Source: a virus. From it: a DNA stretch of 64,000 bases. The stretch spans positions 32,001-96,000 of the IMG/VR virus record IMGVR_UViG_3300033141_003544; one strand, written 5' to 3'. The notes under the pieces were generated by a model. That model had not been told where the DNA came from. It saw only the letters and a list, made by a program, of their open reading frames with translations, and searched no databases. Made by a program: the position numbers and the translations under genes. Below are positions 1 through 64,000 of this stretch, one piece after another. Every line of letters begins with the position of its first letter. Positions within the stretch are counted from its first letter, which is position 1.

Positions 1-1836
1 ATCTTCACTAGTTTTTGGACGTTTCTTTCTTGTTAAAGTATCTAATTGAATTTTAATGCCCACTTCAAATAAATCTAAATATAAATTAACTTGTTTTTCA
101 AATGCAGGTAGAAAATCCTCTATCATCCATCTTCTAATAGTTTTGAAATGTTTTTCCCAGAAATAAAAAACATCAAACTCTTTTTGAATACCCTCTAATT
201 CCTTTCTCATCTCTTCTAATCTACTTAACTCTTTTCTTCTTTGACTTATTAGAACTTTTAAACGGGATAAATGAAGTTTTAATTGGTCAACTTTTAATTT
301 CTTTTCTTTAATCTTTTCTTGTAAATCTTCAAAACCTTCAACAGATAGACGTTCTAACCCTTTCAGTCTTAAAGTTAATTGGAATTTTTTTTCTTTGTAT
401 TCTTTTTTAGTTTTTATTGTTGAAATTTCTTTTTCTTTTATTTTGTCTTGAGCTTCTTTAATCTTGTCCGACAAACTTTCTTTATCTGACATACTTTCTT
501 GAACTGTTTCTAATCTTTCCTGTATAGTTCTTATATTAGTTTCATCATTTGAAAGAGTTCTAATATTATTTTCTATTGTAAATATTTGATTATCTATATT
601 TCTAAGTTTCTTATTTTCATTTTTGATTTTTAGTTCAAGTTCGTGTTTTTTACTAATTAATTCTTCTTTATTTAATGTGTCCAAAATTCCTTTATTTCTA
701 TTCCACATTAATTGTATTTTACAGTTAGGGCATTTCCAATTTTTATCACCTTTTAACATTCCTTCTATATCAGATAAGTCCCTTTCTAAATAGTTTATTT
801 GTTCTTTTATATCAAATTTCCTATTTCCAAGAGTTTGCATATCTTTTTCAAGAGTTTTGGTTTGCTCTAATATTTCAGATAAACTAGGTAAACTATACAG
901 TGTCTCTTTGCATTTTTTGATTGTTTTTTCTGATGCTTTAATATTTTCTATTCTTTTTGTAAATACTTCTATATGTGATTGAGTAAACTCAATAAATTCT
1001 TTTAAATTAAAGTCAGCTTTTTCATCTAAAATATCTATTTCTTTTATACTTTCAATCAGTTGTAGTTTTTCGTTTATCTTTTCATATTTACTTTCTAATT
1101 CATGGATCTCCGTTCTTAATTCGTTTAAATTTGCAATTTTTATTTCGTATTCTTCTTGAAAAGAAATCTCTCTTTCTGAATCTTCCGATTTTAATTTTTG
1201 TTCTAAATATTCTATCTGTCCCCTAGTATTATCTAAATTACTTTTTATATTATTTTTATATCCGTTAGCTCTATTACTACATTTATCAAGAATATCCAAA
1301 TTTAAAAACCTGGATATAAGTGCCATTCTATCCTCAGAAGTGGCAGCTTTTCCTGCAAAGGCTTCGATTGCATCTATTGAAAAATAGACTGTATTTAGAA
1401 AATCATTAAAAAACTCTTTATTGTCTTCTTGAATACCAAGGAAATTCATTAGACTTCTTTGGGTTTGAGTATCAGTTAATTTAGTATGTTCATTGTCATT
1501 TACCCAAAACCTTAATTTAGTCTCTTTACCTCTTTTTCTTATTATTTTTAAACTATTTTCTTCGTCTTTTAATACAAGTTCAACGGAACATTGTTTTGTA
1601 CCTCTTCTTATTAAATCATCTAAGGCCACTCTACTATCTGGAACTCTATTAAATATGGCCCAACTTATAGCATCAAATATGGAAGTTTTACCACTCATAT
1701 TTGAGTCAGCACCACTAGAATCAAAATTTAAACCTAATACAAGAATACTCTCTTCATCTTTGTATTGGTCAAAATTGATTTCTACACTCTCTCCAAACCC
1801 TTTAAAATTTGAACATCTTATTTTACTTGGTCTCAT
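1..1836 (-). CDS. SbcC/Rad50-like (gp46-type) recombination nuclease ATPase subunit, 3' end runs off the window
   Basis: Not in the ORF track; read manually from ATG 1836: MRPSKIRCSNFKGFGESVEINF...DSNMSGKTSIFDAISWAIF (Walker A), then a long coiled coil with a CPNC hook; directly downstream of the Mre11-like gene. Confidence 0.9.
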   Translation of the reverse strand, partial: MRPSKIRCSNFKGFGESVEINFDQYKDEESILVLGLNFDSSGADSNMSGKTSIFDAISWAIFNRVPDSRVALDDLIRRGTKQCSVELVLKDEENSLKIIRKRGKETKLRFWVNDNEHTKLTDTQTQRSLMNFLGIQEDNKEFFNDFLNTVYFSIDAIEAFAGKAATSEDRMALISRFLNLDILDKCSNRANGYKNNIKSNLDNTRGQIEYLEQKLKSEDSEREISFQEEYEIKIANLNELRTEIHELESKYEKINEKLQLIESIKEIDILDEKADFNLKEFIEFTQSHIEVFTKRIENIKASEKTIKKCKETLYSLPSLSEILEQTKTLEKDMQTLGNRKFDIKEQINYLERDLSDIEGMLKGDKNWKCPNCKIQLMWNRNKGILDTLNKEELISKKHELELKIKNENKKLRNIDNQIFTIENNIRTLSNDETNIRTIQERLETVQESMSDKESLSDKIKEAQDKIKEKEISTIKTKKEYKEKKFQLTLRLKGLERLSVEGFEDLQEKIKEKKLKVDQLKLHLSRLKVLISQRRKELSRLEEMRKELEGIQKEFDVFYFWEKHFKTIRRWMIEDFLPAFEKQVNLYLDLFEVGIKIQLDTLTRKKRPKTSED

Positions 1837-1851
1837 TTGGGTTCTCAATAA

Positions 1852-2964
1852 CTATAGTTCTTGTATTTCTTTCAATATTTTTAAACCTGTTGATAGATAC
1901 TCAGGGTCATCTTCTTTTTTTTCTTTTTTTATAACATGTTTTATAGCATCTTCAAACTTACTATCCAATTTAACTTCTGGAACTCTTAATGTTACTTTGT
2001 CAGAATTAATAAAATCAAAAAATATTTTTAATGCATTATTCTCTACCATACTGTCTGTAATCCTCTTTTTGTCATAACTATGATACCACGCGTTACTCCC
2101 AATAAAAATAACTTTAATTATTGCACCTTTCAAATCCCCTTCTTTTTCTATTCTGTCAAAAATATCTATGCCACCTTCTCTTATTTCCCATTGTAAAAAA
2201 GGTCTATCATTTACTGGTATAAATTCATCAATTATTTCTCCATTATCTTTTAAACATGAATACATAAAACCTTTTGTTTCCATCCGCTCACCCATGTCTT
2301 TTTTAGCAATGGAACCTGTATAGTAAATATTAGAACCAACTTTTTGATGTTTGTGGTAATGCCCTAAATAAACCCTCTTTTGATTTTTAAAAACTAAAGG
2401 ATCTATTACATCATCTTCTACAAATTCGTGAGCTCCTAATTTAGCTCCACTGACTGCTAAATGTCCAAATACAATATAACCCTTATAATCTTTTATTGTT
2501 TTTTCTATTGAGTTTGGGGAGGGGTCCCATGGGAGCATTAGAATTTTGAAGTTTTCTCTTTTATATTCCCAAGGTTTATCAACGATTATAATGTTATCTC
2601 CTTTCATAATCTCTAGTAATTCTGATTCACCTGATAGATTGTAAGCTTTACCGTCTGTATCATGATTGCCTATAATAATAAATACCTTTATTTTTGCCTC
2701 AACTAACGGTTTGATAGTTTTTACAAATAAGGATTTTAGTTTTTCTGGAGCATTTACTTTATCAAAAATATCTCCCGCTATTACAAAAAAATCTACTTTC
2801 TTTTTGATTGCATAATCCATGGCTTCCCATAGATTATCTAATCTATCGATTAATCTTACATCCCATAAATCCTCAAGACCAAAAATGACAGTTGGAATCA
2901 TTTTTGAATGTGTATAATTACGTTTAAGTTCTAAATCACTACAAACCGCCCAACTTGCTATCAT
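1852..2964 (-). CDS. SbcD/Mre11-like (gp47-type) metallophosphoesterase nuclease
   Basis: AGDIFD, IGNHD, FGH, LGHYH and YTGS phosphoesterase motifs. Confidence 0.92.
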   Translation of the reverse strand: MIASWAVCSDLELKRNYTHSKMIPTVIFGLEDLWDVRLIDRLDNLWEAMDYAIKKKVDFFVIAGDIFDKVNAPEKLKSLFVKTIKPLVEAKIKVFIIIGNHDTDGKAYNLSGESELLEIMKGDNIIIVDKPWEYKRENFKILMLPWDPSPNSIEKTIKDYKGYIVFGHLAVSGAKLGAHEFVEDDVIDPLVFKNQKRVYLGHYHKHQKVGSNIYYTGSIAKKDMGERMETKGFMYSCLKDNGEIIDEFIPVNDRPFLQWEIREGGIDIFDRIEKEGDLKGAIIKVIFIGSNAWYHSYDKKRITDSMVENNALKIFFDFINSDKVTLRVPEVKLDSKFEDAIKHVIKKEKKEDDPEYLSTGLKILKEIQEL

Positions 2965-2970
2965 ATATAT

Positions 2971-3525
2971 TTACCTTTCCAATATTTTTTTTATTTTTTC
3001 ATCTATATTGCAAAACTCTTTTGTAAAGTCACTTAGTTTACAAATACAATAATCTTTCCATTGTATCATATTCAATTTCAGTGAATCTAACTCTATATTT
3101 AAAACCTTACTATATATAATATATTCCGGTAGATACTTTTTTGTAAAAATTATTACAGGGTATTTTATTATACCCGTTTTATTGTATAGTTCTTCAGCCT
3201 CATTTCTTATTTCTTCAAACCACTTTAGCAAAGGGCTTGTACTGTCTTTGTTTTTATTCCCTAATAGTTGATTAAAATCCCATATCTCAGTATTCTTACA
3301 AGAAACAACAAAAGGGAAGTCATTAGGACCTACAATATCCCCAACAGTAATAGCTTTTTTTGTTTTCCAATTAAGTCCTCCAGAACATGGAACAACATGA
3401 AACTCCCCCTTACCTCCAGTCCACCACTCATCTAAGATTTTAGCAACAACCCTTTCAAAATTTCTTCCCTTACGTTTGCTCTTTTTTCCCACTGCTACTT
3501 TAATAGGGTTTTTAATTTTTGTCAT
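2971..3525 (-). CDS. Holliday junction resolvase, Hjc-like PD-(D/E)XK nuclease
   Basis: SKRKGRNFER...VPCSGG...GDI...VSCKN pattern. Confidence 0.75.
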   Translation of the reverse strand: MTKIKNPIKVAVGKKSKRKGRNFERVVAKILDEWWTGGKGEFHVVPCSGGLNWKTKKAITVGDIVGPNDFPFVVSCKNTEIWDFNQLLGNKNKDSTSPLLKWFEEIRNEAEELYNKTGIIKYPVIIFTKKYLPEYIIYSKVLNIELDSLKLNMIQWKDYCICKLSDFTKEFCNIDEKIKKILER

Positions 3526-3748
3526 TTATTCTCGCCAAGTTTATAGAATTAATAATTGATGCCTTTATATTAACTAAACAAGAGTCAATTATTTTTTGTT
3601 CATTTAATTTTGGATTTAATGAGTGAATCAATTCAATATGTTGAACGAAAATGTTATGAATCAAAATATAATGATCTTCGTTTAGTTTGAAGGGCTTAAA
3701 CTCTTTAATTATTAGACTTAATATTTCTAATCTAGTCATTTTCACCAA
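3512..3748 (-). CDS. hypothetical protein
   Basis: ORF overlaps neighbours in operon orientation. Confidence 0.55.
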   Translation of the reverse strand: MVKMTRLEILSLIIKEFKPFKLNEDHYILIHNIFVQHIELIHSLNPKLNEQKIIDSCLVNIKASIINSINLARINDKN

Positions 3749-4700
3749 CTTTCAATCCGTGTGGTTCGCTATCTGTATACTCTGCAACTTCTAAACCTTC
3801 TACCCGTCCATCAGGGTACATTAACAATCTACAGCTCCTATAAGGGACACCTACTTTATTCTTTCCTGTTTTGATTGTAACTATTTTGTATTTTAATTCT
3901 CCATTACTTTTCTTTTTATTTTGAGCACTTATAGTTAACTTCAAGGCAAAGGCAAAATCTTTTCTATCTCCTCCACTAGTCCTTGTTGTTGTACCAAATG
4001 AAATTCCAGGTTTAATCCTTCTGTGATTAATCATAATCAAACATGTTTTCTTTTGTCCCATCTTATGCTTGTAATAATCAACAAAAGGTTTACCTTTTTT
4101 AAAAGTCTTTATAGGTTCATTACTTTTTATTTTTGATTTTTTTTCACTAAGTGGGTCTATTACAGAGTAACCCCCTTCCAAATCGTTCCAAAAATCTGCC
4201 CACATTTTTGAAGAAGACAATCTTGTGAACATTGTTGACTCATCCGCTATACTTTCTTCATGTTCTTTTGCAATGGTGGCTCCTATACTATCTACCACCA
4301 TTATATCAAATATATTTAGTGCTAAAGCCAATTTTGTTTTATATAAAACATCTTCCCCCGAACCTAATTCGGGCATAACAAGTTTTTCCAAATCGATCCC
4401 TGAACTTTGAGCATATTCACTTGTCATAGCCCGTTCTACATCAGCCCACCAAGCTAAACCACCCTGTTTTTGAATTAATCCAACTAACCATTGACAAAAA
4501 GTAGATTTTCCACTAGAGAACTCACCTGATATTTCCACAATTTTTCCCCGAGGGAAACCACCAATACCCAATACATGTTTATCCAGTACATCAATACCTG
4601 TGGGTATAACTTCTATTTTCTTTAATCTTTTTTTAGCGGTATTGGCGGTTTCTCCTAAAGCAGCCAAAATTTGACGTATATCATTCTTCTCATTTACCAT
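3732..4700 (-). CDS. recA: RecA/UvsX-like recombinase
   Basis: IPTG..LD..LGIGGFPRGKIVEISGEFSSGKST, DVE, VVDSIGA, KNKVGVPYR. Confidence 0.92.
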   Translation of the reverse strand: MVNEKNDIRQILAALGETANTAKKRLKKIEVIPTGIDVLDKHVLGIGGFPRGKIVEISGEFSSGKSTFCQWLVGLIQKQGGLAWWADVERAMTSEYAQSSGIDLEKLVMPELGSGEDVLYKTKLALALNIFDIMVVDSIGATIAKEHEESIADESTMFTRLSSSKMWADFWNDLEGGYSVIDPLSEKKSKIKSNEPIKTFKKGKPFVDYYKHKMGQKKTCLIMINHRRIKPGISFGTTTRTSGGDRKDFAFALKLTISAQNKKKSNGELKYKIVTIKTGKNKVGVPYRSCRLLMYPDGRVEGLEVAEYTDSEPHGLKVGEND

Positions 4701-5788
4701 AATTTTTTCTTCTCAGTCGGAGTAGTTTTTGTTTTTTCTTCCGTTGGAGTTGTTTCTTCCTTATCTGTCTCCTCTTCTGGTTCTTGAAATAATCCCTCTT
4801 CAACCTCTTCATCTAATTCCCATTTTGTATCTGAAGTTTTTTCTGTAGGAGGTGGAGATGTTTCAATTTGTACTGTTTCCGTAGGACTTTCTAAGTCAAC
4901 TTCAGTCGGGGATACACTTTTAGGAGCGGGAGGTAATGCGGCTTGGTTCCCTTCCCTCAAAGTTTTCAAACCTAACTCTATAATAGCTGCATTGAAACTC
5001 TCTCTAGAGGGGAAAATGTAATTATCCCCATCTTTTGCGTCTAAGAAGATTGGACTATCAATTAACATGTTAACAATTTGATCTGGTGTATGAGGTTTCA
5101 ATTCTTTTTCTAGTTCAATATTACAATTGTTCATAGCTTCCCATTCAGCCTCAGTAAAAATACTTTTAATATGATCGCCATATATTGCCATTAACTCTTC
5201 TGGACTCTGACCTAATGCCGCAACTGGAACTTTACCTACGAACGGAGCAACACTCTTTGGATCTGGTTCTGCTGAATAAGTAACCCCATAACGTCTTTGT
5301 TTAGAAGGGTCAATAGATTTTTTAATAATCCATTTAAACATAAAAATCAAACCATATCGCAATTTGGTAGGATCATCCGTATCTACTTCTTCTTCTTTTG
5401 TAATCAAATCATTGAAAACTTGATAAGGATATCTTGCAATCTCAACTAAAGGTTCTGCTCTATTTTGATCCATTATTAGATAAAAATACCTTGTAACAGG
5501 TCTAAGACTGCTTTGAGGTTGGTCCTCCCCTAAATCCATTCTGATCTTTTTTTCAATCGCAGCTATTTCATCTAATATACAACCTTCATCAGGTCTTATT
5601 ACCATTTTCTTTTTTAATTGTAATTCTCCGTCTACATTACGTAATGTAGGATACCAAATAAAAGAACGTCTAACAGGTCCATATAAAATCCTATGTACGT
5701 TTTCACCATCTTTTAGATCTACAAAATCGGTATGACCTTTTCTAGCCTCATCTTTATTCTTTTGCGGTTGACCTAAAATTATACCCAT
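4694..5788 (-). CDS. probable single-stranded DNA-binding protein (gp32-like)
   Basis: LKDGENVHRIL N-terminus, long acidic/Pro-Thr tail ending in an aromatic residue, adjacent to recA. Confidence 0.6.
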   Translation of the reverse strand: MGIILGQPQKNKDEARKGHTDFVDLKDGENVHRILYGPVRRSFIWYPTLRNVDGELQLKKKMVIRPDEGCILDEIAAIEKKIRMDLGEDQPQSSLRPVTRYFYLIMDQNRAEPLVEIARYPYQVFNDLITKEEEVDTDDPTKLRYGLIFMFKWIIKKSIDPSKQRRYGVTYSAEPDPKSVAPFVGKVPVAALGQSPEELMAIYGDHIKSIFTEAEWEAMNNCNIELEKELKPHTPDQIVNMLIDSPIFLDAKDGDNYIFPSRESFNAAIIELGLKTLREGNQAALPPAPKSVSPTEVDLESPTETVQIETSPPPTEKTSDTKWELDEEVEEGLFQEPEEETDKEETTPTEEKTKTTPTEKKKLW

Positions 5789-5797
5789 GTTTTCCTC

Positions 5798-6088
5798 CTA
5801 AAATAGTTTTTGTGTTTCTTGTGATTTGTTTTCTTGACTTACAAGAGCAATCTCATTTACTCTTTTTAAAAACGAATTTAAAATATCAGTATTACCTCCT
5901 TTTATAGATCTAATTTTTTTAGCTCTTTCAAGATGTTGTTTAAAACACTCTCCCCACTCTGTTGCTAATGTTTTATAATGGTTTTTTACATCTTCATTAT
6001 CTGTATCAAATTCCATAGACACTTCTGGTTTAATACTTTCATAATCTCCAATATTAATGGTATGTGAAATACCGATTGTAATTTTCAT
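5798..6088 (-). CDS. conserved phage hypothetical protein (TINIGDYES motif)
   Basis: SD plus ORF; motif recurrent in phage recombination clusters. Confidence 0.6.
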   Translation of the reverse strand: MKITIGISHTINIGDYESIKPEVSMEFDTDNEDVKNHYKTLATEWGECFKQHLERAKKIRSIKGGNTDILNSFLKRVNEIALVSQENKSQETQKLF

Positions 6089-6101
6089 TTGTTTGTCTTC
6101 C

Positions 6102-6326
6102 TCAAAACCTATTATTGTTGGTTCTGCATAATGTTCTATAACAATGTGTGAACTTCTTCACAGCCTCATCAATACTCGTTTGTCGTTGTTTTAATAAGTT
6201 AATAAACCATTTGTGTTCTTGTTTTTGGATAAATAATACACGGTCATTGGACTCACATGGTAATGCTTTTGCTAATTTCTCACACTCTTTAGTCCGTTGC
6301 TCGACTAATTTAATTAAGTCTTTCAT
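6102..6326 (-). CDS. hypothetical protein
   Basis: ATGA-coupled to the upstream gene. Confidence 0.55.
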   Translation of the reverse strand: MKDLIKLVEQRTKECEKLAKALPCESNDRVLFIQKQEHKWFINLLKQRQTSIDEAVKKFTHCYRTLCRTNNNRF

Positions 6327-6910
6327 TTTGTATAGCTCCCCGCTCTCCTAATTTCAAGTCTATCATCAATTAATTTTTTTAAGTCTGACGCTCTTTGAAC
6401 TATAGTATCTTTCATATCTATCAAACGGTCTCTTTTTATTTTTAAATCTTCTATCTCTAATTTATATTCTTTATAGACTTTATTATGTTTTGGGTTTAAT
6501 AGTATCCAATCTTCAATTTCTTGTTTAGTTATAGATCCCAACCAACTACCTATAATTCCACTTTCTTTCTTTTGCTTCCTCCATTCTAATAATGCATCTC
6601 TAGACTCATTAGTTATGTGAGCATACCACTCTTGAAAATCTAATGTTTTTTGTGAAATAGTTGACATTAATTCAGCAATAGCAGAAGCAAAAGTAGTTCT
6701 CCAAAATGAACACTGTTCAAGGTGAATGGACATATCAGCATCACTCCAATCAGAGTAATCTTTTTTAAATGAAACTATTTCATCAACTATTAAATCATAA
6801 ATCTTATCTTGAATAGTAAAAGATAAATTAAATAAACCAGAAGAAGATATATGTTCTTTAGTTAGCGGAACCCGTAAACTTTCTTTTTTTCTTATACTTC
6901 CTATTTTCAT
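6323..6910 (-). CDS. possible UvsY-like recombination mediator
   Basis: Helical coiled coil with a TKQEIEDWI...QRASDLKKLI pattern; near SSB and RecA. Confidence 0.45.
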   Translation of the reverse strand: MKIGSIRKKESLRVPLTKEHISSSGLFNLSFTIQDKIYDLIVDEIVSFKKDYSDWSDADMSIHLEQCSFWRTTFASAIAELMSTISQKTLDFQEWYAHITNESRDALLEWRKQKKESGIIGSWLGSITKQEIEDWILLNPKHNKVYKEYKLEIEDLKIKRDRLIDMKDTIVQRASDLKKLIDDRLEIRRAGSYTK

Positions 6911-6950
6911 TCTACCTTTCCCTATTAGGCTTACAGTTGATTTTTATAAC

Positions 6951-7805
6951 TTAATTCCATTTTTCTATTCTTTTAGATATTTCAATGATTTTTTCTGTTA
7001 AACTATTAGTACAACCTGTTTCCTCTAATATTTTATAAACAAGGTCTTGATTTTGTTTTGGTTCACCTATTAAATTAACTATGTTGTCAAGATTTGTACA
7101 TCTTAAATTTATCAAAGATTCCCATAATTCTAATTCTTTGCAGTTATCTATTTTTGACATTATCTTCTTTGATGCTGTACCCAATATAACCTTCTTCGCA
7201 CTAATAGGCCCAATACCGGGAACACCTGGAATATTGTCTGATTTGTCTCCTGTCAATGCAAAAAAATAAGGAAGCTGACTTGGCATAAATCCGTACTCGT
7301 CCATTATCTTTTGAGTATTAAAGACCGTCATTTTGCCTGATTTCTCAACTCCTACATGAACCCAACCGTCTGATCGATCTTCTATCAACTGTCTTAAATC
7401 TTTATCTCCCGAAATTATAAGAATATTAAAATTCTCTTTTTGTTTATTAACAATATGTCCAATTAAATCATCTGCTTCTTGCGTAGCAACTTTTAACTGG
7501 ATAACTCCTATGTTTTCTAATATAGAAGTGATCCAATTCCATTGTTCATTAAAGTTTATCTCTAGTGGGGTTCTTTTTCCTTTATATTCGGGGAACTTTT
7601 TAACTCTCCATAAGTTTTTTCTTTTGTCACCCCAACAGATTACCATCTCATCTACTTCATATTCATCCAACATTTTATTTAGAGAATTAATAAAACCATA
7701 AAAACCACCAGTTCCCTTGCCATTATAAGAAAAATCGATTAAAGCATGAAGACTCCGATAAAAAAGATGGTCCCCATCAATTAGAAATAAAATAGGTTTT
7801 TTCAT
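6951..7805 (-). CDS. 5'-3' exonuclease / flap endonuclease (PolI N-terminal or T4 RNase H-like)
   Basis: LIDGDHLFYRS, EYKGKR, EADDLIG, SGDKDLRQL, GDKSDNIPGVPGIGP. Confidence 0.95.
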   Translation of the reverse strand: MKKPILFLIDGDHLFYRSLHALIDFSYNGKGTGGFYGFINSLNKMLDEYEVDEMVICWGDKRKNLWRVKKFPEYKGKRTPLEINFNEQWNWITSILENIGVIQLKVATQEADDLIGHIVNKQKENFNILIISGDKDLRQLIEDRSDGWVHVGVEKSGKMTVFNTQKIMDEYGFMPSQLPYFFALTGDKSDNIPGVPGIGPISAKKVILGTASKKIMSKIDNCKELELWESLINLRCTNLDNIVNLIGEPKQNQDLVYKILEETGCTNSLTEKIIEISKRIEKWN

Positions 7806-8893
7806 TTATTATCCTTCTCTAAACAATCTAATTCAAATATTTCTCCCCCAACCTTTTCAAGTTTTTGACGTGTTTCTAAATTAAACTCTTTTGCACGTGA
7901 AGTAATTTTATTATAAGTGTCGTAAACAGTTCCACCAAAAGGTTGATCACTAATATCAATATTATTAGCTCTAAATGTACCCCTTTTAAGACTCATATCT
8001 CTTGCTCTGATTGTTGATTTTAATAAAACTCTTTGATCTTCATCTATGTTTAAACATGAATCTGCAAGATCTAGATTTTGAGTATATTTATTTATTTTTT
8101 TCCATATATTAAAAGCTTCTCTATCAGTTAACTTTATTTTTGTCATACTGATAAGTCTATTTGAAATCTCTTCCATTCGTAATTCCATAGAGTCTAATTG
8201 ATTAAAAAAAGTATTAACACGATTAATATAATCTTCAACTCCCCTAAATCGAATTTTAATATATCCAAAATCTTGACCCATTATTACACCATTAGAGCAA
8301 ATCATTCTATACAAACCTGTTCTTGCTGTAAGAGGTTTTGAAGTTGTGTCAGTTCCGTTAATTACAAAACCTATTTTGCTCGGATCTCCTTTATCTGCCA
8401 TAATCTCTCCAAACTTTGGGTCAGTTGTGGCTATAGCTATTTTGTCATAGTCGGCGTGGATAAAAACGGGTTCTAAGTCTGTTTCTACAAACCTGTCTAT
8501 TATACTTTCAATAGGTTGACGTACAAATGGAGCTTTATTAATCCCTATAACGTTTCCATCTTTATCATGGACTAAAGTTATCTCTTCACCACTGTTAAAT
8601 GTTTCAAGCCTGTTAATATTAGTTGATAACAAGTCTACCGGGATTTTCCTGGCAAAAGGATCTGGTATACCCAATATACGACAAAAGTTTTTGAAAGCGT
8701 TTTGAGTCATAAGCATGGGTTCTCCATTCCATTGAATAGTGCCTTCTTCAGGTCCTTCAACATTAATTTTAATCTGTTCAATAGGATGAGTAGTTAACTC
8801 AAACTGTCTTTCGGATATAATATGTTCTTTCAACTGACCTAAAGACTCAAAACTTAGTTCAGGGTTATTTAAAAAAGTCCAATCTTTATACAT
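7802..8893 (-). CDS. DUF932-like protein
   Basis: GLYRMICSNGVI motif and C-terminal YDTYNKIT. Confidence 0.65.
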   Translation of the reverse strand: MYKDWTFLNNPELSFESLGQLKEHIISERQFELTTHPIEQIKINVEGPEEGTIQWNGEPMLMTQNAFKNFCRILGIPDPFARKIPVDLLSTNINRLETFNSGEEITLVHDKDGNVIGINKAPFVRQPIESIIDRFVETDLEPVFIHADYDKIAIATTDPKFGEIMADKGDPSKIGFVINGTDTTSKPLTARTGLYRMICSNGVIMGQDFGYIKIRFRGVEDYINRVNTFFNQLDSMELRMEEISNRLISMTKIKLTDREAFNIWKKINKYTQNLDLADSCLNIDEDQRVLLKSTIRARDMSLKRGTFRANNIDISDQPFGGTVYDTYNKITSRAKEFNLETRQKLEKVGGEIFELDCLEKDNK

Positions 8894-8908
8894 TTCAACT
8901 CTCCTTAT

Positions 8909-8956
8909 ATTATTAATATAGAGTAATTATTATTAATATAGAGTAATCATTATTAA
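8909..8956. repeat. 20-bp tandem repeat, about 2.4 copies (TATTAATATAGAGTAATYAT)
   Basis: Seen directly, just upstream of the DUF932 gene. Confidence 0.8.
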
Positions 8957-8991
8957 CAATAAACCTATTTATTATTAATTTTTTTGATGTA

Positions 8992-9258
8992 TTATGACCA
9001 TTTTATTTTCTTTATTAAATACCTAAGATCTTCTAATTTTCTTTCTTGTGTTGACCTTTTTAACAATTTTTCCATTTCTTTGTAATTACTGCAACAACTA
9101 ATAATTATTTGGTTTTTTCTCCCGTATATTTCTTTAGCTAATGGATGAAGACATCTTGGACATCCTGATTTTTTACTAAAAGCAAGATAAGGACATGCTA
9201 TATTATATTCAGTATTTGCTGAGATAACAATCCCTTCATGAAATTTTAATTTATACAT
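8992..9258 (-). CDS. Cys-rich hypothetical protein
   Basis: ORF track, operon orientation. Confidence 0.5.
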   Translation of the reverse strand: MYKLKFHEGIVISANTEYNIACPYLAFSKKSGCPRCLHPLAKEIYGRKNQIIISCCSNYKEMEKLLKRSTQERKLEDLRYLIKKIKWS

Positions 9259-9304
9259 AATTACTCTCTAAATAGTATTCTTTACTATGATAAACAATAA
9301 AATT

Positions 9305-12300
9305 TCAAGATATAAGCTGTGGTTCATCCTTCCATCTATTACTTACAATACCTTCTACTGGTGTATATAAACCTGGTACTATTTCTTTTTCCATCTCTTC
9401 TTTTATAATTGCCATAAGCTCTTCTAGTTCCTCTTTGACTGCATTATGATAAATTGCATCATGCACCGAAAATAAAAATCTTGACTTAAAGTTTTTTTCT
9501 TTTATTCTTTTGTTAATTCTAATATTAGCTAGTTGTAATAAATCACTTCCCAATCCCTGAACTAATGAGTTAACAGCTTCTCTTTCTGCTTCCTTTATTA
9601 ATTTATTCCCGTCTTTTGTCAAAGGGTCAGCGTAAATATTAGGCAATCTTCTAATTCTACCCAATGGACTTACAACATATCCATTTTTATGAACAAAAGC
9701 TTTAACCATCTTTACCCATTTAGCTACACCTTTATAAGTGTTCCAAAAAGTATTTATACAGTGCTGAACTAATTCTTCATCTACTTTCTCATCTTCTGGG
9801 TCCAGTTTTTCATTTATACTTTTAGTTAATTCAGTAGCGCCTCCCAAATAGGTTGTCCCAAAATTAGTTGAATTATGTATTAATATACCGTTTGCTATAA
9901 AATGATGAAATTCATTATTAACCATTAAATCCCAAACTTCCTCTTCTTCTTTTATTTCTAATTTCTTTATTCTTTCTATTTTTGAACTCAGGTCAAAAAT
10001 ATTATTGACATTCCAGTCTCTAACTGATTGAAATTCTTTATTTATATTCATTATCTTCAGCATCTTATTAATTGAACTTAGAGAAATTATTAATCTCCAT
10101 TTTGTTTCTTTAACTTTTCTTAAATTTGAAAATACCCCCACAGATAATAATAGTTGTTGTAAACCTTTACAAAGGTTCTCTGAGCTAGAGCTGTAAACTA
10201 TACTTATTGTCTTATTACTAGTTTTCCGTTTTGTTGTGTGAATTGAACCATCTCCTTTAAACAGAGATCTAATAAACTTTATTTTATTATTATAACTACT
10301 TCTCATAATTATTTTAGGGATATCTTTTTTATTTGATTTAAGTTTAAAATCTAAAATTTCGGCAATCCATGTAGTAAACTGTTTGCTAAAAATGGAAGCT
10401 TTTTTGTAAACATGAGTAGGATAACTTTTATTTTTTACTCTTCCTATTTTTACTTCACCAAATTTTTCCAATAAAAGAACAATATCATCAAAATCTTTTG
10501 AAGAGTCGTCCACCCTTTGTCCTATAGTAATTCCATAAGGATTGGGTGTTATTTTTATTTGGCCTTCTGAAATAATCCAACCTAATAAACTAGATAGATC
10601 TCCAGTTAAATACTTGGGATAAGTTAATTTTTTATAACCGATGTCTTTTGGTTTTGGTAATTTTATTTTAGTAATAGATGTGTCATACCCTTCAATAGGT
10701 ACAAATAATCTATCTCCAATTTTAAGATCAGAAACTTTTTTTTCAATTATTTTATAATCCCTTTTTCTCGTAAACGGGGTTGTGGGGAGTTTATGATTCT
10801 CAGATAGTTTTAACTCTATACCGTTCTTCAAAACTATATTTATTATTTTTTTCTTTTCTTTTTGTTTTATTAAATAAACTTCAGGATTATCCCATAAGCC
10901 TAAATGATCTCCTGGTTTTATCTCTTCTATAGGTATTAATCCTTTTTCTAAAATAGGGATTAATTGTCCTCTTGGTAAGCATTTTGCAATTTTGCGTTGT
11001 CTCACTGTAACCATTTCAGGTTTAATTCTAAAAACCTCACAAGCCATTTTTATATGAAGGTCTTCGTTATCTTTGTAAGCCTTTAACATAACTGGGTCTT
11101 GAGAATACCAAGCAATGATCCTCAATTCTATCTGAGAATAATCATGTTCTAAAAAATAATTTCCAGAGTCTGCAATATATTGATGTCTTATTTCTTTTTC
11201 TCTGGGAATTGTATGGACAGGTACACCTCCTTCACGAACGGAAGGGGAGGCTAAACGGCCACTTACAGCCCCTGTCAGTTTCATATTGTAATGGATTCTC
11301 CCATCATCGTCTACAAAAGTTAATACAGGATTCAAATAAGTAGATATCATTTTTAATTTGTTTTTATACCTAACCGCATCTGCACATATTGGATATTTTG
11401 TAGCTAATAAATTTAATGTCTCTTTATCAGTTTTATATTGATTTGTTTTGGTTTTCCCTTTATGTGGAATACCCATTTTATCGAACAAAGCCTCACCCAA
11501 TTGTTTCCCAGAACCTATGTTAAATTCATAACCTACTTGTTTATAAATTTCTTGTGCTAACTCTTCTGCATCTTTTTCGTATTGTTTTATAACTTTTTTT
11601 GTTTGTTTTAGGTCTACACTTATGCCTTTTTGTTCTGCTTCTTTATAAATATTGTGCATGGGTAAATACAGGTCAATATATAAGTCCAACAGTTTTGGTT
11701 TTTTGTTTATCTCTTCCCATAGATCTCCAGCTAACCTAAAAGTTACATCTACATCACTACATCCATACTCTTTTAATAATGCTATAGGAGCTTTATAAAG
11801 TTGACCTTCTTCATCCTCTTTTTCAGACAAATGTTGCTTTATCTTATGACTATAGCCCCTTTTATCCTCATACCTTCTATCGGCTTGATTTTTAATTGAG
11901 TGTAGTCTATTTTCATCCAACAGATAATCTAACATGACTACATCCATAGTCAAATTTTCTATTTTACAATCCCAGTGGTATTCCATAAACTTAGAATCAA
12001 ATTTATAATTAGCACCTGCGACTTTTTTATTTGGATCAGATACTATTTCTCGTAAACTTCCTATAATATCTTCTTGATGTTCCCCCCAAAATTTATACAT
12101 AAAAAACTCTCCAATAATATAATCTTTCTTTTTCTTTATTACTCTTTCGATTTTCACATTATATTTCTCTAAATCTCTTTCTTTAAATAAATCTTCATCT
12201 ATATCTTTATTTATAAGCAATGGAATATAAATACCTTGTTTTTCTTCCCATGAAAAACTAATACCTATAATTTGATCTGTTCTATAATTCAAACCAGTAG

Positions 12301-12982
12301 TTTCAATATCTATTGCTAATTTCTCTTTTTTCTTTAAAATTTGAAATATTTCATCAAATTCTTCAATGGTTTTAATCAATCTATAGTCATATACTGTCTC
12401 ATTTGCAGCAATTGGAGTACCATCCATTATTCTTTTGACTTCTTTTAAATCAGATAGCCAAACAGTCTCTTCAGCTGGGTTTCTTAAAATATACGCAGGA
12501 TGGTATGTAGGAAGTATTGGAATTTTATAACCTTCACGAGTATATATATGACCTCTGATATTAGTAATTTTAGTTTTTCCTATTAAAACTTTCGAAGCTA
12601 CGTTTCCCAGAGGTATTATACATTTGAGGGAGTTAAGTGATATTAAATAATTTAAGATAGTATCAAAATTAGATTTGCAAGTTTTAATCTCTGTATTACC
12701 AGGAGTCGTATTACCAGGGAGTCTACAGCAACATACATTAAAAAATACACAATCCTGATCATCATCAATACCGATAGTCCTTAATTCTTTTCTTAGCCGT
12801 TGTCCCGACCTACCTTGAAAAACTTTACCTGTTCTCTCTTCTTCACCACCAGGAGCTTCTCCTATAAAGGCCAGTTTGGGTTTATCAAAATTTCCAGTAG
12901 CATTATAAGGATTATAGTGAGAGGGATCATACAAAGGACAAGATTTGCATTTGTCAAGAGGTAGTATTAGGTGGTTTTTCAC
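9305..12982 (-). CDS. polA: family A DNA polymerase with N-terminal family-4 uracil-DNA glycosylase domain, 3'-5' exonuclease and an intein
   Basis: UDG: CKSCPL, GEAPG, FQGRSG, YHPAYILRN; exonuclease: DIETTGL, YGCSD; polymerase motifs A DYSQIELR, B RKIAK^STNFG..Y, C VHDA. Confidence 0.95.
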   Translation of the reverse strand: MKNHLILPLDKCKSCPLYDPSHYNPYNATGNFDKPKLAFIGEAPGGEEERTGKVFQGRSGQRLRKELRTIGIDDDQDCVFFNVCCCRLPGNTTPGNTEIKTCKSNFDTILNYLISLNSLKCIIPLGNVASKVLIGKTKITNIRGHIYTREGYKIPILPTYHPAYILRNPAEETVWLSDLKEVKRIMDGTPIAANETVYDYRLIKTIEEFDEIFQILKKKEKLAIDIETTGLNYRTDQIIGISFSWEEKQGIYIPLLINKDIDEDLFKERDLEKYNVKIERVIKKKKDYIIGEFFMYKFWGEHQEDIIGSLREIVSDPNKKVAGANYKFDSKFMEYHWDCKIENLTMDVVMLDYLLDENRLHSIKNQADRRYEDKRGYSHKIKQHLSEKEDEEGQLYKAPIALLKEYGCSDVDVTFRLAGDLWEEINKKPKLLDLYIDLYLPMHNIYKEAEQKGISVDLKQTKKVIKQYEKDAEELAQEIYKQVGYEFNIGSGKQLGEALFDKMGIPHKGKTKTNQYKTDKETLNLLATKYPICADAVRYKNKLKMISTYLNPVLTFVDDDGRIHYNMKLTGAVSGRLASPSVREGGVPVHTIPREKEIRHQYIADSGNYFLEHDYSQIELRIIAWYSQDPVMLKAYKDNEDLHIKMACEVFRIKPEMVTVRQRKIAKCLPRGQLIPILEKGLIPIEEIKPGDHLGLWDNPEVYLIKQKEKKKIINIVLKNGIELKLSENHKLPTTPFTRKRDYKIIEKKVSDLKIGDRLFVPIEGYDTSITKIKLPKPKDIGYKKLTYPKYLTGDLSSLLGWIISEGQIKITPNPYGITIGQRVDDSSKDFDDIVLLLEKFGEVKIGRVKNKSYPTHVYKKASIFSKQFTTWIAEILDFKLKSNKKDIPKIIMRSSYNNKIKFIRSLFKGDGSIHTTKRKTSNKTISIVYSSSSENLCKGLQQLLLSVGVFSNLRKVKETKWRLIISLSSINKMLKIMNINKEFQSVRDWNVNNIFDLSSKIERIKKLEIKEEEEVWDLMVNNEFHHFIANGILIHNSTNFGTTYLGGATELTKSINEKLDPEDEKVDEELVQHCINTFWNTYKGVAKWVKMVKAFVHKNGYVVSPLGRIRRLPNIYADPLTKDGNKLIKEAEREAVNSLVQGLGSDLLQLANIRINKRIKEKNFKSRFLFSVHDAIYHNAVKEELEELMAIIKEEMEKEIVPGLYTPVEGIVSNRWKDEPQLIS
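9872..10981 (-). mobile_element. 370-aa cis intein with LAGLIDADG endonuclease in PolA motif B
   Basis: CLPRGQ start, SENH block B, LLGWIISEG and FIRSLFKGDG, ends FIANGILIHN followed by Ser. Confidence 0.93.
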
Positions 12983-13241
12983 TTTTTAGTTTCTCCGATA
13001 CTATTTTATTTTTTGTTTTTAGTTGAAAATCGGTCTCTACAGATTGAGCAATTAAACTATCTATATATTTTGACAAAGATGTTACTCTCGATTTTAATAA
13101 TCTCTTCAGTATCCTTAGTTTTATTCTATATTCTTTATTACCCACCAATGTGTTTATTTTGAGTTTTTGTAAAGACAACATTGGAAGATAATTTCTTATT
13201 TCTTCAACCCAATCATCAAGTTCTCTATGTAATCTATTCAT
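12954..13241 (-). CDS. hypothetical protein
   Basis: ORF overlapping the polA start. Confidence 0.5.
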   Translation of the reverse strand: MNRLHRELDDWVEEIRNYLPMLSLQKLKINTLVGNKEYRIKLRILKRLLKSRVTSLSKYIDSLIAQSVETDFQLKTKNKIVSEKLKSEKPPNTTS

Positions 13242-13281
13242 TTTTTGTATATAATCTATTTAATGGGTTTATGCTCTTACA

Positions 13282-13707
13282 TTATACTTTTTCTATTTTA
13301 ATATCTTTTAATGTTTTTACAAATAAATCTCTATCCCTTGATATATAATCTAATTTATAATAAATTTTCTTTACATTGGCTGCTATAAGTATTTTATAAC
13401 AATTGATACAAGGATTATGTGTAACATAACAAATTAATGTTTTATACCTTTTAGGTAAGTTTGCAACTGCTCCCGCTTCACTATGGATAGTCCTAATACA
13501 ATGGTTTGCATTGTGTTCTTCACTAAGTAAACAACCTACATCTTCACAATGTGGACTGCCTGATGGAGCTGAATTATAACCTACTGAAACGACTCGATTA
13601 TCTTCAGTAGTTAAAACACACCCTACTTTTAGTTTCCCACACGTACCACGTTCTTTTACTATTTCAGCCATTTTCATAAAATATTCTATTCTAGTTAAGC
13701 GGCCCAT
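13282..13707 (-). CDS. dCMP deaminase (intact copy)
   Basis: VGCV, GYN, HSE (normally HAE) and PCINC zinc motifs; ATG 13707 after GGAGG. Confidence 0.9.
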   Translation of the reverse strand: MGRLTRIEYFMKMAEIVKERGTCGKLKVGCVLTTEDNRVVSVGYNSAPSGSPHCEDVGCLLSEEHNANHCIRTIHSEAGAVANLPKRYKTLICYVTHNPCINCYKILIAANVKKIYYKLDYISRDRDLFVKTLKDIKIEKV

Positions 13708-14500
13708 AGACCCCTCCAAAAATTTTTCTTTTCCTATCCAATGAAATTGTTGAACCCTTATATAAATACACCATAAATTTCTCTACCTCGTTCATTGAAT
13801 TAACCCTATAACTATATAAAGGGTTTTTTCTTCCTTTTATTGAACAATTAACCCATCCAAAACCTACTATTTCTTTAATGAAATTCATAACTGATTCAGT
13901 TCCTGCAATAGATACTATCCCTCTTTTGTATTTATTAAGATGAATACAACCATCACCGTCGAAATACCCTCTTATCCAATGTCTAATCAAATCCATTGAA
14001 ACATTTTTTGGGGGCTCTAATACCAAAGACTTTCTTTCTAAAATACCTTTATTGATTAAATCATAATACATTTTATTTGAGCTTAACAGATATCTGTATC
14101 GATAGAAGACTTTACCGTTTAATTTTCTTGATCTCTTACGAGGTTCAAAATTGGCTTCAATTGCTTTTCCAAATTTCTTCAAATGTTTTAAATCTTTTTC
14201 AGCTAAACTTAAATTTATTCTCTTCCTTTTATATCTTGGAGGTGGTGTATATAAACTCCCATCTGCTGCAATCATTCCCAACCAATAAGCTTTTTCTTCA
14301 TTATCAATTGTTTCAAAATAATTTTCATTAAAGGATTTCCATTTACCTTTAGTAGGTAAATGAGATAAGTTATATTCTTTTATTCTTTTTGCAATAGCTT
14401 GTCGTTTCTTTAACCCAAATACCTTTGCTATTTCTTTTTGAGAATGTTTACCGTCTAATAGTTTTTTAAGTTCTTCTGAATTAACTTCTACTTTCTTCAT
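13691..14500 (-). mobile_element. free-standing LAGLIDADG homing endonuclease with N-terminal HTH
   Basis: AYWLGMIAADG and WIRGYFDGDG motifs. Confidence 0.9.
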
Positions 14501-14865
14501 TCATCTCTTTCCTCTGGAATCAAAGTCATGCTATGGGCTTGATCTTCACCGTTAACTTTTAATCCTTTAATTAATTTTAATTTTACTAATATTTTTTTGA
14601 ATTTAGCTTTTTCAATACAGTGTACAGTTCTTATACAATGACCTTTATACAACAAACAACCTTTATCAAGACAGTGGTCTTGTCCTGGAGGGGCCCCGTT
14701 GTAACCAATTGCCGTTATTCTGTTATTTCTAGTTATCACACACCCTGCTTTTATATGACATGTTGACCTTTCTGCAGCTAAGTCTGCTATTTTTAGATAG
14801 TAAGTGATTCTATTCATTCTAGTTCTGTTGATAGCTGGTTTTGTCCTGTCCACAAGATTCCTCAA
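14497..14865 (-). pseudogene. N-terminal fragment of a second dCMP deaminase with an unrelated 40-aa tail
   Basis: AERSTC..AGCVI..GYNGAP..HC..HCIRTVH, then similarity stops; no catalytic Glu in register and no PCxxC. Confidence 0.75.
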
Positions 14866-14910
14866 AAATTTTTATATTTTAATATAGAAATTTTATATTG
14901 AAATTCAACA

Positions 14911-15912
14911 TTAAGGATTGTCTTTTAATACATCATTCCAGTCTTTGTAAGGGTTTTGTGGAGAATGTATTTCAACTAATATTTTTTTGTCAAGGAATTT
15001 CTTTTTCAATTCTATAGATGCTCTTAAACCAGGATCATCATTGTCGAAAGCTACAACAACAGTTTCAAAATCTCTAAATTTATCAACCCACTCTTTTTTA
15101 AAATGTTGTACTCCTGGAATACCTATTGCGTATTTCCCCATTAACTCCAACGAAATACAATCAATAACAGACTCAGTTATACATATTTCTTTAACATCAG
15201 GGTTGTTCATAATTTCACAATTATAAGGAAAAAGCAATGGACTTCTTATATTTCTATAAGGAGGTACTATATCTTTTTCAAGTGTTCTAGCTTGTATCCA
15301 ATATACTTCATCATCTTTTATAAAAGGAAATAATAATTTGTGTTTTAAAAATACAAAATAACCATTATCATTAAACAAACCTACTTTTTTTAACTCTTCT
15401 AAACTCCAGGTACTCAATAAATAAATTGAAGCTCTATTGTAGTTTTTTATATCTGTAATTCTCTTATTCTTAATTATTTCTAATGGTATACCTCTATTTA
15501 ATAAATACTGTTTTGACTCCTCCGAAATCGGTCCACATTTTTTAATGAAATCTGTTAATATTTTTTGTGGTGGAGTAGGGATATAAGGGGTATTACGGTC
15601 TACATTTTTTGCCATATCAATCGGATTAAATTTCTTTCTTATTGTTCGTCTTCCAACGTTACCATTTTCAAACCATTTTACTGCTTCTTGAAAATTTTTC
15701 TCCAATACTATCATTACGAAGTCTATATTGGAACCGTGTAAACCACAACTAAAACATTTAAAGCAATTTTCGGGCCCATTAATAGAGCAACTGGGATTGA
15801 AATCCAAATGATTTGGATTAATACAATGAATAAATCCATTTTCGTTTACTGGAATAGCTAAGGTGTCACAGATATCATATAAACTAATTTTTTTAATTTC
15901 TTTTAAGTCCAT
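14911..15912 (-). CDS. DNA primase (CHC2 zinc finger + TOPRIM)
   Basis: CINPNH..PS...FKCFSC, ITESVID, AFDNDDPG, KDWND. Confidence 0.9.
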   Translation of the reverse strand: MDLKEIKKISLYDICDTLAIPVNENGFIHCINPNHLDFNPSCSINGPENCFKCFSCGLHGSNIDFVMIVLEKNFQEAVKWFENGNVGRRTIRKKFNPIDMAKNVDRNTPYIPTPPQKILTDFIKKCGPISEESKQYLLNRGIPLEIIKNKRITDIKNYNRASIYLLSTWSLEELKKVGLFNDNGYFVFLKHKLLFPFIKDDEVYWIQARTLEKDIVPPYRNIRSPLLFPYNCEIMNNPDVKEICITESVIDCISLELMGKYAIGIPGVQHFKKEWVDKFRDFETVVVAFDNDDPGLRASIELKKKFLDKKILVEIHSPQNPYKDWNDVLKDNP

Positions 15913-16286
15913 TTTTGTGCTTTCTGTAACAGTTAAAATTTGATAAATTTAACCGGTACTTTTATCATATATTCCGTATTTCCAATCCATATAGGAACAA
16001 CTTGAACTTGTTCATTTCGTTTTAAAGGTTTTCCAGTTATTGGACTTTCATTTTTTATAGAACGTTCTACTATTAATTTTTCAATTTTGTTCATTTTTCC
16101 TCCTTTGATTTTTCAAATTCGCCTAAGGCATCATTGATTTCTTTTTCATATTCTTTTCTAATTAAAATATCCAACCTGTCTTTATGAATCTTTGTAGGTC
16201 GGTGTCTAATCCTACGTTTAGGTAATATACGGTTCAATTTGATTATCTCCTTTTTCATTTCTAACTTTTACTCTTTTTTGAACTTT

Positions 16287-17237
16287 TTATCTGATATTTG
16301 ATAATTCTTTTATAGAATCTTCATGTCTTAAAATCTGTTTGCAGATGTCCTCTATTATCTGAGGAACAATACTTGACCCCGCTTGATCATATTGTAAGGT
16401 TTTAGGCCCATAAAATATAAAATCATCAGGAAAGCCCTGACAACGAGCAACTTCTCTAACGGTTAAAACTCTTGACTCCCATGGGTGAACATATTGTGTC
16501 CTGTGACTTGTCATTGTAGGAGCGGGTTTATCAGGGTCCAATCTCCTATTATTTTGAGTCCCATAATAGGACTCGCCAATTTTTAGTTTTCTAAAACCCT
16601 CTGCCCTTTTTTGTGAATGTTTAGAAGGTATATGATTTGGTGTATTATCTAAATCTTTCAAAATATCTTTTAAATTTTTAAAATTTTTTATTTTTGGATT
16701 AGGAAACCAATATTTAAAATAACCTAAATCTCCTATTATAAAAAGTCTTTCCCTATTTTGTGGTACATTATAATATTTAGCATTTAAAAAATGTTTCTGA
16801 ATATTATAACCTTTTAACTCTATAAATAATTTTTCATTAGTAGTATAGTTGATTAAGGATACACCATATTCGTTGATCCATATACTATTAGCAACTGAAG
16901 TTAAATTCTCTAAAATAAAATATTTGGGTCTTCTTTTTTGTATTACTTTTAAAAACTTGTAAATTTCCCAATCTTCTATTTTAAAATCTAATCTATTTTT
17001 CTTTCTAACGGCTAAATTACTAAAAGCTTTACAAGGAGGTTGGCCTATAATAATATCTACTTCACGATCATCAAACCAACTTATCTCCTTTGAAATACAA
17101 ATATCATTAAAATTTTTAAAAATGGTTTCTGATATCGACCAATCTCTATTGTCCTCTAAATAAACGGGTTTCATTCCACACCATTTTGCCCCTAATAATC
17201 CGGAACCGATACCACCATAAACACTACCTATTCTCAT
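16287..17237 (-). CDS. DNA cytosine-5 methyltransferase
   Basis: YGGIGS (motif I variant), GQPPCKAFS, LENL, PQNRERLFIIG, LTVREVARCQGFPDDF. Confidence 0.92.
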   Translation of the reverse strand: MRIGSVYGGIGSGLLGAKWCGMKPVYLEDNRDWSISETIFKNFNDICISKEISWFDDREVDIIIGQPPCKAFSNLAVRKKNRLDFKIEDWEIYKFLKVIQKRRPKYFILENLTSVANSIWINEYGVSLINYTTNEKLFIELKGYNIQKHFLNAKYYNVPQNRERLFIIGDLGYFKYWFPNPKIKNFKNLKDILKDLDNTPNHIPSKHSQKRAEGFRKLKIGESYYGTQNNRRLDPDKPAPTMTSHRTQYVHPWESRVLTVREVARCQGFPDDFIFYGPKTLQYDQAGSSIVPQIIEDICKQILRHEDSIKELSNIR

Positions 17238-17419
17238 ATTTTCCTTTCTATTATACTAAAATCTATATCTTCAAAATCTCCCATAATATTATTAACTATT
17301 TCAATTTCTTTATAGGGTATATCTGAATCTTTTACCATTTTCGACCATAATTCTTCTAGAGCAGTTTCTAATTCATTTCTGGCGTTTATAACTTTTCTGT
17401 AAGAAATGGGAGTTATCAT
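17234..17419 (-). CDS. hypothetical protein
   Basis: Translationally coupled on both sides. Confidence 0.55.
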   Translation of the reverse strand: MITPISYRKVINARNELETALEELWSKMVKDSDIPYKEIEIVNNIMGDFEDIDFSIIERKI

Positions 17420-19366
17420 CTAATATATTTCCTTATTCTTATAATCCTTTTTATATATATGTAAACTATTGCAAAAATAAGTTAAATCTCCAACTGTCAC
17501 TCCTATTTGTTTAGTTATATATTGTTGAAGTTTTATTGCTAATGCAATATCATTAGGAAAATGAGTAACAAAATCACAAGATCTCATTATATAGGACATG
17601 TGAAGTTTGTTCTCCCTTCTGAGAAACATATACCCCGTTGAACAGTTATGAACTGAAGCTCCTAATAAAGAATAACTTTCATCTTCTTCTACTTCTAAAT
17701 TATAAACCTTTATTGATTGAATATATTTTTTTACTTCTATTCCTTTTACTTTATAATAAGCTTTACCTTTATTAAAACTTACTGTATTAATATTATTGTT
17801 TTTCCAATTGCCTTTTATATGAGGAAGACCAGGATAACATAGTTCTTTTAAAGATCTATTGGATGTGGAGATACTATATGAAGAATGATAAAAATGTCTC
17901 CCCTCAATTGCATGTCCGGATCTAATAGGTATGAACTGTATACTATAACTCACATTATTTCTTAGCAGTATTAGGCCTAATTGCAAAATTAGATCTTTAG
18001 AACAAGAAGTAAAAGTTAAACGACCTGTTTTTCCTGTGGATTTTTTATTTTTTGTTACATACCCATCTCCTCTTGTATATCCTACAACAATTTGGAGTTG
18101 CTTTTTAGGAGGTAAATACATAAATGATTTTGGAATAGTTTTTGTGTGAGAGTGTGAACCTCCAAACAAATTCCAAAAAAGATGACCTACTATTTTAGAA
18201 GCATAAGTTATTCTATAATTATTACCATCCTCTTTCCAATTAAATTTAGGTTTTTTTAATCCAAACTTTTCTAACATTATTTTTGCTACATCTTCACCAT
18301 ATTTTTCTTCTCCTTTTGCAAAATAAAATTTTATTTGTGATTTCCCATCTCTACCTCCCGTTGCACAACCGTCTGCTAAAAAGTAACCTACTAACCGTAA
18401 AAAATCTTCATCTACTTGGATTATTTTAGGAATACTATGACAGTTCTTTTTATCAGCAGCTTTAATAGTTTTTGAACTTATCTCAATAAAATCTTCAGTG
18501 TTAATATAATCTGTTATATTTAAATATTTTATATCTTTTCTACTATTATTAAAGTTAAATTCTATATAATCTCCTTCTTTAATTTCAGAAGCACTTAACC
18601 ATTTTGATTTAACTTCACGAATATTCTTAGAGGTTATTTTTTCTTTAGAGGAATAAGTTAAAATAGGGTGGTCTTTTGTACAAATTATATCTTCCCCGCC
18701 ATATCTTTTTATTTTTATAAGTTCATTCGTTTCATTCTCAAAAATTTTATTGACTCTTTTAAATCTACCTTTATGTGTTAAAACTTTATCTCCTTCTTTA
18801 ATATTTTCAATATTTGTCCATTTAAAATCCCTTGTAATAATTTTTGTTTTAACTGGAAAGCATGGGATACGTTTTTTACCACCCATATTTTCTAAATCAA
18901 ATACATTATTGTGTATTTCTATTATTGCTTGTCTTGTATTTGGTCGATCATGTAATTCTTGTATAACTTTTGATAACTGGGGTTTTATTCTTTCATTGTA
19001 GGTATAACTGAATTTATTTTGACCTTTTTCATCTTGATGTAAAAACTCTTGCCAAACGTCCTTTCTTAAAGTCCAAGCCATACCTGGATTTACAAAATGT
19101 TGACTAACCCTTTCTTTGGCTTCAGCTTCTATCCATTCCATTGACAGACCTGCATTATATTCTTTATTAATATAATCTATCATTTCCTTGATTCTCTCTC
19201 CTGTTTTTAATATAAAACAAGTCCCTCTAATTTCTTTTGTATAATAATCCTCATCCCCTTCAATAATTTTATCTTGCATAGAATAACCTTTTACTTCAGT
19301 ACCCATTTCAATAAGGTTTCTTTCTTCCTCTTTTATCATTTGAAGAGTATCACTATATATTCTCAT
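17420..19366 (-). CDS. thymidylate synthase-fold protein 1 (dCMP-modifying type), intein-containing
   Basis: YTYNER, TRQAII, RIP^C, MRSCDFVTHFPND, SLHIY; about 242 aa after splicing. Confidence 0.85.
   Translation of the reverse strand: MRIYSDTLQMIKEEERNLIEMGTEVKGYSMQDKIIEGDEDYYTKEIRGTCFILKTGERIKEMIDYINKEYNAGLSMEWIEAEAKERVSQHFVNPGMAWTLRKDVWQEFLHQDEKGQNKFSYTYNERIKPQLSKVIQELHDRPNTRQAIIEIHNNVFDLENMGGKKRIPCFPVKTKIITRDFKWTNIENIKEGDKVLTHKGRFKRVNKIFENETNELIKIKRYGGEDIICTKDHPILTYSSKEKITSKNIREVKSKWLSASEIKEGDYIEFNFNNSRKDIKYLNITDYINTEDFIEISSKTIKAADKKNCHSIPKIIQVDEDFLRLVGYFLADGCATGGRDGKSQIKFYFAKGEEKYGEDVAKIMLEKFGLKKPKFNWKEDGNNYRITYASKIVGHLFWNLFGGSHSHTKTIPKSFMYLPPKKQLQIVVGYTRGDGYVTKNKKSTGKTGRLTFTSCSKDLILQLGLILLRNNVSYSIQFIPIRSGHAIEGRHFYHSSYSISTSNRSLKELCYPGLPHIKGNWKNNNINTVSFNKGKAYYKVKGIEVKKYIQSIKVYNLEVEEDESYSLLGASVHNCSTGYMFLRRENKLHMSYIMRSCDFVTHFPNDIALAIKLQQYITKQIGVTVGDLTYFCNSLHIYKKDYKNKEIY
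17645..18862 (-). mobile_element. 406-aa cis intein with LAGLIDADG endonuclease at the TS catalytic Cys
   Basis: CFPVKT start, TKDHP, LVGYFLADG and GYTRGDG, ends VYNLEV...SVHN followed by Cys. Confidence 0.93.
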
Positions 19367-19404
19367 TTCTTATTATTCCTTTTGCAATTTTCATAAATAC
19401 GCAT

Positions 19405-19785
19405 TTATATTACTTCTTCTTCAGTTAATATATTCTTATCTGGATCTCCAATAAAAACTATATTGTTTGGATATGCATGTTTCATAAATAAATTTCTTAT
19501 TTCTTTAACTGAATAACCTGCCAATCCAGTTCCTATAGCTGTTAAAAGAAATATTTTATCTTTATTTAATCTAGCAAAATTTATGAAATCAGATATATAA
19601 TTATCTATTATATTTAATGGGAGTGTTTTCAAATTTTCATCTTTTGTTGGAATAGCATAAGAGTTACCTTGTATACCTTCTCCAATACCTTTAATTGCTC
19701 CATAATACTTATAAGCATATAGGGCTGCACCCCTACCATGTTTTCCTGCTTTGTTAGAACCAAAAACAAAAATATTAGATTTCAT
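19405..19785 (-). CDS. conserved phage protein, A1S_2505-like (FVFGSN..G.HG.GAA family)
   Basis: IFVFGSNKAGKHGRGAA, SYAIPTK, IGTGLAG. Confidence 0.75.
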   Translation of the reverse strand: MKSNIFVFGSNKAGKHGRGAALYAYKYYGAIKGIGEGIQGNSYAIPTKDENLKTLPLNIIDNYISDFINFARLNKDKIFLLTAIGTGLAGYSVKEIRNLFMKHAYPNNIVFIGDPDKNILTEEEVI

Positions 19786-19791
19786 AAATTC

Positions 19792-19878
19792 TCATTTCTT
19801 GATATTTTTCTTTTTCTTCTTTTTCTTTTTGATTAATTTATCTCTTTGTATAGGAAAAGCTTGTGATGTTACAGCCAT
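19792..19878 (-). CDS. 28-aa poly-Lys peptide MAVTSQAFPIQRDKLIKKKKKKKKNIKK
   Basis: Strong SD AAGGAGG before ATG; fills the gap between genes. Confidence 0.6.
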   Translation of the reverse strand: MAVTSQAFPIQRDKLIKKKKKKKKNIKK

Positions 19879-19896
19879 AATTCCCTCCTTTAAATA

Positions 19897-20148
19897 TTAT
19901 CCCACTCTTTTTAACTCGTTAATGATTTCTTTAACTAAATTCTCCATAAATTCTCTTGTCCACCAATCTTTGAATTGTCTTATAAATTCTTTTGCTCCGT
20001 CTTTTGCTACAATCTTATCATTAAATGTTTCCATATCACAATCAAGAGAATCAAGAATATCTTGATCTACTTTATATATGGAAATCAAGGCAACAGTTTG
20101 GCGATTTATAAGTATTGGTCTACGAGATTCTTCATTTATTATACCCAT
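19897..20148 (-). CDS. hypothetical protein
   Basis: SD GAGG plus ORF. Confidence 0.6.
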   Translation of the reverse strand: MGIINEESRRPILINRQTVALISIYKVDQDILDSLDCDMETFNDKIVAKDGAKEFIRQFKDWWTREFMENLVKEIINELKRVG

Positions 20149-20167
20149 AATTTCCTCATTTGATACT

Positions 20168-20201
20168 ATTCAGCGTTGGGTTTAATTACCCAACGCTGAA
20201 T
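20168..20201. terminator. 14-bp stem hairpin, probable terminator or processing site
   Basis: ATTCAGCGTTGGGT-ttaatt-ACCCAACGCTGAAT. Confidence 0.6.
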
Positions 20202-20241
20202 CCCAGTTATACATGCGCCTGTGAATAGTTGTCGCAAATCC

Positions 20242-20346
20242 TTATTTCTTTTTATTTGGTTTACAATTACCCCTTTTTAAACCTCCCCTTGGTTTACTTG
20301 GTCTTGGTGACTGTTTTCTTGGTCCCCGTCCGTCTCGGTCTGGCAT
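20242..20346 (-). CDS. 34-aa basic Gly/Pro/Arg-rich peptide (DUF5320-like N-terminus)
   Basis: MPDRDGRGPRKQSPRPSKPRGGLKRGNCKPNKKK; SD AAAGGAGGT; own promoter upstream. Confidence 0.7.
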   Translation of the reverse strand: MPDRDGRGPRKQSPRPSKPRGGLKRGNCKPNKKK

Positions 20347-20430
20347 ATTAGACCTCCTTTACTCAAGATATGTTCCACATTTACTACAATATTGATTAGC
20401 TGAAGATGATTCTTATAAATAATTTATTAT

Positions 20431-20459
20431 AATATACAACAAAGAAAAAACAATGTCAA
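20431..20459 (-). promoter_or_regulatory. sigma70-type promoter TTGACA-17-TATATT
   Basis: Consensus match in an intergenic region. Confidence 0.75.
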
Positions 20460-20493
20460 CCTATTTCAATTGAATTTTCATTTTTATTTATTA

Positions 20494-21426
20494 CTAAGTA
20501 CTCGTTGTAATTGTATATTCACCATATTGTTTTTTCCAAAGACTTCGTAAAAAGTTACTTAAAAACAAAATAGGTTGAGTTTTATAGGAATAATTTATCT
20601 CCCAAGGGAATATATGTTTTTCTTCATAATGCCATGCCATATCGTATTCAATATCTTTTCTATTAGTACCTAAAGATTGTGTAAAATCCTCAAAATTATA
20701 CTCATTATTTTCCGGATAGTTCTGTTTTGCATTATTTAATTCGAATACTGTATTTTCTATATAACTTCTTTCTTTCCTTTTTCCTTTTCCTTTTTTAATT
20801 ATCCTTTTTTTATGACAGTAATAGTGAGAAGCTTTAAGATAAAAATTACCAGGTTCAAGTTCTAACATCGATGCGATATACCGTTGTAAGAAAGTGTGGT
20901 GTAAGACATCGTAAGGGAGAAGGTTGATAACATCCGAGCTCCTCATGTTGACAAACAATAACACTTTGTTTTCTCTTATCAAGAAATGAAGATTTAATGT
21001 GCAAGGAGTTCTGGGTCTTGGATGTATTATATCTAAATGTTCTGGTTGCCATATACTTATTATTGCTTCCCGTTCTTGCCTGGCTTTTAGCTTTTTCAAC
21101 ACTTTGGGAATAGCTGGGACTAAGTACTCGCTGTAATTGTATATCCACTTTCCACCTTCCTTCTCAAGTTTACGTTTCCAGTTTGGACGAAATAAATAAG
21201 AAGTTCCTGGATTTCGATAATAAGGGTCTAGTCTATCTGACAATTCTGCAAATCCCCATTTCCAATTTTTATTCAAAGAAATAAGACAGTTGTTTGGATT
21301 AGTTAAGCAAAAATCTAAATTTACTTTATCTATAGTCTTACCTAATTCCTTACCATTATGAAGAATATCTTCTAAAATCTCAATATATATGCTCTGAAAG
21401 TTATCATTTATTGGATACATATTCAT
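20494..21426 (-). CDS. thymidylate synthase-fold protein 2 (dCMP-modifying type)
   Basis: NPG..Y..R..W, REAIISIW, RTPCTLNLHFLIR, MRSSDVINLLPYD. Confidence 0.8.
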   Translation of the reverse strand: MNMYPINDNFQSIYIEILEDILHNGKELGKTIDKVNLDFCLTNPNNCLISLNKNWKWGFAELSDRLDPYYRNPGTSYLFRPNWKRKLEKEGGKWIYNYSEYLVPAIPKVLKKLKARQEREAIISIWQPEHLDIIHPRPRTPCTLNLHFLIRENKVLLFVNMRSSDVINLLPYDVLHHTFLQRYIASMLELEPGNFYLKASHYYCHKKRIIKKGKGKRKERSYIENTVFELNNAKQNYPENNEYNFEDFTQSLGTNRKDIEYDMAWHYEEKHIFPWEINYSYKTQPILFLSNFLRSLWKKQYGEYTITTST

Positions 21427-21586
21427 TCTTTTTCATATTCATTTAGTTTATCTAATATTTTTGTTAATAAACCATTAGTACTAAAAACTCCTATGCATAT
21501 TATAATTAAAACTAATAATTCCCAATTCATTTTTTATTCTCCTCTTTTTTAAAAAATTCTTTGAATTGTTCAAGTTCAGTCATTTT

Positions 21587-24226
21587 TTACCTCTCGTTAT
21601 AGAGTTTTACTAATTTTTTAACCATTATTTCTAGACTCATATTTTCTTGAATATAATTTGATAAGTCAAAGTTTGAATTGTATTTTTCCATCTCATTTTC
21701 CAAAGTTTCGACAGTTATATTTTTATTGTTTGTTCTTCCCGAACAATTTTTATTTAAATATTTTTTAAATATATTTTTTGAAGATACTATACCATCCATT
21801 CTATTAGGGTTAGCGACAATAACATTTTTACCCATAGCTAACCCTTCATAAACGGACCTACCAACTCCTATAACAACATCTGCTTCATTCAATATATGAT
21901 GAACATCCCATGTATATTTACCTCCCAAACCTATTATAGTTAAATTAAGGTTCAGTTTTTCTGCAAAATGTTCAAATACATTCTTTTCTATTTTACCTTC
22001 TGAAGATCTGACATGATTGTTGAGAACAATCAAGTTTCTAGGATTTAAGAAATTCCGTCTTATTTTTTTAAATTTATAAATATCAATTCCATTATGTATA
22101 ATAGGTATTTCTTTTTTATAATTTGATAAATTTTGTAAGTTAGACCTCACCTCTTTTGAAACTCCAACTAATTTATTAATATAAGGATAAGTATTAGATT
22201 CTGGGGTTTCTATATCCTCTAAAACTCCATGAGATACATATAATATTTTATTTTGTACTTTTAAGTCTTGTGATACGGATAAAATATCTCTTAAACAACT
22301 CCGATGATGGCAATGGATTATATCTAAATTGTGGTTTTGAATTACATATCTTAAACTTCCTATATCTGGTACGATATTAACTCCCAAATATTTCAATCTT
22401 TCTGAAACGTCTCCATGGTGTTGAGAGTAAACAAAAACCTCCGAACCATTATCTTTTAAAACCTTAGCTAAATCGTACACATATCTTTCTGTTCCTCCAT
22501 AGTATTTTAAACTCACATTTGTTATAAGAATTTTATCTGGAACTCCTTCTATTTTTATTTTCTTCTCCCCATACCATTTGTTTATCAGTTTATTATAGTT
22601 ATCTTTTTGAATTTTAGCCCATGTAGAATTTCTTTCTCTCTTCCAAGTATGATATACTACTACATCATTAGCTACCAATAAATGATAACCTGCTTTAGTT
22701 AATTTCATTGATAAGTCGTCATCATCACAGCCCCCAGAATTACCAAATAAACTGTTATCCATACCTCCAACTAGTTCCCATGCATCTTTTCTAATCGCTA
22801 TACAAAAACCAATCAACAAATCCGTTTCAATATAATTACCCTTATTCAAGTCTGCATTCTTTTTTGAAAACTCTACTATACCATCAATATCTAAATCTTT
22901 TGGCATTTCTATGTATTGGAGTCTATGGTGATTAACGTTGTCAGATACAGGACCCACCGCTCCAACTTTTCTATCCACCCTAAAATACTTTATTAATTCC
23001 TCCTTCCAATTATAAGTAAAAATAAGATCATAATTACCAAAAATCAATATATTGTTTTTAGCTAATTTCGCCCCTTGATTACAAGCAGCAGTCCAACCTA
23101 TATTAGTATCATTTATCACGGAGTGGATATATGGACTCTGTTGGGAATATTGACTAATTAACTCTTTTAAATCATCTGATGGTTCATTTGCAATTATAAT
23201 AAGTTCATCCTTGTAATTCAACCATTCAATAGCAGTTTCTATAGTTATTTCTGTATCTTCTATCTTATTCCCATAAGTTACAATTATAAGTGAAACCTCA
23301 TCAAAACTCATCTCTTCTTTTCCCCTACCCGCCTCTTCATCCAATCTGTCAAAAAGATCGGTATCAAAAGTTAAACCTTTTGCTTTGTATGACCTTTCTA
23401 AAGCCATTCTAACATTAAATATAAAATCATGACGTGTTTTATCATCTCTTTTTACCCATGCCTCTTCTAATAATTCAATACATTGGTCATGTTTCTTTAA
23501 ATTTTGACATAATATCCCTGTCTCATATAAAGTGTTAAAGTTTCTGGTTGTTTTTAATTTTTCCATCCCATAATTGTAATACTTTAATTGTTTTTTTAAT
23601 AGGTCTTCTTCTTCATGTTGAATATGGTGAACAGTTATTTCAGGTCCAACATCAACAGGAACTATATGTTTACAATCGGGGTCTATTTTCATAATAGACT
23701 CCCTGACTTGTTCATGTATTTTCCCGGTCCAATATAGTTGAGGAATATTCTGAAATAAACGTAGTTTATATGAAAAATTAAACCATTTAAATTTATACTT
23801 CTCTGCAAATATCCCCTTCGCCAATCTATTGGTACCGTAAATTCTGTTAGTATAATTGATGGTTGCAACCATATAAGCTAAGTTTTGGGGCTGTTTAGTT
23901 GCCCATTTGATCTTATAGTGTTCCCAATCTGGTAATATTTCATCAGCGTCAATAGAAAAGATCCACCCACAAGTAGCTTTTGAATCCGCGTAATTTCTAG
24001 CAGCTGCATAATCATCTATCCATTCAAAAGAATATACCTTATGAGTATATTCTTTTGCTATTTCTAGTGTTTTATCTTTAGAACCAGTATCAACTATAAC
24101 TATTTCATCAGCTATAGGAACAATACTGTCTAGACACCTTGCCAAATCAGCCTCCTCATCCCTTACAATTAAATCAAAGGAAACTGTTGAAGGAACATTG
24201 AATTTTTTGTATAGACTATTGGCCAT
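21587..24226 (-). CDS. multidomain glycosyltransferase (GT2-TPR, second GT2, GT4-like)
   Basis: IVDTGSKD..ARN..DADE; VSLIIVTY..NIGWTAACNQG..DDDDLS; GGTERYVYDLA..EGLAMGK. Confidence 0.9.
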   Translation of the reverse strand: MANSLYKKFNVPSTVSFDLIVRDEEADLARCLDSIVPIADEIVIVDTGSKDKTLEIAKEYTHKVYSFEWIDDYAAARNYADSKATCGWIFSIDADEILPDWEHYKIKWATKQPQNLAYMVATINYTNRIYGTNRLAKGIFAEKYKFKWFNFSYKLRLFQNIPQLYWTGKIHEQVRESIMKIDPDCKHIVPVDVGPEITVHHIQHEEEDLLKKQLKYYNYGMEKLKTTRNFNTLYETGILCQNLKKHDQCIELLEEAWVKRDDKTRHDFIFNVRMALERSYKAKGLTFDTDLFDRLDEEAGRGKEEMSFDEVSLIIVTYGNKIEDTEITIETAIEWLNYKDELIIIANEPSDDLKELISQYSQQSPYIHSVINDTNIGWTAACNQGAKLAKNNILIFGNYDLIFTYNWKEELIKYFRVDRKVGAVGPVSDNVNHHRLQYIEMPKDLDIDGIVEFSKKNADLNKGNYIETDLLIGFCIAIRKDAWELVGGMDNSLFGNSGGCDDDDLSMKLTKAGYHLLVANDVVVYHTWKRERNSTWAKIQKDNYNKLINKWYGEKKIKIEGVPDKILITNVSLKYYGGTERYVYDLAKVLKDNGSEVFVYSQHHGDVSERLKYLGVNIVPDIGSLRYVIQNHNLDIIHCHHRSCLRDILSVSQDLKVQNKILYVSHGVLEDIETPESNTYPYINKLVGVSKEVRSNLQNLSNYKKEIPIIHNGIDIYKFKKIRRNFLNPRNLIVLNNHVRSSEGKIEKNVFEHFAEKLNLNLTIIGLGGKYTWDVHHILNEADVVIGVGRSVYEGLAMGKNVIVANPNRMDGIVSSKNIFKKYLNKNCSGRTNNKNITVETLENEMEKYNSNFDLSNYIQENMSLEIMVKKLVKLYNER

Positions 24227-24228
24227 AG

Positions 24229-25008
24229 TTATAGATCCTTTATTGACAAACCTGATTCCTTTAATAGGTCATGAAATCTAAGTAACGTCCTTTTGATACT
24301 TTGCATTTTAATTTCCTTAACAACATTAATATCTGAATATTTCTCCTTAAATAATTCCAGCATATGTTTAAATTGTGGATTCCAAGCTGTTATCCCATAC
24401 TGTCTGAGAAATAAAGCAATAGTTCCTGCCCAACCTATAGTTATAAAACTATTCATTATAATACAGTTTAATTCAAAACACCTACATTTTGAGGTTTTTT
24501 CAACTTCTTTGATAATCTTTCTAATTAATAAAAAATCCATAAATAATTTTGGTAAAACTTCAGTATTTCTAAAAACTAATTGAGCTGAGAAATCACTCAT
24601 AGTGGTCTTTAAAAAATAAAGACTGTCCAAGCATTTCAATTTTGCCGTTTTATCATAAGGATCTCTTGAAAAGTATACAACCCCTCTTGCTTGTTTTGGG
24701 TGGAAATCCTTTAAATTAGTTTTTAATATACCTAGTTGTGCCTGCACTCTGTCGTCAAAATAGTCATGTTCTAATTTTGACATTTTCATTTTATAACTAT
24801 ACTTACTGTAGTGAAAAAAATCTCTTACAATACAACCATCTTGACTAACCAACTTTATTTTTTCCGCACTTCCATATGTCAATCTTTTAAAAATATAAGG
24901 ATAGTTATATTGAACTCCATCACCACAACATATATCATTAACAAGATTAAACCATAAAATATCTAAACCTTCTCCTTCTACTATATTGATTTGCTTCATA
25001 TTCTTCAA
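24229..25008 (-). CDS. divergent thymidylate synthase-fold protein 3
   Basis: Order R-GVVYF...KCLDSLYF...VFRNTE..KLFMD parallels TS R/PC/RSxD..D; weak similarity. Confidence 0.5.
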   Translation of the reverse strand: MKNMKQINIVEGEGLDILWFNLVNDICCGDGVQYNYPYIFKRLTYGSAEKIKLVSQDGCIVRDFFHYSKYSYKMKMSKLEHDYFDDRVQAQLGILKTNLKDFHPKQARGVVYFSRDPYDKTAKLKCLDSLYFLKTTMSDFSAQLVFRNTEVLPKLFMDFLLIRKIIKEVEKTSKCRCFELNCIIMNSFITIGWAGTIALFLRQYGITAWNPQFKHMLELFKEKYSDINVVKEIKMQSIKRTLLRFHDLLKESGLSIKDL

Positions 25009-25020
25009 AAATAAAGGTCT

Positions 25021-25842
25021 TTATTCCTCTTTCCTTATCTTTTTGTTAAACTTATCAACACTTTTTAGTATATCCATATCTAAACCTATTTCTCCCATTT
25101 CTCCAATAAGTGCCTCAACATCTTTTGGAAGACAATTTCCACCATATCCCAATTTTCCATCATGACCTGGAACATCCATATGACTGTTTCCTATTCTCAT
25201 ATCTGCTTGGACTAACTTCTTAACTTCATTATAATCAACACCTAGTTTATTACATATCAAATTTATCTCATTAAAAAATGAGATCTTTGTAGCGAAAAAA
25301 GCGTTACAAGCATATTTTACTAACTCAGCAGTAGTAAAGTCTGTAATAAAAATTGGAGTATAATCAAACCTTAATCTAAATAAGTCTATCACTTTTTTAA
25401 CTATTATATCTGTTGAACCTGTAGAGTTGGCCAATATTATCCTTGTTGAGTTTATAAAGTCTAATTTAGCAGTTCTAGCTGTTAAAAATTCTGGACTGTA
25501 GATTAGATTAAAACAAGGATATGTTTTTTGCAAATAATCCATAGTTTTTGGAATTACTGTACTTTTAACGATAAATATTTTATTTACATGGTCTTCTGGG
25601 TCTATTGTTATTTTTCGGAAAACATCTTCTAACTCATAGGGGTAGAATAAATAATGCTGAGTAGGAGTGGATACACATATAAAAATAAAATCCCCATGGT
25701 CTATTACATCATCAAAGTTATCAAAACCTTCTTTATATTTATCATAAATTTTAATATCCGCATGCAAAGAAAAACCATGTGCAATAGCTGACCCTACATA
25801 ACCAAAACCTATTATAGAAACTTTTGGTAATCTGTTCTTCAC
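25021..25842 (-). CDS. UDP-glucose/GDP-mannose dehydrogenase family protein (short phage form)
   Basis: GFGYVG, CVSTP, KSTVIP, SPEFL, AELVKY..NAFFATKISFFNE, GYGGNCLPKD. Confidence 0.92.
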   Translation of the reverse strand: MKNRLPKVSIIGFGYVGSAIAHGFSLHADIKIYDKYKEGFDNFDDVIDHGDFIFICVSTPTQHYLFYPYELEDVFRKITIDPEDHVNKIFIVKSTVIPKTMDYLQKTYPCFNLIYSPEFLTARTAKLDFINSTRIILANSTGSTDIIVKKVIDLFRLRFDYTPIFITDFTTAELVKYACNAFFATKISFFNEINLICNKLGVDYNEVKKLVQADMRIGNSHMDVPGHDGKLGYGGNCLPKDVEALIGEMGEIGLDMDILKSVDKFNKKIRKEE

Positions 25843-25869
25843 AAAAATACCTCCATATCTTTCTATTGT

Positions 25870-26172
25870 TTACGTCTTTTTAAAATTTGTAATATCTTTT
25901 GCTTCTATTATTTCTAAATCACTTACATAACGATATAGGTCATAAGTCTTGTATCCACTTGTTCCTGTTACGGGTACATCAAACCTAATAAAATAATATA
26001 AAGGAGGGTCTAATTTATTACCAAATATTGAAACAGTTTCCCTTAAAAGTCCATGATCAATATTATCTTTAGCAAATGACTTGTGTAATTCTTTAAAAAG
26101 TGAGTCATTCCTCCTTAATGGATTAGTTACTAAAAATACTCTTGTTAAACCTTCTTCATTGATTTCTCTCAT
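25870..26172 (-). CDS. hypothetical protein
   Basis: TAATG-coupled ORF. Confidence 0.55.
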   Translation of the reverse strand: MREINEEGLTRVFLVTNPLRRNDSLFKELHKSFAKDNIDHGLLRETVSIFGNKLDPPLYYFIRFDVPVTGTSGYKTYDLYRYVSDLEIIEAKDITNFKKT

Positions 26173-26684
26173 TACATCCTCGGTAAATGTTTTTTAAGGT
26201 TGACATCTAACAGGTTGACTGTGACAAATAGATTATTGCAAGCGTCTGTCACATTGTCTCCTATTGCGTCATATCTCTTTCCTCTATTACTTGTTATTTT
26301 TGCAATTATTTTCCCATCTTTATTTGAATTTAAAATTATTTTAATAGTTTGTCCATGTCTATTAATCATTTCATCATACAAAGGGTCTAAGATTTTTTTC
26401 CCGGTTTTTTGTTCAATAAAATAAGCACTATTTTTTATAGCTTGAAAAGGGATCGGTCCTGCATTAGGGACTACTCTAGTTTCAATTGTTTTTAACATAT
26501 TTGTAATTGCCCAAATTAATTTACGACTATAACCCCACAACCATTGTCCTCTGGATTTTATACAAGCTATAAAGACCCCAGGAGACCTATGTTCCAAAAA
26601 CAGTTCAATATCTGAATAAGAGTTGTTCTTTAATTCTCTTGTCAGTTGATCGTTTACAGCATAACCTCTTTTATCGAAAATCAA
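26172..26684 (-). CDS. hypothetical protein
   Basis: ORF in operon. Confidence 0.55.
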   Translation of the reverse strand: MIFDKRGYAVNDQLTRELKNNSYSDIELFLEHRSPGVFIACIKSRGQWLWGYSRKLIWAITNMLKTIETRVVPNAGPIPFQAIKNSAYFIEQKTGKKILDPLYDEMINRHGQTIKIILNSNKDGKIIAKITSNRGKRYDAIGDNVTDACNNLFVTVNLLDVNLKKHLPRM

Positions 26685-26686
26685 TA

Positions 26687-27202
26687 CTATTTCACTCCTA
26701 TTTTGTCAATAATCCCATAAGTTATTGCTTCTTCTGCAGACATATATTTCGTATTTTTCATGTCTTTTTTTACTTTTCTTCTGGTATAATTTGAATGTTT
26801 AATAATAGCATTTGTTATAAATTCATCTTGTATTATTGTGTCTTTTATATGTCTTTGGACTACTCCGATATCACCACTCGTTTCGGCCCAAACGGAATGT
26901 ATCATTATCCTGGAATTTGGAGTAGCATACCTCTCTCCTTGAGTTCCTCCTGCCAACAATACTGTTGCCATACTCCAAGTATAACCTATACAAATAGTTC
27001 TTATTTTTACAGTTGATTCTTGCATTACATCATAGATACTTATTCCAGCTGGGACGGAACCTCCTGATGAACTGATAAATAAAGTAATAGGTTCATCAGA
27101 TTGATCTTGGAGATACAATATCTTCTCAATAATGTCTACAGACACTATTGGATTTATTTCTCATACTAAAAAAAGCCTTCGTGGGTTTAAAGAACTTAAC
27201 AT
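26687..27202 (-). pseudogene. clpP: ClpP-family protease with in-frame TGA at 27161-27163
   Basis: SD GGGAG and ATG 27202: MLSSLNPRRLFLV*EINP...ISSSGGSV..GISIYD..SMATVLLAGG..RIMIH..MSAEEA..YGIID. Confidence 0.75.
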
Positions 27203-27214
27203 GTATCTCCCTAT

Positions 27215-27844
27215 TTAATATTTTGATCTTTGTCTAAACTCGTTAATTATGCTTTTTCTTATATACAGATTATAAATATCGTCTGCTGTTAAATCTAATC
27301 TTAGACATAGGTCTAAAAAAGCAACTAATACTTTATTCAAGCATAAATAGAATTTGTTTTTGTCTGTAAGTATTTGAGATTGTTTCCACGGTTTATTTTT
27401 TAATACGTTTCCCACTAAACCTAATCTGTAATGGATTTCATGATAGTACTCTTTCACATCTCTCCGATCTCCTATAAAAGGATGTCTTGTATTAAAATAT
27501 TCCTCTAAACTTGGAATTTTCTTTTTATCTATTTCAGTTCCAGTTAGTTTAAATATTTCTACTATAAAATGGAGAGCATCACTTAACTCTTCTAAGTAGT
27601 GAAGTGGATCTTTGTGTATTATTCTAGCTTCCCAACTTTCAGACAATTCTTCCGCAACTCTCCAGAGAAAATCTTTGATAATAGTTTGATTTTCTTTTAT
27701 ATCTATATCGAAAGGCCAGTCAGGTAACCCTTCAATAGTTTTGTATTCCTTCATTAGTTCTTCCTGCCTTTGGAATATAAGTTCCAATCTATTGTTTTTC
27801 TTTGGGGCAGGAATTTCATTTTTATTAACGTCTTTTATATTGAT
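27215..27844 (-). CDS. all-alpha dNTP pyrophosphatase (dimeric dUTPase / dCTPase-like); probable ATC start
   Basis: EELSE, EELSDALHF, KNKPWK, Y..K..IN.FRQ..KY; frame open back to SD AGGAGG at 27850-27855. Confidence 0.8.
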   Translation of the reverse strand: MNIKDVNKNEIPAPKKNNRLELIFQRQEELMKEYKTIEGLPDWPFDIDIKENQTIIKDFLWRVAEELSESWEARIIHKDPLHYLEELSDALHFIVEIFKLTGTEIDKKKIPSLEEYFNTRHPFIGDRRDVKEYYHEIHYRLGLVGNVLKNKPWKQSQILTDKNKFYLCLNKVLVAFLDLCLRLDLTADDIYNLYIRKSIINEFRQRSKY

Positions 27845-27859
27845 AATAACCTCCTATCT

Positions 27860-28366
27860 TTATTGTAGATTTCCTTTTTTAAATTCTTTTAATATTTTAG
27901 GACTTAAAGGTAATCCCCATTTTTTGCGCAAAATAATAATAGACATTGTAGCATAGTTTATCATGTCAATAAAAGCGTCTTCTACTCCTTCAAAATATAG
28001 TCTTGCTAAATCCACTGTTTTTATTACTTTTCCACTTGATTTCTCTATCATTTCAATTTCGGAGTTTATTTGTACATTATTGCTATAAAAATCTACCTCA
28101 CTTTCATCATACAATTCACCTTCAAGAAATTTTTCAATCCTTGAGATTTTCATTTTAATTTTTTCCATAACTTTCCCTACAGCAGCTTTTTGGTCTAAAT
28201 CCCCATAACTTCTCTTTCCATAACTGATATGTTTAGGAATCATAACCCTAAAAGCTTCTTTTAGTATATCTTTAAATATATCATCATAATACTCTGATCT
28301 TTCAACTCTACAGTCCTTTTTCATTTTCTCTATCTCTTCTTTAGAAAAATCTAGTTCGTTATCCAT
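27860..28366 (-). CDS. Nmad1/DUF1599-like nucleotide-modification-associated protein
   Basis: K...YG, K..R, EDAFIDMINYA. Confidence 0.6.
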   Translation of the reverse strand: MDNELDFSKEEIEKMKKDCRVERSEYYDDIFKDILKEAFRVMIPKHISYGKRSYGDLDQKAAVGKVMEKIKMKISRIEKFLEGELYDESEVDFYSNNVQINSEIEMIEKSSGKVIKTVDLARLYFEGVEDAFIDMINYATMSIIILRKKWGLPLSPKILKEFKKGNLQ

Positions 28367-28405
28367 CTTATACCTCCTACAAATAGTTTTAATATCTAAA
28401 TAATT

Positions 28406-28840
28406 TTAAATACCTTCTATCCATTCTAAAGTTCTATCATCATTCATTTTTACTTTACCCTCTGCTTTTAGCAGATCTACTACTTTATTTACTCTTCTTC
28501 TAGCCTTAACTTTATTAATTTCATTTTTGTTAAAAACTTCGTGAACTTCATTGACTATTTCAGTTTTTTGGTAACCTCCTTCTTTTATTAGTAATTCAAT
28601 AAAACCTCTCCTATTCATTTTTGGGTCTAATTCTCTCGGTTTTGACCTTGTAATAATAGCAGGTTCATCTTTCTTAGATACATAGTGGTCCCATGCAAGA
28701 TCTACAAGCTGATCTTTTGTAACATTAGAGGGGATATCAATATCCAATTCCTCTTTTATTATTGATCTTGCATTTTCAATACTTAATTCCTCATCTAATA
28801 TTAGATGAGCTAAGTCTTGTTTTGTTATTTCAGTTGACAT
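28406..28840 (-). CDS. hypothetical protein, possible C-terminal winged helix
   Basis: ORF with SD; RV..VV..LK.EGKV pattern. Confidence 0.5.
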   Translation of the reverse strand: MSTEITKQDLAHLILDEELSIENARSIIKEELDIDIPSNVTKDQLVDLAWDHYVSKKDEPAIITRSKPRELDPKMNRRGFIELLIKEGGYQKTEIVNEVHEVFNKNEINKVKARRRVNKVVDLLKAEGKVKMNDDRTLEWIEGI

Positions 28841-28862
28841 TGTTTTCCTCTTCTGTTTTTAT

Positions 28863-29645
28863 TTATTTAGACGGATATAAAGGCTTTATTGCCTTTTTTA
28901 ATTCACGCTTTGTTAATTTCCGCAATACCTTGAATTTCTTAACCCGAAATTTACCATCTGATAATATTGGAATAGCCACAATGTCTTTTGCCGTAAACTC
29001 AACTTCAATATACATCCGATTTTCTATATCCAAATTAGAATTTTGTAAACACCGTTCAAGTGTGGCAACATTTAATCCTTTCCCACAGTTTTCTCGTTCA
29101 TCTGCATTACAATCTAGTTCTCTATATATTTTGCCAATCTCATAACGCTTGTTTTGATATAGAGAGATGCCACATTTATTCAAACATTTGTATGCAATTA
29201 ATTTGCCTGGCTGAGATTTGAGAATATTAAGTGGAGAACGAATATGAAAAGGAATATTTTTTGCGCCAGTAAGGTCTGCATACCTAAGATCTGCGTCATT
29301 GAAATCTACGTCACTAAAATTTGCACCCCTAAAGTTTGCACCTCTAAGATTTGTATAACTAAGATCTGTTTTATTAAAGTTTGTTTCATTAAGTTTTGCA
29401 TAATTAAGATTTGCAACACTAAGATTTGCATAGCTAAGGTCTGTTTTATTAAGATTTGCATAACTAAGATTTGCATAACTAAGGTTTGCGCCACTAAGGT
29501 CTGCGTTACTAAGGTCTGCGTTACTAAGGTTTAATTTCTCACAAGAATAACCATCATACCCACTTACGCTTTCTTTATTTGCAACACGCTCCAGAAATTC
29601 TTTTTTGGTTAGCTTTTTTATTTTAGTTGGCTGTTTTTTTGCCAT
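28863..29645 (-). CDS. pentapeptide-repeat protein
   Basis: About 18 A(D/N)LXX repeats, then a phage domain with CGKGLNVAT. Confidence 0.9.
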   Translation of the reverse strand: MAKKQPTKIKKLTKKEFLERVANKESVSGYDGYSCEKLNLSNADLSNADLSGANLSYANLSYANLNKTDLSYANLSVANLNYAKLNETNFNKTDLSYTNLRGANFRGANFSDVDFNDADLRYADLTGAKNIPFHIRSPLNILKSQPGKLIAYKCLNKCGISLYQNKRYEIGKIYRELDCNADERENCGKGLNVATLERCLQNSNLDIENRMYIEVEFTAKDIVAIPILSDGKFRVKKFKVLRKLTKRELKKAIKPLYPSK

Positions 29646-29660
29646 TATATTCCCTTGTCT

Positions 29661-29771
29661 TCAATAACCTAAATATGGTCTAAGTATGCAAAAATATACA
29701 AATCCAAATAGTAACAGACATATTATTAATCCATACCAGAATTCATGTAGTTCACGTTTTAGACGGCTCAT
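29661..29771 (-). CDS. 36-aa membrane peptide MSRLKRELHEFWYGLII...
   Basis: Manual read; coupled to the upstream stop; hydrophobic segment. Confidence 0.5.
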   Translation of the reverse strand: MSRLKRELHEFWYGLIICLLLFGFVYFCILRPYLGY

Positions 29772-29998
29772 TTATCTCCCCAAAACAGTTTAATACACCG
29801 TTTGCAGTTTACTTTGGCAATAGTGAATTTCCAATCATGGCTTAATGACCTATACCATCCACCAAGAGCATTATAATATGTAGAAGTTCCAAAAAGAAAA
29901 CCACATCTCGTGTAAATAAAATCACGGTTTTTTGTCATATTCCTGTGTTTAAAATAATGCACCTTACCACCTATTTTACGCACGTTGTTGCGGCTCAT
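29768..29998 (-). CDS. small Cys/His protein (HY..C...C..C)
   Basis: SD AAGGAG plus ORF. Confidence 0.6.
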   Translation of the reverse strand: MSRNNVRKIGGKVHYFKHRNMTKNRDFIYTRCGFLFGTSTYYNALGGWYRSLSHDWKFTIAKVNCKRCIKLFWGDK

Positions 29999-30037
29999 GG
30001 TTTCTCCTTATACCATTTCACATATTATTCACGTAGT

Positions 30038-30226
30038 TCACGTTTTAGACGGGTCATTGGATTGCTCCTTTATTTTATTTTCAAGCCACATATCACCATG
30101 ATAATGGCAATATGGGCAATAATAAAAACCGCCCGTTGTTGGTTCAACTTCACCACCACAACGTTTGCAATATACTTTTATGGGGATATATATCATTTCC
30201 CTTGCTCCTTTCTGTTTCAAAGTCAA
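30038..30226 (-). CDS. small zinc-ribbon protein
   Basis: CKRC...CPYC. Confidence 0.55.
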   Translation of the reverse strand: MTLKQKGAREMIYIPIKVYCKRCGGEVEPTTGGFYYCPYCHYHGDMWLENKIKEQSNDPSKT

Positions 30227-30543
30227 GTTCGCTCATAGCATTACCAACCCATCAGGCAACAATTTCCCGTCCTGCCACACAAAAGAAAATTCAATACCAT
30301 CGCATGTTGCAATTCCGACACAAGACGGGAATAATCCTGTTCTTTTGAGTCCAATAACCACATCTTTTACCATACTTATCTCTTTTTTCTCATTTTGTCT
30401 TTTCTATATGTCTTTACAACAGTATTTAAATCTAGTTTAGTTCCACATTTTATACATAAATCCTTCATCGGTGGATAGATTAAATTGTGAGCTCCACAAT
30501 GTGGACATATAATAACCATTTGATTTTTCCTTTCAATTATTGT

Positions 30544-30572
30544 AATATAAGACTTTCTTATTGAATATTCAA
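30544..30572 (-). promoter_or_regulatory. promoter TTGAAT-17-TATATT
   Basis: Member of the window-wide promoter family. Confidence 0.6.
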
Positions 30573-30601
30573 CTTTTTAATAAAAATTTTAAAAAAATAT
30601 A

Positions 30602-30919
30602 TTAATTATAAAATTTATCTAAAACTTTTTCCACGTCTTCTGGAAATCGAGTTTTCCTCAGTTTTTGGATTTGATATACTGCTTCGTTGTATAATTCTTT
30701 CTCATGCTTTAATAAACCAGTTGTAATAAAATGTTTAATGGCTTCCATTATAAAAACAGACAAGGGCATATTAGCGTAACTCTTTCCAGTAGCAAACAAT
30801 ATACAAGCCATCATAAACTCTCTTTCATCTACTTTTGGGGAAAAAGTAATTGGTCTTCTTCTACAGTTTAACCTATCTTCTTCAAGCATTACTTTTAGTA
30901 CACGTGGTATGTTACTCAT
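30602..30919 (-). CDS. hypothetical protein, possible ribbon-helix-helix
   Basis: ITFSPKV...LSVFIMEAIKHFI. Confidence 0.45.
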   Translation of the reverse strand: MSNIPRVLKVMLEEDRLNCRRRPITFSPKVDEREFMMACILFATGKSYANMPLSVFIMEAIKHFITTGLLKHEKELYNEAVYQIQKLRKTRFPEDVEKVLDKFYN

Positions 30920-31340
30920 CTTTCATTTCCTCTTTAGAGTTAATTATTTTATTTTGTTTTTCAGTATCTTTTTTCCAAAACTCTGCTTTATCTAATTGTT
31001 CTTGTATAGTATTAATAAAATCCCGTACATGTGCACCGTGACGAAAAATAAACTCTTCCTCATATGTTATTTCACCTTTGAATAGTACTATAAATGCATT
31101 TTTTATACGTCTCCATATGTCAACCCAACAATTGCTGTTCCCCCAAGGAGCAGGTCCTCTTACTTTAGTAAAGAATTCTAATGAATAATAGGGTTCTTCA
31201 ATTTTTATATCTTTTCCACTCCACCCACTATAATCTACCGAAAAAATTATACTATGATTATCACTTCCACACCTACAAGTAGTTTTAAATGTGGGAATAT
31301 CTTCATCATAATAAGCCATATTTTCAATATTTGTATTCAT
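30912..31340 (-). CDS. conserved phage hypothetical protein
   Basis: CRCGSDNH, WRRIKNAF..LF motifs. Confidence 0.6.
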   Translation of the reverse strand: MNTNIENMAYYDEDIPTFKTTCRCGSDNHSIIFSVDYSGWSGKDIKIEEPYYSLEFFTKVRGPAPWGNSNCWVDIWRRIKNAFIVLFKGEITYEEEFIFRHGAHVRDFINTIQEQLDKAEFWKKDTEKQNKIINSKEEMKDE

Positions 31341-32266
31341 TTTATTCCTCCAATTTTTTTTCCCTTCAAGAAACTTTTTAAATTATTTTCTGACTGATTA
31401 TCAATTATTTCTATATCAAAATTTAATCTTTCATATTCTTTTAATCTTTTTTTGCTCCATTTCTCTAATAGACCTCCGTCTATATCATAAAAGTCATATA
31501 TTATAGCTTCTTTTTTTCCTTTACATATTGTTAATACTCTTCCTGCTATTTGGATTGTTTTTTTGTCTTTTGCTTGACCAGAAGCATTGAACACACAATC
31601 CATAGCTGGTAAATCAACTCCCTCGTTCAAAAGTGTAGATATAAGGACTGGATTTTCTTTCGAACTAAAACTATCTAATATCCTTTTTCTTTCTTCTGAA
31701 TCTTTTGTATTTCCATATAGTGTAATAGCTTCTGGTATTAATTCTTCTAATACATTTCCTTGCTCCACAATCTCTGTGCAAGCAATTAAGATAGATTGCC
31801 CCCTTTTTAAAACATTTTGTATTGTACCCCGTAATATGGAATTCCTACGGGTGTTTCTAAAGATACCTTCAACCTTTGCTTGTCTTACATTTTTATAAGC
31901 TTTCGGATGATTCAGTTTATACATATACACTTTACCTTGAACAAGATAACCATCTTTAGTTAAATCTTCGACTGAAACAAAATCTATAACTCTTCCTGTA
32001 GCCATTTCTAATAGTTTTCTTTCATTACTATTTGGTGATCCAGGACTAGCGGTAAACCCAAATCTATAATAAGCATTTTCACAACGCATAGTTATTGTGA
32101 AATAAGAATTGTAAATATTTTTTTCACTAAAATTTATATGGTGACTGTTAGAAACTAAAACTCCATCAACAAAGAGGTTATGGTCTTTACCCCCTACAGT
32201 TATATCAAAAACCTCTTCTTCATCTTCTATTTCAATTGACTCTATTGTACCTTTTATTACTTGCAT
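31337..32266 (-). CDS. SF2 helicase C-terminal part preceded by a 40-aa C-intein (IntC)
   Basis: VFDITV...NLFVDGVLVSN^SHH; helicase motifs III GFTASP, V NEGVDLP, VI IQIAGRVL. Confidence 0.92.
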   Translation of the reverse strand: MQVIKGTIESIEIEDEEEVFDITVGGKDHNLFVDGVLVSNSHHINFSEKNIYNSYFTITMRCENAYYRFGFTASPGSPNSNERKLLEMATGRVIDFVSVEDLTKDGYLVQGKVYMYKLNHPKAYKNVRQAKVEGIFRNTRRNSILRGTIQNVLKRGQSILIACTEIVEQGNVLEELIPEAITLYGNTKDSEERKRILDSFSSKENPVLISTLLNEGVDLPAMDCVFNASGQAKDKKTIQIAGRVLTICKGKKEAIIYDFYDIDGGLLEKWSKKRLKEYERLNFDIEIIDNQSENNLKSFLKGKKIGGIK

Positions 32267-32939
32267 CCGTATAAGTTTTCCTTAATTTTAGTAATTGTTT
32301 AAACTTTTTATGTTTCCTATTCAAGCAAATAGTTGAACCCCTATATATTTCTTTACATATTAAATAAACTTGATTATTACCTCTAACCTGAAATCGGTAT
32401 ATTGCTTCATGATGTTTTTTTCTATGATATATATGAGAAAAATTCAAATTTAAACATTCATTAAAATAATCTCTAATAAATTCCAAAACTGTTTTAGTAC
32501 CTGTAACCCCAAAAATAAAATTAGGTCTTTCAGAATTTAAACCAAAACTTCCATCTCCATCAAAATAACCCCTTATCCAGTGCCTAATTAAATCTTTCTG
32601 AAGTATTGGGGGTTTTAAAATCAAAGATTTTGCCCCTCTAGGTATTCCATTATCTTCTAAATTTTTTGTAAACTGTTTTGAACATACTGTAATCCTTTTA
32701 CTATGAAATGTTTTATCCCCAATAACTTTTGTTCTAGTTTTAATAGGTCTATCAGTTTTAATATGACGTTTGAACTTTTCTAAGTGTTTCAAATCTTTTT
32801 CACTAAAATTCAAATATAGAGTGCCATTTTTAGAGATATGACCATCTGCTGCAATCATACCTAACCAATAAGCTTTCTTTTGAGTATTAATATTTTTAAA
32901 AAAATTAACATCTAAGGTATATCTTGTGTTTTTATGCAT
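32232..32939 (-). mobile_element. free-standing LAGLIDADG homing endonuclease between the split-intein halves
   Basis: AYWLGMIAADG and WIRGYFDGDG; ATG 32939 with AGGAG; different frame from the flanking ORFs. Confidence 0.9.
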
Positions 32940-33892
32940 GTTAAGTTGTCTCCTATTTTTAAATGTTTGGCTTTCACCCAATGATCATTTACCAAAATTT
33001 TATGATCACCTGAACATCTAATAATATAAGAGATGTTTTCATCACATGCAACCTTTATTTTATAGATCTTCTGTTTTTTTGGTTTCTTAACAATGTTTAT
33101 AATATTATTACCATAACACAAATTTATATCTTTGTCATAAGATATAATACATTCATTTTTGTAATTTAAATACAATTCCCCTAATGTTTTATATGAAAGA
33201 TCTGCCATCAGTATTTTAGCAGATGAGGGTAAACATTCATCAATTAAGATACATCTTATACTATCTAGAAATTTTTTACACTCTCCAGTATCTAATCTAT
33301 TTATCAAAGTTTGGACTGTAGCAACTGTTATTGGTTGAGGATCCCATAATCCGTTACCAATTATTCCTATATTTAAATCAAATAACCGACTCATCACATT
33401 ATGTATTTGTTTTAATAATGTCTTTTGATTAACTAATATTAATACACCATATCCAACTTCTCCAGCTATCATACCCATTATCAATGTTTTACCTGATCTT
33501 GTAGGGTGATATATAATTCCTCGGGTTACTTCAAAGGCCTCCTCAAAGGCTCTTTTTTGGTACCAACGAGGGTTCATTTTGATACCCTTTTCATTAAGAT
33601 ATGTGATGGGGATAGGTGAATTTTTTGGTTTACATCTTTTGTCCAAAAAATTTGGAGCATTTTTTGAATTTTTGAGAAGTTCCAAAATTTTTGGCGCTAG
33701 TCCTGATGGGAAATAAGAGGCTTTTCTATCAAAATATCTTTTTTTTATCATTCTTTTTTTAATATATTTCTTTTGAACATAATCCCATTTAAACTCAGGA
33801 AAGACTATTGAACAGACTTTTTCAATGGCTTCAAGTTGGGCCAGGTCAGGGTTTCGCACCTCTGTATATGAATTGTTAACAATTAAATCCAT
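32912..33892 (-). CDS. SF2 (UvsW/Res-III-like) helicase N-terminal part fused to a 107-aa N-intein (IntN)
   Basis: PRWYQ, PTRSGKT, VATVQT, LIDE^CLPSSAKILMAD...CSGDHKI..WVKAKHLKIGD then stop. Confidence 0.92.
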   Translation of the reverse strand: MDLIVNNSYTEVRNPDLAQLEAIEKVCSIVFPEFKWDYVQKKYIKKRMIKKRYFDRKASYFPSGLAPKILELLKNSKNAPNFLDKRCKPKNSPIPITYLNEKGIKMNPRWYQKRAFEEAFEVTRGIIYHPTRSGKTLIMGMIAGEVGYGVLILVNQKTLLKQIHNVMSRLFDLNIGIIGNGLWDPQPITVATVQTLINRLDTGECKKFLDSIRCILIDECLPSSAKILMADLSYKTLGELYLNYKNECIISYDKDINLCYGNNIINIVKKPKKQKIYKIKVACDENISYIIRCSGDHKILVNDHWVKAKHLKIGDNLTCIKTQDIP

Positions 33893-33940
33893 AGTTTAAT
33901 TAACCTTCAATTGATACACCTTTGATTTAATTATTTCTTA

Positions 33941-34153
33941 CTATCTTAATATAGTTTTTATAAAATTTATTGTTACCATAATAATTGTTCCAAGACAGAG
34001 ACTACCTATAATTATATTAGAAACTTTCTCTATTCTTCTATCTGATTTTTTTTGCCTCTCAATTTCATCATCAGTTAATGTTACAAATATAGGTAATGAT
34101 CGCTTAGACATTATCACCTTCCGATTATTACTTCTATCTCCATGATAAGGCAT
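33941..34153 (-). CDS. small protein with C-terminal transmembrane helix
   Basis: SD AAGGAGG before ATG 34153 (MPYHG...). Confidence 0.55.
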   Translation of the reverse strand: MPYHGDRSNNRKVIMSKRSLPIFVTLTDDEIERQKKSDRRIEKVSNIIIGSLCLGTIIMVTINFIKTILR

Positions 34154-34254
34154 AATACCCTCCTTTTGGGTTTCACACTTCCGTATATGAATTGCTAACA
34201 ATTAAATCCATATCTCATTTAATACGTTTTTGCGACCGATTAACATAATTAACA

Positions 34255-34905
34255 TTATATTTCCTCCAAATTTTTTACCTTTTCAAAAATATCACTAATT
34301 ATAAAAAAATACCAACTAACCATTTGGTTAGAAACCTTCAATTCTGTAGCTATCGTAGAATACATTATAGAAGGATCTTTTAATTTCATTTTAAAGGCTT
34401 TCAGAACTTTTGGATTGCCTTTTGATAGTTTCTTTTCAACCTCTTTTACATAAAAATAAAATAAATCAGTACCATCATTTATGGGTTCAAGAACCGATTT
34501 GTTTTTTATCTGGTTAAAAAATTTTTCCTCAAACAATAATTTATCTCCATCCTCTCCTCTTTTTTTGGTTTCCATAGAAATAGTATGAAACTCTTTAGTT
34601 ATCTTCTTTATTTCCTTAATTAATTCCTGTTCCATACTCATCCTTAAAAAAGAGATTATTTTACCCTTTCCTTTTTTATAGGAATATTTCCTTAAACCTT
34701 TCAACAGCCCTATTTTTAAAACAGCCTCAAAATCGCTTCTACATCTTACTCCAGTAGGGTCATAATATTTTTGAAGATCTATTAAACCCCTGGCCATACT
34801 CCATAATTTTCCAAAAACTGTCTCATCACCATTTTGAAAACGGTTGACCAATTCGGCATAATCTTGATTAGTCAATTTCTTTGTTGTGATCAAAACTATC
34901 TCCAA
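34255..34905 (-). CDS. sigma70-family RNA polymerase sigma factor
   Basis: ELV.R.Q.GD...F..L, D......IGLLKGLRKY...K..SFL (region 2), YSTIATELKVS..V (region 4 HTH). Confidence 0.75.
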   Translation of the reverse strand: MEIVLITTKKLTNQDYAELVNRFQNGDETVFGKLWSMARGLIDLQKYYDPTGVRCRSDFEAVLKIGLLKGLRKYSYKKGKGKIISFLRMSMEQELIKEIKKITKEFHTISMETKKRGEDGDKLLFEEKFFNQIKNKSVLEPINDGTDLFYFYVKEVEKKLSKGNPKVLKAFKMKLKDPSIMYSTIATELKVSNQMVSWYFFIISDIFEKVKNLEEI

Positions 34906-35059
34906 TAAGATAAATTATACTGTCTGGAGGGTCTATATGTTGTTCCAATTGAATTCTACTTGAATCTATTGGTATAGGCTTTTGTTCGTTCTTATACCTA
35001 CATGGTTCAATATTGTACAATATTGCACAGATACCTAAAAAAATCAAAAACTCCTTCAT
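34868..35059 (-). CDS. small protein with N-terminal signal or TM segment
   Basis: MKEFLIFLGICAILY; SD AAAGG. Confidence 0.5.
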   Translation of the reverse strand: MKEFLIFLGICAILYNIEPCRYKNEQKPIPIDSSRIQLEQHIDPPDSIIYLIGDSFDHNKEID

Positions 35060-35121
35060 TATAACCTTTCTTTTTCAAATTCAAAAAATCTCCAAATTTG
35101 GTTTATAAATTTTGCAATTAT

Positions 35122-35150
35122 AATATACAAACCAAATTAAAAACTTGCAA
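35122..35150 (-). promoter_or_regulatory. promoter TTGCAA-17-TATATT
   Basis: Family match upstream of the sigma/helicase unit. Confidence 0.7.
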
Positions 35151-35160
35151 CTTTCATTTT

Positions 35161-35730
35161 TTATTTCCCCCACAACTTATTTATCAAAATTCTTGCAATA
35201 TAGCCATAAATACTAAGATCTCTAAAACTGTCTATAATTGGTTCATTTTTAGGGGTACGTTTTTGTACTATCAACAGATTAAACAACCTTTCGGCTTTAT
35301 CATGCATACGCCATACAAGTCCTTCTAGGTATAACTTGAACTGTTTTTCATCCTCCATTGCACCATCTGGAGCAATATTGGTCGTACCATAATCCATCTG
35401 TTTTTTGCAAAAAAGTTCAAAATCTTCTTGCTGTAGATCTAAAATTTTATTTATCATTTCAGGATAACATTTTTTACAGTAACCTATTGGATCATCATCT
35501 TTATGTTTTACTTCCAATTCAGTTACTGTTCCCATTTGATTTACAGTAGCTTTTAGGTCTGGTTTTGTAAGGCGAATTCTAGGATCTTCCTCACTATATA
35601 TATGATTATTCCCTGTTTGATCTTGCTTTTCTTCTATAACTACAGTCATACCACATTTAGGGCATTTATATAAAAACTGAGTATGGTGAAATTTCATTGT
35701 TCTGTCACATTTTTCACATATTATGTTCAT
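35161..35730 (-). CDS. zinc ribbon fused to Nmad1/DUF1599-like domain
   Basis: CEKC..CPKC; KQMDYG..NI...RMHDKAERL.NL...EPIIDSFRDLSIY...WGK. Confidence 0.75.
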   Translation of the reverse strand: MNIICEKCDRTMKFHHTQFLYKCPKCGMTVVIEEKQDQTGNNHIYSEEDPRIRLTKPDLKATVNQMGTVTELEVKHKDDDPIGYCKKCYPEMINKILDLQQEDFELFCKKQMDYGTTNIAPDGAMEDEKQFKLYLEGLVWRMHDKAERLFNLLIVQKRTPKNEPIIDSFRDLSIYGYIARILINKLWGK

Positions 35731-35733
35731 TAT

Positions 35734-38187
35734 TTACTCCTCAAATATTTTTGGTTGTTCTCTATATACTGGTTTCATTGTGAAAGTTTCACCAATAAAT
35801 TCAAACTCGGCTATCACTCCGAAACCTGCTCTCCCACTATTCTGTTTTGCAATATTAACTTCACAAATATCCTCTAATATAGTACTATCATAATAAGACT
35901 CCCTGTACAATAACATAACCAACCTTGCCACCTCTTCAAAAGCTCCGCTGTCTTTTAAATCAACCAAAGTGGGTCTTTTATTCCTTCTTGCTTCGGCTCT
36001 TCTTTGAATTTGTACTACAAGACAAATATGTATATTTAACTCTTCCGCAATTTGTGATAATATACCCAATTTAGTTCCAACTGTAGTGGGTTTATCCTTT
36101 ACAACATTAACATCAGCTAACTTATCAAACAGGTCTATAAATACAATATCTAAACCAAATCTTCTTTTGATATATCTTAATTTATATTTTAAATCAGTAG
36201 TGGTTAAAGTTCTTGATACTATATAATGGTGATTCCAATACTTGTTAATGTAAACATTTGCATCATGTATCTTTTTTATTCTCCCATCTGTATTTGACCA
36301 CTCTTTAGATCTAACTATTTCCTTGAAAGGGATATTTGTAAGGCAAGAATCTGTACGATCCTGTTCAGTCTCTAAACTGTGTTCTGTATTAACTTCACAA
36401 ACTTTATAACCTCTATTACATAAATTTACAGTTAAATTCTTTCGAAAAGTAGAATTATGTGTAACTATAAAATCATCTGTTACATATAAATCGTCTTCTA
36501 CAGTAATACATTTGCATTCTTGTTCACCTACTGACTTGATATTTTTTATATACCATGGTTGTGGATTTTTATGGTTGTATTTTAAAAATAAACTCTTTTT
36601 TCTTTTACAAAATACTGGGATTAAATCTTTTGACAGTTTAAAGTTTATCCTATAACTAACTCTACCCTTTTTCTTCACTCCTTTTGAAATATAAGTTGGG
36701 ATACGAGTTTTATGAATAACAACAGAACCTCCTAACGATTTCACTAGAAATACAATGTCATCTAATAACAATTTTGAAACTGTTTCAAAATTAATATAAC
36801 AGTCTGATCCTCTTAAATTTTTTTCAGTTTCTTTAGTACGTATACAGCCATCTATATCTATCAAACCCCTAAGTAATTCCAGTCTGTCCTCTATTGAGGA
36901 TAAAATATAATCCTCAGGAATAAATTTGTCCCAATTATGTCTCCCTCTTAAACCTAAATCTTGTAACAATTTGTCTACTTTCGCTTCTCTCCCTTTTTCT
37001 CCTTTTTTTGTCTTCCCACAAAAATTAAAATGTGAAGTATTATTTTTTCTTTTTTCTTCTTTTAATTCATCTTCAACTGGCAACAGTAAATGAACCCTCT
37101 TTCCAATATCTATATCTTTTGTAGTAAAACCTATAGTATTACCTGATAAACAACTATTACCTAATAAAACACCTAAAATATAAGGGTGAATGAGTAAATT
37201 CCGTTTTTCAAATTCTATAGGTTTAACCTGGTCAATAGAGTGACTAAATCTAGGATAAACATTATTGACTTTAAGGGTTTCTAATATCTCTTTTAATGGT
37301 TTAACGGTTGGAGTTTTACCAATTCCTTCATTGTATCTTTTTTGTTTCCAACTCTTTCTTTTTTTATGATTTCTGGTAAGCCATAAATGATCCAACGTAC
37401 ATCTTGTTTTTAGACCTGTGGATAAAGTTATTTCAAAAATCTCCTTTTTATTTTGAGGGTGAATTGCTAATACCTTCTTAATTTTTCCATCCCCACCAAT
37501 AATTTTATCTCCAACATTAATTTCTCCCATAGTGGTCCAACCGTTTGGTGTTAATATTTTGCTATATAACGGTTGCGCTTTGGCCATCCCAGGTCTACCA
37601 GCAATAACAGATATATATTTTTTAGGGAAACCTTCACTTAATAGTTCATCTAAGTTTCTAAAACCAGACATTATGGGTTCAATTTCATCTCTTCTTTTCA
37701 GGATCTTTACTCTTTCCTCAAAAGCATCAACACCAGTGGAGATAACCGAAATATCTGACCTTATCAAGTTTAACTTATTTAAAAGTTTATCATTTTTATG
37801 TAGGACTTCTTGGGGATCAACCCCATCAACTATCTCCTTTTCAAATTTACTAAAATGAGTTAATAGTTCTCTACTTGAATAGTATTTTATCAGAGTATCT
37901 ATAGATTCTTGATATTCTTTCTGGGTTTTGAACCTATTTTCAATACATTCCTCTATAAACTCTGAGCTTACCTTTGAATTTAGATTTTTACTTTTCAAAA
38001 AATCAAAAAGCAACAAATTATTAACAGTTCTATTATTATCCAGTAAAAATATAAGACTCTGATATAAAATTCTTGTTCTTTGGTCACTAAATACTTCCGG
38101 TTTTAAGTTCACTAGAACTGTTGGAACTGACTCTTCTTTTATCAGAGCTCCGATAACTGCTTTTTCAACCTCTATATTATCTAAAAT
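35734..38187 (-). CDS. dnaB: DnaB-like replicative helicase with intein; probable ATT start
   Basis: N-terminal EVEKAVIGAL upstream of the track start; AGRPGMAK^S, FIDLF, VQIQR, RP.L.DLKDSGAFEE.A, IAKQ..G. Confidence 0.93.
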   Translation of the reverse strand: MLDNIEVEKAVIGALIKEESVPTVLVNLKPEVFSDQRTRILYQSLIFLLDNNRTVNNLLLFDFLKSKNLNSKVSSEFIEECIENRFKTQKEYQESIDTLIKYYSSRELLTHFSKFEKEIVDGVDPQEVLHKNDKLLNKLNLIRSDISVISTGVDAFEERVKILKRRDEIEPIMSGFRNLDELLSEGFPKKYISVIAGRPGMAKAQPLYSKILTPNGWTTMGEINVGDKIIGGDGKIKKVLAIHPQNKKEIFEITLSTGLKTRCTLDHLWLTRNHKKRKSWKQKRYNEGIGKTPTVKPLKEILETLKVNNVYPRFSHSIDQVKPIEFEKRNLLIHPYILGVLLGNSCLSGNTIGFTTKDIDIGKRVHLLLPVEDELKEEKRKNNTSHFNFCGKTKKGEKGREAKVDKLLQDLGLRGRHNWDKFIPEDYILSSIEDRLELLRGLIDIDGCIRTKETEKNLRGSDCYINFETVSKLLLDDIVFLVKSLGGSVVIHKTRIPTYISKGVKKKGRVSYRINFKLSKDLIPVFCKRKKSLFLKYNHKNPQPWYIKNIKSVGEQECKCITVEDDLYVTDDFIVTHNSTFRKNLTVNLCNRGYKVCEVNTEHSLETEQDRTDSCLTNIPFKEIVRSKEWSNTDGRIKKIHDANVYINKYWNHHYIVSRTLTTTDLKYKLRYIKRRFGLDIVFIDLFDKLADVNVVKDKPTTVGTKLGILSQIAEELNIHICLVVQIQRRAEARRNKRPTLVDLKDSGAFEEVARLVMLLYRESYYDSTILEDICEVNIAKQNSGRAGFGVIAEFEFIGETFTMKPVYREQPKIFEE
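36454..37578 (-). mobile_element. 375-aa class-3-type intein with LAGLIDADG domain in the DnaB P-loop
   Basis: Ala1 (AQPL), DHLW, CKCITV, IVTHN^S; LLRGLIDIDG. Confidence 0.9.
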
Positions 38188-38189
38188 AA

Positions 38190-38750
38190 TTACACCTCAA
38201 TCTTTTTCATCTTACTAATAAATTTAGCTATTGCAGTTCCCACATTCTCCTCAATTTCTCTTAAATTATTATCGGTGGTAATTATTAAGTGCTGTCCGTT
38301 ATAACGATCTTGAACTAACAAACTATATATAAGCCTACATTGAGAAGGAGATAGAGACAAACTACCAAGATCATTAAAAAGCACTATATCTGACAATGAA
38401 CTAGTCCATTGAAGATTTTCTAATTCCTCATTTTGAGAAAAATTGTTTAATGTAAAAGGAAAAGATGGAACTTGAATAATACATACCCTCTTTGTAATTT
38501 TACCTTTCTTTATTATCTGGTTTATAATCCATACCCCTGTTTCAAAAGCAGAGAAATAAGAAGTCTTACTCTCTTGATGTCTTTCGAATATAAAGAGTGA
38601 TTTTTCTTTGTTATTTGGAAATTGCTCTATATAGTCTTTTAAATATTCTAACACACCATCCGATAAATTACCAGGTTTTTTATCATCAACATTTATTTTT
38701 TTGTAGGTATTAAAAGGTACACCCCAAAGCAAAGCCGAATTAAGTTTCAT
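38190..38750 (-). CDS. degenerate DnaC/IstB-like helicase loader
   Basis: Lies between initiator and dnaB; VLFNDLG, DRY...LIITTD, IG..I.. pattern; Walker A not intact. Confidence 0.55.
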   Translation of the reverse strand: MKLNSALLWGVPFNTYKKINVDDKKPGNLSDGVLEYLKDYIEQFPNNKEKSLFIFERHQESKTSYFSAFETGVWIINQIIKKGKITKRVCIIQVPSFPFTLNNFSQNEELENLQWTSSLSDIVLFNDLGSLSLSPSQCRLIYSLLVQDRYNGQHLIITTDNNLREIEENVGTAIAKFISKMKKIEV

Positions 38751-39751
38751 CTGATAATCTCTTCTTGACTTATGATATTTGAATTTCTGTTAACATTTTT
38801 CTGTATTTGATATTTTGTCCAATGTCTTTCCATCATTGTAAAACTGTCTATCTTGTCTCTCCAAAATTTATTAGTTGTAAAATAAATGTAACCTTTTTCT
38901 ACATCAGAGGAACCATAAGAAGATACTAATCTTAAAGCGGACTGATAGTTCACAAAATCCCATGTCCTTGGAATTTTAACTCCTTTTTCATATAAATTCA
39001 TCTTCAAGTTATCTTTTAATTTTACAGCACTCAAACCTCTATTTCTTTTTATGGCTCTTTTAAGATGAAGTATTAAAGCTTTTCCTTTTGTTTCTTTATC
39101 AGTAGAACGTAATAAAGAACCTATAGAGAAATTATCTGTGTTTTCCTCGTGCGCGCGTGGTACGTATCCTTTAAGGGTATTAATCAAGATTTCTTGTTTT
39201 TTACTATTTTGTTTTTTATTATTTTGTTTTTTACTATTTTGTTTTTTATTATTTTGTTTTTTATTATTGACACTTAGTGTTTTCTCATTTTGCGGTTTTT
39301 TGTCTGTGTTTTCTTCTGTGTTTTTGATTGTATCTTTATACTGTGTTTCTGTGTTTTCTTCTGTGTTAATGGAGTTTTGTTGTTTGGTGTTGTTAGTGTT
39401 TTCTTCTGTGTTTTCGTTTTTTGTTTTTAATGTTTTCCACTCTGTGTTTTTGTCCATTATAAAATCAAAAGCGGTTTCGACGTCTTTTTGAAAAATATTA
39501 ATGTCTGTATAAGCTGAAAATAGGTCTTCAAGTGTCTCTTTTGGGTTGGGTGTTTTATTGTTTGCCATTTTCTCTAAAAGGTAAATTATAATGACTTTAT
39601 GAAGGATGTTGTAATCTTTAGAACATAATATTTTAAGATAATTAGAAGGTGATGTTTCTGAATTGTACTCAGGTTTCATAACTTTATCCTTTAATTTTTG
39701 TAAGTGACCGATTATAGCTTGGAAGGAGGTGAGTTTTGTATAATCGGTCAC
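38747..39751 (-). CDS. putative replication initiator with internal iterons
   Basis: Low-complexity middle encoded by DNA repeats; C-terminal FWRDKIDS..M..HW.K; upstream of loader and dnaB. Confidence 0.6.
   Translation of the reverse strand: MTDYTKLTSFQAIIGHLQKLKDKVMKPEYNSETSPSNYLKILCSKDYNILHKVIIIYLLEKMANNKTPNPKETLEDLFSAYTDINIFQKDVETAFDFIMDKNTEWKTLKTKNENTEENTNNTKQQNSINTEENTETQYKDTIKNTEENTDKKPQNEKTLSVNNKKQNNKKQNSKKQNNKKQNSKKQEILINTLKGYVPRAHEENTDNFSIGSLLRSTDKETKGKALILHLKRAIKRNRGLSAVKLKDNLKMNLYEKGVKIPRTWDFVNYQSALRLVSSYGSSDVEKGYIYFTTNKFWRDKIDSFTMMERHWTKYQIQKNVNRNSNIISQEEIIR
39135..39450. repeat. iteron array / candidate replication origin
   Basis: 5 x 15-bp TTGTTTTTTAYTATT (39194-39268), repeated TCTGTGTT including 3 x GTGTTTTCTTCTGTGTT, GC-rich GTGCGCGCGTG near 39150. 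Confidence 0.75.
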
Positions 39752-39948
39752 TTAGTCATTTTTGTTAATACAATAAAGTTGTTTTTTTGAAAATTATAAA
39801 ATAACATTAGATCTATTCATCTTCAGAATTTATATCTATAAATCTTTCAACTATAATTACTACAATTGAATATATAATAATTATTAAAGATGGGTCTATT
39901 TCAACTAAACTTTCCACAATTATACCTCAAAATTTTTATTTTATTGTT

Positions 39949-39977
39949 AATATAATACCGAAAGTTACCCATATCAA
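39949..39977 (-). promoter_or_regulatory. promoter TTGATA-17-TATATT
   Basis: Family match. Confidence 0.6.
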
Positions 39978-40140
39978 CTTTTTGGTATCATAAAGTTATT
40001 AACTGTATCCATAAACCTTGTGTTCAATCGAAGGTGTATCTCATTTTTAGGTCAATTTAAGGTATACATGGAAAGTTTTCGGTTTTTAATTCAACCCACT
40101 TAAAAGTTAACTTTTTTGTAAGTGATTATTTATTGTAAAT

Positions 40141-40215
40141 AATATACAAACTTTTTTGATTATTGTCAACAGTTTTTAAAAAGAAAGTTGATAGTTTTAA
40201 ATTTGGAGATATATT
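40141..40215. promoter_or_regulatory. back-to-back divergent promoters (minus TTGACA-17-TATATT; plus TTGATA-16-TATATT)
   Basis: Located at the strand switch between the replication arm and the early arm. Confidence 0.75.
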
Positions 40216-40269
40216 AAATACAATTATATACAATTTATTTTAACATTTTAGTAAACTTAGGAGGAATAG

Positions 40270-40602
40270 ATGAGAATAACTGAATATCTAGATAAAGTTA
40301 AGGAGTCAGGTTATGTTTTTGGCTATAGTGATTCTGAACTTTTGAGGAAGTTAGGGGGAAGTATGGAACCGATAGATGTGGAGAACTTTCTTGAAGATTG
40401 GAAGTATACTTTAACAAAAAATGAAAGGAATATTTTTGAGAAGTTCTTTGGTGATACATATCCTGAGCACCGTACTAAAGTTATAGAGATTTTAAATCAA
40501 AAACAGCTTAGGTGTATATTTGAGTGGTTTGTAAATGAGTATAGGGATATAAAAGATATTATAAAGATATTTGAAGATCATTTGGAGAAATATTATGGTT
40601 GA
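40270..40602 (+). CDS. hypothetical protein
   Basis: SD AGGAGG. Confidence 0.65.
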   Translation: MRITEYLDKVKESGYVFGYSDSELLRKLGGSMEPIDVENFLEDWKYTLTKNERNIFEKFFGDTYPEHRTKVIEILNQKQLRCIFEWFVNEYRDIKDIIKIFEDHLEKYYG

Positions 40603-40891
40603 TATAAAAATAAATCTCGAAGAAGTTGAAGAAATAATCAAACTCGCTGATGAAGAAGGCATGAACCCTTACGAGATTGCAAAAGAGTTAGGTTTGTTAA
40701 ACGAACAGTCAAAAACTTTGCCTATGGCAAAAATTGTTTTAAAGAAAATAAGACAAACAGCAAGAAGAGTGGTTGAGTCTAATAATTGGACAATCAAAAA
40801 AGAGGGTAAAAAAGTAACTTATATAGCAATAAAATCTGATGAAAAATCAAGAGCAAATAAGTCAGCGGAACAAGTATTAATGGAAGAATAA
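40571..40891 (+). CDS. HTH-like protein, paralogue of 45852-46166
   Basis: PYEIAKELGLL...KIRQTARRV. Confidence 0.6.
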   Translation: MKIIWRNIMVDIKINLEEVEEIIKLADEEGMNPYEIAKELGLLNEQSKTLPMAKIVLKKIRQTARRVVESNNWTIKKEGKKVTYIAIKSDEKSRANKSAEQVLMEE

Positions 40892-40989
40892 TAAAAAAGT
40901 TTTGATGATATCTGGTAAGACTGAAACAGAACCAGTTATTTAATGAAATTAAGATTACCTTGATGTATAAAAATTAACTAAAAAGTAAG

Positions 40990-41017
40990 TTGTAAGTGTG
41001 AAATTGGTTTGTATATT
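40990..41017 (+). promoter_or_regulatory. promoter TTGTAA-16-TATATT
   Basis: Family match. Confidence 0.65.
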
Positions 41018-41070
41018 GTATTTGTCAATTAATTATTGTAAAAATCAAAACACACTTTTTGAGGTTTAAA

Positions 41071-41595
41071 ATGAGTTACAAAGGAAGTTTCAAAAGAGAA
41101 GATGTGACACCTATTGTTAATGAAGTTATTGAAGTTTTAAAACCAATGGTTTCAAAAATTGAAATTTGTGGTTCTTATAGAAGGGGCTGTAAAACAATTG
41201 GTGATTTAGATTTTATTTTTACGTCAAATAATGTTTCAAAGGATATTGTTTTAACTAAATTTTATTCTTTAGGGGATACTCAAGATATTAGTCCTGGTAA
41301 AAAGTTTACAATATTATATAATAATGATAAAGTAAAAAAATTGCTTGTGGAATTAGTTCACTTTGAAGAGTACAATATTGGGGCAGCTATGATGCATTTT
41401 ACAGGTCCTTATGAATTGAATATAATTCAAAGAGCCAAAGCAAAAAAGAAAGGGTGGTTGTTAAACCAGTATGGTTTATTTGATAAAAACAAAAATATGA
41501 TTGCTGGAAAGACTGAGAATGAAATATATACTGCATTGGATTTACCATACATAACTCCAGAAGAAAGACAAGAATATGTGGGGAAATTAAAATAA
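41071..41595 (+). CDS. polX: minimal family X DNA polymerase
   Basis: CGSYRRG..TIGDLD, HFTG, NQYGLF, E.EIY..LDLPYI.PEER; lacks lyase and PHP domains. Confidence 0.9.
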   Translation: MSYKGSFKREDVTPIVNEVIEVLKPMVSKIEICGSYRRGCKTIGDLDFIFTSNNVSKDIVLTKFYSLGDTQDISPGKKFTILYNNDKVKKLLVELVHFEEYNIGAAMMHFTGPYELNIIQRAKAKKKGWLLNQYGLFDKNKNMIAGKTENEIYTALDLPYITPEERQEYVGKLK

Positions 41596-41599
41596 AAAT

Positions 41600-41693
41600 G
41601 GCACGGTGGCTGAGAGACAAGGCACATGAAATGGAAAAGTGGTATAGTCATGAAGCAGGCTATTGCGGGGTTTAACTCCTGCCCGTGCCACTA
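41600..41693 (+). ncRNA. tRNA-like element with abnormal 18-nt anticodon loop
   Basis: Acceptor GGCACGG/CCGTGCC-A, D-arm-like segment, CATGA/TCATG stem, T-arm GCGGG-gTTTAACT-CCTGC; no canonical anticodon. Confidence 0.6.
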
Positions 41694-41711
41694 AGTTTAA
41701 TGGGGGTTCTT

Positions 41712-42074
41712 ATGTCACGAGAAACACAATACATTGGACTAAATAAATACGCACATGATTTTGTCAAGAATGCAATAAAAACAGAAAAATATATAATGAC
41801 TCAAGGTATGTTTGGCGAGAACATTGAGGGAACTATTTATTATATGCCAGTACCCTATCCAGAATTTGATGTTAATGAAGAATATTATTATAAAGAAATT
41901 GTACAATGCGAACCATGGTCGTCAGGTCCAATGATATTTACTTGTTTACAGTGTACTTTAGTAAAAAAGACGCAGGTTCTTACAGATGAGAAAGGGGAGG
42001 AGTCTTTTCGTTGGATGATAGATCCCTCTATCGAAGAGGAATATGACTATGAAACAGGTAGATTAAATTTATAG
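41712..42074 (+). CDS. conserved phage hypothetical protein
   Basis: MSRETQYIGL, EIVQ..PWSSGPMIFT. Confidence 0.65.
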   Translation: MSRETQYIGLNKYAHDFVKNAIKTEKYIMTQGMFGENIEGTIYYMPVPYPEFDVNEEYYYKEIVQCEPWSSGPMIFTCLQCTLVKKTQVLTDEKGEESFRWMIDPSIEEEYDYETGRLNL

Positions 42075-42089
42075 AAAGGAGGTAAAACC

Positions 42090-42587
42090 ATGAGTACAAG
42101 ATGTCAAGTAGGTTTTTATCAGGAAGGTGAAAAAGATTTAAATAAGTTTGAGGTTTTATTATATCACCATTGGGACGGTTATCCTTCATATATGATACCA
42201 GAGATGGCAAAAGTTTTAATTCCCTTTCATAAAAATCGCGGGTTGGAGGATTTTGAATATGCTGCTGCAACTCTTATTAAGTGGTGGGGTTTAAGTCAAA
42301 TGTTAGATAGTCAAAAATGGAAAGACGATAATGATGCAATTACTCTTACAAAAGAAAATGTTTTTGACTTGCTTGAATTTACTGGTTTTGGTGTTTGTAA
42401 GGAGTTTCATTGGGATATAGCATATTTTTATGCTATATACACTGATGGGGTAATTGAAACTTATGTATGTCCTTATTCTGGTATCAAAACTGATGATTTG
42501 AAAAAGATTGGAACTTTAAATATTGGTGATTTGGAATTTGGTGATCCAAAAGAAATTGGAAGAGTGATAGAAAATGAATCATATTAA
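42090..42587 (+). CDS. conserved phage hypothetical protein (STR..G..Y.H.DGYP family)
   Basis: Motif plus SD AAGGAGGT. Confidence 0.7.
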   Translation: MSTRCQVGFYQEGEKDLNKFEVLLYHHWDGYPSYMIPEMAKVLIPFHKNRGLEDFEYAAATLIKWWGLSQMLDSQKWKDDNDAITLTKENVFDLLEFTGFGVCKEFHWDIAYFYAIYTDGVIETYVCPYSGIKTDDLKKIGTLNIGDLEFGDPKEIGRVIENESY

Positions 42588-44430
42588 GGATTTAGAATTA
42601 AAAATAAGGCGACATAATGATTTGTATTACAATTATGTTCCAGAAATAACTGATGAAGAGTATGATCAGTTGGTTGCCGAAATGAAATTATTGGATCCTA
42701 ATAATCCAGTTTTGGATGAAGTGGGTGCTCCAGTTCTTGGTTCTATTACTATGCGTCATAAATACAAAATGTATAGTCTAGACAAGGTTATGGATCTTGA
42801 TGAGTTTTTGAACGGTTTTGCAAAAAAGTTTAGTGGTGAGGCTTTTTTGTGTTCTCAAAAATTAGACGGTTGTGCAGTTGAAATATTTTACAATAATGGG
42901 AGATTACAATATGCATTAACTAGAGGTGATGGAGAGGTTGGTCAGGTGGTAACTGAACAGGTTAAAGTTATAGAAAATGTTCCTGAAAAGATACCCTTGA
43001 TTAAACCTCTACATGTATATGGTGAGTGTGTTATTTCAAACAAAGATTTTGAGGAGATTGGAGAAGGTTATACAAATTCAAGAAATTTAGTTAATGGAAC
43101 AATAAGACCTGATGGTGATTTAGAATTGGTTAAAGAAAGAAATGTCCGTTTTTTTGCTTATAATGTAATAAAGCAAAATAACAATATAGGTTCACTCAAT
43201 ACTGATCTTTTTTATATAGGTAAAGATCAAGGTTTTGAGACTGTTCCAAAGGATTGGGGTGAAGTTGAAAAAGTAATAAAAATGTATAATGAATGTTTAA
43301 AGAACAGAGATAGGTTAGATTTTCAAATTGATGGTATTTGTGTTTTTGTTGACAACAAATCTGATTGGGATAGTATAGGTTATACTTCTCACCATCCAAA
43401 GTTTGCGGTAGCTATTAAATTTCCAAGTGAGTCAAAGATTGTGGAAGTAATAAGAGTTCGTTGGGATATAAGTAGAACTGGTACATTGACACCGGTAGCT
43501 GAGTTCGAACCTATTTTGTTAGGCGGAGCTATAGTTCAAAATGTTACTTTGCATAACTGGGATACAGGTAAGAACATATCAAAAGGTACTAAAATTAGAG
43601 TAAAAAGGAGTGGTGATGTAATTCCTTGTTTTATGGGAGTTGTAGAATATCCCAATGTGGGGAATACAAATTGTGCTCCAATAATTTGTCCATATTGTGG
43701 GGAAAAAACTGTTAATGACGGAGTTAGATTGAAATGTTCCAATGAAGGTTGTCCTCAACGTTTAGTAATGTTAACTGAAGATATCTTGGATAGGCTGAAT
43801 CATAAAGGGTTAGCAACAAAACAAATAGAAGAACTTTATTATAATACTCCATCAGGGTTTAAAAGCCCATGGTTATTGTGGAAAATACCTGAACAGGATT
43901 TTAATGTATTAGGATATAATCAAGGTCCAAAAGTTTATAAATCTTTACATGAAATAAAAAAAGGCATCCCGTTATGGAGAATGATATATGCTCTTTGTAT
44001 ACCTATGGTGGGTAAAAAAGCTTCAAAAGAGTTAGCTAACTATTATAAGACTTTCGATAAGTTTTGGATTGATAAAGGTCAAAAAAGGTACCGTGAATAT
44101 AGAATAGGTGAGGAACTAGAGAGATATATTGAGGAAAATCCTGGATTGAAATTTTATTTAGAAACATTAAGTTTTGAAATAAAAGAAATAAAGGAGGAAA
44201 CAACAATGCATAACTATAGTTTTTGTGTTACTGGGACTTTATCAATAAAACGAAAAGAGTTTGAGGAATTAGTTGAATCTAAGGGTTATATTTTTAGTAG
44301 TTCAGTTACAAAAGATCTTGACTATTTAGTTGTTGGGGAAAACCCTGGAGAGAATAAATTAGCCAAAGCACATAGGTATCAAATAGCAACAATAAGTGAA
44401 AAAAGATTTAATGAGATAATGGAGGTATGA
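42574..44430 (+). CDS. ligA: NAD-dependent DNA ligase
   Basis: KLDG, TRGDG..G, IDG, A.KFP, RSGDVIP, CPYC...C, C-terminal BRCT. Confidence 0.95.
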   Translation: MNHIKDLELKIRRHNDLYYNYVPEITDEEYDQLVAEMKLLDPNNPVLDEVGAPVLGSITMRHKYKMYSLDKVMDLDEFLNGFAKKFSGEAFLCSQKLDGCAVEIFYNNGRLQYALTRGDGEVGQVVTEQVKVIENVPEKIPLIKPLHVYGECVISNKDFEEIGEGYTNSRNLVNGTIRPDGDLELVKERNVRFFAYNVIKQNNNIGSLNTDLFYIGKDQGFETVPKDWGEVEKVIKMYNECLKNRDRLDFQIDGICVFVDNKSDWDSIGYTSHHPKFAVAIKFPSESKIVEVIRVRWDISRTGTLTPVAEFEPILLGGAIVQNVTLHNWDTGKNISKGTKIRVKRSGDVIPCFMGVVEYPNVGNTNCAPIICPYCGEKTVNDGVRLKCSNEGCPQRLVMLTEDILDRLNHKGLATKQIEELYYNTPSGFKSPWLLWKIPEQDFNVLGYNQGPKVYKSLHEIKKGIPLWRMIYALCIPMVGKKASKELANYYKTFDKFWIDKGQKRYREYRIGEELERYIEENPGLKFYLETLSFEIKEIKEETTMHNYSFCVTGTLSIKRKEFEELVESKGYIFSSSVTKDLDYLVVGENPGENKLAKAHRYQIATISEKRFNEIMEV

Positions 44431-44431
44431 A

Positions 44432-44656
44432 ATGACTAAAAAAGAAGCATTGAAATGGCAAAAAAAGCTTTTAAAAGAGCCACCAGTACATATTGGAAAA
44501 GTTGAATTTGTCAAAGATGGTGATCTTTGGGGATTATCAATTGACGGGGATGGATCGCCCCAATATCCTTTCGGATATCCCAAAATAATATGGGATGTAG
44601 AATCCGCAGAATCGTTTTTGGAAAGCAATTTTGATTTACGAAAAAGTGAGGTGTGA
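44432..44656 (+). CDS. hypothetical protein
   Basis: SD GGAGG. Confidence 0.55.
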   Translation: MTKKEALKWQKKLLKEPPVHIGKVEFVKDGDLWGLSIDGDGSPQYPFGYPKIIWDVESAESFLESNFDLRKSEV

Positions 44657-44657
44657 A

Positions 44658-44928
44658 ATGAAAAAAGAAACAACTATATGCAACCGAAGTTGCATATAGT
44701 TATTTTTTAAGCAAAGTACGTGATTGGCGAGAGGCGAAAGCACAAACAATTATTTATGATCATGATAATAATTATTATATGTTTTCATGTAATATGGATA
44801 AGGAAACAGCCGCCGAAGTAATGGGGTTAATCGCCCATTATGATAAACAAGAGTTGCTTAAAAAAATTGAGGGTGAATTTGTAATAGACTCGACAAGCCC
44901 TGGTTATGCAATTACAAGAGAAAGTTAA
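44658..44928 (+). pseudogene. frameshifted ~89-codon gene (extra A in A6 run after ATG)
   Basis: SD GAGGTG and ATG frame stops at codon 14; +1 frame is open 44662-44928. Confidence 0.45.
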
Positions 44929-44981
44929 TTGCTTACCTAAGTTATACTCACAAAATTTTTTGTAAAGGGAAGGTTTATAAA

Positions 44982-45254
44982 ATGGGAATACCATATAAAA
45001 AATGGAAAATGAAGAATAATGAGGTTCTTCCTATCGTCCAAGAGCTCAGGGGAAAGGTTCAAGGTATTTTGGATGATGGTGGGGATTATATCTATATACG
45101 TTTGAGATGTCTTCTCGAAGGTATAAACTCTGTTACGGTTGTTAATCAAATAATAGATGAATTTAATCTTCAAGTATTGGGGTTTGAAAGAAGAGTTATT
45201 AGCAAGAGACAACCTTTTTCATTACAGTCTATGTTTTTGATTGAGGATGGTTAA
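44982..45254 (+). CDS. hypothetical protein
   Basis: SD plus ORF. Confidence 0.5.
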   Translation: MGIPYKKWKMKNNEVLPIVQELRGKVQGILDDGGDYIYIRLRCLLEGINSVTVVNQIIDEFNLQVLGFERRVISKRQPFSLQSMFLIEDG

Positions 45255-45263
45255 AAAAGTAAG

Positions 45264-45291
45264 TTGTAAGTTCTTAATTGGTTTTTATATT
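45264..45291 (+). promoter_or_regulatory. promoter TTGTAA-16-TATATT
   Basis: Family match. Confidence 0.6.
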
Positions 45292-45334
45292 AAAATTCAA
45301 AAATATTTTTGTTATAATATAAACCTTACTTTAA

Positions 45335-45643
45335 TTGGAGGACGATATGCTTGTGAGTTTGAAATGTTCAATTTGTGGAAGAACTCAAAATTATGATTTT
45401 CCTGATATAAATAAAAAAGGTTTGCTTGAAAATTTTTTGAGGGATGATTTTATATGTTCTGAATGTAGAAAATTAGATGAAATAGATGTATTGTTACTCA
45501 CTGTTTTACAAATGGAGGGTGATATGTCATCAAATAGATTAGCTAAAGTTTTTGGTTTAAGTATTGAAGAAGTAAATACAAGGCTAGATTATTTGACTCG
45601 TACAAATATAATAACAAAATATGATGGAATAGAAGAAGAATAA
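45335..45643 (+). CDS. zinc ribbon + winged-HTH protein
   Basis: CSIC..CSEC; LAKVFGLSIEEV..RL..L; likely start at the GGAGG-preceded ATG 45347. Confidence 0.6.
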   Translation: MEDDMLVSLKCSICGRTQNYDFPDINKKGLLENFLRDDFICSECRKLDEIDVLLLTVLQMEGDMSSNRLAKVFGLSIEEVNTRLDYLTRTNIITKYDGIEEE

Positions 45644-45770
45644 GGAAGAAATAATATGATTATTATGTTATTTGTATTTTGAATAGAAACAGAGGTAGAA
45701 ATTTATAATTGAAATTGTATACAAAATAAGAGTTGATTGTATTAGGTTATAATACAAAATAAAAAGAAAG

Positions 45771-45798
45771 TTGAAAGTTACATAATGGTTTATATATT
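45771..45798 (+). promoter_or_regulatory. promoter TTGAAA-16-TATATT
   Basis: Family match. Confidence 0.6.
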
Positions 45799-45851
45799 AT
45801 ATTTAACAATTAATTGTAATACAACCCTTAACTTGGAAGGAGGTAAAAACA

Positions 45852-46166
45852 ATGTCCAAGAAAACAGAAACTAATAATGTAAAAACACCTGCAACTGAGT
45901 CGAATCAGGAAAAGGTAAAAACACCTGCAACTGAGTCGAATCAGGAAAAGGTAAAAAACATTATTACAGGTAATGAATTGACTGCTGTTGAAGTTGCTAC
46001 AGAATTGGGTTTTCTTGACGGGTTGAAGGCTGGTAGTTTTGAATATGAAGGTGCTTTAAGAAAAGCCCGTAGTATAGCGCGGTCAGTTTGTAAAGCCTAT
46101 GGTGGAGATCATAGCAAGCGTAGAGGCAAAAATGCTATCTACACTATTCCAGTTACCACCAGGTAG
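45852..46166 (+). CDS. HTH-like protein with a 36-bp exact internal duplication
   Basis: VKTPATESNQEK x2; AVEVATELGFL. Confidence 0.65.
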   Translation: MSKKTETNNVKTPATESNQEKVKTPATESNQEKVKNIITGNELTAVEVATELGFLDGLKAGSFEYEGALRKARSIARSVCKAYGGDHSKRRGKNAIYTIPVTTR

Positions 46167-46180
46167 CTAAAAGGGGAGGG

Positions 46181-46206
46181 ACGGGGTTGCAAATTTGCAA
46201 CCCCGT
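46181..46206. terminator. perfect 26-bp palindrome, probable terminator
   Basis: ACGGGGTTGCAAA/TTTGCAACCCCGT just after a stop codon. Confidence 0.6.
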
Positions 46207-46267
46207 ACCCTTGGTATGTTAAATTTTTTTGTAAAAATTAAAAATAACAAATAAAGTGAGGTAAGTT

Positions 46268-47137
46268 ATGAGTCATTTTTCATGCCTCGTTGTTGGGGAT
46301 AATCCTGAACAACAATTGGAACCTTTTTGGGAATTAGATCTTGACTTGGAAGAATTGAGAAAAGACCATAGAGCGGTATTCAGGGTAATTATTGAAGAGG
46401 GAGAATTAGAAAAAAATTATAATAAATGGAGAGATGAATATATATTGAAACTGAATAAAGCGATTGGAGAGTTAGAAGGTCTTAAATCTCAAAAAACTCC
46501 TGATTTATCTTTAATTGAGTCAACAAAAACTGACATAAAAAACTATGAGCACTATTTAGAAGATTATAGGGATCCAATGGACTGGGTATCAAAATGGTAT
46601 GGTTACTCATATGAAGAAAAAAAGGGTTGGGGTTATTGGGAAAATCCAAATGCAAAATGGGATTGGTTTCAATTAGGAGGTCGTTGGCGTGGTTATTTTA
46701 AATTAAAATTAAATTCTGGTGTAGATACAACTCTTGGGGAGATGGGAAGTTTTGGAAATGAATCAAAATATGATGCTGATCAAGCTGTAAAAAAAGATAT
46801 TGATTTTTATAATATGAGAATCGGAAATTTTGAGGAAGCTTCAAGATTATGGGAGGAAGCTTGGAAAAATTACCCTGAAGAGGATAAATCCGTTCGTCGT
46901 TATTTGGAATACGGAATAACAAAAGAAGATACAAAGGAAAGTTATCTTAAACGACAAACTTCAATTGCAACACATGCAGTTTTAATGGATGGTAAGTGGT
47001 ATCAACGAGGTGAAATGGGTTGGTGGGGACATATTAGTAATGAAAAAGATCTTGATGTGTGGGAGAAAGAATTTAATGAATTATTGGATAATCTACCAGA
47101 TGATACTTTGTTAAGTGTTTATGATCTTCATATATAA
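46268..47137 (+). CDS. conserved phage hypothetical protein (MSHF..NPNAKWDW..GGRW..D.HI family)
   Basis: Recurrent phage motifs. Confidence 0.7.
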   Translation: MSHFSCLVVGDNPEQQLEPFWELDLDLEELRKDHRAVFRVIIEEGELEKNYNKWRDEYILKLNKAIGELEGLKSQKTPDLSLIESTKTDIKNYEHYLEDYRDPMDWVSKWYGYSYEEKKGWGYWENPNAKWDWFQLGGRWRGYFKLKLNSGVDTTLGEMGSFGNESKYDADQAVKKDIDFYNMRIGNFEEASRLWEEAWKNYPEEDKSVRRYLEYGITKEDTKESYLKRQTSIATHAVLMDGKWYQRGEMGWWGHISNEKDLDVWEKEFNELLDNLPDDTLLSVYDLHI

Positions 47138-47151
47138 AGGAGGTATAATAA

Positions 47152-47475
47152 ATGAAAATGGTAACACTACAACAAACAGGGTATTATATTAAAGGTCAAG
47201 TTGACGTTACTCTTTGGACGGGAGATATAGGAAAACTTTATATGGATCCGACGGTGGTTCCTCTTGGTAATATGACAAAGGAAAACCTTATGAAATGTAT
47301 TAACGATGGACAATATGGAGTACAGTTTATCGATAGAGCAGAACTTGCTGTTTATGATTATTATGAAAATAATTATAAAGAGTTTAATAGGTATATTGAT
47401 GTTAATGAGTATTTTTGTAAAAAATATCAATCAATATTTTGTAAAGGTATAAAAAAGAAAGTTGATAGTGAGTAA
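47152..47475 (+). CDS. hypothetical protein
   Basis: SD AAGGAGGT. Confidence 0.6.
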   Translation: MKMVTLQQTGYYIKGQVDVTLWTGDIGKLYMDPTVVPLGNMTKENLMKCINDGQYGVQFIDRAELAVYDYYENNYKEFNRYIDVNEYFCKKYQSIFCKGIKKKVDSE

Positions 47476-47490
47476 AAAAGTTTGTATATT
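47462..47490 (+). promoter_or_regulatory. promoter TTGATA-17-TATATT
   Basis: Family match. Confidence 0.6.
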
Positions 47491-47527
47491 AAATAAAAAC
47501 AAAAAATATTTATTGAATGGAGGAATC

Positions 47528-47923
47528 ATGCCTACTTCAAACAAATTTTTTTACTTGTCTTATATTGCAAAAAATTTTGAAAATCTTACTTTTACCGAAA
47601 AATTCTCTCTTTTGAGAGAAGCGATGAAGAATAAAGAAATCACTCCAAAACAATTTTTGAAACTAACTTCAACAAATGGTTATAAAGATGAACTTAGAGA
47701 AAAAGTAATATTCAATAGGTATTTGTCAAAAGCAGGTTTTGGGAATCAAGAAATAAGAAAAGTTAAAGTTAAAAGGAGAAGTACTCCTGAATGGACAGGG
47801 CAATCAGAAAAAACATTTCAATTTGATGATAGTTATTATGGAACTAAAAAAACATTGATTGTACCTCCAGAGTTACAAGGAGCAATCAATAGGATACATA
47901 ATTGTCCAAGACCGAGGGGTTAA
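47528..47923 (+). CDS. hypothetical protein
   Basis: ATG 47528 after GGAGG, within the track ORF. Confidence 0.55.
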   Translation: MPTSNKFFYLSYIAKNFENLTFTEKFSLLREAMKNKEITPKQFLKLTSTNGYKDELREKVIFNRYLSKAGFGNQEIRKVKVKRRSTPEWTGQSEKTFQFDDSYYGTKKTLIVPPELQGAINRIHNCPRPRG

Positions 47924-47924
47924 A

Positions 47925-48284
47925 ATGACTTATAAAGAGTTGTATCAAAAACTTGTACAGTCAAAAAGAAATATTGTAAAGGACAGTGGGGATTTTTATT
48001 GGCACAAAGGTAAGGTAAAACTGTCAAATGGTGATATAGTTCTTGCTTGGATGTTGTTGGATCATGGTTCTTCTGGTGAGCATTGGGATACAGTGTTCTT
48101 TTTTAAATCTGAAAAGAAATTATATTGCATTGCTCAGTCACTGTTTAGTTCTGATTTACTTTCTGAAACCACAAAAGGTTTTATAAAGAGGGTAAAAGAA
48201 GGTTATCAATATTGGATAAGTGAACCTTATGATGGTGATATACATATTGATAAAAATGGTTGGGTCAGTCAACCGGTATATTAA
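47925..48284 (+). CDS. hypothetical protein
   Basis: ATG (MTYKEL) after GAGGGG; SSGEHW motif. Confidence 0.55.
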   Translation: MTYKELYQKLVQSKRNIVKDSGDFYWHKGKVKLSNGDIVLAWMLLDHGSSGEHWDTVFFFKSEKKLYCIAQSLFSSDLLSETTKGFIKRVKEGYQYWISEPYDGDIHIDKNGWVSQPVY

Positions 48285-48316
48285 TGATCGGTTGTATTTT
48301 AAAAAGGAGAAATAAA

Positions 48317-48529
48317 ATGGGTAAAAATTTTAATAGGGGTAAAATAGTAAATATTACAGTATTCAAGACTGATAAATCGTCAATGGAGTTTTTAGGGAGA
48401 TATGAGATATTTGACTGGTATATTATTGTTCATGAGTTTGAAAAGGTAGACGGTGATTGGAAAGAAACAGGTAATCTCTATCTGTTTAATCAGAATATTG
48501 TTGAAGAAATACATTATAATAGGATATAG
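48317..48529 (+). CDS. hypothetical protein
   Basis: SD AAGGAG before MGKNF. Confidence 0.5.
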   Translation: MGKNFNRGKIVNITVFKTDKSSMEFLGRYEIFDWYIIVHEFEKVDGDWKETGNLYLFNQNIVEEIHYNRI

Positions 48530-48565
48530 ACTCCATTATTCTTACAAATAAAGAGGAGAAATAAT

Positions 48566-48874
48566 ATGAGTTGGTCAATATTAGGGATAACTTACAAAAA
48601 GAGTCGAATAGAAAGAGACTATGATATTTTTGATAAAATAAAGATTGGAGCTTTGGTTGAATTAAGTAATTGTACCAATTGTAAAGGAGAGATAACATTA
48701 ACAAGTTCTTGTGAAGAAAAAGTTAAAATTTACCGTTCTATCTTACTCTATTATAATTATATTGTCGTGATTTCCTACTCAAATAAGGGAACAGCGACCT
48801 TATTTGCTAAACCTACCTATTTATCATTAAATAGGTTCTCAGCGGATAATATAAGACCACCCATGTATCCATAG
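48566..48874 (+). CDS. hypothetical protein
   Basis: SD GAGGAG. Confidence 0.5.
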   Translation: MSWSILGITYKKSRIERDYDIFDKIKIGALVELSNCTNCKGEITLTSSCEEKVKIYRSILLYYNYIVVISYSNKGTATLFAKPTYLSLNRFSADNIRPPMYP

Positions 48875-48930
48875 AGATAAGGAAACTAGACTTTATATAA
48901 AAACTTTTGGAGGTTGAAATTCCTCCATCA

Positions 48931-48967
48931 GGGCTGGGGTTTTTTGACTCCATTCTTTCCCCAGCCC
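48931..48967. terminator. GC-rich hairpin
   Basis: GGGCTGGGG...CCCCAGCCC after the end of an operon. Confidence 0.5.
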
Positions 48968-49133
48968 GCCACTTTTAATCTGTGTTGCTATATAAAATAA
49001 TTATACACTATGTTTTTGACAAATAAAGGACATAACATCTTTTTTAACTTAACGTTAAAAGAAAACACACAACTCTCTTTTTATCTAATTCAAATTGAAA
49101 CTTATCCCATTTCATTTATGGAATACAAAAAAG

Positions 49134-49200
49134 TGTGTTCCACAGCGTGTTAAAAGTATGTTGTAAGTGGGAAAATGGTTTTGTATATTAAAACAAAAAA
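49134..49200 (+). promoter_or_regulatory. repeated ~60-bp promoter module, copy 1 (TTGTAA-17-TATATT)
   Basis: 66 of 67 nt identical to 52954-53020. Confidence 0.85.
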
Positions 49201-49229
49201 TGTGTTTAAGAAAAGAAAGGAGCTAACCA

Positions 49230-49700
49230 ATGGAAAAGTTACAAACAAGAAAAATTGTTCAGGTTAAAAAGTCAGAGATAAGGTCAAAGAAAAAGAAGAA
49301 ATCAAAAGACAAAGCCTGGCCTGGAGCTGCAAGAGATAGGGATTTTTGTATTCGAAAAGAAAAATTTGATGGGCGAGAAGTTGTTGTCTCGTATAGAAAA
49401 GAGTCTGGGAAAGTGGATTTTTCTACAAGAGAAATTATATCAGATTTAGAAGGTGAGCCAAGTTTACAAGACATTAGGTTAGAACGATGTAGATGTTTCC
49501 TTTGTGGAAAAGAATTCTTCAATGAAGATGGCTTGGCAAATCATGTTGGAGAGTGTGAAGGCAATCAGGGAGCAAGAATCCTTGACGGTTTTAAGCTAAA
49601 AGAGCAAGCAAAAGGGGTTATTTCTGATATAATTGATGTAGCACAACCACAAAGGTTTTGTGATGGAGTTTCAATATCAGTAGGAGGACCTATTAAATGA
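49230..49700 (+). CDS. basic protein with C2H2-like finger; paralogue of 55608-55826
   Basis: RKIV.VKK..WPG..RD; CFLCGKEF....L..H. Confidence 0.65.
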   Translation: MEKLQTRKIVQVKKSEIRSKKKKKSKDKAWPGAARDRDFCIRKEKFDGREVVVSYRKESGKVDFSTREIISDLEGEPSLQDIRLERCRCFLCGKEFFNEDGLANHVGECEGNQGARILDGFKLKEQAKGVISDIIDVAQPQRFCDGVSISVGGPIK

Positions 49701-49752
49701 GTTGTGGTTTACTTTCAAGAATAACAACATTATTAAAAGAAAGGAGCATAAT

Positions 49753-50007
49753 ATGTCAGATTGTATAAGAGTATGTCCTGATTGTGGTCAGCCTCTTGAT
49801 GAGGCTAATGATCCTAAATATAAACAAAATCTTTATTTCTGTTTATATTGTCAAGGATATTATCAAGAGCATCATACTATTGAAACATCGGATTGTCCAA
49901 AGTGTTATTCTAAATTACAGTTAGCAGGTGTAGCTATTGACGAAAAAACAAACTGTGAGTTGGATATTTTGATATGTCCAGAGTGTAATTATGAAAGTAT
50001 TAGATAA
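49753..50007 (+). CDS. double zinc-ribbon protein
   Basis: Four CxxC motifs; ATG after AAGGAG. Confidence 0.6.
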   Translation: MSDCIRVCPDCGQPLDEANDPKYKQNLYFCLYCQGYYQEHHTIETSDCPKCYSKLQLAGVAIDEKTNCELDILICPECNYESIR

Positions 50008-50025
50008 AACAAAAGGAGATATGAC

Positions 50026-50553
50026 ATGACTAAGGAAGAAATTCAAAAAGTACTGGATACTTCAGAGAATCCAATCGAGGAGTTAGGGGAGATTGGATTC
50101 TTTGAAGTAAACGACTGGGGGAGCTGTCAATATACTGGAGCATTAAATATGTTCAAAACTTTGAACATATTAAAAGAAGTTTTTGGTCGGGAAGAAGCCA
50201 CTAAAAAATTAGGGATAACGGTTTCATTAGGAGAAGTACGAAGTGAAGAAGAAGCAGTTAAGTTGTTTCAAAAAGAAGAAATAGAAGACCTCAAAAATTG
50301 GAATTCTCTGGAAGAAGCAAAAGAGTTAGAAAGGATTACATTCTCTTCGTTAGATGATTTTTTTGATTATGCTAATAATGCAGCTTGGGATTTGTGGAGT
50401 GCAGTTCAGTGTATAGTTGGATATGTTTTCCCAGAATTAAAAATTGAGAGTATATTTATTCAGAATGAAAATTACAAAACAGGGTTTTATTGTTGGTTGT
50501 TATATGAATATTGCGAAATAGACGAAGCGAGTTTTGCAGATTTTGCTACATAG
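50026..50553 (+). CDS. hypothetical protein
   Basis: SD AAGGAG. Confidence 0.6.
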   Translation: MTKEEIQKVLDTSENPIEELGEIGFFEVNDWGSCQYTGALNMFKTLNILKEVFGREEATKKLGITVSLGEVRSEEEAVKLFQKEEIEDLKNWNSLEEAKELERITFSSLDDFFDYANNAAWDLWSAVQCIVGYVFPELKIESIFIQNENYKTGFYCWLLYEYCEIDEASFADFAT

Positions 50554-50564
50554 TAGGTGGATAT

Positions 50565-50840
50565 ATGATAACTACTGACAAAGCTAAGAAATTAATGCAA
50601 AGTACTAATGGTAAAATATTTGGTGCTTATTTTATCAAAAAAGATTCATCATACAGACGTATGTCTTGTAGGACTGGTGTTAGGAAAAACCTAAAAGGTG
50701 TAGGTTTTAGGTTTAAACCAGAAGATAAAGGATTGTTTCCTGTTTTTGATATGAATAAACAGAACTATCGTTTTGTTAATATGAATACACTTATATCTCT
50801 AACAGTAAGTCATAAATATTATAAAGTAGAGGAGTCGTAA
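50565..50840 (+). CDS. small SH3/WYL-like beta-barrel phage protein
   Basis: GKIF...FIKKD...R.M..R.GV...VFDM....YR.VN. Confidence 0.6.
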   Translation: MITTDKAKKLMQSTNGKIFGAYFIKKDSSYRRMSCRTGVRKNLKGVGFRFKPEDKGLFPVFDMNKQNYRFVNMNTLISLTVSHKYYKVEES

Positions 50841-50841
50841 C

Positions 50842-51333
50842 ATGGAACATTCAGAAAGAATTAACAAAAAAATTCATGAATTAGCTCTTGAGATAGTTGA
50901 TGTTCTTGAAGATCTCAGAGAGAACCCAAAAACTGATTTAACCGAAGACCTTGATCCAGAAGGGGAGCCTTATACAAATTATGACAGATTGAAACACAAT
51001 CTTGAGTTTGTTATGATATTGTTCAAAGCTCTTCATGGAACTTACGAAGACGGTTATCATAATTCAGAATTTAGGGGGGTTTATTTTGATAACTTCAAAA
51101 ATTATATGATACTTGAGGAAGCCATAAAGTTTCAAGGTTTGTTTCTTGAGTTGTCTGATGTTGACCAGCAACGTGTTATTAAAGCTATAACTCATGCATT
51201 AGGTTATTGTACTTCCTATAATATCAGAGGGACTTGGTTGGAAGATTGGTATGATACCAAAACTACCATATGTGAAGAAACAATTAAAAACCTTGAAAAG
51301 GGACTAAACCCAGAATGGGAAAAAGCAAAATGA
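50842..51333 (+). CDS. hypothetical protein
   Basis: SD GAGGAG. Confidence 0.6.
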   Translation: MEHSERINKKIHELALEIVDVLEDLRENPKTDLTEDLDPEGEPYTNYDRLKHNLEFVMILFKALHGTYEDGYHNSEFRGVYFDNFKNYMILEEAIKFQGLFLELSDVDQQRVIKAITHALGYCTSYNIRGTWLEDWYDTKTTICEETIKNLEKGLNPEWEKAK

Positions 51334-51605
51334 CATTCTATGAAACAAAGCAAAAGATCCTTCGGAATATAGAAAAAAGGAAAACACAGTTAATTCAAGA
51401 GGGGAATTACTATTATTTAAAAGAGAAAGTTTCCCAAATGGTATCAAATGACAATCTTTTGGAGCTTTATTTAAATTGTATAGTATTTAGAAACTTTATA
51501 TTAGAACAATATAAGGAAACTCAACAGAAACAATTAAGTATTAACAAGCATACTAAGATAGTTATACCCTCACATATAGTGTACAGAGGGTCATTAATAA
51601 AATAA
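51330..51605 (+). CDS. hypothetical protein
   Basis: ATGA-coupled. Confidence 0.5.
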   Translation: MTFYETKQKILRNIEKRKTQLIQEGNYYYLKEKVSQMVSNDNLLELYLNCIVFRNFILEQYKETQQKQLSINKHTKIVIPSHIVYRGSLIK

Positions 51606-51616
51606 GGGGACATGAA

Positions 51617-52009
51617 GTGGTTAATTCGATTATCACTATAAAGAAAACGGAAGTCTCTAAGGAGTTATGGACTAAGTTTTTAAAAAAATTAGAAGCTAAA
51701 GAGACGGAACATAGTATAGATTCCGTCCATTTCACAATTAACTCATATAACGCTGGGGGGTTTGTATGGTATATATGTAATACAGAAAAACCAAAAAAGG
51801 AGTCCAAAATGGATTTAAAAACAAAACAGGAAAAAGATTGTTTCAAAGGAATTGATGAAACAATCGATTCAGTAGCCGAAAAACTCGATAGTGGAAAGTG
51901 GGAACTAGATAAGGCAAATGCAGTAGTGCTTCAATTAATCGGAAAAGTATTAATTGGAATAGGTATAATCTTGTCTGATATAAGAGCCCATTTAGAAAAG
52001 GGGGCATAA
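51617..52009 (+). CDS. hypothetical protein (real start may be MDLKT at 51809)
   Basis: Internal SD AAGGAG. Confidence 0.5.
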   Translation: MVNSIITIKKTEVSKELWTKFLKKLEAKETEHSIDSVHFTINSYNAGGFVWYICNTEKPKKESKMDLKTKQEKDCFKGIDETIDSVAEKLDSGKWELDKANAVVLQLIGKVLIGIGIILSDIRAHLEKGA

Positions 52010-52010
52010 C

Positions 52011-52379
52011 ATGAAAAAATTCTTACTATTGTCAGTGATATTCTTTTTTTGCAGCAATCCAGTAGCAATTCAAGAGTCAGAGTCCTTATTTGAATTGAGA
52101 GACATTTATCCTAATCCTTTCAAAGAGTTAACTGAAATTAGTATAGTTCTATTAGACGGGTCAGCCTTTCTCACCCTTAAAATTTATAATTCTCTGGGGG
52201 AGGAAGTCTGTATTCTCGAAGAAGATAGCTATTATAGTTGCATATCTAAAAAACAATTGGATTGGATCTTTAATCCAAAAGAATTCCACCTTCCTCAGGG
52301 TATTTATTTATGCAAAATCATAGCCAAAAAGGGGAGTTTGGAACAGAGTCTTTCTAAAAGAATAACTTATATAAAATAG
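52011..52379 (+). CDS. putative lipoprotein consisting of a T9SS-CTD/FlgD Ig-like domain
   Basis: MKKFLLLSVIFFFC; YPNPF...I.....LKIYNSLGEEV..L...LPQGIYLCKI....KRITYIK. Confidence 0.75.
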   Translation: MKKFLLLSVIFFFCSNPVAIQESESLFELRDIYPNPFKELTEISIVLLDGSAFLTLKIYNSLGEEVCILEEDSYYSCISKKQLDWIFNPKEFHLPQGIYLCKIIAKKGSLEQSLSKRITYIK

Positions 52380-52389
52380 GAGTCGTAAC

Positions 52390-52775
52390 ATGAAAATTAC
52401 AACTAAAACGTTAGGAGAATTTTTAATTAAACATGATAGAGCTCTGTCTGATTATACAGATTGTTCCCTTGGAGAAGATCTATCTCCCCAGAAAGAGAAT
52501 TTCCAGAAAAGTTAGTTATTGAAATTATGGAAAATCTTTCAACCATGTCCAAAAGAGTCTTAAAAGAGAATGGATATTATTTGTTGGATAAGGTTTTATA
52601 CTTTCCCAGTTGCGGTTCAAAGGAACATAAAGCTATTCCCAAATATTGGAGAGAGTTAGAAGAAATCTTTGGTCCTTTCGATGGGGAATGGACAGACTAT
52701 GACCTTTATCCTATCTCAGATTTGTTAAGAGCTATTCATTATTTAGTTTCCGAAAATTTGATTAAGGAAACATGA
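52390..52775 (+). pseudogene. hypothetical gene split by a -1 frameshift
   Basis: SD AGGAG and ATG 52390 frame stops at 52513-52515; the overlapping -1 frame runs to 52775. Confidence 0.45.
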
Positions 52776-52953
52776 ATAAAAAGGTTCTACATTCCTTCAG
52801 TTTTATATTTTTTTTGTATAAAACTTTTCTTAGAAAAGAATAACAAAAATACAATTCCGTAAAACGATTGAACTTGGTGAAATTCATGAATAAAATCCTT
52901 TTAATTGTCATTAGATCAGAGACAGCGAACTTTCCAATAATGATGGTTTTGGA

Positions 52954-53020
52954 TGTGTTCCACAGCGTGTTAAAAGTATGTTGCAAGTGGGAAAATGGTT
53001 TTGTATATTAAAACAAAAAA
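52954..53020 (+). promoter_or_regulatory. repeated promoter module, copy 2
   Basis: TTGCAA-17-TATATT inside the repeat. Confidence 0.85.
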
Positions 53021-53071
53021 GGTTTTTTGATTAAGTGAAATTTCCATTCAAAAAAAGAAAGGAGCTTACTA

Positions 53072-53335
53072 ATGGAAACACCAAAAATTGTTCAACAAGT
53101 GATTGATAATTGCGAATCTGGATATTTTGAAAGGGACACAGAACAGATCGCAAAAACATTAGGCATTTTTGGAATAAAAGGAGATAATCCTAATTTGGAT
53201 AAACTCCTTGAATTTACAAGTGTTTTACTCCAAACGTTTATGACACTTCAAAGTGAGTATAAGTATGTAACGGAAACTCCAATTGCACGTTTAATTGAAA
53301 CGTCCTATAAACAAGGATCTAATGCAAGAAAGTAA
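53072..53335 (+). CDS. hypothetical protein
   Basis: SD AAAGGAG. Confidence 0.6.
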   Translation: METPKIVQQVIDNCESGYFERDTEQIAKTLGIFGIKGDNPNLDKLLEFTSVLLQTFMTLQSEYKYVTETPIARLIETSYKQGSNARK

Positions 53336-53349
53336 AAAGGAGTCATAAT

Positions 53350-53784
53350 ATGAAAAATTGGGATGAGTCGGCTGGCGAATTTACTGGACAACCAGATGAA
53401 ACATTTAACAGTTGCTTTATTGAAGAATTAATGAAAATAACTAAAAATAACTGGCTTGTATTTCAACGAGTAGGTAATAAAGCTCAGTTATTGGTGGCTC
53501 ACGAAGCAGGTTTAACAAGTAAAAGGTTGTTTGGGCTTCCAGAAGTTATTGAAACTAAAAACTGTTTTTGGAATAACGGAGATCCTATAAAAGGAAAACT
53601 GTTTTATGAGTGGGAACTTGATCCAGATAAGAGTGGAATACTTATAGTGTGGGATCATGATTTAGGGGACGTAGTTGTTGATACAGTTGATATAGAAGTA
53701 GTAGAAAAGTTTATCGATAATGAAGACTCTGACTTTTTTCCAGAAAAAGTATGTGAAAATGTTTATTTCTCCTATATAATATAG
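53350..53784 (+). CDS. hypothetical protein
   Basis: SD AAGGAG. Confidence 0.6.
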   Translation: MKNWDESAGEFTGQPDETFNSCFIEELMKITKNNWLVFQRVGNKAQLLVAHEAGLTSKRLFGLPEVIETKNCFWNNGDPIKGKLFYEWELDPDKSGILIVWDHDLGDVVVDTVDIEVVEKFIDNEDSDFFPEKVCENVYFSYII

Positions 53785-53835
53785 AAAAGCGAAAAAGCAA
53801 AATGACAATCTTTTGGAACTTTATTTTGAAAAGGA

Positions 53836-54057
53836 TTGATTATGAATAAAGATCATGAGTGTAGAAAACACTTTAAGGCTTATGGTGGGCAAGCTATAAC
53901 AAGCGAAGCATTTTTTAGAAATGGTAAAAGGGTTAACCTTTACCCTTATTCAAAAAGAGCTTCAATTAAAGTAAAAGGTTTTTGTACTGTATGTGGACGT
54001 AAATTACAAAAAGCTTTTATTATAGGGAAAAGGGAAACTACTCTGAATATTTTATAA
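53836..54057 (+). CDS. hypothetical protein (CTVC)
   Basis: SD plus ORF. Confidence 0.5.
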   Translation: MIMNKDHECRKHFKAYGGQAITSEAFFRNGKRVNLYPYSKRASIKVKGFCTVCGRKLQKAFIIGKRETTLNIL

Positions 54058-54072
54058 GATAAGGAGCATATC

Positions 54073-54297
54073 ATGATAAGTACTTATAAAGTATTTTTTA
54101 TAGAGAAGCCAGAACCAGAAGTGTTTTCAGCTTCTAACTGGACTTTTGAGGCTATAACAGTTCGTTTTTTTAATTCGTTAGGTTCTCTTACAAGAGAATA
54201 TCCTACGGAAAAGATTTTGAGGATTGAAACAGATAGTGCCTATTACTTTTTTGACAATACTAAAGTAGTAGGTAGAATGCTTAAAGATATAAACTGA
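54073..54297 (+). CDS. hypothetical protein
   Basis: SD AAGGAG. Confidence 0.55.
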   Translation: MISTYKVFFIEKPEPEVFSASNWTFEAITVRFFNSLGSLTREYPTEKILRIETDSAYYFFDNTKVVGRMLKDIN

Positions 54298-54311
54298 AAG
54301 GAGAACTAATC

Positions 54312-54680
54312 ATGAGTAAGTTTGAAGATTATCTCGAAAGAGACGACCATGTCTTAACCTCAGTAGAGGAGGTCAGAGAACATTGTACTGATGAATCTTT
54401 GGGGGGGAATGCAAATTGGCCTCTTGACCGTATTAATGAAGTATTAAAAGCTTCCAATGGTAAACTGAGATTTAAGTATTATTTTCATGGTGGGGACGAA
54501 GAAACTGGCTGTCATGTATTTGAATATGACACTTGGTGTGATGACAAAGAATTGACTGATAAAGAATGGGAAAGCTTAAAAGAGATCCTTACTCGGGAAC
54601 AGGAAGTAATGCATAATCCTACTCCTTCTTTTTGTCTTTGTTTAGGTTCGCTTTGGCATTTTGTACCTTACAATCTTTAA
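54312..54680 (+). CDS. hypothetical protein
   Basis: SD AAGGAG. Confidence 0.6.
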   Translation: MSKFEDYLERDDHVLTSVEEVREHCTDESLGGNANWPLDRINEVLKASNGKLRFKYYFHGGDEETGCHVFEYDTWCDDKELTDKEWESLKEILTREQEVMHNPTPSFCLCLGSLWHFVPYNL

Positions 54681-54700
54681 ATATATAAGGAGAACCGATT

Positions 54701-54964
54701 ATGAGTACAGTAGTTAGAGAGCACACCAGAAGCAAAAATGAATGTGCCAAAACCAGATCGTTGAATAATCCTTATGAAATCTGGGTTAACTCCCAGGACT
54801 GGGAGTGGCGAGTATTGAAAAAATACCAGTCTCCTAAAAATGAAGTAAAGAATCCTTATGCACGTTGGTTTTGTGCGGTAAAATCTCCATTTACTTTTGG
54901 ATCTTGGGAATACGGAGATGTTTATGTCAGAGAAATAATAAACAGTGCTTATAAGCTTAGATGA
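54701..54964 (+). CDS. conserved phage hypothetical protein (W.VLK.YQ..PYARWF family)
   Basis: Motif plus SD. Confidence 0.7.
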   Translation: MSTVVREHTRSKNECAKTRSLNNPYEIWVNSQDWEWRVLKKYQSPKNEVKNPYARWFCAVKSPFTFGSWEYGDVYVREIINSAYKLR

Positions 54965-55076
54965 AAACGAATTTAGTTAATCCAGCCATAAATACCCGAA
55001 GAAAATAAGAAAAGCTTGTCGTTCTTGAATTGTTGTTGATACCAAAATCTTAGACATAAAAAACAACTCCCTTCTT

Positions 55077-55116
55077 AAATTATTTCTTTGATTCAGCAGA
55101 GTCAAAGAAATAATTT
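55077..55116. terminator. 15-bp stem hairpin
   Basis: AAATTATTTCTTTGA...TCAAAGAAATAATTT. Confidence 0.5.
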
Positions 55117-55170
55117 CGTGTCTCTCTTTAACCATCCATAAATTGAGACAGCGAACTTTTTTATTTTAAC

Positions 55171-55352
55171 AAAAATTTTACCAGATATTCTTTGGATATA
55201 AGAGAACATTCCATATGGTTAGTCTTTTTTAATGACCTCAATATAACCTTAGTAAAAATAAACTTTTAAATCAAAAATTTTAACCGATAATCTTTAGATA
55301 TAAGGAAACATTCTATTTTTTTATTCATTTTTTAATGACTTCAATACAGTCT
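55171..55352. repeat. degenerate ~102-bp tandem duplication
   Basis: Two copies of AAAATTTTA..GATA.TCTTT.GATATAAG..AACATTC...TTTTTAATGAC.TCAATA. Confidence 0.7.
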
Positions 55353-55505
55353 TAAAAATTACCTACCTATTGTCCTAAGTTATGTCTAGACATAATTTTG
55401 TACTATCTCTTTTTTTTGATTTTGTCCTACTTTACCAAACAATAGCCAAAAATTTTGGCCAATTGTTATCGGCTTTTTGGCCGGTTTTTTGTTTAAGTGT
55501 GTTAG

Positions 55506-55564
55506 ACAGCGTGTTAAAAGTATGTTGCAAGTGTGAAAATGGTTTTGTATATTAAAACAAAAAA
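55506..55564 (+). promoter_or_regulatory. repeated promoter module, copy 3
   Basis: 58 of 59 nt identical to copy 2. Confidence 0.85.
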
Positions 55565-55607
55565 TATGTTTAGATAATAATGCCAACCTCAAGAGTGGAG
55601 TTGAAAA

Positions 55608-55826
55608 ATGGAAGCAAGAAAAATAGTAAAAGTTAAGAAGCTAACTAAAAGTAGAAAAGAAGATAGCTTGAAAAGGAATTGGCCAGGAGAATGGAGAGAT
55701 AAAAATTATTATATCAGACAGGAGAAAGAAGGGGTTATGCAGTATGATAAAACAAGAAATGGAGAAACCAAGTTTGTAGATTTTAAAACAAGGGAAAATA
55801 TTTCCCTAATATCAATTGAATTATAA
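55608..55826 (+). CDS. basic protein, paralogue of the 49230 N-terminal domain
   Basis: RKIVKVKK..WPG.WRD..VDFKTRE. Confidence 0.6.
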   Translation: MEARKIVKVKKLTKSRKEDSLKRNWPGEWRDKNYYIRQEKEGVMQYDKTRNGETKFVDFKTRENISLISIEL

Positions 55827-55842
55827 AAGAAAGGAGCTTACC

Positions 55843-56121
55843 ATGTTAACAAAAGAAAGAATTGCAGATTTAAAAGAGAACGGTCCTGGATATGTTAGAG
55901 AAGAATTACATATCACAATAGTTGATACAGTTCGGTCATTAATGGAAGTGTTACAATTAGAGTTGTTTGACGACGGACTGGCTTATGGAGACCAAGGTTC
56001 AAGAGAATTAATGAAAAAAACAATTGACATGATGGATAGGTTTTTTGACTATCATGAATGGAAAAACAGTCAACATGATATTGAATGGGTTAAGAAAAAT
56101 AACCCAGAAGTTTTATTATAA
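55843..56121 (+). CDS. hypothetical protein
   Basis: SD AAAGGAG before MLTKE. Confidence 0.6.
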   Translation: MLTKERIADLKENGPGYVREELHITIVDTVRSLMEVLQLELFDDGLAYGDQGSRELMKKTIDMMDRFFDYHEWKNSQHDIEWVKKNNPEVLL

Positions 56122-56181
56122 AAAGGAGATAGTTATGCAGACATTTATGCAAAATGAATTATAAAAGAAAGGAGCAGAGCC

Positions 56182-56490
56182 ATGGTAACAAAGGAAGAAT
56201 TAGAAGTAGCATTCAATAATTGGAAAGCAAGTGAACTTACAGAAGTTGATTTGTTAAAAATTATTGAGGCTAACGTTCAAACCCCTGGTAGTGAGTATGA
56301 TTGCTTTCTTGAGGGGTTTGAAGGCGATCTTGATGTAGTAGATGATTTGGAAGAAGTGTTTCGATTTGGAAGACTGGATAACTGGGATATGGAAGATCTT
56401 TTATTCTGGTTAAATAATGATGATCCAGACTTCAAGTTCAAAGACGAGCTTATTGACTGGCTTGAAGGTTATGTCGAGCCAGTCAAATAA
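56182..56490 (+). CDS. acidic hypothetical protein
   Basis: SD AAAGGAG. Confidence 0.6.
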   Translation: MVTKEELEVAFNNWKASELTEVDLLKIIEANVQTPGSEYDCFLEGFEGDLDVVDDLEEVFRFGRLDNWDMEDLLFWLNNDDPDFKFKDELIDWLEGYVEPVK

Positions 56491-56510
56491 ACAAAGAAAG
56501 GAGCAGAACC

Positions 56511-56921
56511 ATGATTTCAACAAAAATGTTGAGAAGGAAACATGCCCAATTTAGTGATATTGAAGGAATAATTGCTAAGCTGGGAAAGAAAGGTTTCCAG
56601 ATAAGTTATGAAGATTTACAAGATGGGTCTGAGCCGTCTTGGATAATCAAAGCAAGAGAAGGGAACGATCCTGCTGCAAGAATTGAAAAAATTACAAAAG
56701 AGTTTATTGAGTCTTGCATAGATTGGTACAAAGGAGATGAACATTGGCAAGAATTAATGAAAGATGAACCCATGCCAACTGTAGGGGATACAAGTTATGA
56801 TATAGTAATACCCAAGAAAAGTTGGATAGGGGAATATATGCTTGTTGTGTTAAGTTGGGATCACAACCCTGAAATGTTAAGAGAAATAATACCTTTGTTC
56901 AGGTATTATGAATATCACTAA
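56511..56921 (+). CDS. hypothetical protein, paralogue of 59586-60227
   Basis: SDI..I...L..KGF...PKK.W.GEY.L.V..WD....L..I.PLFRY. Confidence 0.65.
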   Translation: MISTKMLRRKHAQFSDIEGIIAKLGKKGFQISYEDLQDGSEPSWIIKAREGNDPAARIEKITKEFIESCIDWYKGDEHWQELMKDEPMPTVGDTSYDIVIPKKSWIGEYMLVVLSWDHNPEMLREIIPLFRYYEYH

Positions 56922-56941
56922 ACAAGGAAAGGAAATGAACT

Positions 56942-57307
56942 ATGAGTGATGAAAACTATGATTACTTAAGTGCCATTAAAGCTGATGTAAATGGTATCGG
57001 AGAACACCTGCTTTCAATGGCAAAAAAGATTAATGAAACAAGAGTTCATGAAGATGAAATGGACTGTATGACCGCTTTTGGGGAATTTGTTTGTTGTGCT
57101 CTAAAGGAGATTTCAATCAGTATAGGAATTAAAGCTATGCCGAATGATCCTTACCGTGATAAGAATAGAGTTGCTTTTCAAGAGGCTTATGAGCCAGTAG
57201 AGGATTTAGTTGAGTATTTTACAGACGAGATTTTTGAAGGTGGAGATGATATTTCCGTTTTTAACAAGATTATTAAAGAATTATCAGAGCAAAAAGCCAA
57301 GAAATAA
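56942..57307 (+). CDS. hypothetical protein
   Basis: SD plus ORF. Confidence 0.6.
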   Translation: MSDENYDYLSAIKADVNGIGEHLLSMAKKINETRVHEDEMDCMTAFGEFVCCALKEISISIGIKAMPNDPYRDKNRVAFQEAYEPVEDLVEYFTDEIFEGGDDISVFNKIIKELSEQKAKK

Positions 57308-57344
57308 TTGTATACAACTTAATGGTAAAAGGAAGGAGCTTATC

Positions 57345-57689
57345 ATGCAAGTTTTTTGCACAAAGGATTTAGAAAAGTTAGCCGAGTTTGAAAAAGGTGA
57401 GTATAATTATACCTTTGACGAACCAGGTTGGATTGTACCAATTATTAAAAGGATTGTGGATTTTTCCCCAGATTATTCTTTCGGTGGATATATCAGAGTA
57501 GATAACGATGATGAAGGTAATGGATTTGACGGGATTATGATTATTAATAATGCTGACACAATTGCCAAAGAATCTGAATTCAAAACTTTTGTCAAAGAAC
57601 TTTTTGAGAATCCAGAATGTTTACAACCCACCCCATCAGTAATTGATGTATGTGGTGCAATATTCATTTATGCCCCATTTCAGGTATAA
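57345..57689 (+). CDS. hypothetical protein
   Basis: SD AAGGAG before MQVFC. Confidence 0.6.
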   Translation: MQVFCTKDLEKLAEFEKGEYNYTFDEPGWIVPIIKRIVDFSPDYSFGGYIRVDNDDEGNGFDGIMIINNADTIAKESEFKTFVKELFENPECLQPTPSVIDVCGAIFIYAPFQV

Positions 57690-57709
57690 AACAAGAAAGG
57701 AGATTAATC

Positions 57710-58120
57710 ATGCTAAGATTTAAAAGTGAAAGTATCAAAAAGAGAGTTTCTAATCTTGATACACATGGAGATGAAATTGTTGATGTACTTCAGGTATTGC
57801 ATGAATGGAGTATACAAGAAGATTATCCAGTAATAATAACTGGCGCTGGTCAAAAACCGGAGAAATATAGTGCATACATTGATTTTGAATTTGATGAAGA
57901 TCTTCAGTTTGAAAATAACCTTGATAATATATTTGAAAGGTTTCATTTGAAGATGTTTTCCAATGGTAGGTATATTGACTTGCCTTATAATGAAAGCTCT
58001 ATTATTGGTAATCCAGTTGATAGAGATTTTGATAATCACTTTCAGTCATATTATTATGAGTATGAAATAATAGGTAAAACTGTCAGGTTACTTTTCGGAT
58101 TTGATGATTCTACAAGATAA
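57710..58120 (+). CDS. hypothetical protein
   Basis: SD AAAGGAG before MLRFK. Confidence 0.6.
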   Translation: MLRFKSESIKKRVSNLDTHGDEIVDVLQVLHEWSIQEDYPVIITGAGQKPEKYSAYIDFEFDEDLQFENNLDNIFERFHLKMFSNGRYIDLPYNESSIIGNPVDRDFDNHFQSYYYEYEIIGKTVRLLFGFDDSTR

Positions 58121-58430
58121 AAGAGCAGACATTATGAGTAGGAAATCAGATATGCATACGGCAATACGATCTAAAGAGAAAAACACTGAATGAACAAAAG
58201 ATTTGAAACAACGTAGAGATATTCGAAAGAAAGATAACAAAAACGTTGTGGCTTTTTGAAAGGATCTGAAGTAATAAACCCTAATACAGGGGCACTATTA
58301 ATTTTAATTTAACACCATCTTATAATAGATAAAGCTTACCTGTAAAAGAACTTATAAGGAAAACTTATAAGAAAGAACACTGAAACACTCTACAAATCAT
58401 TCGACCAAAAATCACTTCTCATCACACCCT

Positions 58431-58470
58431 ATGTATAACAATGTATAACAATGTATAACAATGTATAACA
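58431..58470. repeat. ATGTATAACA x4 tandem repeat
   Basis: Exact copies. Confidence 0.9.
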
Positions 58471-58794
58471 ATCAGTACCTGACCAAGTTGAATAATATTT
58501 TTCCCTATATATAGCATAGGATTTCAACTATGTGGCTAAATCAAAAAAATTCTGGGATATTTGACCTGATACCCAGTGGATATAAGGAAACAGACCATTA
58601 TTAAAAAATTCCGAAATAAGAGCAGTTTTTTCGATACCCTATAAAATACCAGGTATTTGTAATAAAACTGTCCCAAACACCCCTCTATGGAATCCTGACG
58701 CTATCTTTTGAATGGGTACAGTACCCTCTTTTAAAAGAAATAAAATTATACTCCTTCTTAAGGGTGTATTCTTTCCGTGTATAAAACTACTCCT

Positions 58795-58913
58795 TATACG
58801 CGTGTATATGCGCACACGCGTACGTATATACGTGTATGTACGCGCGTATAGTAACAATCTCATACTTTAAAACTTATGTTCTCTGCATGCATATATATGT
58901 GTACATATATATG
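58795..58913. repeat. two alternating pyrimidine-purine tracts (56 bp and 30 bp) with inverted symmetry
   Basis: 58795-58850 and 58884-58913; 11-bp perfect inverted repeat at 58890-58913. Confidence 0.85.
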
Positions 58914-59523
58914 AACATGAAATAGCTCTTATAAATAAGGGAACATACTTTCTTATAAGCTTTTATATTAAGATTTTCATACCAACAGACCATCCACTTG
59001 GTATTATTGAGATATAAGGAAACAGACCGTCTTATAGACCATATTTGTATAAGTCCTCTTAAACCTTGTGAAAACAAACCTTTAGCTAAACTTTAATCAG
59101 AAACGTTATGGATAACACACAATGTGTTCATTAGCACTCACTAAAACCTCCTTGTAGCACTAAACACATTAGTGTTCATTTAACACAGATTAAAACACTA
59201 ATGTGACACTAGAGTGTATACTCATGCCGACAGACCAAAACTTGACCTGATATCTTGTGGAAATAAGCGACCAACAGACCAAGAAAGTTAACCTCCCCTC
59301 AGACGAAAAACTATTACCGCTGTCTATCCAACTATCTCTGTTGAGTAACCGACAGACCAACCAAGTCTAGACAGCGTGCCAAATTTCCACGCGAAAACTG
59401 GACGAAATAAGGAACCTTGGATATGAAGTAAAAAAAATAAAATAATTTTTATTTTTTTATTTTTTTAATCAGTTTTAATTTTTATTTTTTTTAAACAATT
59501 TTGATTTTTATTTTTGGACACAA

Positions 59524-59560
59524 AAAAACACCGTACACAATAACAGTGTACGGTGTTTTT
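59524..59560. terminator. bidirectional intrinsic terminator
   Basis: AAAAACACCGTACAC-7nt-GTGTACGGTGTTTTT at the end of the minus-strand operon. Confidence 0.8.
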
Positions 59561-59585
59561 GTTTCCCAGATTGGCTATAAGGGTA

Positions 59586-60197
59586 CTATTTGTCTAAAGA
59601 GTACACATACCTGAACAGTGGTGCTATTGCTTTTAAATCCGCTTCTGAGAAGTCCCAGTTTGAGACGGCAAGCACATACTCACCCTCCCACTCTTTTTTT
59701 GGTACGTACCTACCTTCAGTCATTTCGTTAACAATAAACCAATCTGTAATTTTACTGATGAAACCTGCCACATAGTCTGCACCCACCTCATAAGGTTCGA
59801 TAGTGTAAAAAAATTCCCTCTCATCGTCTGCGTTGTAATCTTCTTCATAATTAACCACAAACCCTTTTGCCCGCAAAAGTGCAAGTATTCTATCAATATC
59901 CGAATAGATTAGATGTTTAACGTGTTCACTTTGGTGATAGAGTCCTGTATCAAATAGCATTTCATTTTCATTGTCGCTTTGGTTTTTAGATGGAGTTAGC
60001 TCGATTTGAGGTTTTATCTCGTCTATAATATTTTGAATGACTTCTTGAATAGGTGTACAGTCGGGCTTTTCCCGCAAATGATAATTTAAACACAGTGCCT
60101 CATCAGGTAAAACATTGGTTATATCATCTTCAGAACATTCGTCTGGTATTGAAAAAATAGGCTTTCCACAATTAGGGCATGTTTTGTTTGCCTTCAT
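59586..60197 (-). CDS. hypothetical protein (N-terminal CxxC), paralogue of 56511
   Basis: SD AAAGGAG before MKANK. Confidence 0.65.
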   Translation of the reverse strand: MKANKTCPNCGKPIFSIPDECSEDDITNVLPDEALCLNYHLREKPDCTPIQEVIQNIIDEIKPQIELTPSKNQSDNENEMLFDTGLYHQSEHVKHLIYSDIDRILALLRAKGFVVNYEEDYNADDEREFFYTIEPYEVGADYVAGFISKITDWFIVNEMTEGRYVPKKEWEGEYVLAVSNWDFSEADLKAIAPLFRYVYSLDK

Positions 60198-60263
60198 TTT
60201 ACAGCTCCTTTCTTTTTTAGTAGCCAATACAGGTGCTAAAATATTTATTTTTTCTTTATTGGT

Positions 60264-60306
60264 ATAAAAGATAGCCTATCGACATTACTGATAGGCTATC
60301 TTTTAT
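60264..60306. terminator. 17-bp stem hairpin terminator
   Basis: ATAAAAGATAGCCTATC...GATAGGCTATCTTTTAT. Confidence 0.7.
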
Positions 60307-60344
60307 GTTATTTTCTTATCGGCTGTTTCGGTTAGTCATTTTTG

Positions 60345-60917
60345 TTATTTGCTTGCAATACCAAATTTTTCGAGCAGGCTATCTACTTCATCGTCTTGGA
60401 TAGGTCGTACCTTTGACAGCGTTGCACCCATACGCTCAAAGGTCCTGCCGTAATATTCGCCCGTGTTGCTATCAAAAAAGACAGTCAGTAACCCTGCATA
60501 AGCCTTCTGCAGGGTCTCCACCTGACTTGGTAAGACTACCCCATAGATTGACTGGCTTTGTATTTCAAGGCTTTCCAATACTTCACTGTCGCTATTTGTA
60601 TCGCTTCCAATTCTAAAGGCACACATCCCACTCCTGGCGAAATATTTGAGGCAGTCCCTTATTTTTGCGCGGGTGGCTTTTAGCGCGTCTTTATGAGTTG
60701 GAACAGCTCCATTGTGAGACGCTGCATAAGCTTCGATTTCCGAAATGCCGTTAATACCATTATTTAGCATTAGCTTACCGATGTTAGTATCAAGCTTATT
60801 GCTTGATGTGGTACGTCTCTCGATTACTCTTGTAACTACTGGTTCTGATTTGTTTGTATCAGCCTTTTTTTGGGCTGATATTTCAGCCCGGATTTGTTTG
60901 GTTGTTTCTTTACTCAT
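60345..60917 (-). CDS. hypothetical protein
   Basis: Start MSKETT after GGAG, within the track ORF. Confidence 0.6.
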   Translation of the reverse strand: MSKETTKQIRAEISAQKKADTNKSEPVVTRVIERRTTSSNKLDTNIGKLMLNNGINGISEIEAYAASHNGAVPTHKDALKATRAKIRDCLKYFARSGMCAFRIGSDTNSDSEVLESLEIQSQSIYGVVLPSQVETLQKAYAGLLTVFFDSNTGEYYGRTFERMGATLSKVRPIQDDEVDSLLEKFGIASK

Positions 60918-60963
60918 TTTTCCACTCCATTCCTTTTTTTGAAACAGCCGATAAGAGAAATTA

Positions 60964-61479
60964 TTAAATGATAAGCTTTCCGTTTCCTGTTCCACATTTT
61001 TTGCACTCGAAACTTAACCATAATCCGTTAAACTTGTCCGACCAAAATACTGCACATTCCGCTTTGGAGTCGAGAAAATAATCATTATCATAGCCACAGT
61101 ATTCGCAATGCAATGCTTTTTTAGTATTGTATACTTTTGTACCTACTTTGAGGCTTTTAATATCGTCAATGATAGTATCCACCACGTCAATCGGTACGTA
61201 ACCCGCAATGACGTAATCAACTAACTCGCTATCAGAGTTAATATCACTCCAATCGGTATACTCAAAGTAACATTTATTGTACCAGTCAAATTCTTTTAAA
61301 ATTTCCACGTTTTTCCGCTCTGATGATATTAACACTTCTACTGTTGTATAGTCTTTAATGTAGTTTAAGTCTTTTTTCGGGCTTGAATAATGATATTTCG
61401 ACCCTTGAATGCTCAGACTATATCCGTTGATGTGGATATGCGGAAAAATATCCGAATTAACTCGTTTTAGATTTTCCAT
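60964..61479 (-). CDS. two-domain protein with C-terminal zinc ribbon
   Basis: LSIQGS.YHYS.P...Y..VEV; CEYC..CKKC. Confidence 0.6.
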   Translation of the reverse strand: MENLKRVNSDIFPHIHINGYSLSIQGSKYHYSSPKKDLNYIKDYTTVEVLISSERKNVEILKEFDWYNKCYFEYTDWSDINSDSELVDYVIAGYVPIDVVDTIIDDIKSLKVGTKVYNTKKALHCEYCGYDNDYFLDSKAECAVFWSDKFNGLWLSFECKKCGTGNGKLII

Positions 61480-61522
61480 GTTTTTCTCCATTCCTTTTTT
61501 AAAATAGTCAAAAGAAAAAATG

Positions 61523-61726
61523 TCAACTGTCAAAACATTTTATACCAGTAATAAGCCTTCCATTTCTTGCACCACAGTTTTTGCATTCGAAAGTTAATAA
61601 CATTTCGTTCATTTCGTCCGACCAAAATATTGTACATTCTTCCATTGAGGCAAGAAAGTAGTTATTATCGTACCCACAGTATTCGCAATGCAATGTTTTT
61701 TTGTCGTTCCGTTTTAGATTTTCCAT
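61523..61726 (-). CDS. zinc-ribbon protein, paralogue of the 60964 C-terminal domain
   Basis: LHCEYCGYDN.YFL.S..EC..FWSD....FECK.CG. Confidence 0.65.
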   Translation of the reverse strand: MENLKRNDKKTLHCEYCGYDNNYFLASMEECTIFWSDEMNEMLLTFECKNCGARNGRLITGIKCFDS

Positions 61727-61742
61727 GTTTTTTCTCCATTCT

Positions 61743-61949
61743 TTAAAGTGTAAATAATTCGTACTCTTTTTTAATGTATTCTTCTAAATCAAAAATCTCT
61801 TTTTCTTTTCCGCAAACAAAAAGGATTAGACTTTTTGAAAGTGAGTAATGATAATCAGCTTTCTCAGCTTTCCTTTTAAGCTCGTCAATAAGCCTTTCTT
61901 TTATTTTACACATTATCAGCTTTCTTGCTTCTTGTTTTGATTTTCTCAT
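61743..61949 (-). CDS. hypothetical protein
   Basis: SD plus ORF. Confidence 0.5.
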   Translation of the reverse strand: MRKSKQEARKLIMCKIKERLIDELKRKAEKADYHYSLSKSLILFVCGKEKEIFDLEEYIKKEYELFTL

Positions 61950-61961
61950 TCTTTTTTCCTT

Positions 61962-62315
61962 TTAAGTGTTTAATAAAATTGATGATAGTTCGTCGATAGG
62001 TACTGTTATTATTTCGCCTTCTGCTGTAAAAAATAAAATTTCACTGATACCATCAGAAGAACAAGTGTCATTCGGCTTGTAACCAACAATATTTATGTCA
62101 GTGTAACCCCGCCCCGTCTCAATAGTTGCGTTGCTTTTGAGTTTTACAGTTAAGCTTAAGTCCCAATCTTCTGTATGTTCGTACCAACCAAGTTCATGGA
62201 TGTGGGCAAGCCTACATTTTAAATCTATTAACTTTGCTACCCTGCTTTCGTTATCTTCATTATCGTCAAAAATGACAGGCTCAAAGTTATCGACCATTTC
62301 TGTTGATATATGCAT
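61962..62315 (-). CDS. hypothetical protein
   Basis: SD plus ORF. Confidence 0.55.
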   Translation of the reverse strand: MHISTEMVDNFEPVIFDDNEDNESRVAKLIDLKCRLAHIHELGWYEHTEDWDLSLTVKLKSNATIETGRGYTDINIVGYKPNDTCSSDGISEILFFTAEGEIITVPIDELSSILLNT

Positions 62316-62335
62316 GATTTGTTCCCTTTCTTTTT

Positions 62336-62623
62336 TTAGTTTAACCTTGCGTGGAAATCATTCAAAAGTTGAGTATAGCCGTCTCCATAACAGCACCAGA
62401 CATCTTTAAACAGTCTTATAATGTCATCTTTTTTGAGCATTTCTTTTGCAAGTTCGGAGTATACTACTAACTCCCACGCTTTTTTGTAGGGATTATACTC
62501 AATCTGAGCGTATCTAAGACCTCCGTTAATGTTATAGTACGTTTCTTCTGCCTCACTATCCCAATGTCTTGTAACGGTATATCCCTTACTTTCTAATTTT
62601 TTGATTATTCCTTTAATGTCCAT
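62336..62623 (-). CDS. hypothetical protein, distant paralogue of 56511/59586
   Basis: MDIKGIIKKLESKGY...DIIRLF. Confidence 0.55.
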   Translation of the reverse strand: MDIKGIIKKLESKGYTVTRHWDSEAEETYYNINGGLRYAQIEYNPYKKAWELVVYSELAKEMLKKDDIIRLFKDVWCCYGDGYTQLLNDFHARLN

Positions 62624-62753
62624 TCTTTTTTCCTTTCTTTTTAATGGAGTAGATTTAAAAACAGTTTCTAAAACAATTTTCAAAGAACAAGCAAAAGAGG
62701 TTATTATAGAATTATTACTTTGCTCTTTACTTTCACTACATACCTTATATCTA

Positions 62754-62782
62754 ATGGTAGTGAATTTTTAATTTAATGTCAA
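62754..62782 (-). promoter_or_regulatory. promoter TTGACA-17-TACCAT
   Basis: Upstream of the 59.6-62.6 kb operon. Confidence 0.55.
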
Positions 62783-63102
62783 GAACTTTTTTTCAAAAAC
62801 GAAAAAAAGTTTTAAAAAAATAATTTCTTTTCTCATTTTTAAGAATATCTATTAGATATTCTTTTTATCTGGTAAGAAGTCATATTTCTTAAAGAAAAAT
62901 TATTTTTCCTTTTTGTACAAACATCCTTAATAAAAAAATAATTTTTTCTTTTTTTGTAGCTCCACTTATCAGAGACCGATTTAACTTATTTTCAACTAAA
63001 TGCTAATAGCATTATTCAATATTCAATATTCAATATTCAATATTCTGTGTTCTTAGTGTTAAAAGTTATTATTTCTTCTCTAAATCTTTGTTTTTATTAG
63101 AG

Positions 63103-63333
63103 TTAGGAAGAATAGACAGGGAATTTATCAATAGAATAACTTATCCAGATATATCTGCCACATTGACAAGTATACCCTCTACTTCTATGAGAATCTATAT
63201 CAAAATATTTCCATTGTGAATAACAATAAGAACAATAACCATTGTTCCAGTCTTTCTTTTCTTGATTGTAAGCCCAATATATTCCTATAATAAAAAACAG
63301 TATTAATATACTGAATAGTATTATATATAACAT
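63103..63333 (-). CDS. small membrane-anchored zinc-ribbon protein
   Basis: N-terminal TM; WNNG.C..C..W..FD.DS...RGY.C.C. Confidence 0.65.
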   Translation of the reverse strand: MLYIILFSILILFFIIGIYWAYNQEKKDWNNGYCSYCYSQWKYFDIDSHRSRGYTCQCGRYIWISYSIDKFPVYSS

Positions 63334-63453
63334 TTTTATTTCTCCTTTTAAAAGGAATAATATATTTTAAACACTTTAGTGTTTTTATTAATTGTTTTGG
63401 GTTTTTGTTTTAAAGACTTTTTTTAAAAATTTTCTGATAGACAGGGAACTTTT

Positions 63454-63738
63454 TCAAGTTGTATTGTCCATTGAAGATATTCTTTCCATTATTGCTTCTT
63501 GTACTTCTTCTGGTAAATCTTCAAAAGGGGTTTCTCCATATTTTGATTGACATAATTTTATATCCAGTCTATCAGTATTGCCCTGATATTGATTATAACC
63601 CTGTGGAGATCTTGGATTGATTGACATACCATAAAAGGAATTTCCAATTACAACTATATAGCGGTCAACTGTTTTAGTACAATCTGGGCAATTGTTTGTA
63701 TCAAATACTTTTACATTTTTCATTTTGAAGACTTTCAT
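63454..63738 (-). CDS. conserved phage hypothetical protein
   Basis: DRY.VV....YGMS.NP.SPQG.NQY.G...LP..VQ. Confidence 0.6.
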   Translation of the reverse strand: MKVFKMKNVKVFDTNNCPDCTKTVDRYIVVIGNSFYGMSINPRSPQGYNQYQGNTDRLDIKLCQSKYGETPFEDLPEEVQEAIMERISSMDNTT

Positions 63739-64000
63739 TGTTTTTTCTATACCCCTCTTTAAAAAAATTGTCAATAATTGGTTAAAATAATATTCATAAT
63801 AATTAATTTAGGATACTATATGCAATATTAAATAAATAATTGATATTAACTATTGAATACAAAATTAGTGTTTTTTAAATATTGAGATTTTTGTTAATTT
63901 CCAGTCAGTAAGTCTAGTTTATTAACAAATTCGTTCTATTGTTTGTCCTTTGTTATCAAGAAGATAACAGGGATTATTTGTATATATTTTTAGAACTCCT

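What the first reader, a model, noticed from the sequence alone, without database searches (positions are those of the whole stretch)
16287..28366. Candidate new cytosine hypermodification pathway
About 12 kb of same-strand genes encode a C5 methylase, three thymidylate-synthase-fold proteins, a three-domain glycosyltransferase placed between two of them, an NDP-sugar dehydrogenase, an all-alpha dUTPase/dCTPase-like enzyme and an Nmad1-like protein. Established: T4 uses a dCTPase, a TS-fold dCMP hydroxymethylase and glucosyltransferases to make glucosyl-hmC. Inference: this phage makes a 5-substituted cytosine, possibly carrying uronic-acid or multi-sugar groups. The gene combination matches no pathway I can name. 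No dNMP kinase is visible in the window.
Basis: partly seen in the sequence, partly recalled or inferred. Interest (0 to 1): 0.78.

Follow-up and report, generated by a model that had tools for sequence, protein, structure and literature searches.

The report
Phage cytosine-modification genes, three TS-fold paralogues
An uncultured marine phage carries three different thymidylate-synthase-like enzymes that all look built for cytosine nucleotides, next to a DNA methylase, a large sugar-transferase and a sugar dehydrogenase, so it probably replaces cytosine with a modified, perhaps sugar-bearing, base of unknown identity.

Summary
On the minus strand of 16287-28366 lie a C5 DNA methylase, two Pfam-recognised TS-fold genes and a third cryptic TS-fold gene. 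One of the Pfam-recognised genes is interrupted by an intein exactly at its catalytic Cys. The third is seen only by predicted structure and motif register. The stretch also holds a GT2-GT2-GT4 fusion, a short two-domain NDP-sugar dehydrogenase, an all-alpha dUTPase/dCTPase-family protein and a weak Nmad1-like protein.

All three TS families keep the catalytic Cys and Arg166, and carry Asp at the dUMP/dCMP-discriminating position (E. coli N177). They carry Arg/Lys where ThyA has L143 and T4 gp42 has Asp. None has the D169N mark of 5-hydroxycytosine synthases.

The three paralogues, the methylase, dCMP deaminase and a UDG-fused PolA are syntenic in 14 marine viral contigs. The glycosyltransferase and dehydrogenase are not found there. 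Glycosyltransferase homologues occur only on contigs of the same lengths as those carrying TS homologues of the two closest relatives.

Best reading: pre-replicative C5 modification of dCMP, which is likely, followed by DNA glycosylation, which is only inferred. This is a new variant of the known ThyS-plus-glycosyltransferase paradigm, not a new kind. The product is unknown. No dNMP kinase or TET gene is in the record. This scan had already noted two-TS-fold modules on other phage DNA.

The parts
16287..17237 (-). C5 cytosine DNA methyltransferase (316 aa) with all catalytic motifs. Its gene follows TS1 directly in all relatives that reach that far.
   Evidence: PF00145 E 1e-38; TIGR00675. Homologues were found in 13 of 14 related loci. 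The start overlaps the TS1 stop in L014, L018 and L019.
17420..19366 (-). TS1: a T4-gp42-like TS-fold enzyme (242-aa extein) interrupted by a LAGLIDADG intein at the catalytic Cys. N-extein 18863-19366, intein 17645-18862, C-extein 17423-17644.
   Evidence: PF00303, Intein_splicing and LAGLIDADG_3; boundaries. hhalign to E. coli ThyA and T4 gp42 gives prob 97-98%. Family-wide residues: Cys146, Arg166, Asp169, Asp at 177, Arg at 143.
19405..19785 (-). A1S_2505-family phage non-structural protein (126 aa). Its role is unknown and it is not shown to belong to the pathway.
   Evidence: NF049995 E 2e-39; phrog_2072.
20494..21426 (-). TS2: TS-fold enzyme (310 aa) with a roughly 100-aa C-terminal extension. 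In relatives it sits next to DnaB rather than here.
   Evidence: PF00303. PDB alignments show C-x20-RSxD-x7-D. All 20 family members keep Cys, Arg166, Asp169, Asp177 and Arg/Lys143. Synteny.
21587..24226 (-). Three-domain glycosyltransferase: GT2 with a helical TPR-like linker, a second GT2, and a GT4 domain. The acceptor is unknown.
   Evidence: Pfam; NCBIfam. Homologues P0029 and P0030 lack the GT4 part. Their longest contigs are 21,016 and 124,063 bp, the same lengths as for the TS2/TS3 homologues, so they are probably on the same contigs.
24229..25008 (-). TS3: a cryptic TS-fold protein (259 aa) with invariant Cys126, Arg147, Glu150 and Asp158 in TS register.
   Evidence: Only 8 homologues plus 14 loci. 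AF2 model; Foldseek and VIA hits are TS-fold only. Residue conservation.
25021..25842 (-). Short two-domain NDP-sugar 6-dehydrogenase (273 aa). The GxGxxG motif and catalytic GGNCLPKD are present. There is no UDP-binding C-terminal domain.
   Evidence: PF03721 + PF00984 only. TIGR03026 scores 171.6 against a cut-off of 189.8, covering model positions 70-297 of 413. The short form is a large family with NTP-transferase, SDR and GT2 fusions.
26687..27145 (-). ClpP-like serine protease (152 aa). It lies inside the stretch and is probably unrelated to base modification.
   Evidence: PF00574 E 4e-42.
27215..27787 (-). All-alpha NTP pyrophosphatase of the dimeric dUTPase/dCTPase family (190 aa). Candidate dCTP/dUTP-clearing enzyme.
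   Evidence: PF08761 36.7 bits. 48% identical homologue in L019 next to a Tmk-like kinase.
27860..28366 (-). Weak Nmad1/DUF1599-like protein (168 aa).
   Evidence: PF07659 below cut-off; phrog_1485; Atlas neighbours.
13282..13719 (-). A 5' fragment copy lies at 14497-14865, with a LAGLIDADG gene between them.
   Evidence: PF00383 E 5e-19 and PF14437. Conserved in 9 related loci.
9305..12982 (-). UDG-fused family-A DNA polymerase with an intein, SPO1/SP-10-like.
   Evidence: Pfam. tblastn best hits are Bacillus phages Nachito, CP-51, SP-10 and SPO1-like at about 27% identity. No YerA41/phiLo-type (SP15-like) chain appears among the 60 listed PDB matches.

Best explanation
The stretch is the nucleotide-metabolism part of the replication module of an uncultured marine phage lineage. 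It most likely encodes pre-replicative replacement of cytosine by a C5-substituted cytosine.

Proposed steps, all inferred unless marked otherwise:
1. The all-alpha NTP pyrophosphatase hydrolyses dCTP (and dUTP) to the monophosphate.
2. One or more of three TS-fold paralogues attack C6 of dCMP with their conserved Cys and transfer a one-carbon unit from methylene-tetrahydrofolate to C5. What the sequence shows is Asp/Glu169 retained and Asp in place of N177.
3. TS1, which resembles T4 gp42 in length and motifs, most likely makes 5-hydroxymethyl-dCMP. TS3 is a very divergent TS-fold protein. It also appears immediately upstream of TS1-type genes in Clostridium and gut phages. It may be a partner subunit or make a second adduct.
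4. A kinase phosphorylates the product and the UDG-fused PolA incorporates it. The kinase could be the host's or lie in the missing ~8% of the genome. Relatives encode a Tmk-like one at this spot.
5. The C5 DNA methylase, whose gene overlaps TS1 in three relatives, caps residual unmodified C.
6. In this phage and probably its two nearest relatives, a multi-domain glycosyltransferase then decorates the hydroxyl on DNA. The donors would be NDP-sugars, whose supply the short dehydrogenase and an upstream SDR/DegT/deacetylase operon diversify.
For: - TS fold of all three proteins.
- Active-site register: Cys146, Arg166, Asp/Glu169 and Asp at 177 are invariant in 10, 20 and 19 family members.
- Asp177 and non-His147 are the marks of cytosine-modified contigs, where they co-occur with an all-alpha NTPase and dCMP deaminase (PMC8670742). 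The meaning of N177D is also given in PMC13326640.
- None of the three reaches any ThyA equivalog cut-off, and no ThyX is present.
- Synteny of TS2, TS3, TS1, methylase, deaminase and PolA in 14 loci, with Tmk-like kinases beside the NTPase or TS3 in L017 and L019.
- Closest cultured TS1 homologues are C. perfringens phages at 40% identity. There the gene sits in a kinase / dUTPase / 249-aa protein / TS / PolA module. The 249-aa protein aligns to TS3 with Cys, Arg-x-x-Glu and Asp in register.
- The GT lies between TS3 and TS2. GT homologues have longest contigs of the same lengths as those of the TS2/TS3 homologues in the two closest relatives.
- The short dehydrogenase belongs to a large family fused to NTP-transferase, SDR or GT2, so it is a real NDP-sugar enzyme.
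- The upstream sugar operon is documented.
Against: - No chemistry has been measured.
- Position 143 is Arg/Lys in all three families. It is neither the acidic residue of known hydroxymethylases nor the Leu of methyl-forming enzymes (PMC13326640), so the product cannot be read off.
- No dNMP kinase is in the 105.6-kb record.
- A conserved, apparently active DNA C5 methylase is odd if every C5 is already occupied.
- GT and dehydrogenase are not found in the 14 syntenic relatives. There the same slot holds a cellulase-like protein, 2OG oxygenases, an O-methyltransferase and a nuclease, so the slot may be a general insertion hot spot.
- The GT's nearest non-phage relatives are bacterial TPR-GT2 proteins, some annotated as cell-wall glycosyltransferases. 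It has no similarity to T4-type DNA glucosyltransferases.
- The polymerase resembles those of hmU-containing Bacillus phages.
- TS3 homology rests on a pLDDT-75 model and weak profile scores.
Confidence: 0.45

Rival explanations
1. Methyl route only. One or more paralogues are dCMP C5-methyltransferases, as in Xp12-type phages. The DNA carries 5-methylcytosine, topped up on DNA by the overlapping C5 methylase. 5-methyl-dCMP deaminated by the phage dCMP deaminase may also supply dTMP, which would replace the missing ThyA/ThyX. The glycosyltransferase and dehydrogenase would act on non-DNA targets.
For: - TS1 and the DNA C5 methylase overlap in three relatives, which makes sense if both give the same product.
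- No N177-type TS or ThyX is present in a 70% A+T genome.
- An intact dCMP deaminase is conserved in synteny.
- N177D alone turns ThyA into a dCMP methylase, as cited in PMC8670742.
- An earlier scan note (e1-3353031) raised the dCMP-methylation-then-deamination route for CPR bacteria.
Against: - Position 143 is Arg/Lys rather than the bulky hydrophobic residue linked to methyl products (PMC13326640).
- TS1 ends soon after the H-x-Y motif, like T4 gp42. It lacks the ThyA C-terminal segment.
- Three paralogues are more than a methyl route needs.
Confidence: 0.2
2. Thymine-side modification. The final modified base is a 5-hydroxymethyluracil derivative, formed from 5-hm-dCMP by the dCMP deaminase or directly from dUMP. 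It would be incorporated by the SPO1-like UDG-fused polymerase and then glycosylated.
For: - The UDG-PolA fusion is closest to SPO1, SP-10 and CP-51 polymerases. I recall SPO1 (5-hmU) and SP-10 (a hypermodified T) as T-modified phages, but this was not checked here.
- UDG-fused PolA groups are linked to T-modified genomes in PMC13697223.
- A dCMP deaminase and a dUTPase-family enzyme are present.
Against: - All three TS families have Asp, not Asn, at position 177.
- The polymerase is only ~27% identical to the Bacillus phage enzymes. No YerA41/phiLo-type (SP15-like) chain appears among the 60 listed PDB matches.
- No 5-hmdU DNA kinase or aGPT-Pplase was seen among the ORFs scanned.
Confidence: 0.12
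3. The TS paralogues modify cytosine, but the sugar genes are unrelated. GT879, the short dehydrogenase and the upstream DegT/SDR/GT operon would form a general glycan toolkit for virion-protein or host-envelope glycosylation that happens to have inserted in a variable slot of the replication module.
For: - The GT and dehydrogenase are not found in 14 syntenic relatives, whose slot carries unrelated auxiliary genes.
- The GT's N-terminal domain is nearest to bacterial TPR-GT2 proteins and weakly matches the SunS-family peptide S-glycosyltransferase model (42.9 bits against a cut-off of 350).
- A separate 7-kb sugar operon lies next to the structural genes.
Against: - The GT start lies 3 nt after the TS3 stop, and the gene sits between two TS-fold genes.
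- GT homologues probably occur on the same contigs as TS2/TS3 homologues in the two closest relatives.
- ThyS-GT adjacency is a recognised signature of DNA glycosylation.
Confidence: 0.3

Closest known systems
T-even phage glucosyl-hydroxymethylcytosine pathway (T4 gp56 dCTPase/dUTPase, gp42 dCMP hydroxymethylase, gp1 dNMP kinase, cd dCMP deaminase, alpha/beta-glucosyltransferases)
   Same: - There is an all-alpha NTP pyrophosphatase.
- There is a TS-fold enzyme of gp42 size with Cys, Arg-Ser-x-Asp and Asn-Asp, with Asp at the N177 position.
- dCMP deaminase is present.
- A sugar transferase gene sits beside the TS-fold gene.
   Different: - There are three TS-fold paralogues instead of one, and no canonical Td.
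- Position 143 is Arg/Lys, not Asp.
- There is no gp1-type or Tmk-type kinase in the record.
- The transferase is a GT2-GT2-GT4 fusion, not a T4-type GT-B.
- A DNA C5 methylase is part of the conserved set.
Arabinosyl-5-hydroxycytosine clusters of RB69, DLP3, HY126 and the hexosyl-5hoC cluster of RL38JI (PMC13326640)
   Same: - The cluster logic matches: dCTPase, TS homologue acting on dCMP, Tmk-like kinase (in relatives), several glycosyltransferases, and phage-encoded NDP-sugar enzymes.
- HY126 AfhB is the top structural match of TS3 (Z 10.2, within 1 Z unit of MilA and many ThyA chains) and the best PDB sequence match of the TS1 C-extein.
   Different: - The diagnostic D169N substitution is absent: Asp in TS1 and TS2, Glu in TS3.
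- No arabinose-5-phosphate isomerase, HAD phosphatase or kinase-uridylyltransferase genes were seen.
- The sugar enzymes here are of the Ugd / SDR / DegT type.
ThyS-associated GT-A/GT-B DNA glycosylation clusters mined from metaviromes (bioRxiv 10.1101/2023.12.21.572611)
   Same: The glycosyltransferase is adjacent to a TS homologue, among replication genes and methyltransferases.
   Different: - No 5mYOX/TET is present.
- The GT domains do not show the JGT/TarP-like R...DDD...EDY motif on reading the sequence.
- There is a triple TS paralogy.
Kinase / all-alpha NTPase / two TS-fold genes / PolA module of Clostridium perfringens phages (CPAS-15, CPD4) and gut phages, noted earlier in this scan (e1-3777712)
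   Same: - The TS1 orthologue is 40% identical.
- Immediately upstream lies a ~250-260-aa protein that aligns to TS3 with the catalytic motif in register.
- An NTPase and a kinase lie upstream and PolA downstream.
   Different: - The marine lineage adds a third paralogue (TS2) and a conserved C5 methylase, and here a GT and a dehydrogenase.
- The TS3 link is statistically weak (hhalign E ~1e-3, prob 15-19%).

Membership tests
Canonical thymidylate synthase ThyA | Asn at E. coli position 177 and a score above the ThyA equivalog cut-offs | tested here: not met
   All members of all three families have Asp at 177. NCBIfam ThyA models score 16.9-36.4 bits for TS2 and 19.1-64.2 bits for the L019 TS1 orthologue, against cut-offs of 108-427. 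TS3 gives no hit.
TS-fold pyrimidine C5-transferases (ThyA / gp42 / MilA superfamily) | TS fold with the catalytic Cys and the Arg166-x-x-Asp/Glu169 motif | tested here: met
   TS1 and TS2 match PF00303, with hhalign prob 96-98% to ThyA and gp42. TS3 is assigned by model only: Foldseek E 2.5e-5 and VIA Z 10.2. Residues are invariant across the families.
T4-type dCMP hydroxymethylase (gp42) | Asp at position 177 | tested here: met
T4-type dCMP hydroxymethylase (gp42) | Acidic residue at the L143 position, three residues before the catalytic Cys | tested here: not met
   Arg in TS1 (10/10), Arg/Lys in TS2 (20/20) and Arg/Lys in TS3 (19/19). T4 gp42 has Asp.
5-hydroxy-dCMP synthase (RB69 gp48 / DLP3 gp80 / HY126 AfhB) | Asn in place of Asp169 (D169N) | tested here: not met
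   Asp in TS1 and TS2, Glu in TS3. The PDB 9iqu sequence shows RSQN.
T-even style C-replacement pathway | Phage-encoded dNMP kinase able to phosphorylate the modified dCMP | tested here: not met
   There is no PF02223 hit and no match to the L019 kinase. No P-loop ORF of kinase size was found in the 105.6-kb record. The record is ~92% complete and a near-identical contig of 115 kb exists, so the gene may lie outside it.
T-even style C-replacement pathway | dCTPase of the all-alpha NTP pyrophosphatase superfamily | tested here: inconclusive
   PF08761 scores 36.7 bits. The only PDB sequence match is weak, to Campylobacter dimeric dUTPase. Substrate preference cannot be read from sequence.
C5-MT / 5mYOX (TET) / GT post-replicative cytosine hypermodification | TET/JBP-family dioxygenase next to the C5 methylase | tested here: not met
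   PF12851 is absent from the whole record at E<=1.
UDP-glucose 6-dehydrogenase (Ugd) | Three domains, including the UDP-binding C-terminal domain PF03720 | tested here: not met
   Only PF03721 and PF00984 match. TIGR03026 covers model positions 70-297 of 413 and scores below its cut-off. The catalytic Cys motif is present. Most of the 150 best relatives listed are also about 255-300 aa long.
Nmad1 (PF07659 / DUF1599) | Match at or above the Pfam gathering score | tested here: inconclusive
   21.7 bits against 25, over 21 residues. Supporting leads come from phrog_1485 and the Atlas.
T4-type DNA glucosyltransferases | Sequence membership in the T4 alpha- or beta-glucosyltransferase families | tested here: not met
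   Pfam, PHROG and NCBIfam scans return only generic GT2/GT4 families.

The most novel reading that the evidence does not exclude
The three conserved cytosine-type TS-fold paralogues do not all make hydroxymethyl- or methyl-dCMP. At least one, most plausibly the cryptic TS3 family acting alone or as a heterodimer with TS1, would create a C5 adduct not yet described. The conserved Arg/Lys at position 143 points that way. In this phage the base would be further decorated with a uronic-acid or 4-amino-pentose sugar made by the short dehydrogenase plus the SDR/DegT enzymes. That would be a new hypermodified cytosine in an abundant marine phage lineage.
Probability: 0.2. Interest if true: 0.8.

Novelty: new variant of a known kind. 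Interest (0 to 1): 0.6.

Why it matters
- Modified bases decide whether restriction enzymes, CRISPR nucleases and sequencing chemistries can act on phage DNA.
- The finding defines a marine phage lineage in which three TS-fold enzymes with a cytosine signature are conserved together with a DNA C5 methylase.
- It exposes an unannotated TS-fold family (TS3) that sequence profiles miss. This family seems to pair with TS1-type enzymes in phages of unrelated hosts.
- If the paralogues have distinct products or act as heterodimers, the known reaction range of the thymidylate-synthase fold would widen.
- The short, UDP-domain-less sugar dehydrogenase family is large and unstudied.
- All of this is testable with published E. 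coli co-expression plus LC-MS assays.

Tried and rejected
- megablast of the 12-kb stretch against 50,697 phage records found no match.
- Single-protein scans of IMG/VR with TS3, the GT and the dehydrogenase found nothing. Only the TS3 alignment retrieved loci.
- TS3 gave no match as a sequence or profile against PDB, nor by tblastn against phages. hhalign of TS3 against TS1, TS2, gp42 and ThyA was not significant.
The contigs of the two closest relatives (P0003/P0011/P0029 and P0004/P0030) could therefore not be read. 'Same contig' rests on identical longest-contig lengths only.
- The single metagenome scan picked generic GT2 patterns. It returned 80 loci that matched only the generic GT2 part; tblastn with this phage's proteins found no TS genes in them.
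- The SP15-like T-glycosylation reading was rejected. The polymerase is SPO1-like, and no YerA41/phiLo-type chain appears among the 60 listed PDB matches.
- The TET route was rejected. The 5hoC route was rejected on D169.
- I considered that the truncated dehydrogenase is a pseudogene. This was rejected because the short form is a large family.
- Rfam found nothing in the window and there are no tRNAs.
- Iyer et al. 2013 (PMC3763556) is not held, so statements about Nmad1 context could not be checked.
- The second structure-prediction job and the second Atlas call were left unused.

Full report
**Setting.** The window is bases 32001-96000 of a 105,577-bp IMG/VR phage record that is about 92% complete and has about 30% G+C. 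All genes of the finding lie on the minus strand, inside a long leftward replication and nucleotide-metabolism block. Besides the genes of the finding, this block contains:
- SbcCD-like genes, RecA and a flap nuclease;
- a UDG-fused family-A polymerase with an intein;
- a primase, a DnaB with an intein, a split SF2 helicase and an NAD ligase.

The 12-kb stretch has no near-identical counterpart among 50,697 phage records.

**Observation.** Pfam, PHROG and NCBIfam scans confirm these genes:
- a C5 DNA methylase (16287-17237);
- TS1 (17420-19366);
- TS2 (20494-21426);
- an 879-aa GT2-GT2-GT4 fusion (21587-24226);
- an NDP-sugar dehydrogenase (25021-25842);
- a dimeric-dUTPase-family all-alpha protein (27215-27787);
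- a sub-threshold Nmad1/DUF1599 match (27860-28366, supported as a lead).

TS1 carries a LAGLIDADG intein whose +1 residue is the TS catalytic cysteine. The spliced extein is 242 aa, close to the 246 aa of T4 gp42.

An AlphaFold model built from its 8 homologues has pLDDT 75. All 50 listed Foldseek PDB rows are TS-fold chains. T4 dCMP hydroxymethylase and the HY126 dCMP hydroxylase AfhB score about E 2.5e-5. VIA gives Z 10.2, rmsd 3.6 over 159 residues, with MilA and many ThyA chains following at Z about 9. In BFVD its best matches are uncharacterised ~260-aa phage proteins, followed by annotated TS and dCMP hydroxymethylases.

**Active sites.** Pairwise HMM alignments to E. coli ThyA, L. casei TS and T4 gp42, with family alignments of 10, 20 and 19 sequences, give this picture:

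| E. coli position | TS1 | TS2 | TS3 |
|---|---|---|---|
| Cys146 | invariant | invariant | invariant |
| Arg166 | invariant | invariant | invariant |
| 169 | Asp | Asp | Glu |
| 177 | Asp | Asp | Asp |
| 147 | Ser/Thr | Thr | Leu |
| 143 | Arg | Arg/Lys | Arg/Lys |

- PMC13326640 and PMC8670742 state that N177D switches the enzyme from dUMP to dCMP.
- They also state that Leu143 correlates with methyl products and Asp/Glu143 with hydroxymethyl products.
- D169N marks flavin-dependent 5-hydroxy-dCMP synthases.
- So all three paralogues read as cytosine-nucleotide enzymes that keep the folate-binding acidic residue. They are not ThyA (far below the equivalog cut-offs) and not 5hoC synthases.
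- Their product class cannot be assigned, because position 143 is basic.
- TS1 also shares the MEW, PG, VWQ, SLHxY and Asn-Asp motifs and the short C-terminus with gp42. A hydroxymethyl product is therefore the most economical guess for TS1.

**Conservation.** A profile of TS3 retrieved 14 marine IMG/VR loci. tblastn and blastp in both directions show a conserved gene order:
1. DnaB, TS2, a 216-aa protein and the SF2 helicase;
2. a variable stretch;
3. TS3, then a variable slot, then TS1 and the C5 methylase;
4. primase, dCMP deaminase and the UDG-PolA.

Further points:
- TS1-type hits are in all 14 loci and the methylase is in 13.
- The methylase start overlaps the TS1 stop in L014, L018 and L019.
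- In L017 and L019 a thymidylate-kinase-like P-loop kinase sits just upstream of TS3. In L019 it is beside the 48%-identical dUTPase_2 homologue. L018 has a trimeric dUTPase.
- The GT, the dehydrogenase, ClpP and the Nmad1-like gene were not found in these 14 loci.
- In L014 and L017 the slot between TS3 and TS1 carries a PF12876 cellulase-like protein and an SNase-like nuclease. L014 adds a 2OG-Fe(II) oxygenase there, and L017 a TylF-type methyltransferase. L017 also has a 2OG oxygenase upstream of TS3.
- Compared with its relatives, this phage has TS2 moved next to TS3, with the GT between them and the dehydrogenase in front.
- The only close GT homologues are P0029 and P0030 (566-573 aa, GT2-GT2 without GT4). 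Their longest contigs are 21,016 and 124,063 bp. These are the same lengths as for the closest TS3 and TS2 homologues. They are therefore probably on the same contigs.

**A wider TS1-TS3 pairing.** The closest cultured TS1 homologues are in Clostridium perfringens phages (CPAS-15, CPD4 and others) at 40% identity over the full length. In CPAS-15 the gene order is 'shikimate kinase', 'dUTPase', a 249-aa protein annotated as a WcaC glycosyltransferase, the TS homologue, three small ORFs and PolA.
- The 249-aa protein and its gut-phage relatives lie immediately upstream of TS1-type genes.
- They align to the TS3 profile over 149-169 columns with the Cys, Arg-x-x-Glu and Asp(+11) positions in register. 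Support is weak (hhalign E about 1e-3, prob 15-19%).
- The pairing suggests, but does not show, that TS3-type proteins are dedicated partners of TS1-type enzymes. TS is an obligate dimer that builds each active site from both subunits. TS1 and TS2 have lost Arg127 (Gln and Glu).

**Sugar genes.** The 273-aa dehydrogenase keeps the GxGxxG motif and the GGNCLPKD catalytic motif but lacks the UDP-binding domain.
- It is not a broken gene. An exhaustive search found 555 representative clusters at E<=1e-30, and most of the 150 best listed are 255-300 aa long.
- Fused members carry sugar-1-phosphate nucleotidyltransferase, SDR epimerase/dehydratase or GT2 domains, or inteins. The family therefore works in NDP-sugar metabolism.
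- About 25 kb upstream the genome has a DegT aminotransferase, an extended SDR, a SAM methyltransferase, three GT-B type genes, a DUF2334/deacetylase and a GT2.
- Together with the dehydrogenase, this operon resembles the Ugd-ArnA-ArnB-ArnD logic for a 4-amino-pentose. That comparison rests on my own knowledge of the Arn pathway and was also raised by scan note e1-6003643.
- Whether these sugars end on DNA, on virion proteins or on the host envelope is not shown.
- The N-terminal GT2 domain of GT879 is nearest to bacterial TPR-containing GT2 proteins. It has no similarity to T4-type DNA glucosyltransferases.

**What is absent.** The record has no TET/JBP, no ThyX, no second PRA-PH-type NTPase, and no Tmk-like or other small P-loop kinase. 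A near-identical 115-kb contig exists, so roughly 10 kb of the genome is unseen.

**Interpretation.** The best-supported reading is a T-even-like, pre-replicative replacement of cytosine by a C5-substituted cytosine made by the TS-fold paralogues. The all-alpha NTPase and dCMP deaminase would reshape the pools.
- I put about 0.75 on cytosine C5 modification of some kind.
- I put about 0.4 on the further claim that GT879 glycosylates that base on DNA.
- I put 0.45 on the combined statement as worded.
- Rivals are a methyl-only route coupled to the methylase and perhaps to dTMP supply, a thymine-side product via deamination, and sugar genes unrelated to DNA.
- The conserved, apparently active C5 DNA methylase overlapping TS1 is the least well explained element.

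**Comparison and novelty.** ThyS-plus-GT clusters are an abundant published class. dCTPase/TS-homologue/kinase/GT/NDP-sugar clusters have been worked out for RB69, DLP3, HY126 and RL38JI. The finding is therefore a new variant of a known kind, not a new kind.

The new elements are:
- the conserved triple paralogy with a basic residue at position 143;
- the cryptic TS3 family and its apparent pairing with TS1-type enzymes in distant phages;
- the conserved methylase adjacency and overlap;
- the GT2-GT2-GT4 fusion;
- the short dehydrogenase.

I found no paper describing three TS paralogues in one phage. Everything about chemistry is inference.

Noticed in passing
window 20169-20460 (minus strand): The 700-bp gap between TS2 and the A1S_2505 gene holds several features. 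There is a sigma-70-like promoter (TTGACA at 20459-20454, TATATT 17 nt downstream). There is a strong AAAGGAGG ribosome-binding site and a 34-codon ORF (20346-20242) encoding a very basic Arg/Lys/Pro/Gly-rich peptide, in sequence visibly richer in G+C than its surroundings. A perfect 12-bp stem hairpin follows at 20200-20169.
   Followed up: no
window 25021-25842 and proteins P0089-P0238: The UDP-binding-domain-less 'mini' NDP-sugar dehydrogenase is a large family. There are 555 representative clusters at E<=1e-30, mostly 255-300 aa. Fusions occur to NTP-transferase, SDR, GT2 and inteins. How it binds its nucleotide-sugar without the third domain is unexplained.
   Followed up: partly
L022:6208-6957 (Clostridium phage CPAS-15, CPAS15_0021): The protein is annotated as colanic acid glycosyltransferase WcaC. 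It aligns to the TS3 family with the Cys, R-x-x-E and Asp motif in register and sits directly upstream of the TS1-type gene. It is probably a misannotated TS-fold protein.
   Followed up: partly
window 26687-27145: A ClpP-like protease (152 aa, N-terminally short) sits among nucleotide-metabolism genes, far from the structural module. Ser, His and Asp are readable at the expected motifs.
   Followed up: no
window 28863-29645: A pentapeptide-repeat protein with a C-terminal DUF7666 region lies here. Pentapeptide-repeat proteins can mimic DNA (from my own knowledge, not checked here), so this is a candidate anti-restriction or anti-defence factor.
   Followed up: no
window 9305-12982, 17420-19366, 31337-33892, 35734-38112: At least four replication or nucleotide genes carry inteins or LAGLIDADG insertions: PolA, TS1, the split SF2 helicase and DnaB. 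A free-standing LAGLIDADG gene also splits a duplicated dCMP deaminase 5' end (13282-14865). This is an unusually heavy load of selfish elements for one phage.
   Followed up: partly
window 34255-34905: This 216-aa protein is conserved next to TS2 in all relatives that reach that far. By eye it looks like a small sigma-factor-like protein with a C-terminal helix-turn-helix. It has no Pfam hit.
   Followed up: no
L014:10893-12562, L017:8808-9548 and 10746-12671: In related marine phages the slot between TS3 and TS1 carries a PF12876 'sugar-binding cellulase-like' protein. Around it are 2OG-Fe(II) oxygenases (in the slot in L014, upstream of TS3 in L017) and, in L017, a TylF-type methyltransferase. 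These could be alternative base-decorating enzymes or unrelated auxiliary genes.
   Followed up: no

Follow-up and report, generated by a model that had tools for sequence, protein, structure and literature searches.

The window analysed here is a 64,000-nt stretch of DNA (positions 32,001 to 96,000 of the IMG/VR record IMGVR_UViG_3300033141_003544) from an AT-rich phage of roughly 105–115 kb. Three open reading frames on its minus strand make up the locus, with the following features (window coordinates).

32912-33892, minus strand: ORF A, 326 aa; N-terminal part of a helicase plus an N-intein
33236..33892, minus strand: N-extein, helicase residues 1–219; contains the Q-motif region and PTRSGKT (motif I) and stops after ..LIDE, the first half of motif II
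32912..33235, minus strand: N-intein, 107 aa; Cys1, block B SGDH, ending ..QDIP; the TAG stop codon (32914-32912) is included
32950..32954, minus strand: AGGAG, ribosome-binding site 10 nt before the ATG of the endonuclease gene
32232-32939, minus strand: ORF B, 235 aa; LAGLIDADG endonuclease
32838-32870 and 32547-32579, minus strand: LAGLIDADG motifs of ORF B (residues 24–34 and 121–131)
32279..32283, minus strand: AAGGA ribosome-binding site of the C-half, 12 nt upstream of its ATG
31337-32266, minus strand: ORF C, 309 aa; C-intein plus the remaining helicase
32147..32266, minus strand: C-intein of 40 aa, with VFDITV..HN as block F and VLVSN, which includes the terminal Asn, as block G
31337..32146, minus strand: C-extein, 269 aa plus stop; Ser+1 followed by HH, so that motif II reads DESH, and helicase motifs III–VI

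In ORF A, PTRSGKT is found at residue 130 and LIDE at residues 216–219, directly followed by Cys220 (TGT at 33235-33233); within the N-intein, CSGDH at residue 293 precedes WVKAKHLKIGD. Residues 1–40 of ORF C read MQVIK..VFDITV..GVLVSN and are followed by SHHINF. ORFs A and C share a reading frame; over the stretch occupied by the endonuclease this frame is closed by 18 stop codons and thus cannot encode an uninterrupted intein. ORF B lies in a different frame and overlaps ORF A by 28 nt and ORF C by 35 nt. A preliminary description of this DNA had given the coordinates and features of the three ORFs, which proved correct to the base, and had noted the out-of-frame LAGLIDADG gene that fills the gap and overlaps both halves, which we confirmed on the sequence.

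Both downstream ORFs (B and C) are preceded by a ribosome-binding site and begin with ATG, in agreement with usage across the genome, where a Shine–Dalgarno-like motif stands at the same distance in 42 of the 65 long ORFs. The AGGAG of the endonuclease gene is formed by conserved Gly-Asp codons of the intein. A search of the locus with Rfam gave no group I or group II intron model, and on this result we rejected an intron of either group as the carrier of the endonuclease; no internal terminator was seen either.

The helicase host

The helicase part of ORF A matches the Pfam ResIII model at residues 105–226 (4.6e-12) and the phage family PHROG_16 (1.2e-29), and that of ORF C matches Pfam Helicase_C (5.4e-10) and again PHROG_16 (2.2e-36), a family to which the Herelleviridae helicases also belong. 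Joining LIDE to SHH restores motif II as DESH and gives a helicase of 488 aa (219 + 269), as previously proposed. This product, spliced in silico, is 50.5% identical over 471 aa to P0045 (484 aa; 2e-172) and 48% identical to P0046 (492 aa), two intein-less homologues with which it is colinear from end to end. The junction aligns without gaps (LIDE/SHHINF compared with LLDE/THHINF and LLDE/AHHINF), and motifs I, II and III–VI of an SF2 helicase follow in order, both in the Pfam matches and in the alignment with P0045 and P0046. The predicted junction peptide of the spliced helicase is ..LIDESHHINFSEK. The contig carries no second copy of the helicase.

The host had initially been called ‘UvsW-type’, which our searches do not support. 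With the intein-less homologue P0045 as a query, only archaeal XPB/Rad25 structures were retrieved from the PDB at E <= 0.001, UvsW not being among these matches, and NCBIfam gave weak XPB and RadD matches on the helicase, far below the cut-offs. A T4 UvsW-type helicase was rejected on these grounds: the nearest solved structures are those of archaeal XPB/Rad25 and the family is PHROG_16.

The intein halves and the endonuclease

Each half of the intein scores above a curated NCBIfam cut-off, which upholds the assignment of both as intein parts: TIGR01445 (intein_Nterm) matches residues 220–301 of ORF A with 25.0 bits (cut-off 24.5) and TIGR01443 (intein_Cterm) matches residues 18–41 of ORF C with 19.1 bits (cut-off 15.6). 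Pfam PF14890 matches the N-intein at 8e-07 with a score of 29.4, below its cut-off of 35.8, as is expected for half a domain. Such agreement far exceeds chance, because curated intein and helicase models match each part. As in class 1 inteins, the Cys nucleophile (Cys220 of ORF A) comes directly after ..LIDE. The TxxH of block B is represented by SGDH at residues 294–297, where the His is invariant in the alignment and the Thr is replaced by Ser, and blocks F and G read VFDITV..HN..VLVSN/S, with a terminal Asn and Ser at +1. All of the residues needed for class-1 splicing (Cys1, block B His, block F Asp, terminal Asn and Ser+1) are thus present. The penultimate residue of block G is a Ser instead of His. 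This His is not essential in the family, to judge from contiguous inteins at the same site (L013, L032, L035, L036 and others) that end with Ser-Asn; these must splice if their helicase is to work.

We modelled an artificial read-through of both halves with AF2, using a shallow alignment of 25 rows. Both intein halves reach pLDDT values above 90 (83–97 for the N-intein and 91–97 for the C-intein), compared with less than 55 for the out-of-frame linker, and the two halves modelled together are confidently predicted to form a HINT fold. The top PDB matches of this model in Foldseek are all inteins, including the NrdJ-1 split fusion (PDB entry 8ubs), Ssp DnaB and Mtu RecA, with target-normalised TM-scores of 0.60–0.65. 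A phmmer search of the PDB with the N-intein alone gave no intein match. The N-intein is basic (net charge +6) and the C-intein acidic (net charge −8).

ORF B contains two LAGLIDADG motifs with their acidic residue, YWLGMIAADGH (24–34) and WIRGYFDGDGS (121–131), and matches Pfam LAGLIDADG_3 (PF14528) in two stretches (4.1e-10), PHROG_4645 (5e-48) and PDB entry 2dch (2.7e-09). It is 38% identical (2e-41) to a free-standing paralogue at 13691-14500 of the window; a dCMP deaminase fragment adjoins this paralogue. Its relatives in IMG/VR are all free-standing genes, and its N-terminus matches that of the free-standing homologues. We detected no similarity between ORF B and the intein-embedded endonucleases of the same genome, and a frameshifted copy of one of these was rejected for this reason. 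Since the family of ORF B consists of free-standing phage genes, the most likely origin of the arrangement, on sequence grounds, is the invasion of a mini-intein by a free-standing endonuclease gene.

Conservation of the break and fate of the two halves

Three metagenome contigs carry this set of three ORFs; they are nearly identical and may stem from related samples, and one of them has substitutions in both helicase halves. Gene calls for the N-half, the endonuclease and the C-half agree on two or three JGI contigs, the variants P0037 (L200V) and P0044 included, and the exact 235-aa endonuclease product is on record on three contigs. Relatives of 24–48% identity share with the locus the intein positions at which their ORFs end or begin. 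These split relatives are known from their protein ends: the N-half ORF ends at the same intein position in P0011 (44% identical), in P0012 (48%) and in six variants of P0015 (all of 656 aa), and P0048 starts at the same C-intein position, its intein ending GVLVSN/S. Phages G and Ymer (below) also have this split. The residues of class-1 splicing are also kept in relatives of 24–48% identity. Elsewhere in the genome, three in-frame LAGLIDADG inteins read through cleanly and long ORFs are intact. The break is therefore genuine and not an assembly error, given its presence on three contigs, variants included, and the ORF ends shared by diverged relatives.

The preliminary description read the locus as a fractured gene, and the separate, ordered ORFs on one strand, with each intein part in frame with its extein, support this reading. 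The locus is a genuine fractured SF2 helicase gene in which a class-1 intein is split by a LAGLIDADG gene, and we consider it likely that its product is rebuilt by trans-splicing; judging from the coding sequences, the helicase is very probably joined after translation. The intein interrupts the helicase between DE and xH of motif II and is in turn broken by the LAGLIDADG gene at the canonical site for endonuclease insertion. In the mechanism that we propose, the three ORFs are probably transcribed together, each being translated from its own start. The basic N-intein and the acidic C-intein would then associate into a HINT fold, and trans-splicing would proceed by an N–S acyl shift at Cys1, attack by Ser+1, cyclisation of the terminal Asn and an O–N shift, to yield a 488-aa helicase with DESH as motif II. 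The putative endonuclease would cut alleles without the element, which would thereby remain mobile.

The halves could instead assemble noncovalently, the intein parts then serving for dimerisation alone, without formation of a peptide bond. There is a precedent in the fragmented NrdA of Aeromonas phage Aeh1, the fragments of which are reportedly kept together by interaction domains that stem from a mobile element (PMC3045599). The opposite charges of the two intein parts would drive their association either way, and the Ser-Asn ending, with its missing penultimate His, could be taken to favour such an assembly, but this ending is shared by several contiguous inteins at the same site. Moreover, all of the class-1 splicing residues are kept, including in the relatives of 24–48% identity, and the break falls inside the Walker B/DExH motif, where an insertion of 147 aa would be hard to tolerate. 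We regard noncovalent assembly as unlikely.

It is improbable, too, that the locus is decaying, with the helicase a pseudogene recently killed by the endonuclease gene and no longer needed. Gene disruption by homing endonuclease genes does occur in this phage, as illustrated by the dCMP deaminase fragment beside the paralogue at 13691-14500. However, both helicase ORFs have proper starts, every motif is kept in both halves, and these are about 50% identical to and colinear with intact homologues; the contig has no other copy of this helicase. The break point also recurs in lineages down to 24–30% identity, which decay would not preserve.

That the intein is a contiguous canonical one of about 370 aa, with two frame changes due to assembly indels or programmed ribosomal frameshifts, is hardly credible: ORFs A and C do share a frame, and N-intein, endonuclease and C-intein add up to about the size of the 369-aa same-site intein of Bacillus phage BSP15, but the ORF boundaries are identical on three contigs that include sequence variants, diverged relatives stop and start at the same positions, the assembly elsewhere leaves long ORFs and three in-frame inteins unbroken, the endonuclease has its own AGGAG and ATG, an N-terminus like that of free-standing homologues and no resemblance to the intein-embedded endonucleases of the genome, and read-through would need two opposite shifts.

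Related loci and significance

Trans-splicing of a fractured helicase has its closest model in the fractured genes, such as gp41-1, NrdJ-1 and IMPDH-1, described by Dassa, London, Stoddard, Schueler-Furman & Pietrokovski (2009; PMC2677866). As in those loci, which are of phage or metagenomic origin, an N-extein with its N-intein, a free-standing homing endonuclease gene (here with its own ribosome-binding site and ATG) and a C-intein with its C-extein lie on one strand, and the intein is split at the usual endonuclease insertion site. The locus also fits their model of an intein invaded by an endonuclease gene. The hosts reported there are gp41, IMPDH, DnaE, NrdA, NrdJ, ligase and terminase, whereas the host is an SF2 helicase here. 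Likewise, their endonucleases are Vsr-like or GIY-YIG, with no mention of LAGLIDADG enzymes, and their endonuclease genes are preceded by a spacer of 27–51 nt, whereas here a LAGLIDADG gene overlaps both halves.

In Pectobacterium phage Ymer (OP748252.2, CDS0043/0042/0041), an SF2 helicase is broken in the same manner (DE/C..HN/C in Ymer residues), the N- and C-halves being in one frame and a LAGLIDADG gene in another frame overlapping both; the annotation reads only hypothetical protein, homing endonuclease and DNA helicase. The Ymer helicase nevertheless belongs to a different family, its N part being 27% identical, and the Ymer intein has Cys at +1, a His-Asn ending and longer halves (118 and up to 56 aa). 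BLASTP detected no similarity between the two endonucleases, and a common origin for them was rejected. The homologous helicase of Bacillus phage G (gp221/gp223; JN638751.1), which is 24–26% identical, is split at the same DE/C site, the N-half ending in an N-intein and the C-half carrying a C-intein, as here. In phage G, however, the halves are separated by a spacer and a 73-aa ORF (gp222), with no LAGLIDADG gene; they lie in different frames, and the intein ends with His-Asn/Cys, compared with a shared frame and Ser-Asn/Ser in our locus. gp221 and gp223 probably correspond to PHROG 16259 and PHROG 9690; Nachito and LysYB1 were considered as possible members of PHROG 16259 and rejected, their helicases being intact.

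Contiguous inteins occupy the identical DE-xH point in Bacillus phage BSP15 (labelled ‘intein containing DNA helicase’ in its record), Lactobacillus phage Lb338-1 and many IMG/VR contigs (L013, L032–L076). They have the same intein blocks, several end with Ser-Asn as here, and their similarity to the present intein is at the motif level only; unlike it, they are encoded by a single ORF and splice in cis. Some of them, like that of BSP15 (369 aa), have an in-frame LAGLIDADG domain, and others, like that of Lb338-1 (144 aa), are mini-inteins. Out-of-frame endonucleases have been described in a cyanobacterial dnaX intein (LAGLIDADG; bioRxiv 10.64898/2026.09.14.751524) and in actinophage inteins (bioRxiv 10.1101/2025.01.02.630785), where, as in our case, a LAGLIDADG gene in a different, overlapping frame separates the two splicing lobes. 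The authors explain this by the secondary invasion of a mini-intein. In those inteins the intein ORF stays open through the overlap and is contiguous, whereas the 18 stops make ours a split intein.

The novelty first attributed to the locus was overstated, inteins being common at the exact DE/xH site of phage SF2 helicases, and the claim of a new split host was anticipated by the split versions of phages G and Ymer in GenBank. We found no literature description of the split helicase inteins of phages G and Ymer. What we describe is a known fractured-gene layout (Dassa et al., 2009; PMC2677866) with a new host protein and endonuclease type, a modest novelty. With this locus, the hosts of natural split inteins come to include an SF2 (XPB/Rad25-like) phage helicase that is interrupted within its catalytic DExH box, and LAGLIDADG joins the endonuclease types of fractured genes. 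Contiguous, mini and split alleles at one site form a compact series on how endonucleases and inteins combine.

We tentatively suggest that stages in the entry of LAGLIDADG genes into inteins may be captured here and in the Ymer-type loci, through out-of-frame invasion of a mini-intein the ORF of which would first stay open, as in cyanobacterial dnaX, and later close, leaving a split intein with its halves in the same frame. Separately, and just as speculatively, the pair might work as a trans-splicing tool free of DnaE-type cross-reaction. For protein engineering it is a candidate ligation pair of standard size (107 + 40 aa), with Cys1/Ser+1 and the native junction ..IDE/SHH... For annotation, the two halves of such loci at present appear in records as genes unrelated to each other, under the names ‘helicase’ or ‘hypothetical’ (phage G, Ymer, PHROG 16259 and 9690). 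The locus gave no match by blastn against phage records, nor did P0012 by tblastn against phages; IMG/VR scans gave no match with the N-half of the window itself and only weak helicase matches with P0012. Among the matches listed for the metagenome scan is a fractured NrdA.

Anatomy of the fractured helicase locus

The locus comprises three ORFs on the minus strand, and its anatomy matches the preliminary description exactly (two helicase halves, two intein halves and an out-of-frame LAGLIDADG gene that overlaps its neighbours by 28 and 35 nt).

31337–33892, minus strand: whole locus, ORFs A, B and C
32912–33892, minus strand: ORF A (326 aa), SF2 helicase residues 1–219, then the N-intein
32939 (ATG) to 32232, minus strand: ORF B (235 aa), two-motif LAGLIDADG endonuclease
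31337–32266, minus strand: ORF C (309 aa), 40-aa C-intein with a VLVSN end, then SHHINF and Helicase_C (5.4e-10)

The helicase part of ORF A, which matches Pfam ResIII (4.6e-12) and PHROG_16 (1.2e-29), closes with LIDE, and Cys220 (33235) begins a 107-aa N-intein terminated by TAG. The endonuclease is matched by Pfam (4.1e-10), PHROG_4645 (5e-48) and PDB entry 2dch (2.7e-09). ORF B lies in a different frame from ORFs A and C, which are in frame with each other; over the endonuclease region, 18 stop codons interrupt the A/C frame. Start signals typical of this genome precede both downstream ORFs: a Shine–Dalgarno AGGAG (32950–32954, minus strand) 10 nt upstream of the endonuclease ATG and AAGGA 12 nt upstream of that of the C-half. 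This AGGAG is made from the intein Gly-Asp codons (GGA GAC) of the ..LKIGD.. strand, and the Gly-Asp is retained in the relatives P0011 and P0012.

Both intein halves exceed the cut-offs of the NCBI curated models: intein_Nterm gives 25.0 bits (cut-off 24.5; ORF A 220–301) and intein_Cterm 19.1 bits (cut-off 15.6; ORF C 18–41). Alignment with 24 relatives shows Cys1 and the block B His to be almost invariant, and the window's intein also has a block F Asp, a terminal Asn and a +1 nucleophile. Two residues deviate, with Ser in place of the block B Thr and again in place of the penultimate His. Numerous contiguous inteins at this site also end in Ser-Asn (loci L013, L032, L035, L036, L040 and others); as these must splice in cis, such an ending is compatible with splicing. 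For fold modelling, the A/C frame was read through with Gly substituted for each stop, a device solely to join both halves in one chain. The pLDDT is 83–97 for the N-intein and 91–97 for the C-intein, compared with 37–59 for the nonsense linker, and the top Foldseek matches in the PDB are all inteins (the NrdJ-1 split-intein fusion, Ssp DnaB, Mtu RecA, Npu DnaE and gp41-1), with target-normalised TM-scores of up to 0.65. The two halves carry opposite net charges (+6 and −8).

Conservation of the break and the rejoined helicase

RNA splicing finds no support, as a search of the locus with Rfam detected no intron; no terminator-like site was found inside the locus on the coding strand. An assembly artefact is countered by the recurrence of the three ORFs on other contigs and of the break in diverged relatives. 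Proteins identical to the N-half, endonuclease and C-half are recorded from two or three JGI contigs (105–115 kb), one of which carries an N-half variant, L200V, of unchanged length. The C-half of the variant contig (114,568 bp; P0044) has the same start and one substitution, and ends in ..SFLK after 301 aa instead of 309 aa; being shorter, it indicates that the helicase C-terminus differs between strains. In the same assembly, three canonical in-frame LAGLIDADG inteins are uninterrupted and the ORFs, the longest reaching 1412 aa, are intact. Among the diverged relatives, P0012 (325 aa; N-intein 48% identical) and P0011 (N-intein 44% identical) both stop no more than a few residues from the end of the window's N-half, P0011 with ..QIP where the window has ..DIP. 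P0015 is represented by six variants from independent ENA and Logan assemblies, each 656 aa long with the N-intein at the end, and P0048 is a C-half opening with a 34-aa C-intein that ends in GVLVSN/S. The break is conserved in these relatives.

Joining residues 1–219 of ORF A to residues 41–309 of ORF C in silico yields a 488-aa product that aligns end to end with the intein-less metagenomic proteins P0045 (484 aa; 50.5% identity, 2e-172) and P0046 (492 aa; 48% identity). The junction is free of gaps (LIDE/SHHINF versus LLDE/THHINF and LLDE/AHHINF). No second copy of the SF2 helicase was found in the contig. The closest solved structures are archaeal XPB/Rad25 and not UvsW, so the initial assignment to a UvsW type is not retained. 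The proposed mechanism, a helicase fractured by a split intein with predicted trans-splicing, is supported and very probably correct, and the split intein is a good candidate for trans-splicing.

Comparison with known split inteins

The layout is that of the fractured genes of Dassa et al. (2009; PMC2677866), whose hosts are gp41, IMPDH, DnaE, NrdA, NrdJ, ligase and terminase, and whose endonucleases are Vsr-like or GIY-YIG; neither LAGLIDADG nor an SF2 helicase is mentioned there. The later split inteins that we checked have NrdHF and PolB as hosts. Inteins in SF2 helicases are already known as such. At exactly the same site, Bacillus phage BSP15 carries an annotated 369-aa intein with LAGLIDADG in frame and Lactobacillus phage Lb338-1 a 144-aa mini-intein. 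Moreover, unnamed split versions are present in GenBank records of cultured phages. In Bacillus phage G, gp221 and gp223 form a split helicase intein, although without a LAGLIDADG gene between the halves.

L093 (phage G, JN638751.1), 3489–6121: split helicase; gp221 (323 aa) has its N-intein after ..MFDE

The matching C-intein of gp223 (..TLVHN/CHH) is preceded by an extension of about 100 aa, and the record labels the two only as gp221 and DNA helicase. They probably correspond to PHROG 16259 and PHROG 9690, two half-length models that both window halves match as well. Pectobacterium phage Ymer shows all parts of the layout, with an annotated LAGLIDADG gene in another frame; its helicase belongs to a different family and its endonuclease is unrelated. 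Two recent preprints describe endonucleases encoded out of frame within contiguous inteins (bioRxiv 10.64898/2026.09.14.751524; 10.1101/2025.01.02.630785). Phages G and Ymer reduce the novelty first claimed. A literature search of limited coverage found no paper on an SF2 helicase that hosts a split intein. The locus is not the near-unique find first suggested, and it is a tidy case for intein–endonuclease evolution.

Origin of the endonuclease and other inteins

The endonuclease could derive from a free-standing gene that invaded the intein or from a frameshifted resident domain. The window contains a free-standing LAGLIDADG gene 38% identical (2e-41) to the split-intein endonuclease, together with three contiguous inteins with in-frame LAGLIDADG domains.

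13691–14500, minus strand: free-standing LAGLIDADG gene (269 aa, N-terminal HTH) flanked by a dCMP deaminase gene and a deaminase fragment
35734–37671, minus strand: intein in a DnaB-like helicase
9305–12427, minus strand: intein in a family A DNA polymerase
17420–19366, minus strand: intein in a thymidylate-synthase-like gene

As these three are contiguous, the SF2 helicase intein is the only split one of the four in this phage. ORF B has no similarity to the three intein-embedded endonucleases at E ≤ 1. All 15 of its IMG/VR relatives (30–42% identical) lie between unrelated phage genes, and none (0/15) is flanked by intein halves. The free-standing paralogue, the free-standing relatives and the lack of a match to resident inteins favour invasion by a free-standing gene, as in the model of Dassa et al., rather than a frameshift in a resident domain. 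The intein halves share one frame in the window locus and phage Ymer; they lie in different frames, with another or no endonuclease, in phage G, L023 (metagenome contig JACCDS011970808.1) and L029 (IMG/VR). A shared frame would fit a history that included a contiguous stage, as in the cyanobacterial dnaX intein, although two cases prove nothing.

Other fractured genes were seen among the compared loci. In L023 (2999–6678), a 279-aa HNH-like endonuclease gene separates the intein halves of a fractured NrdA, and in L029 (1–2342) a 104-aa ORF separates those of a terminase large subunit. In two IMG/VR loci (L025 2418–5978 and L026 98–2224), two split inteins apparently divide a phage NrdA among three ORFs. 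The first carries an N-intein at its end, and the second has a C-intein at its start and another N-intein at its end. The third, which opens with a C-intein, begins about 30 nt beyond the stop in an unchanged frame, and no endonuclease gene is present there. P0020 (Logan, 183 aa) is a gyrase/topoisomerase-like N-terminal fragment ending in a split N-intein related to that of the window. Finally, within about 38000–40000 of the window, GC skew and AT skew flip sign near 40 kb, which fits a coding-strand switch between two divergent gene blocks.
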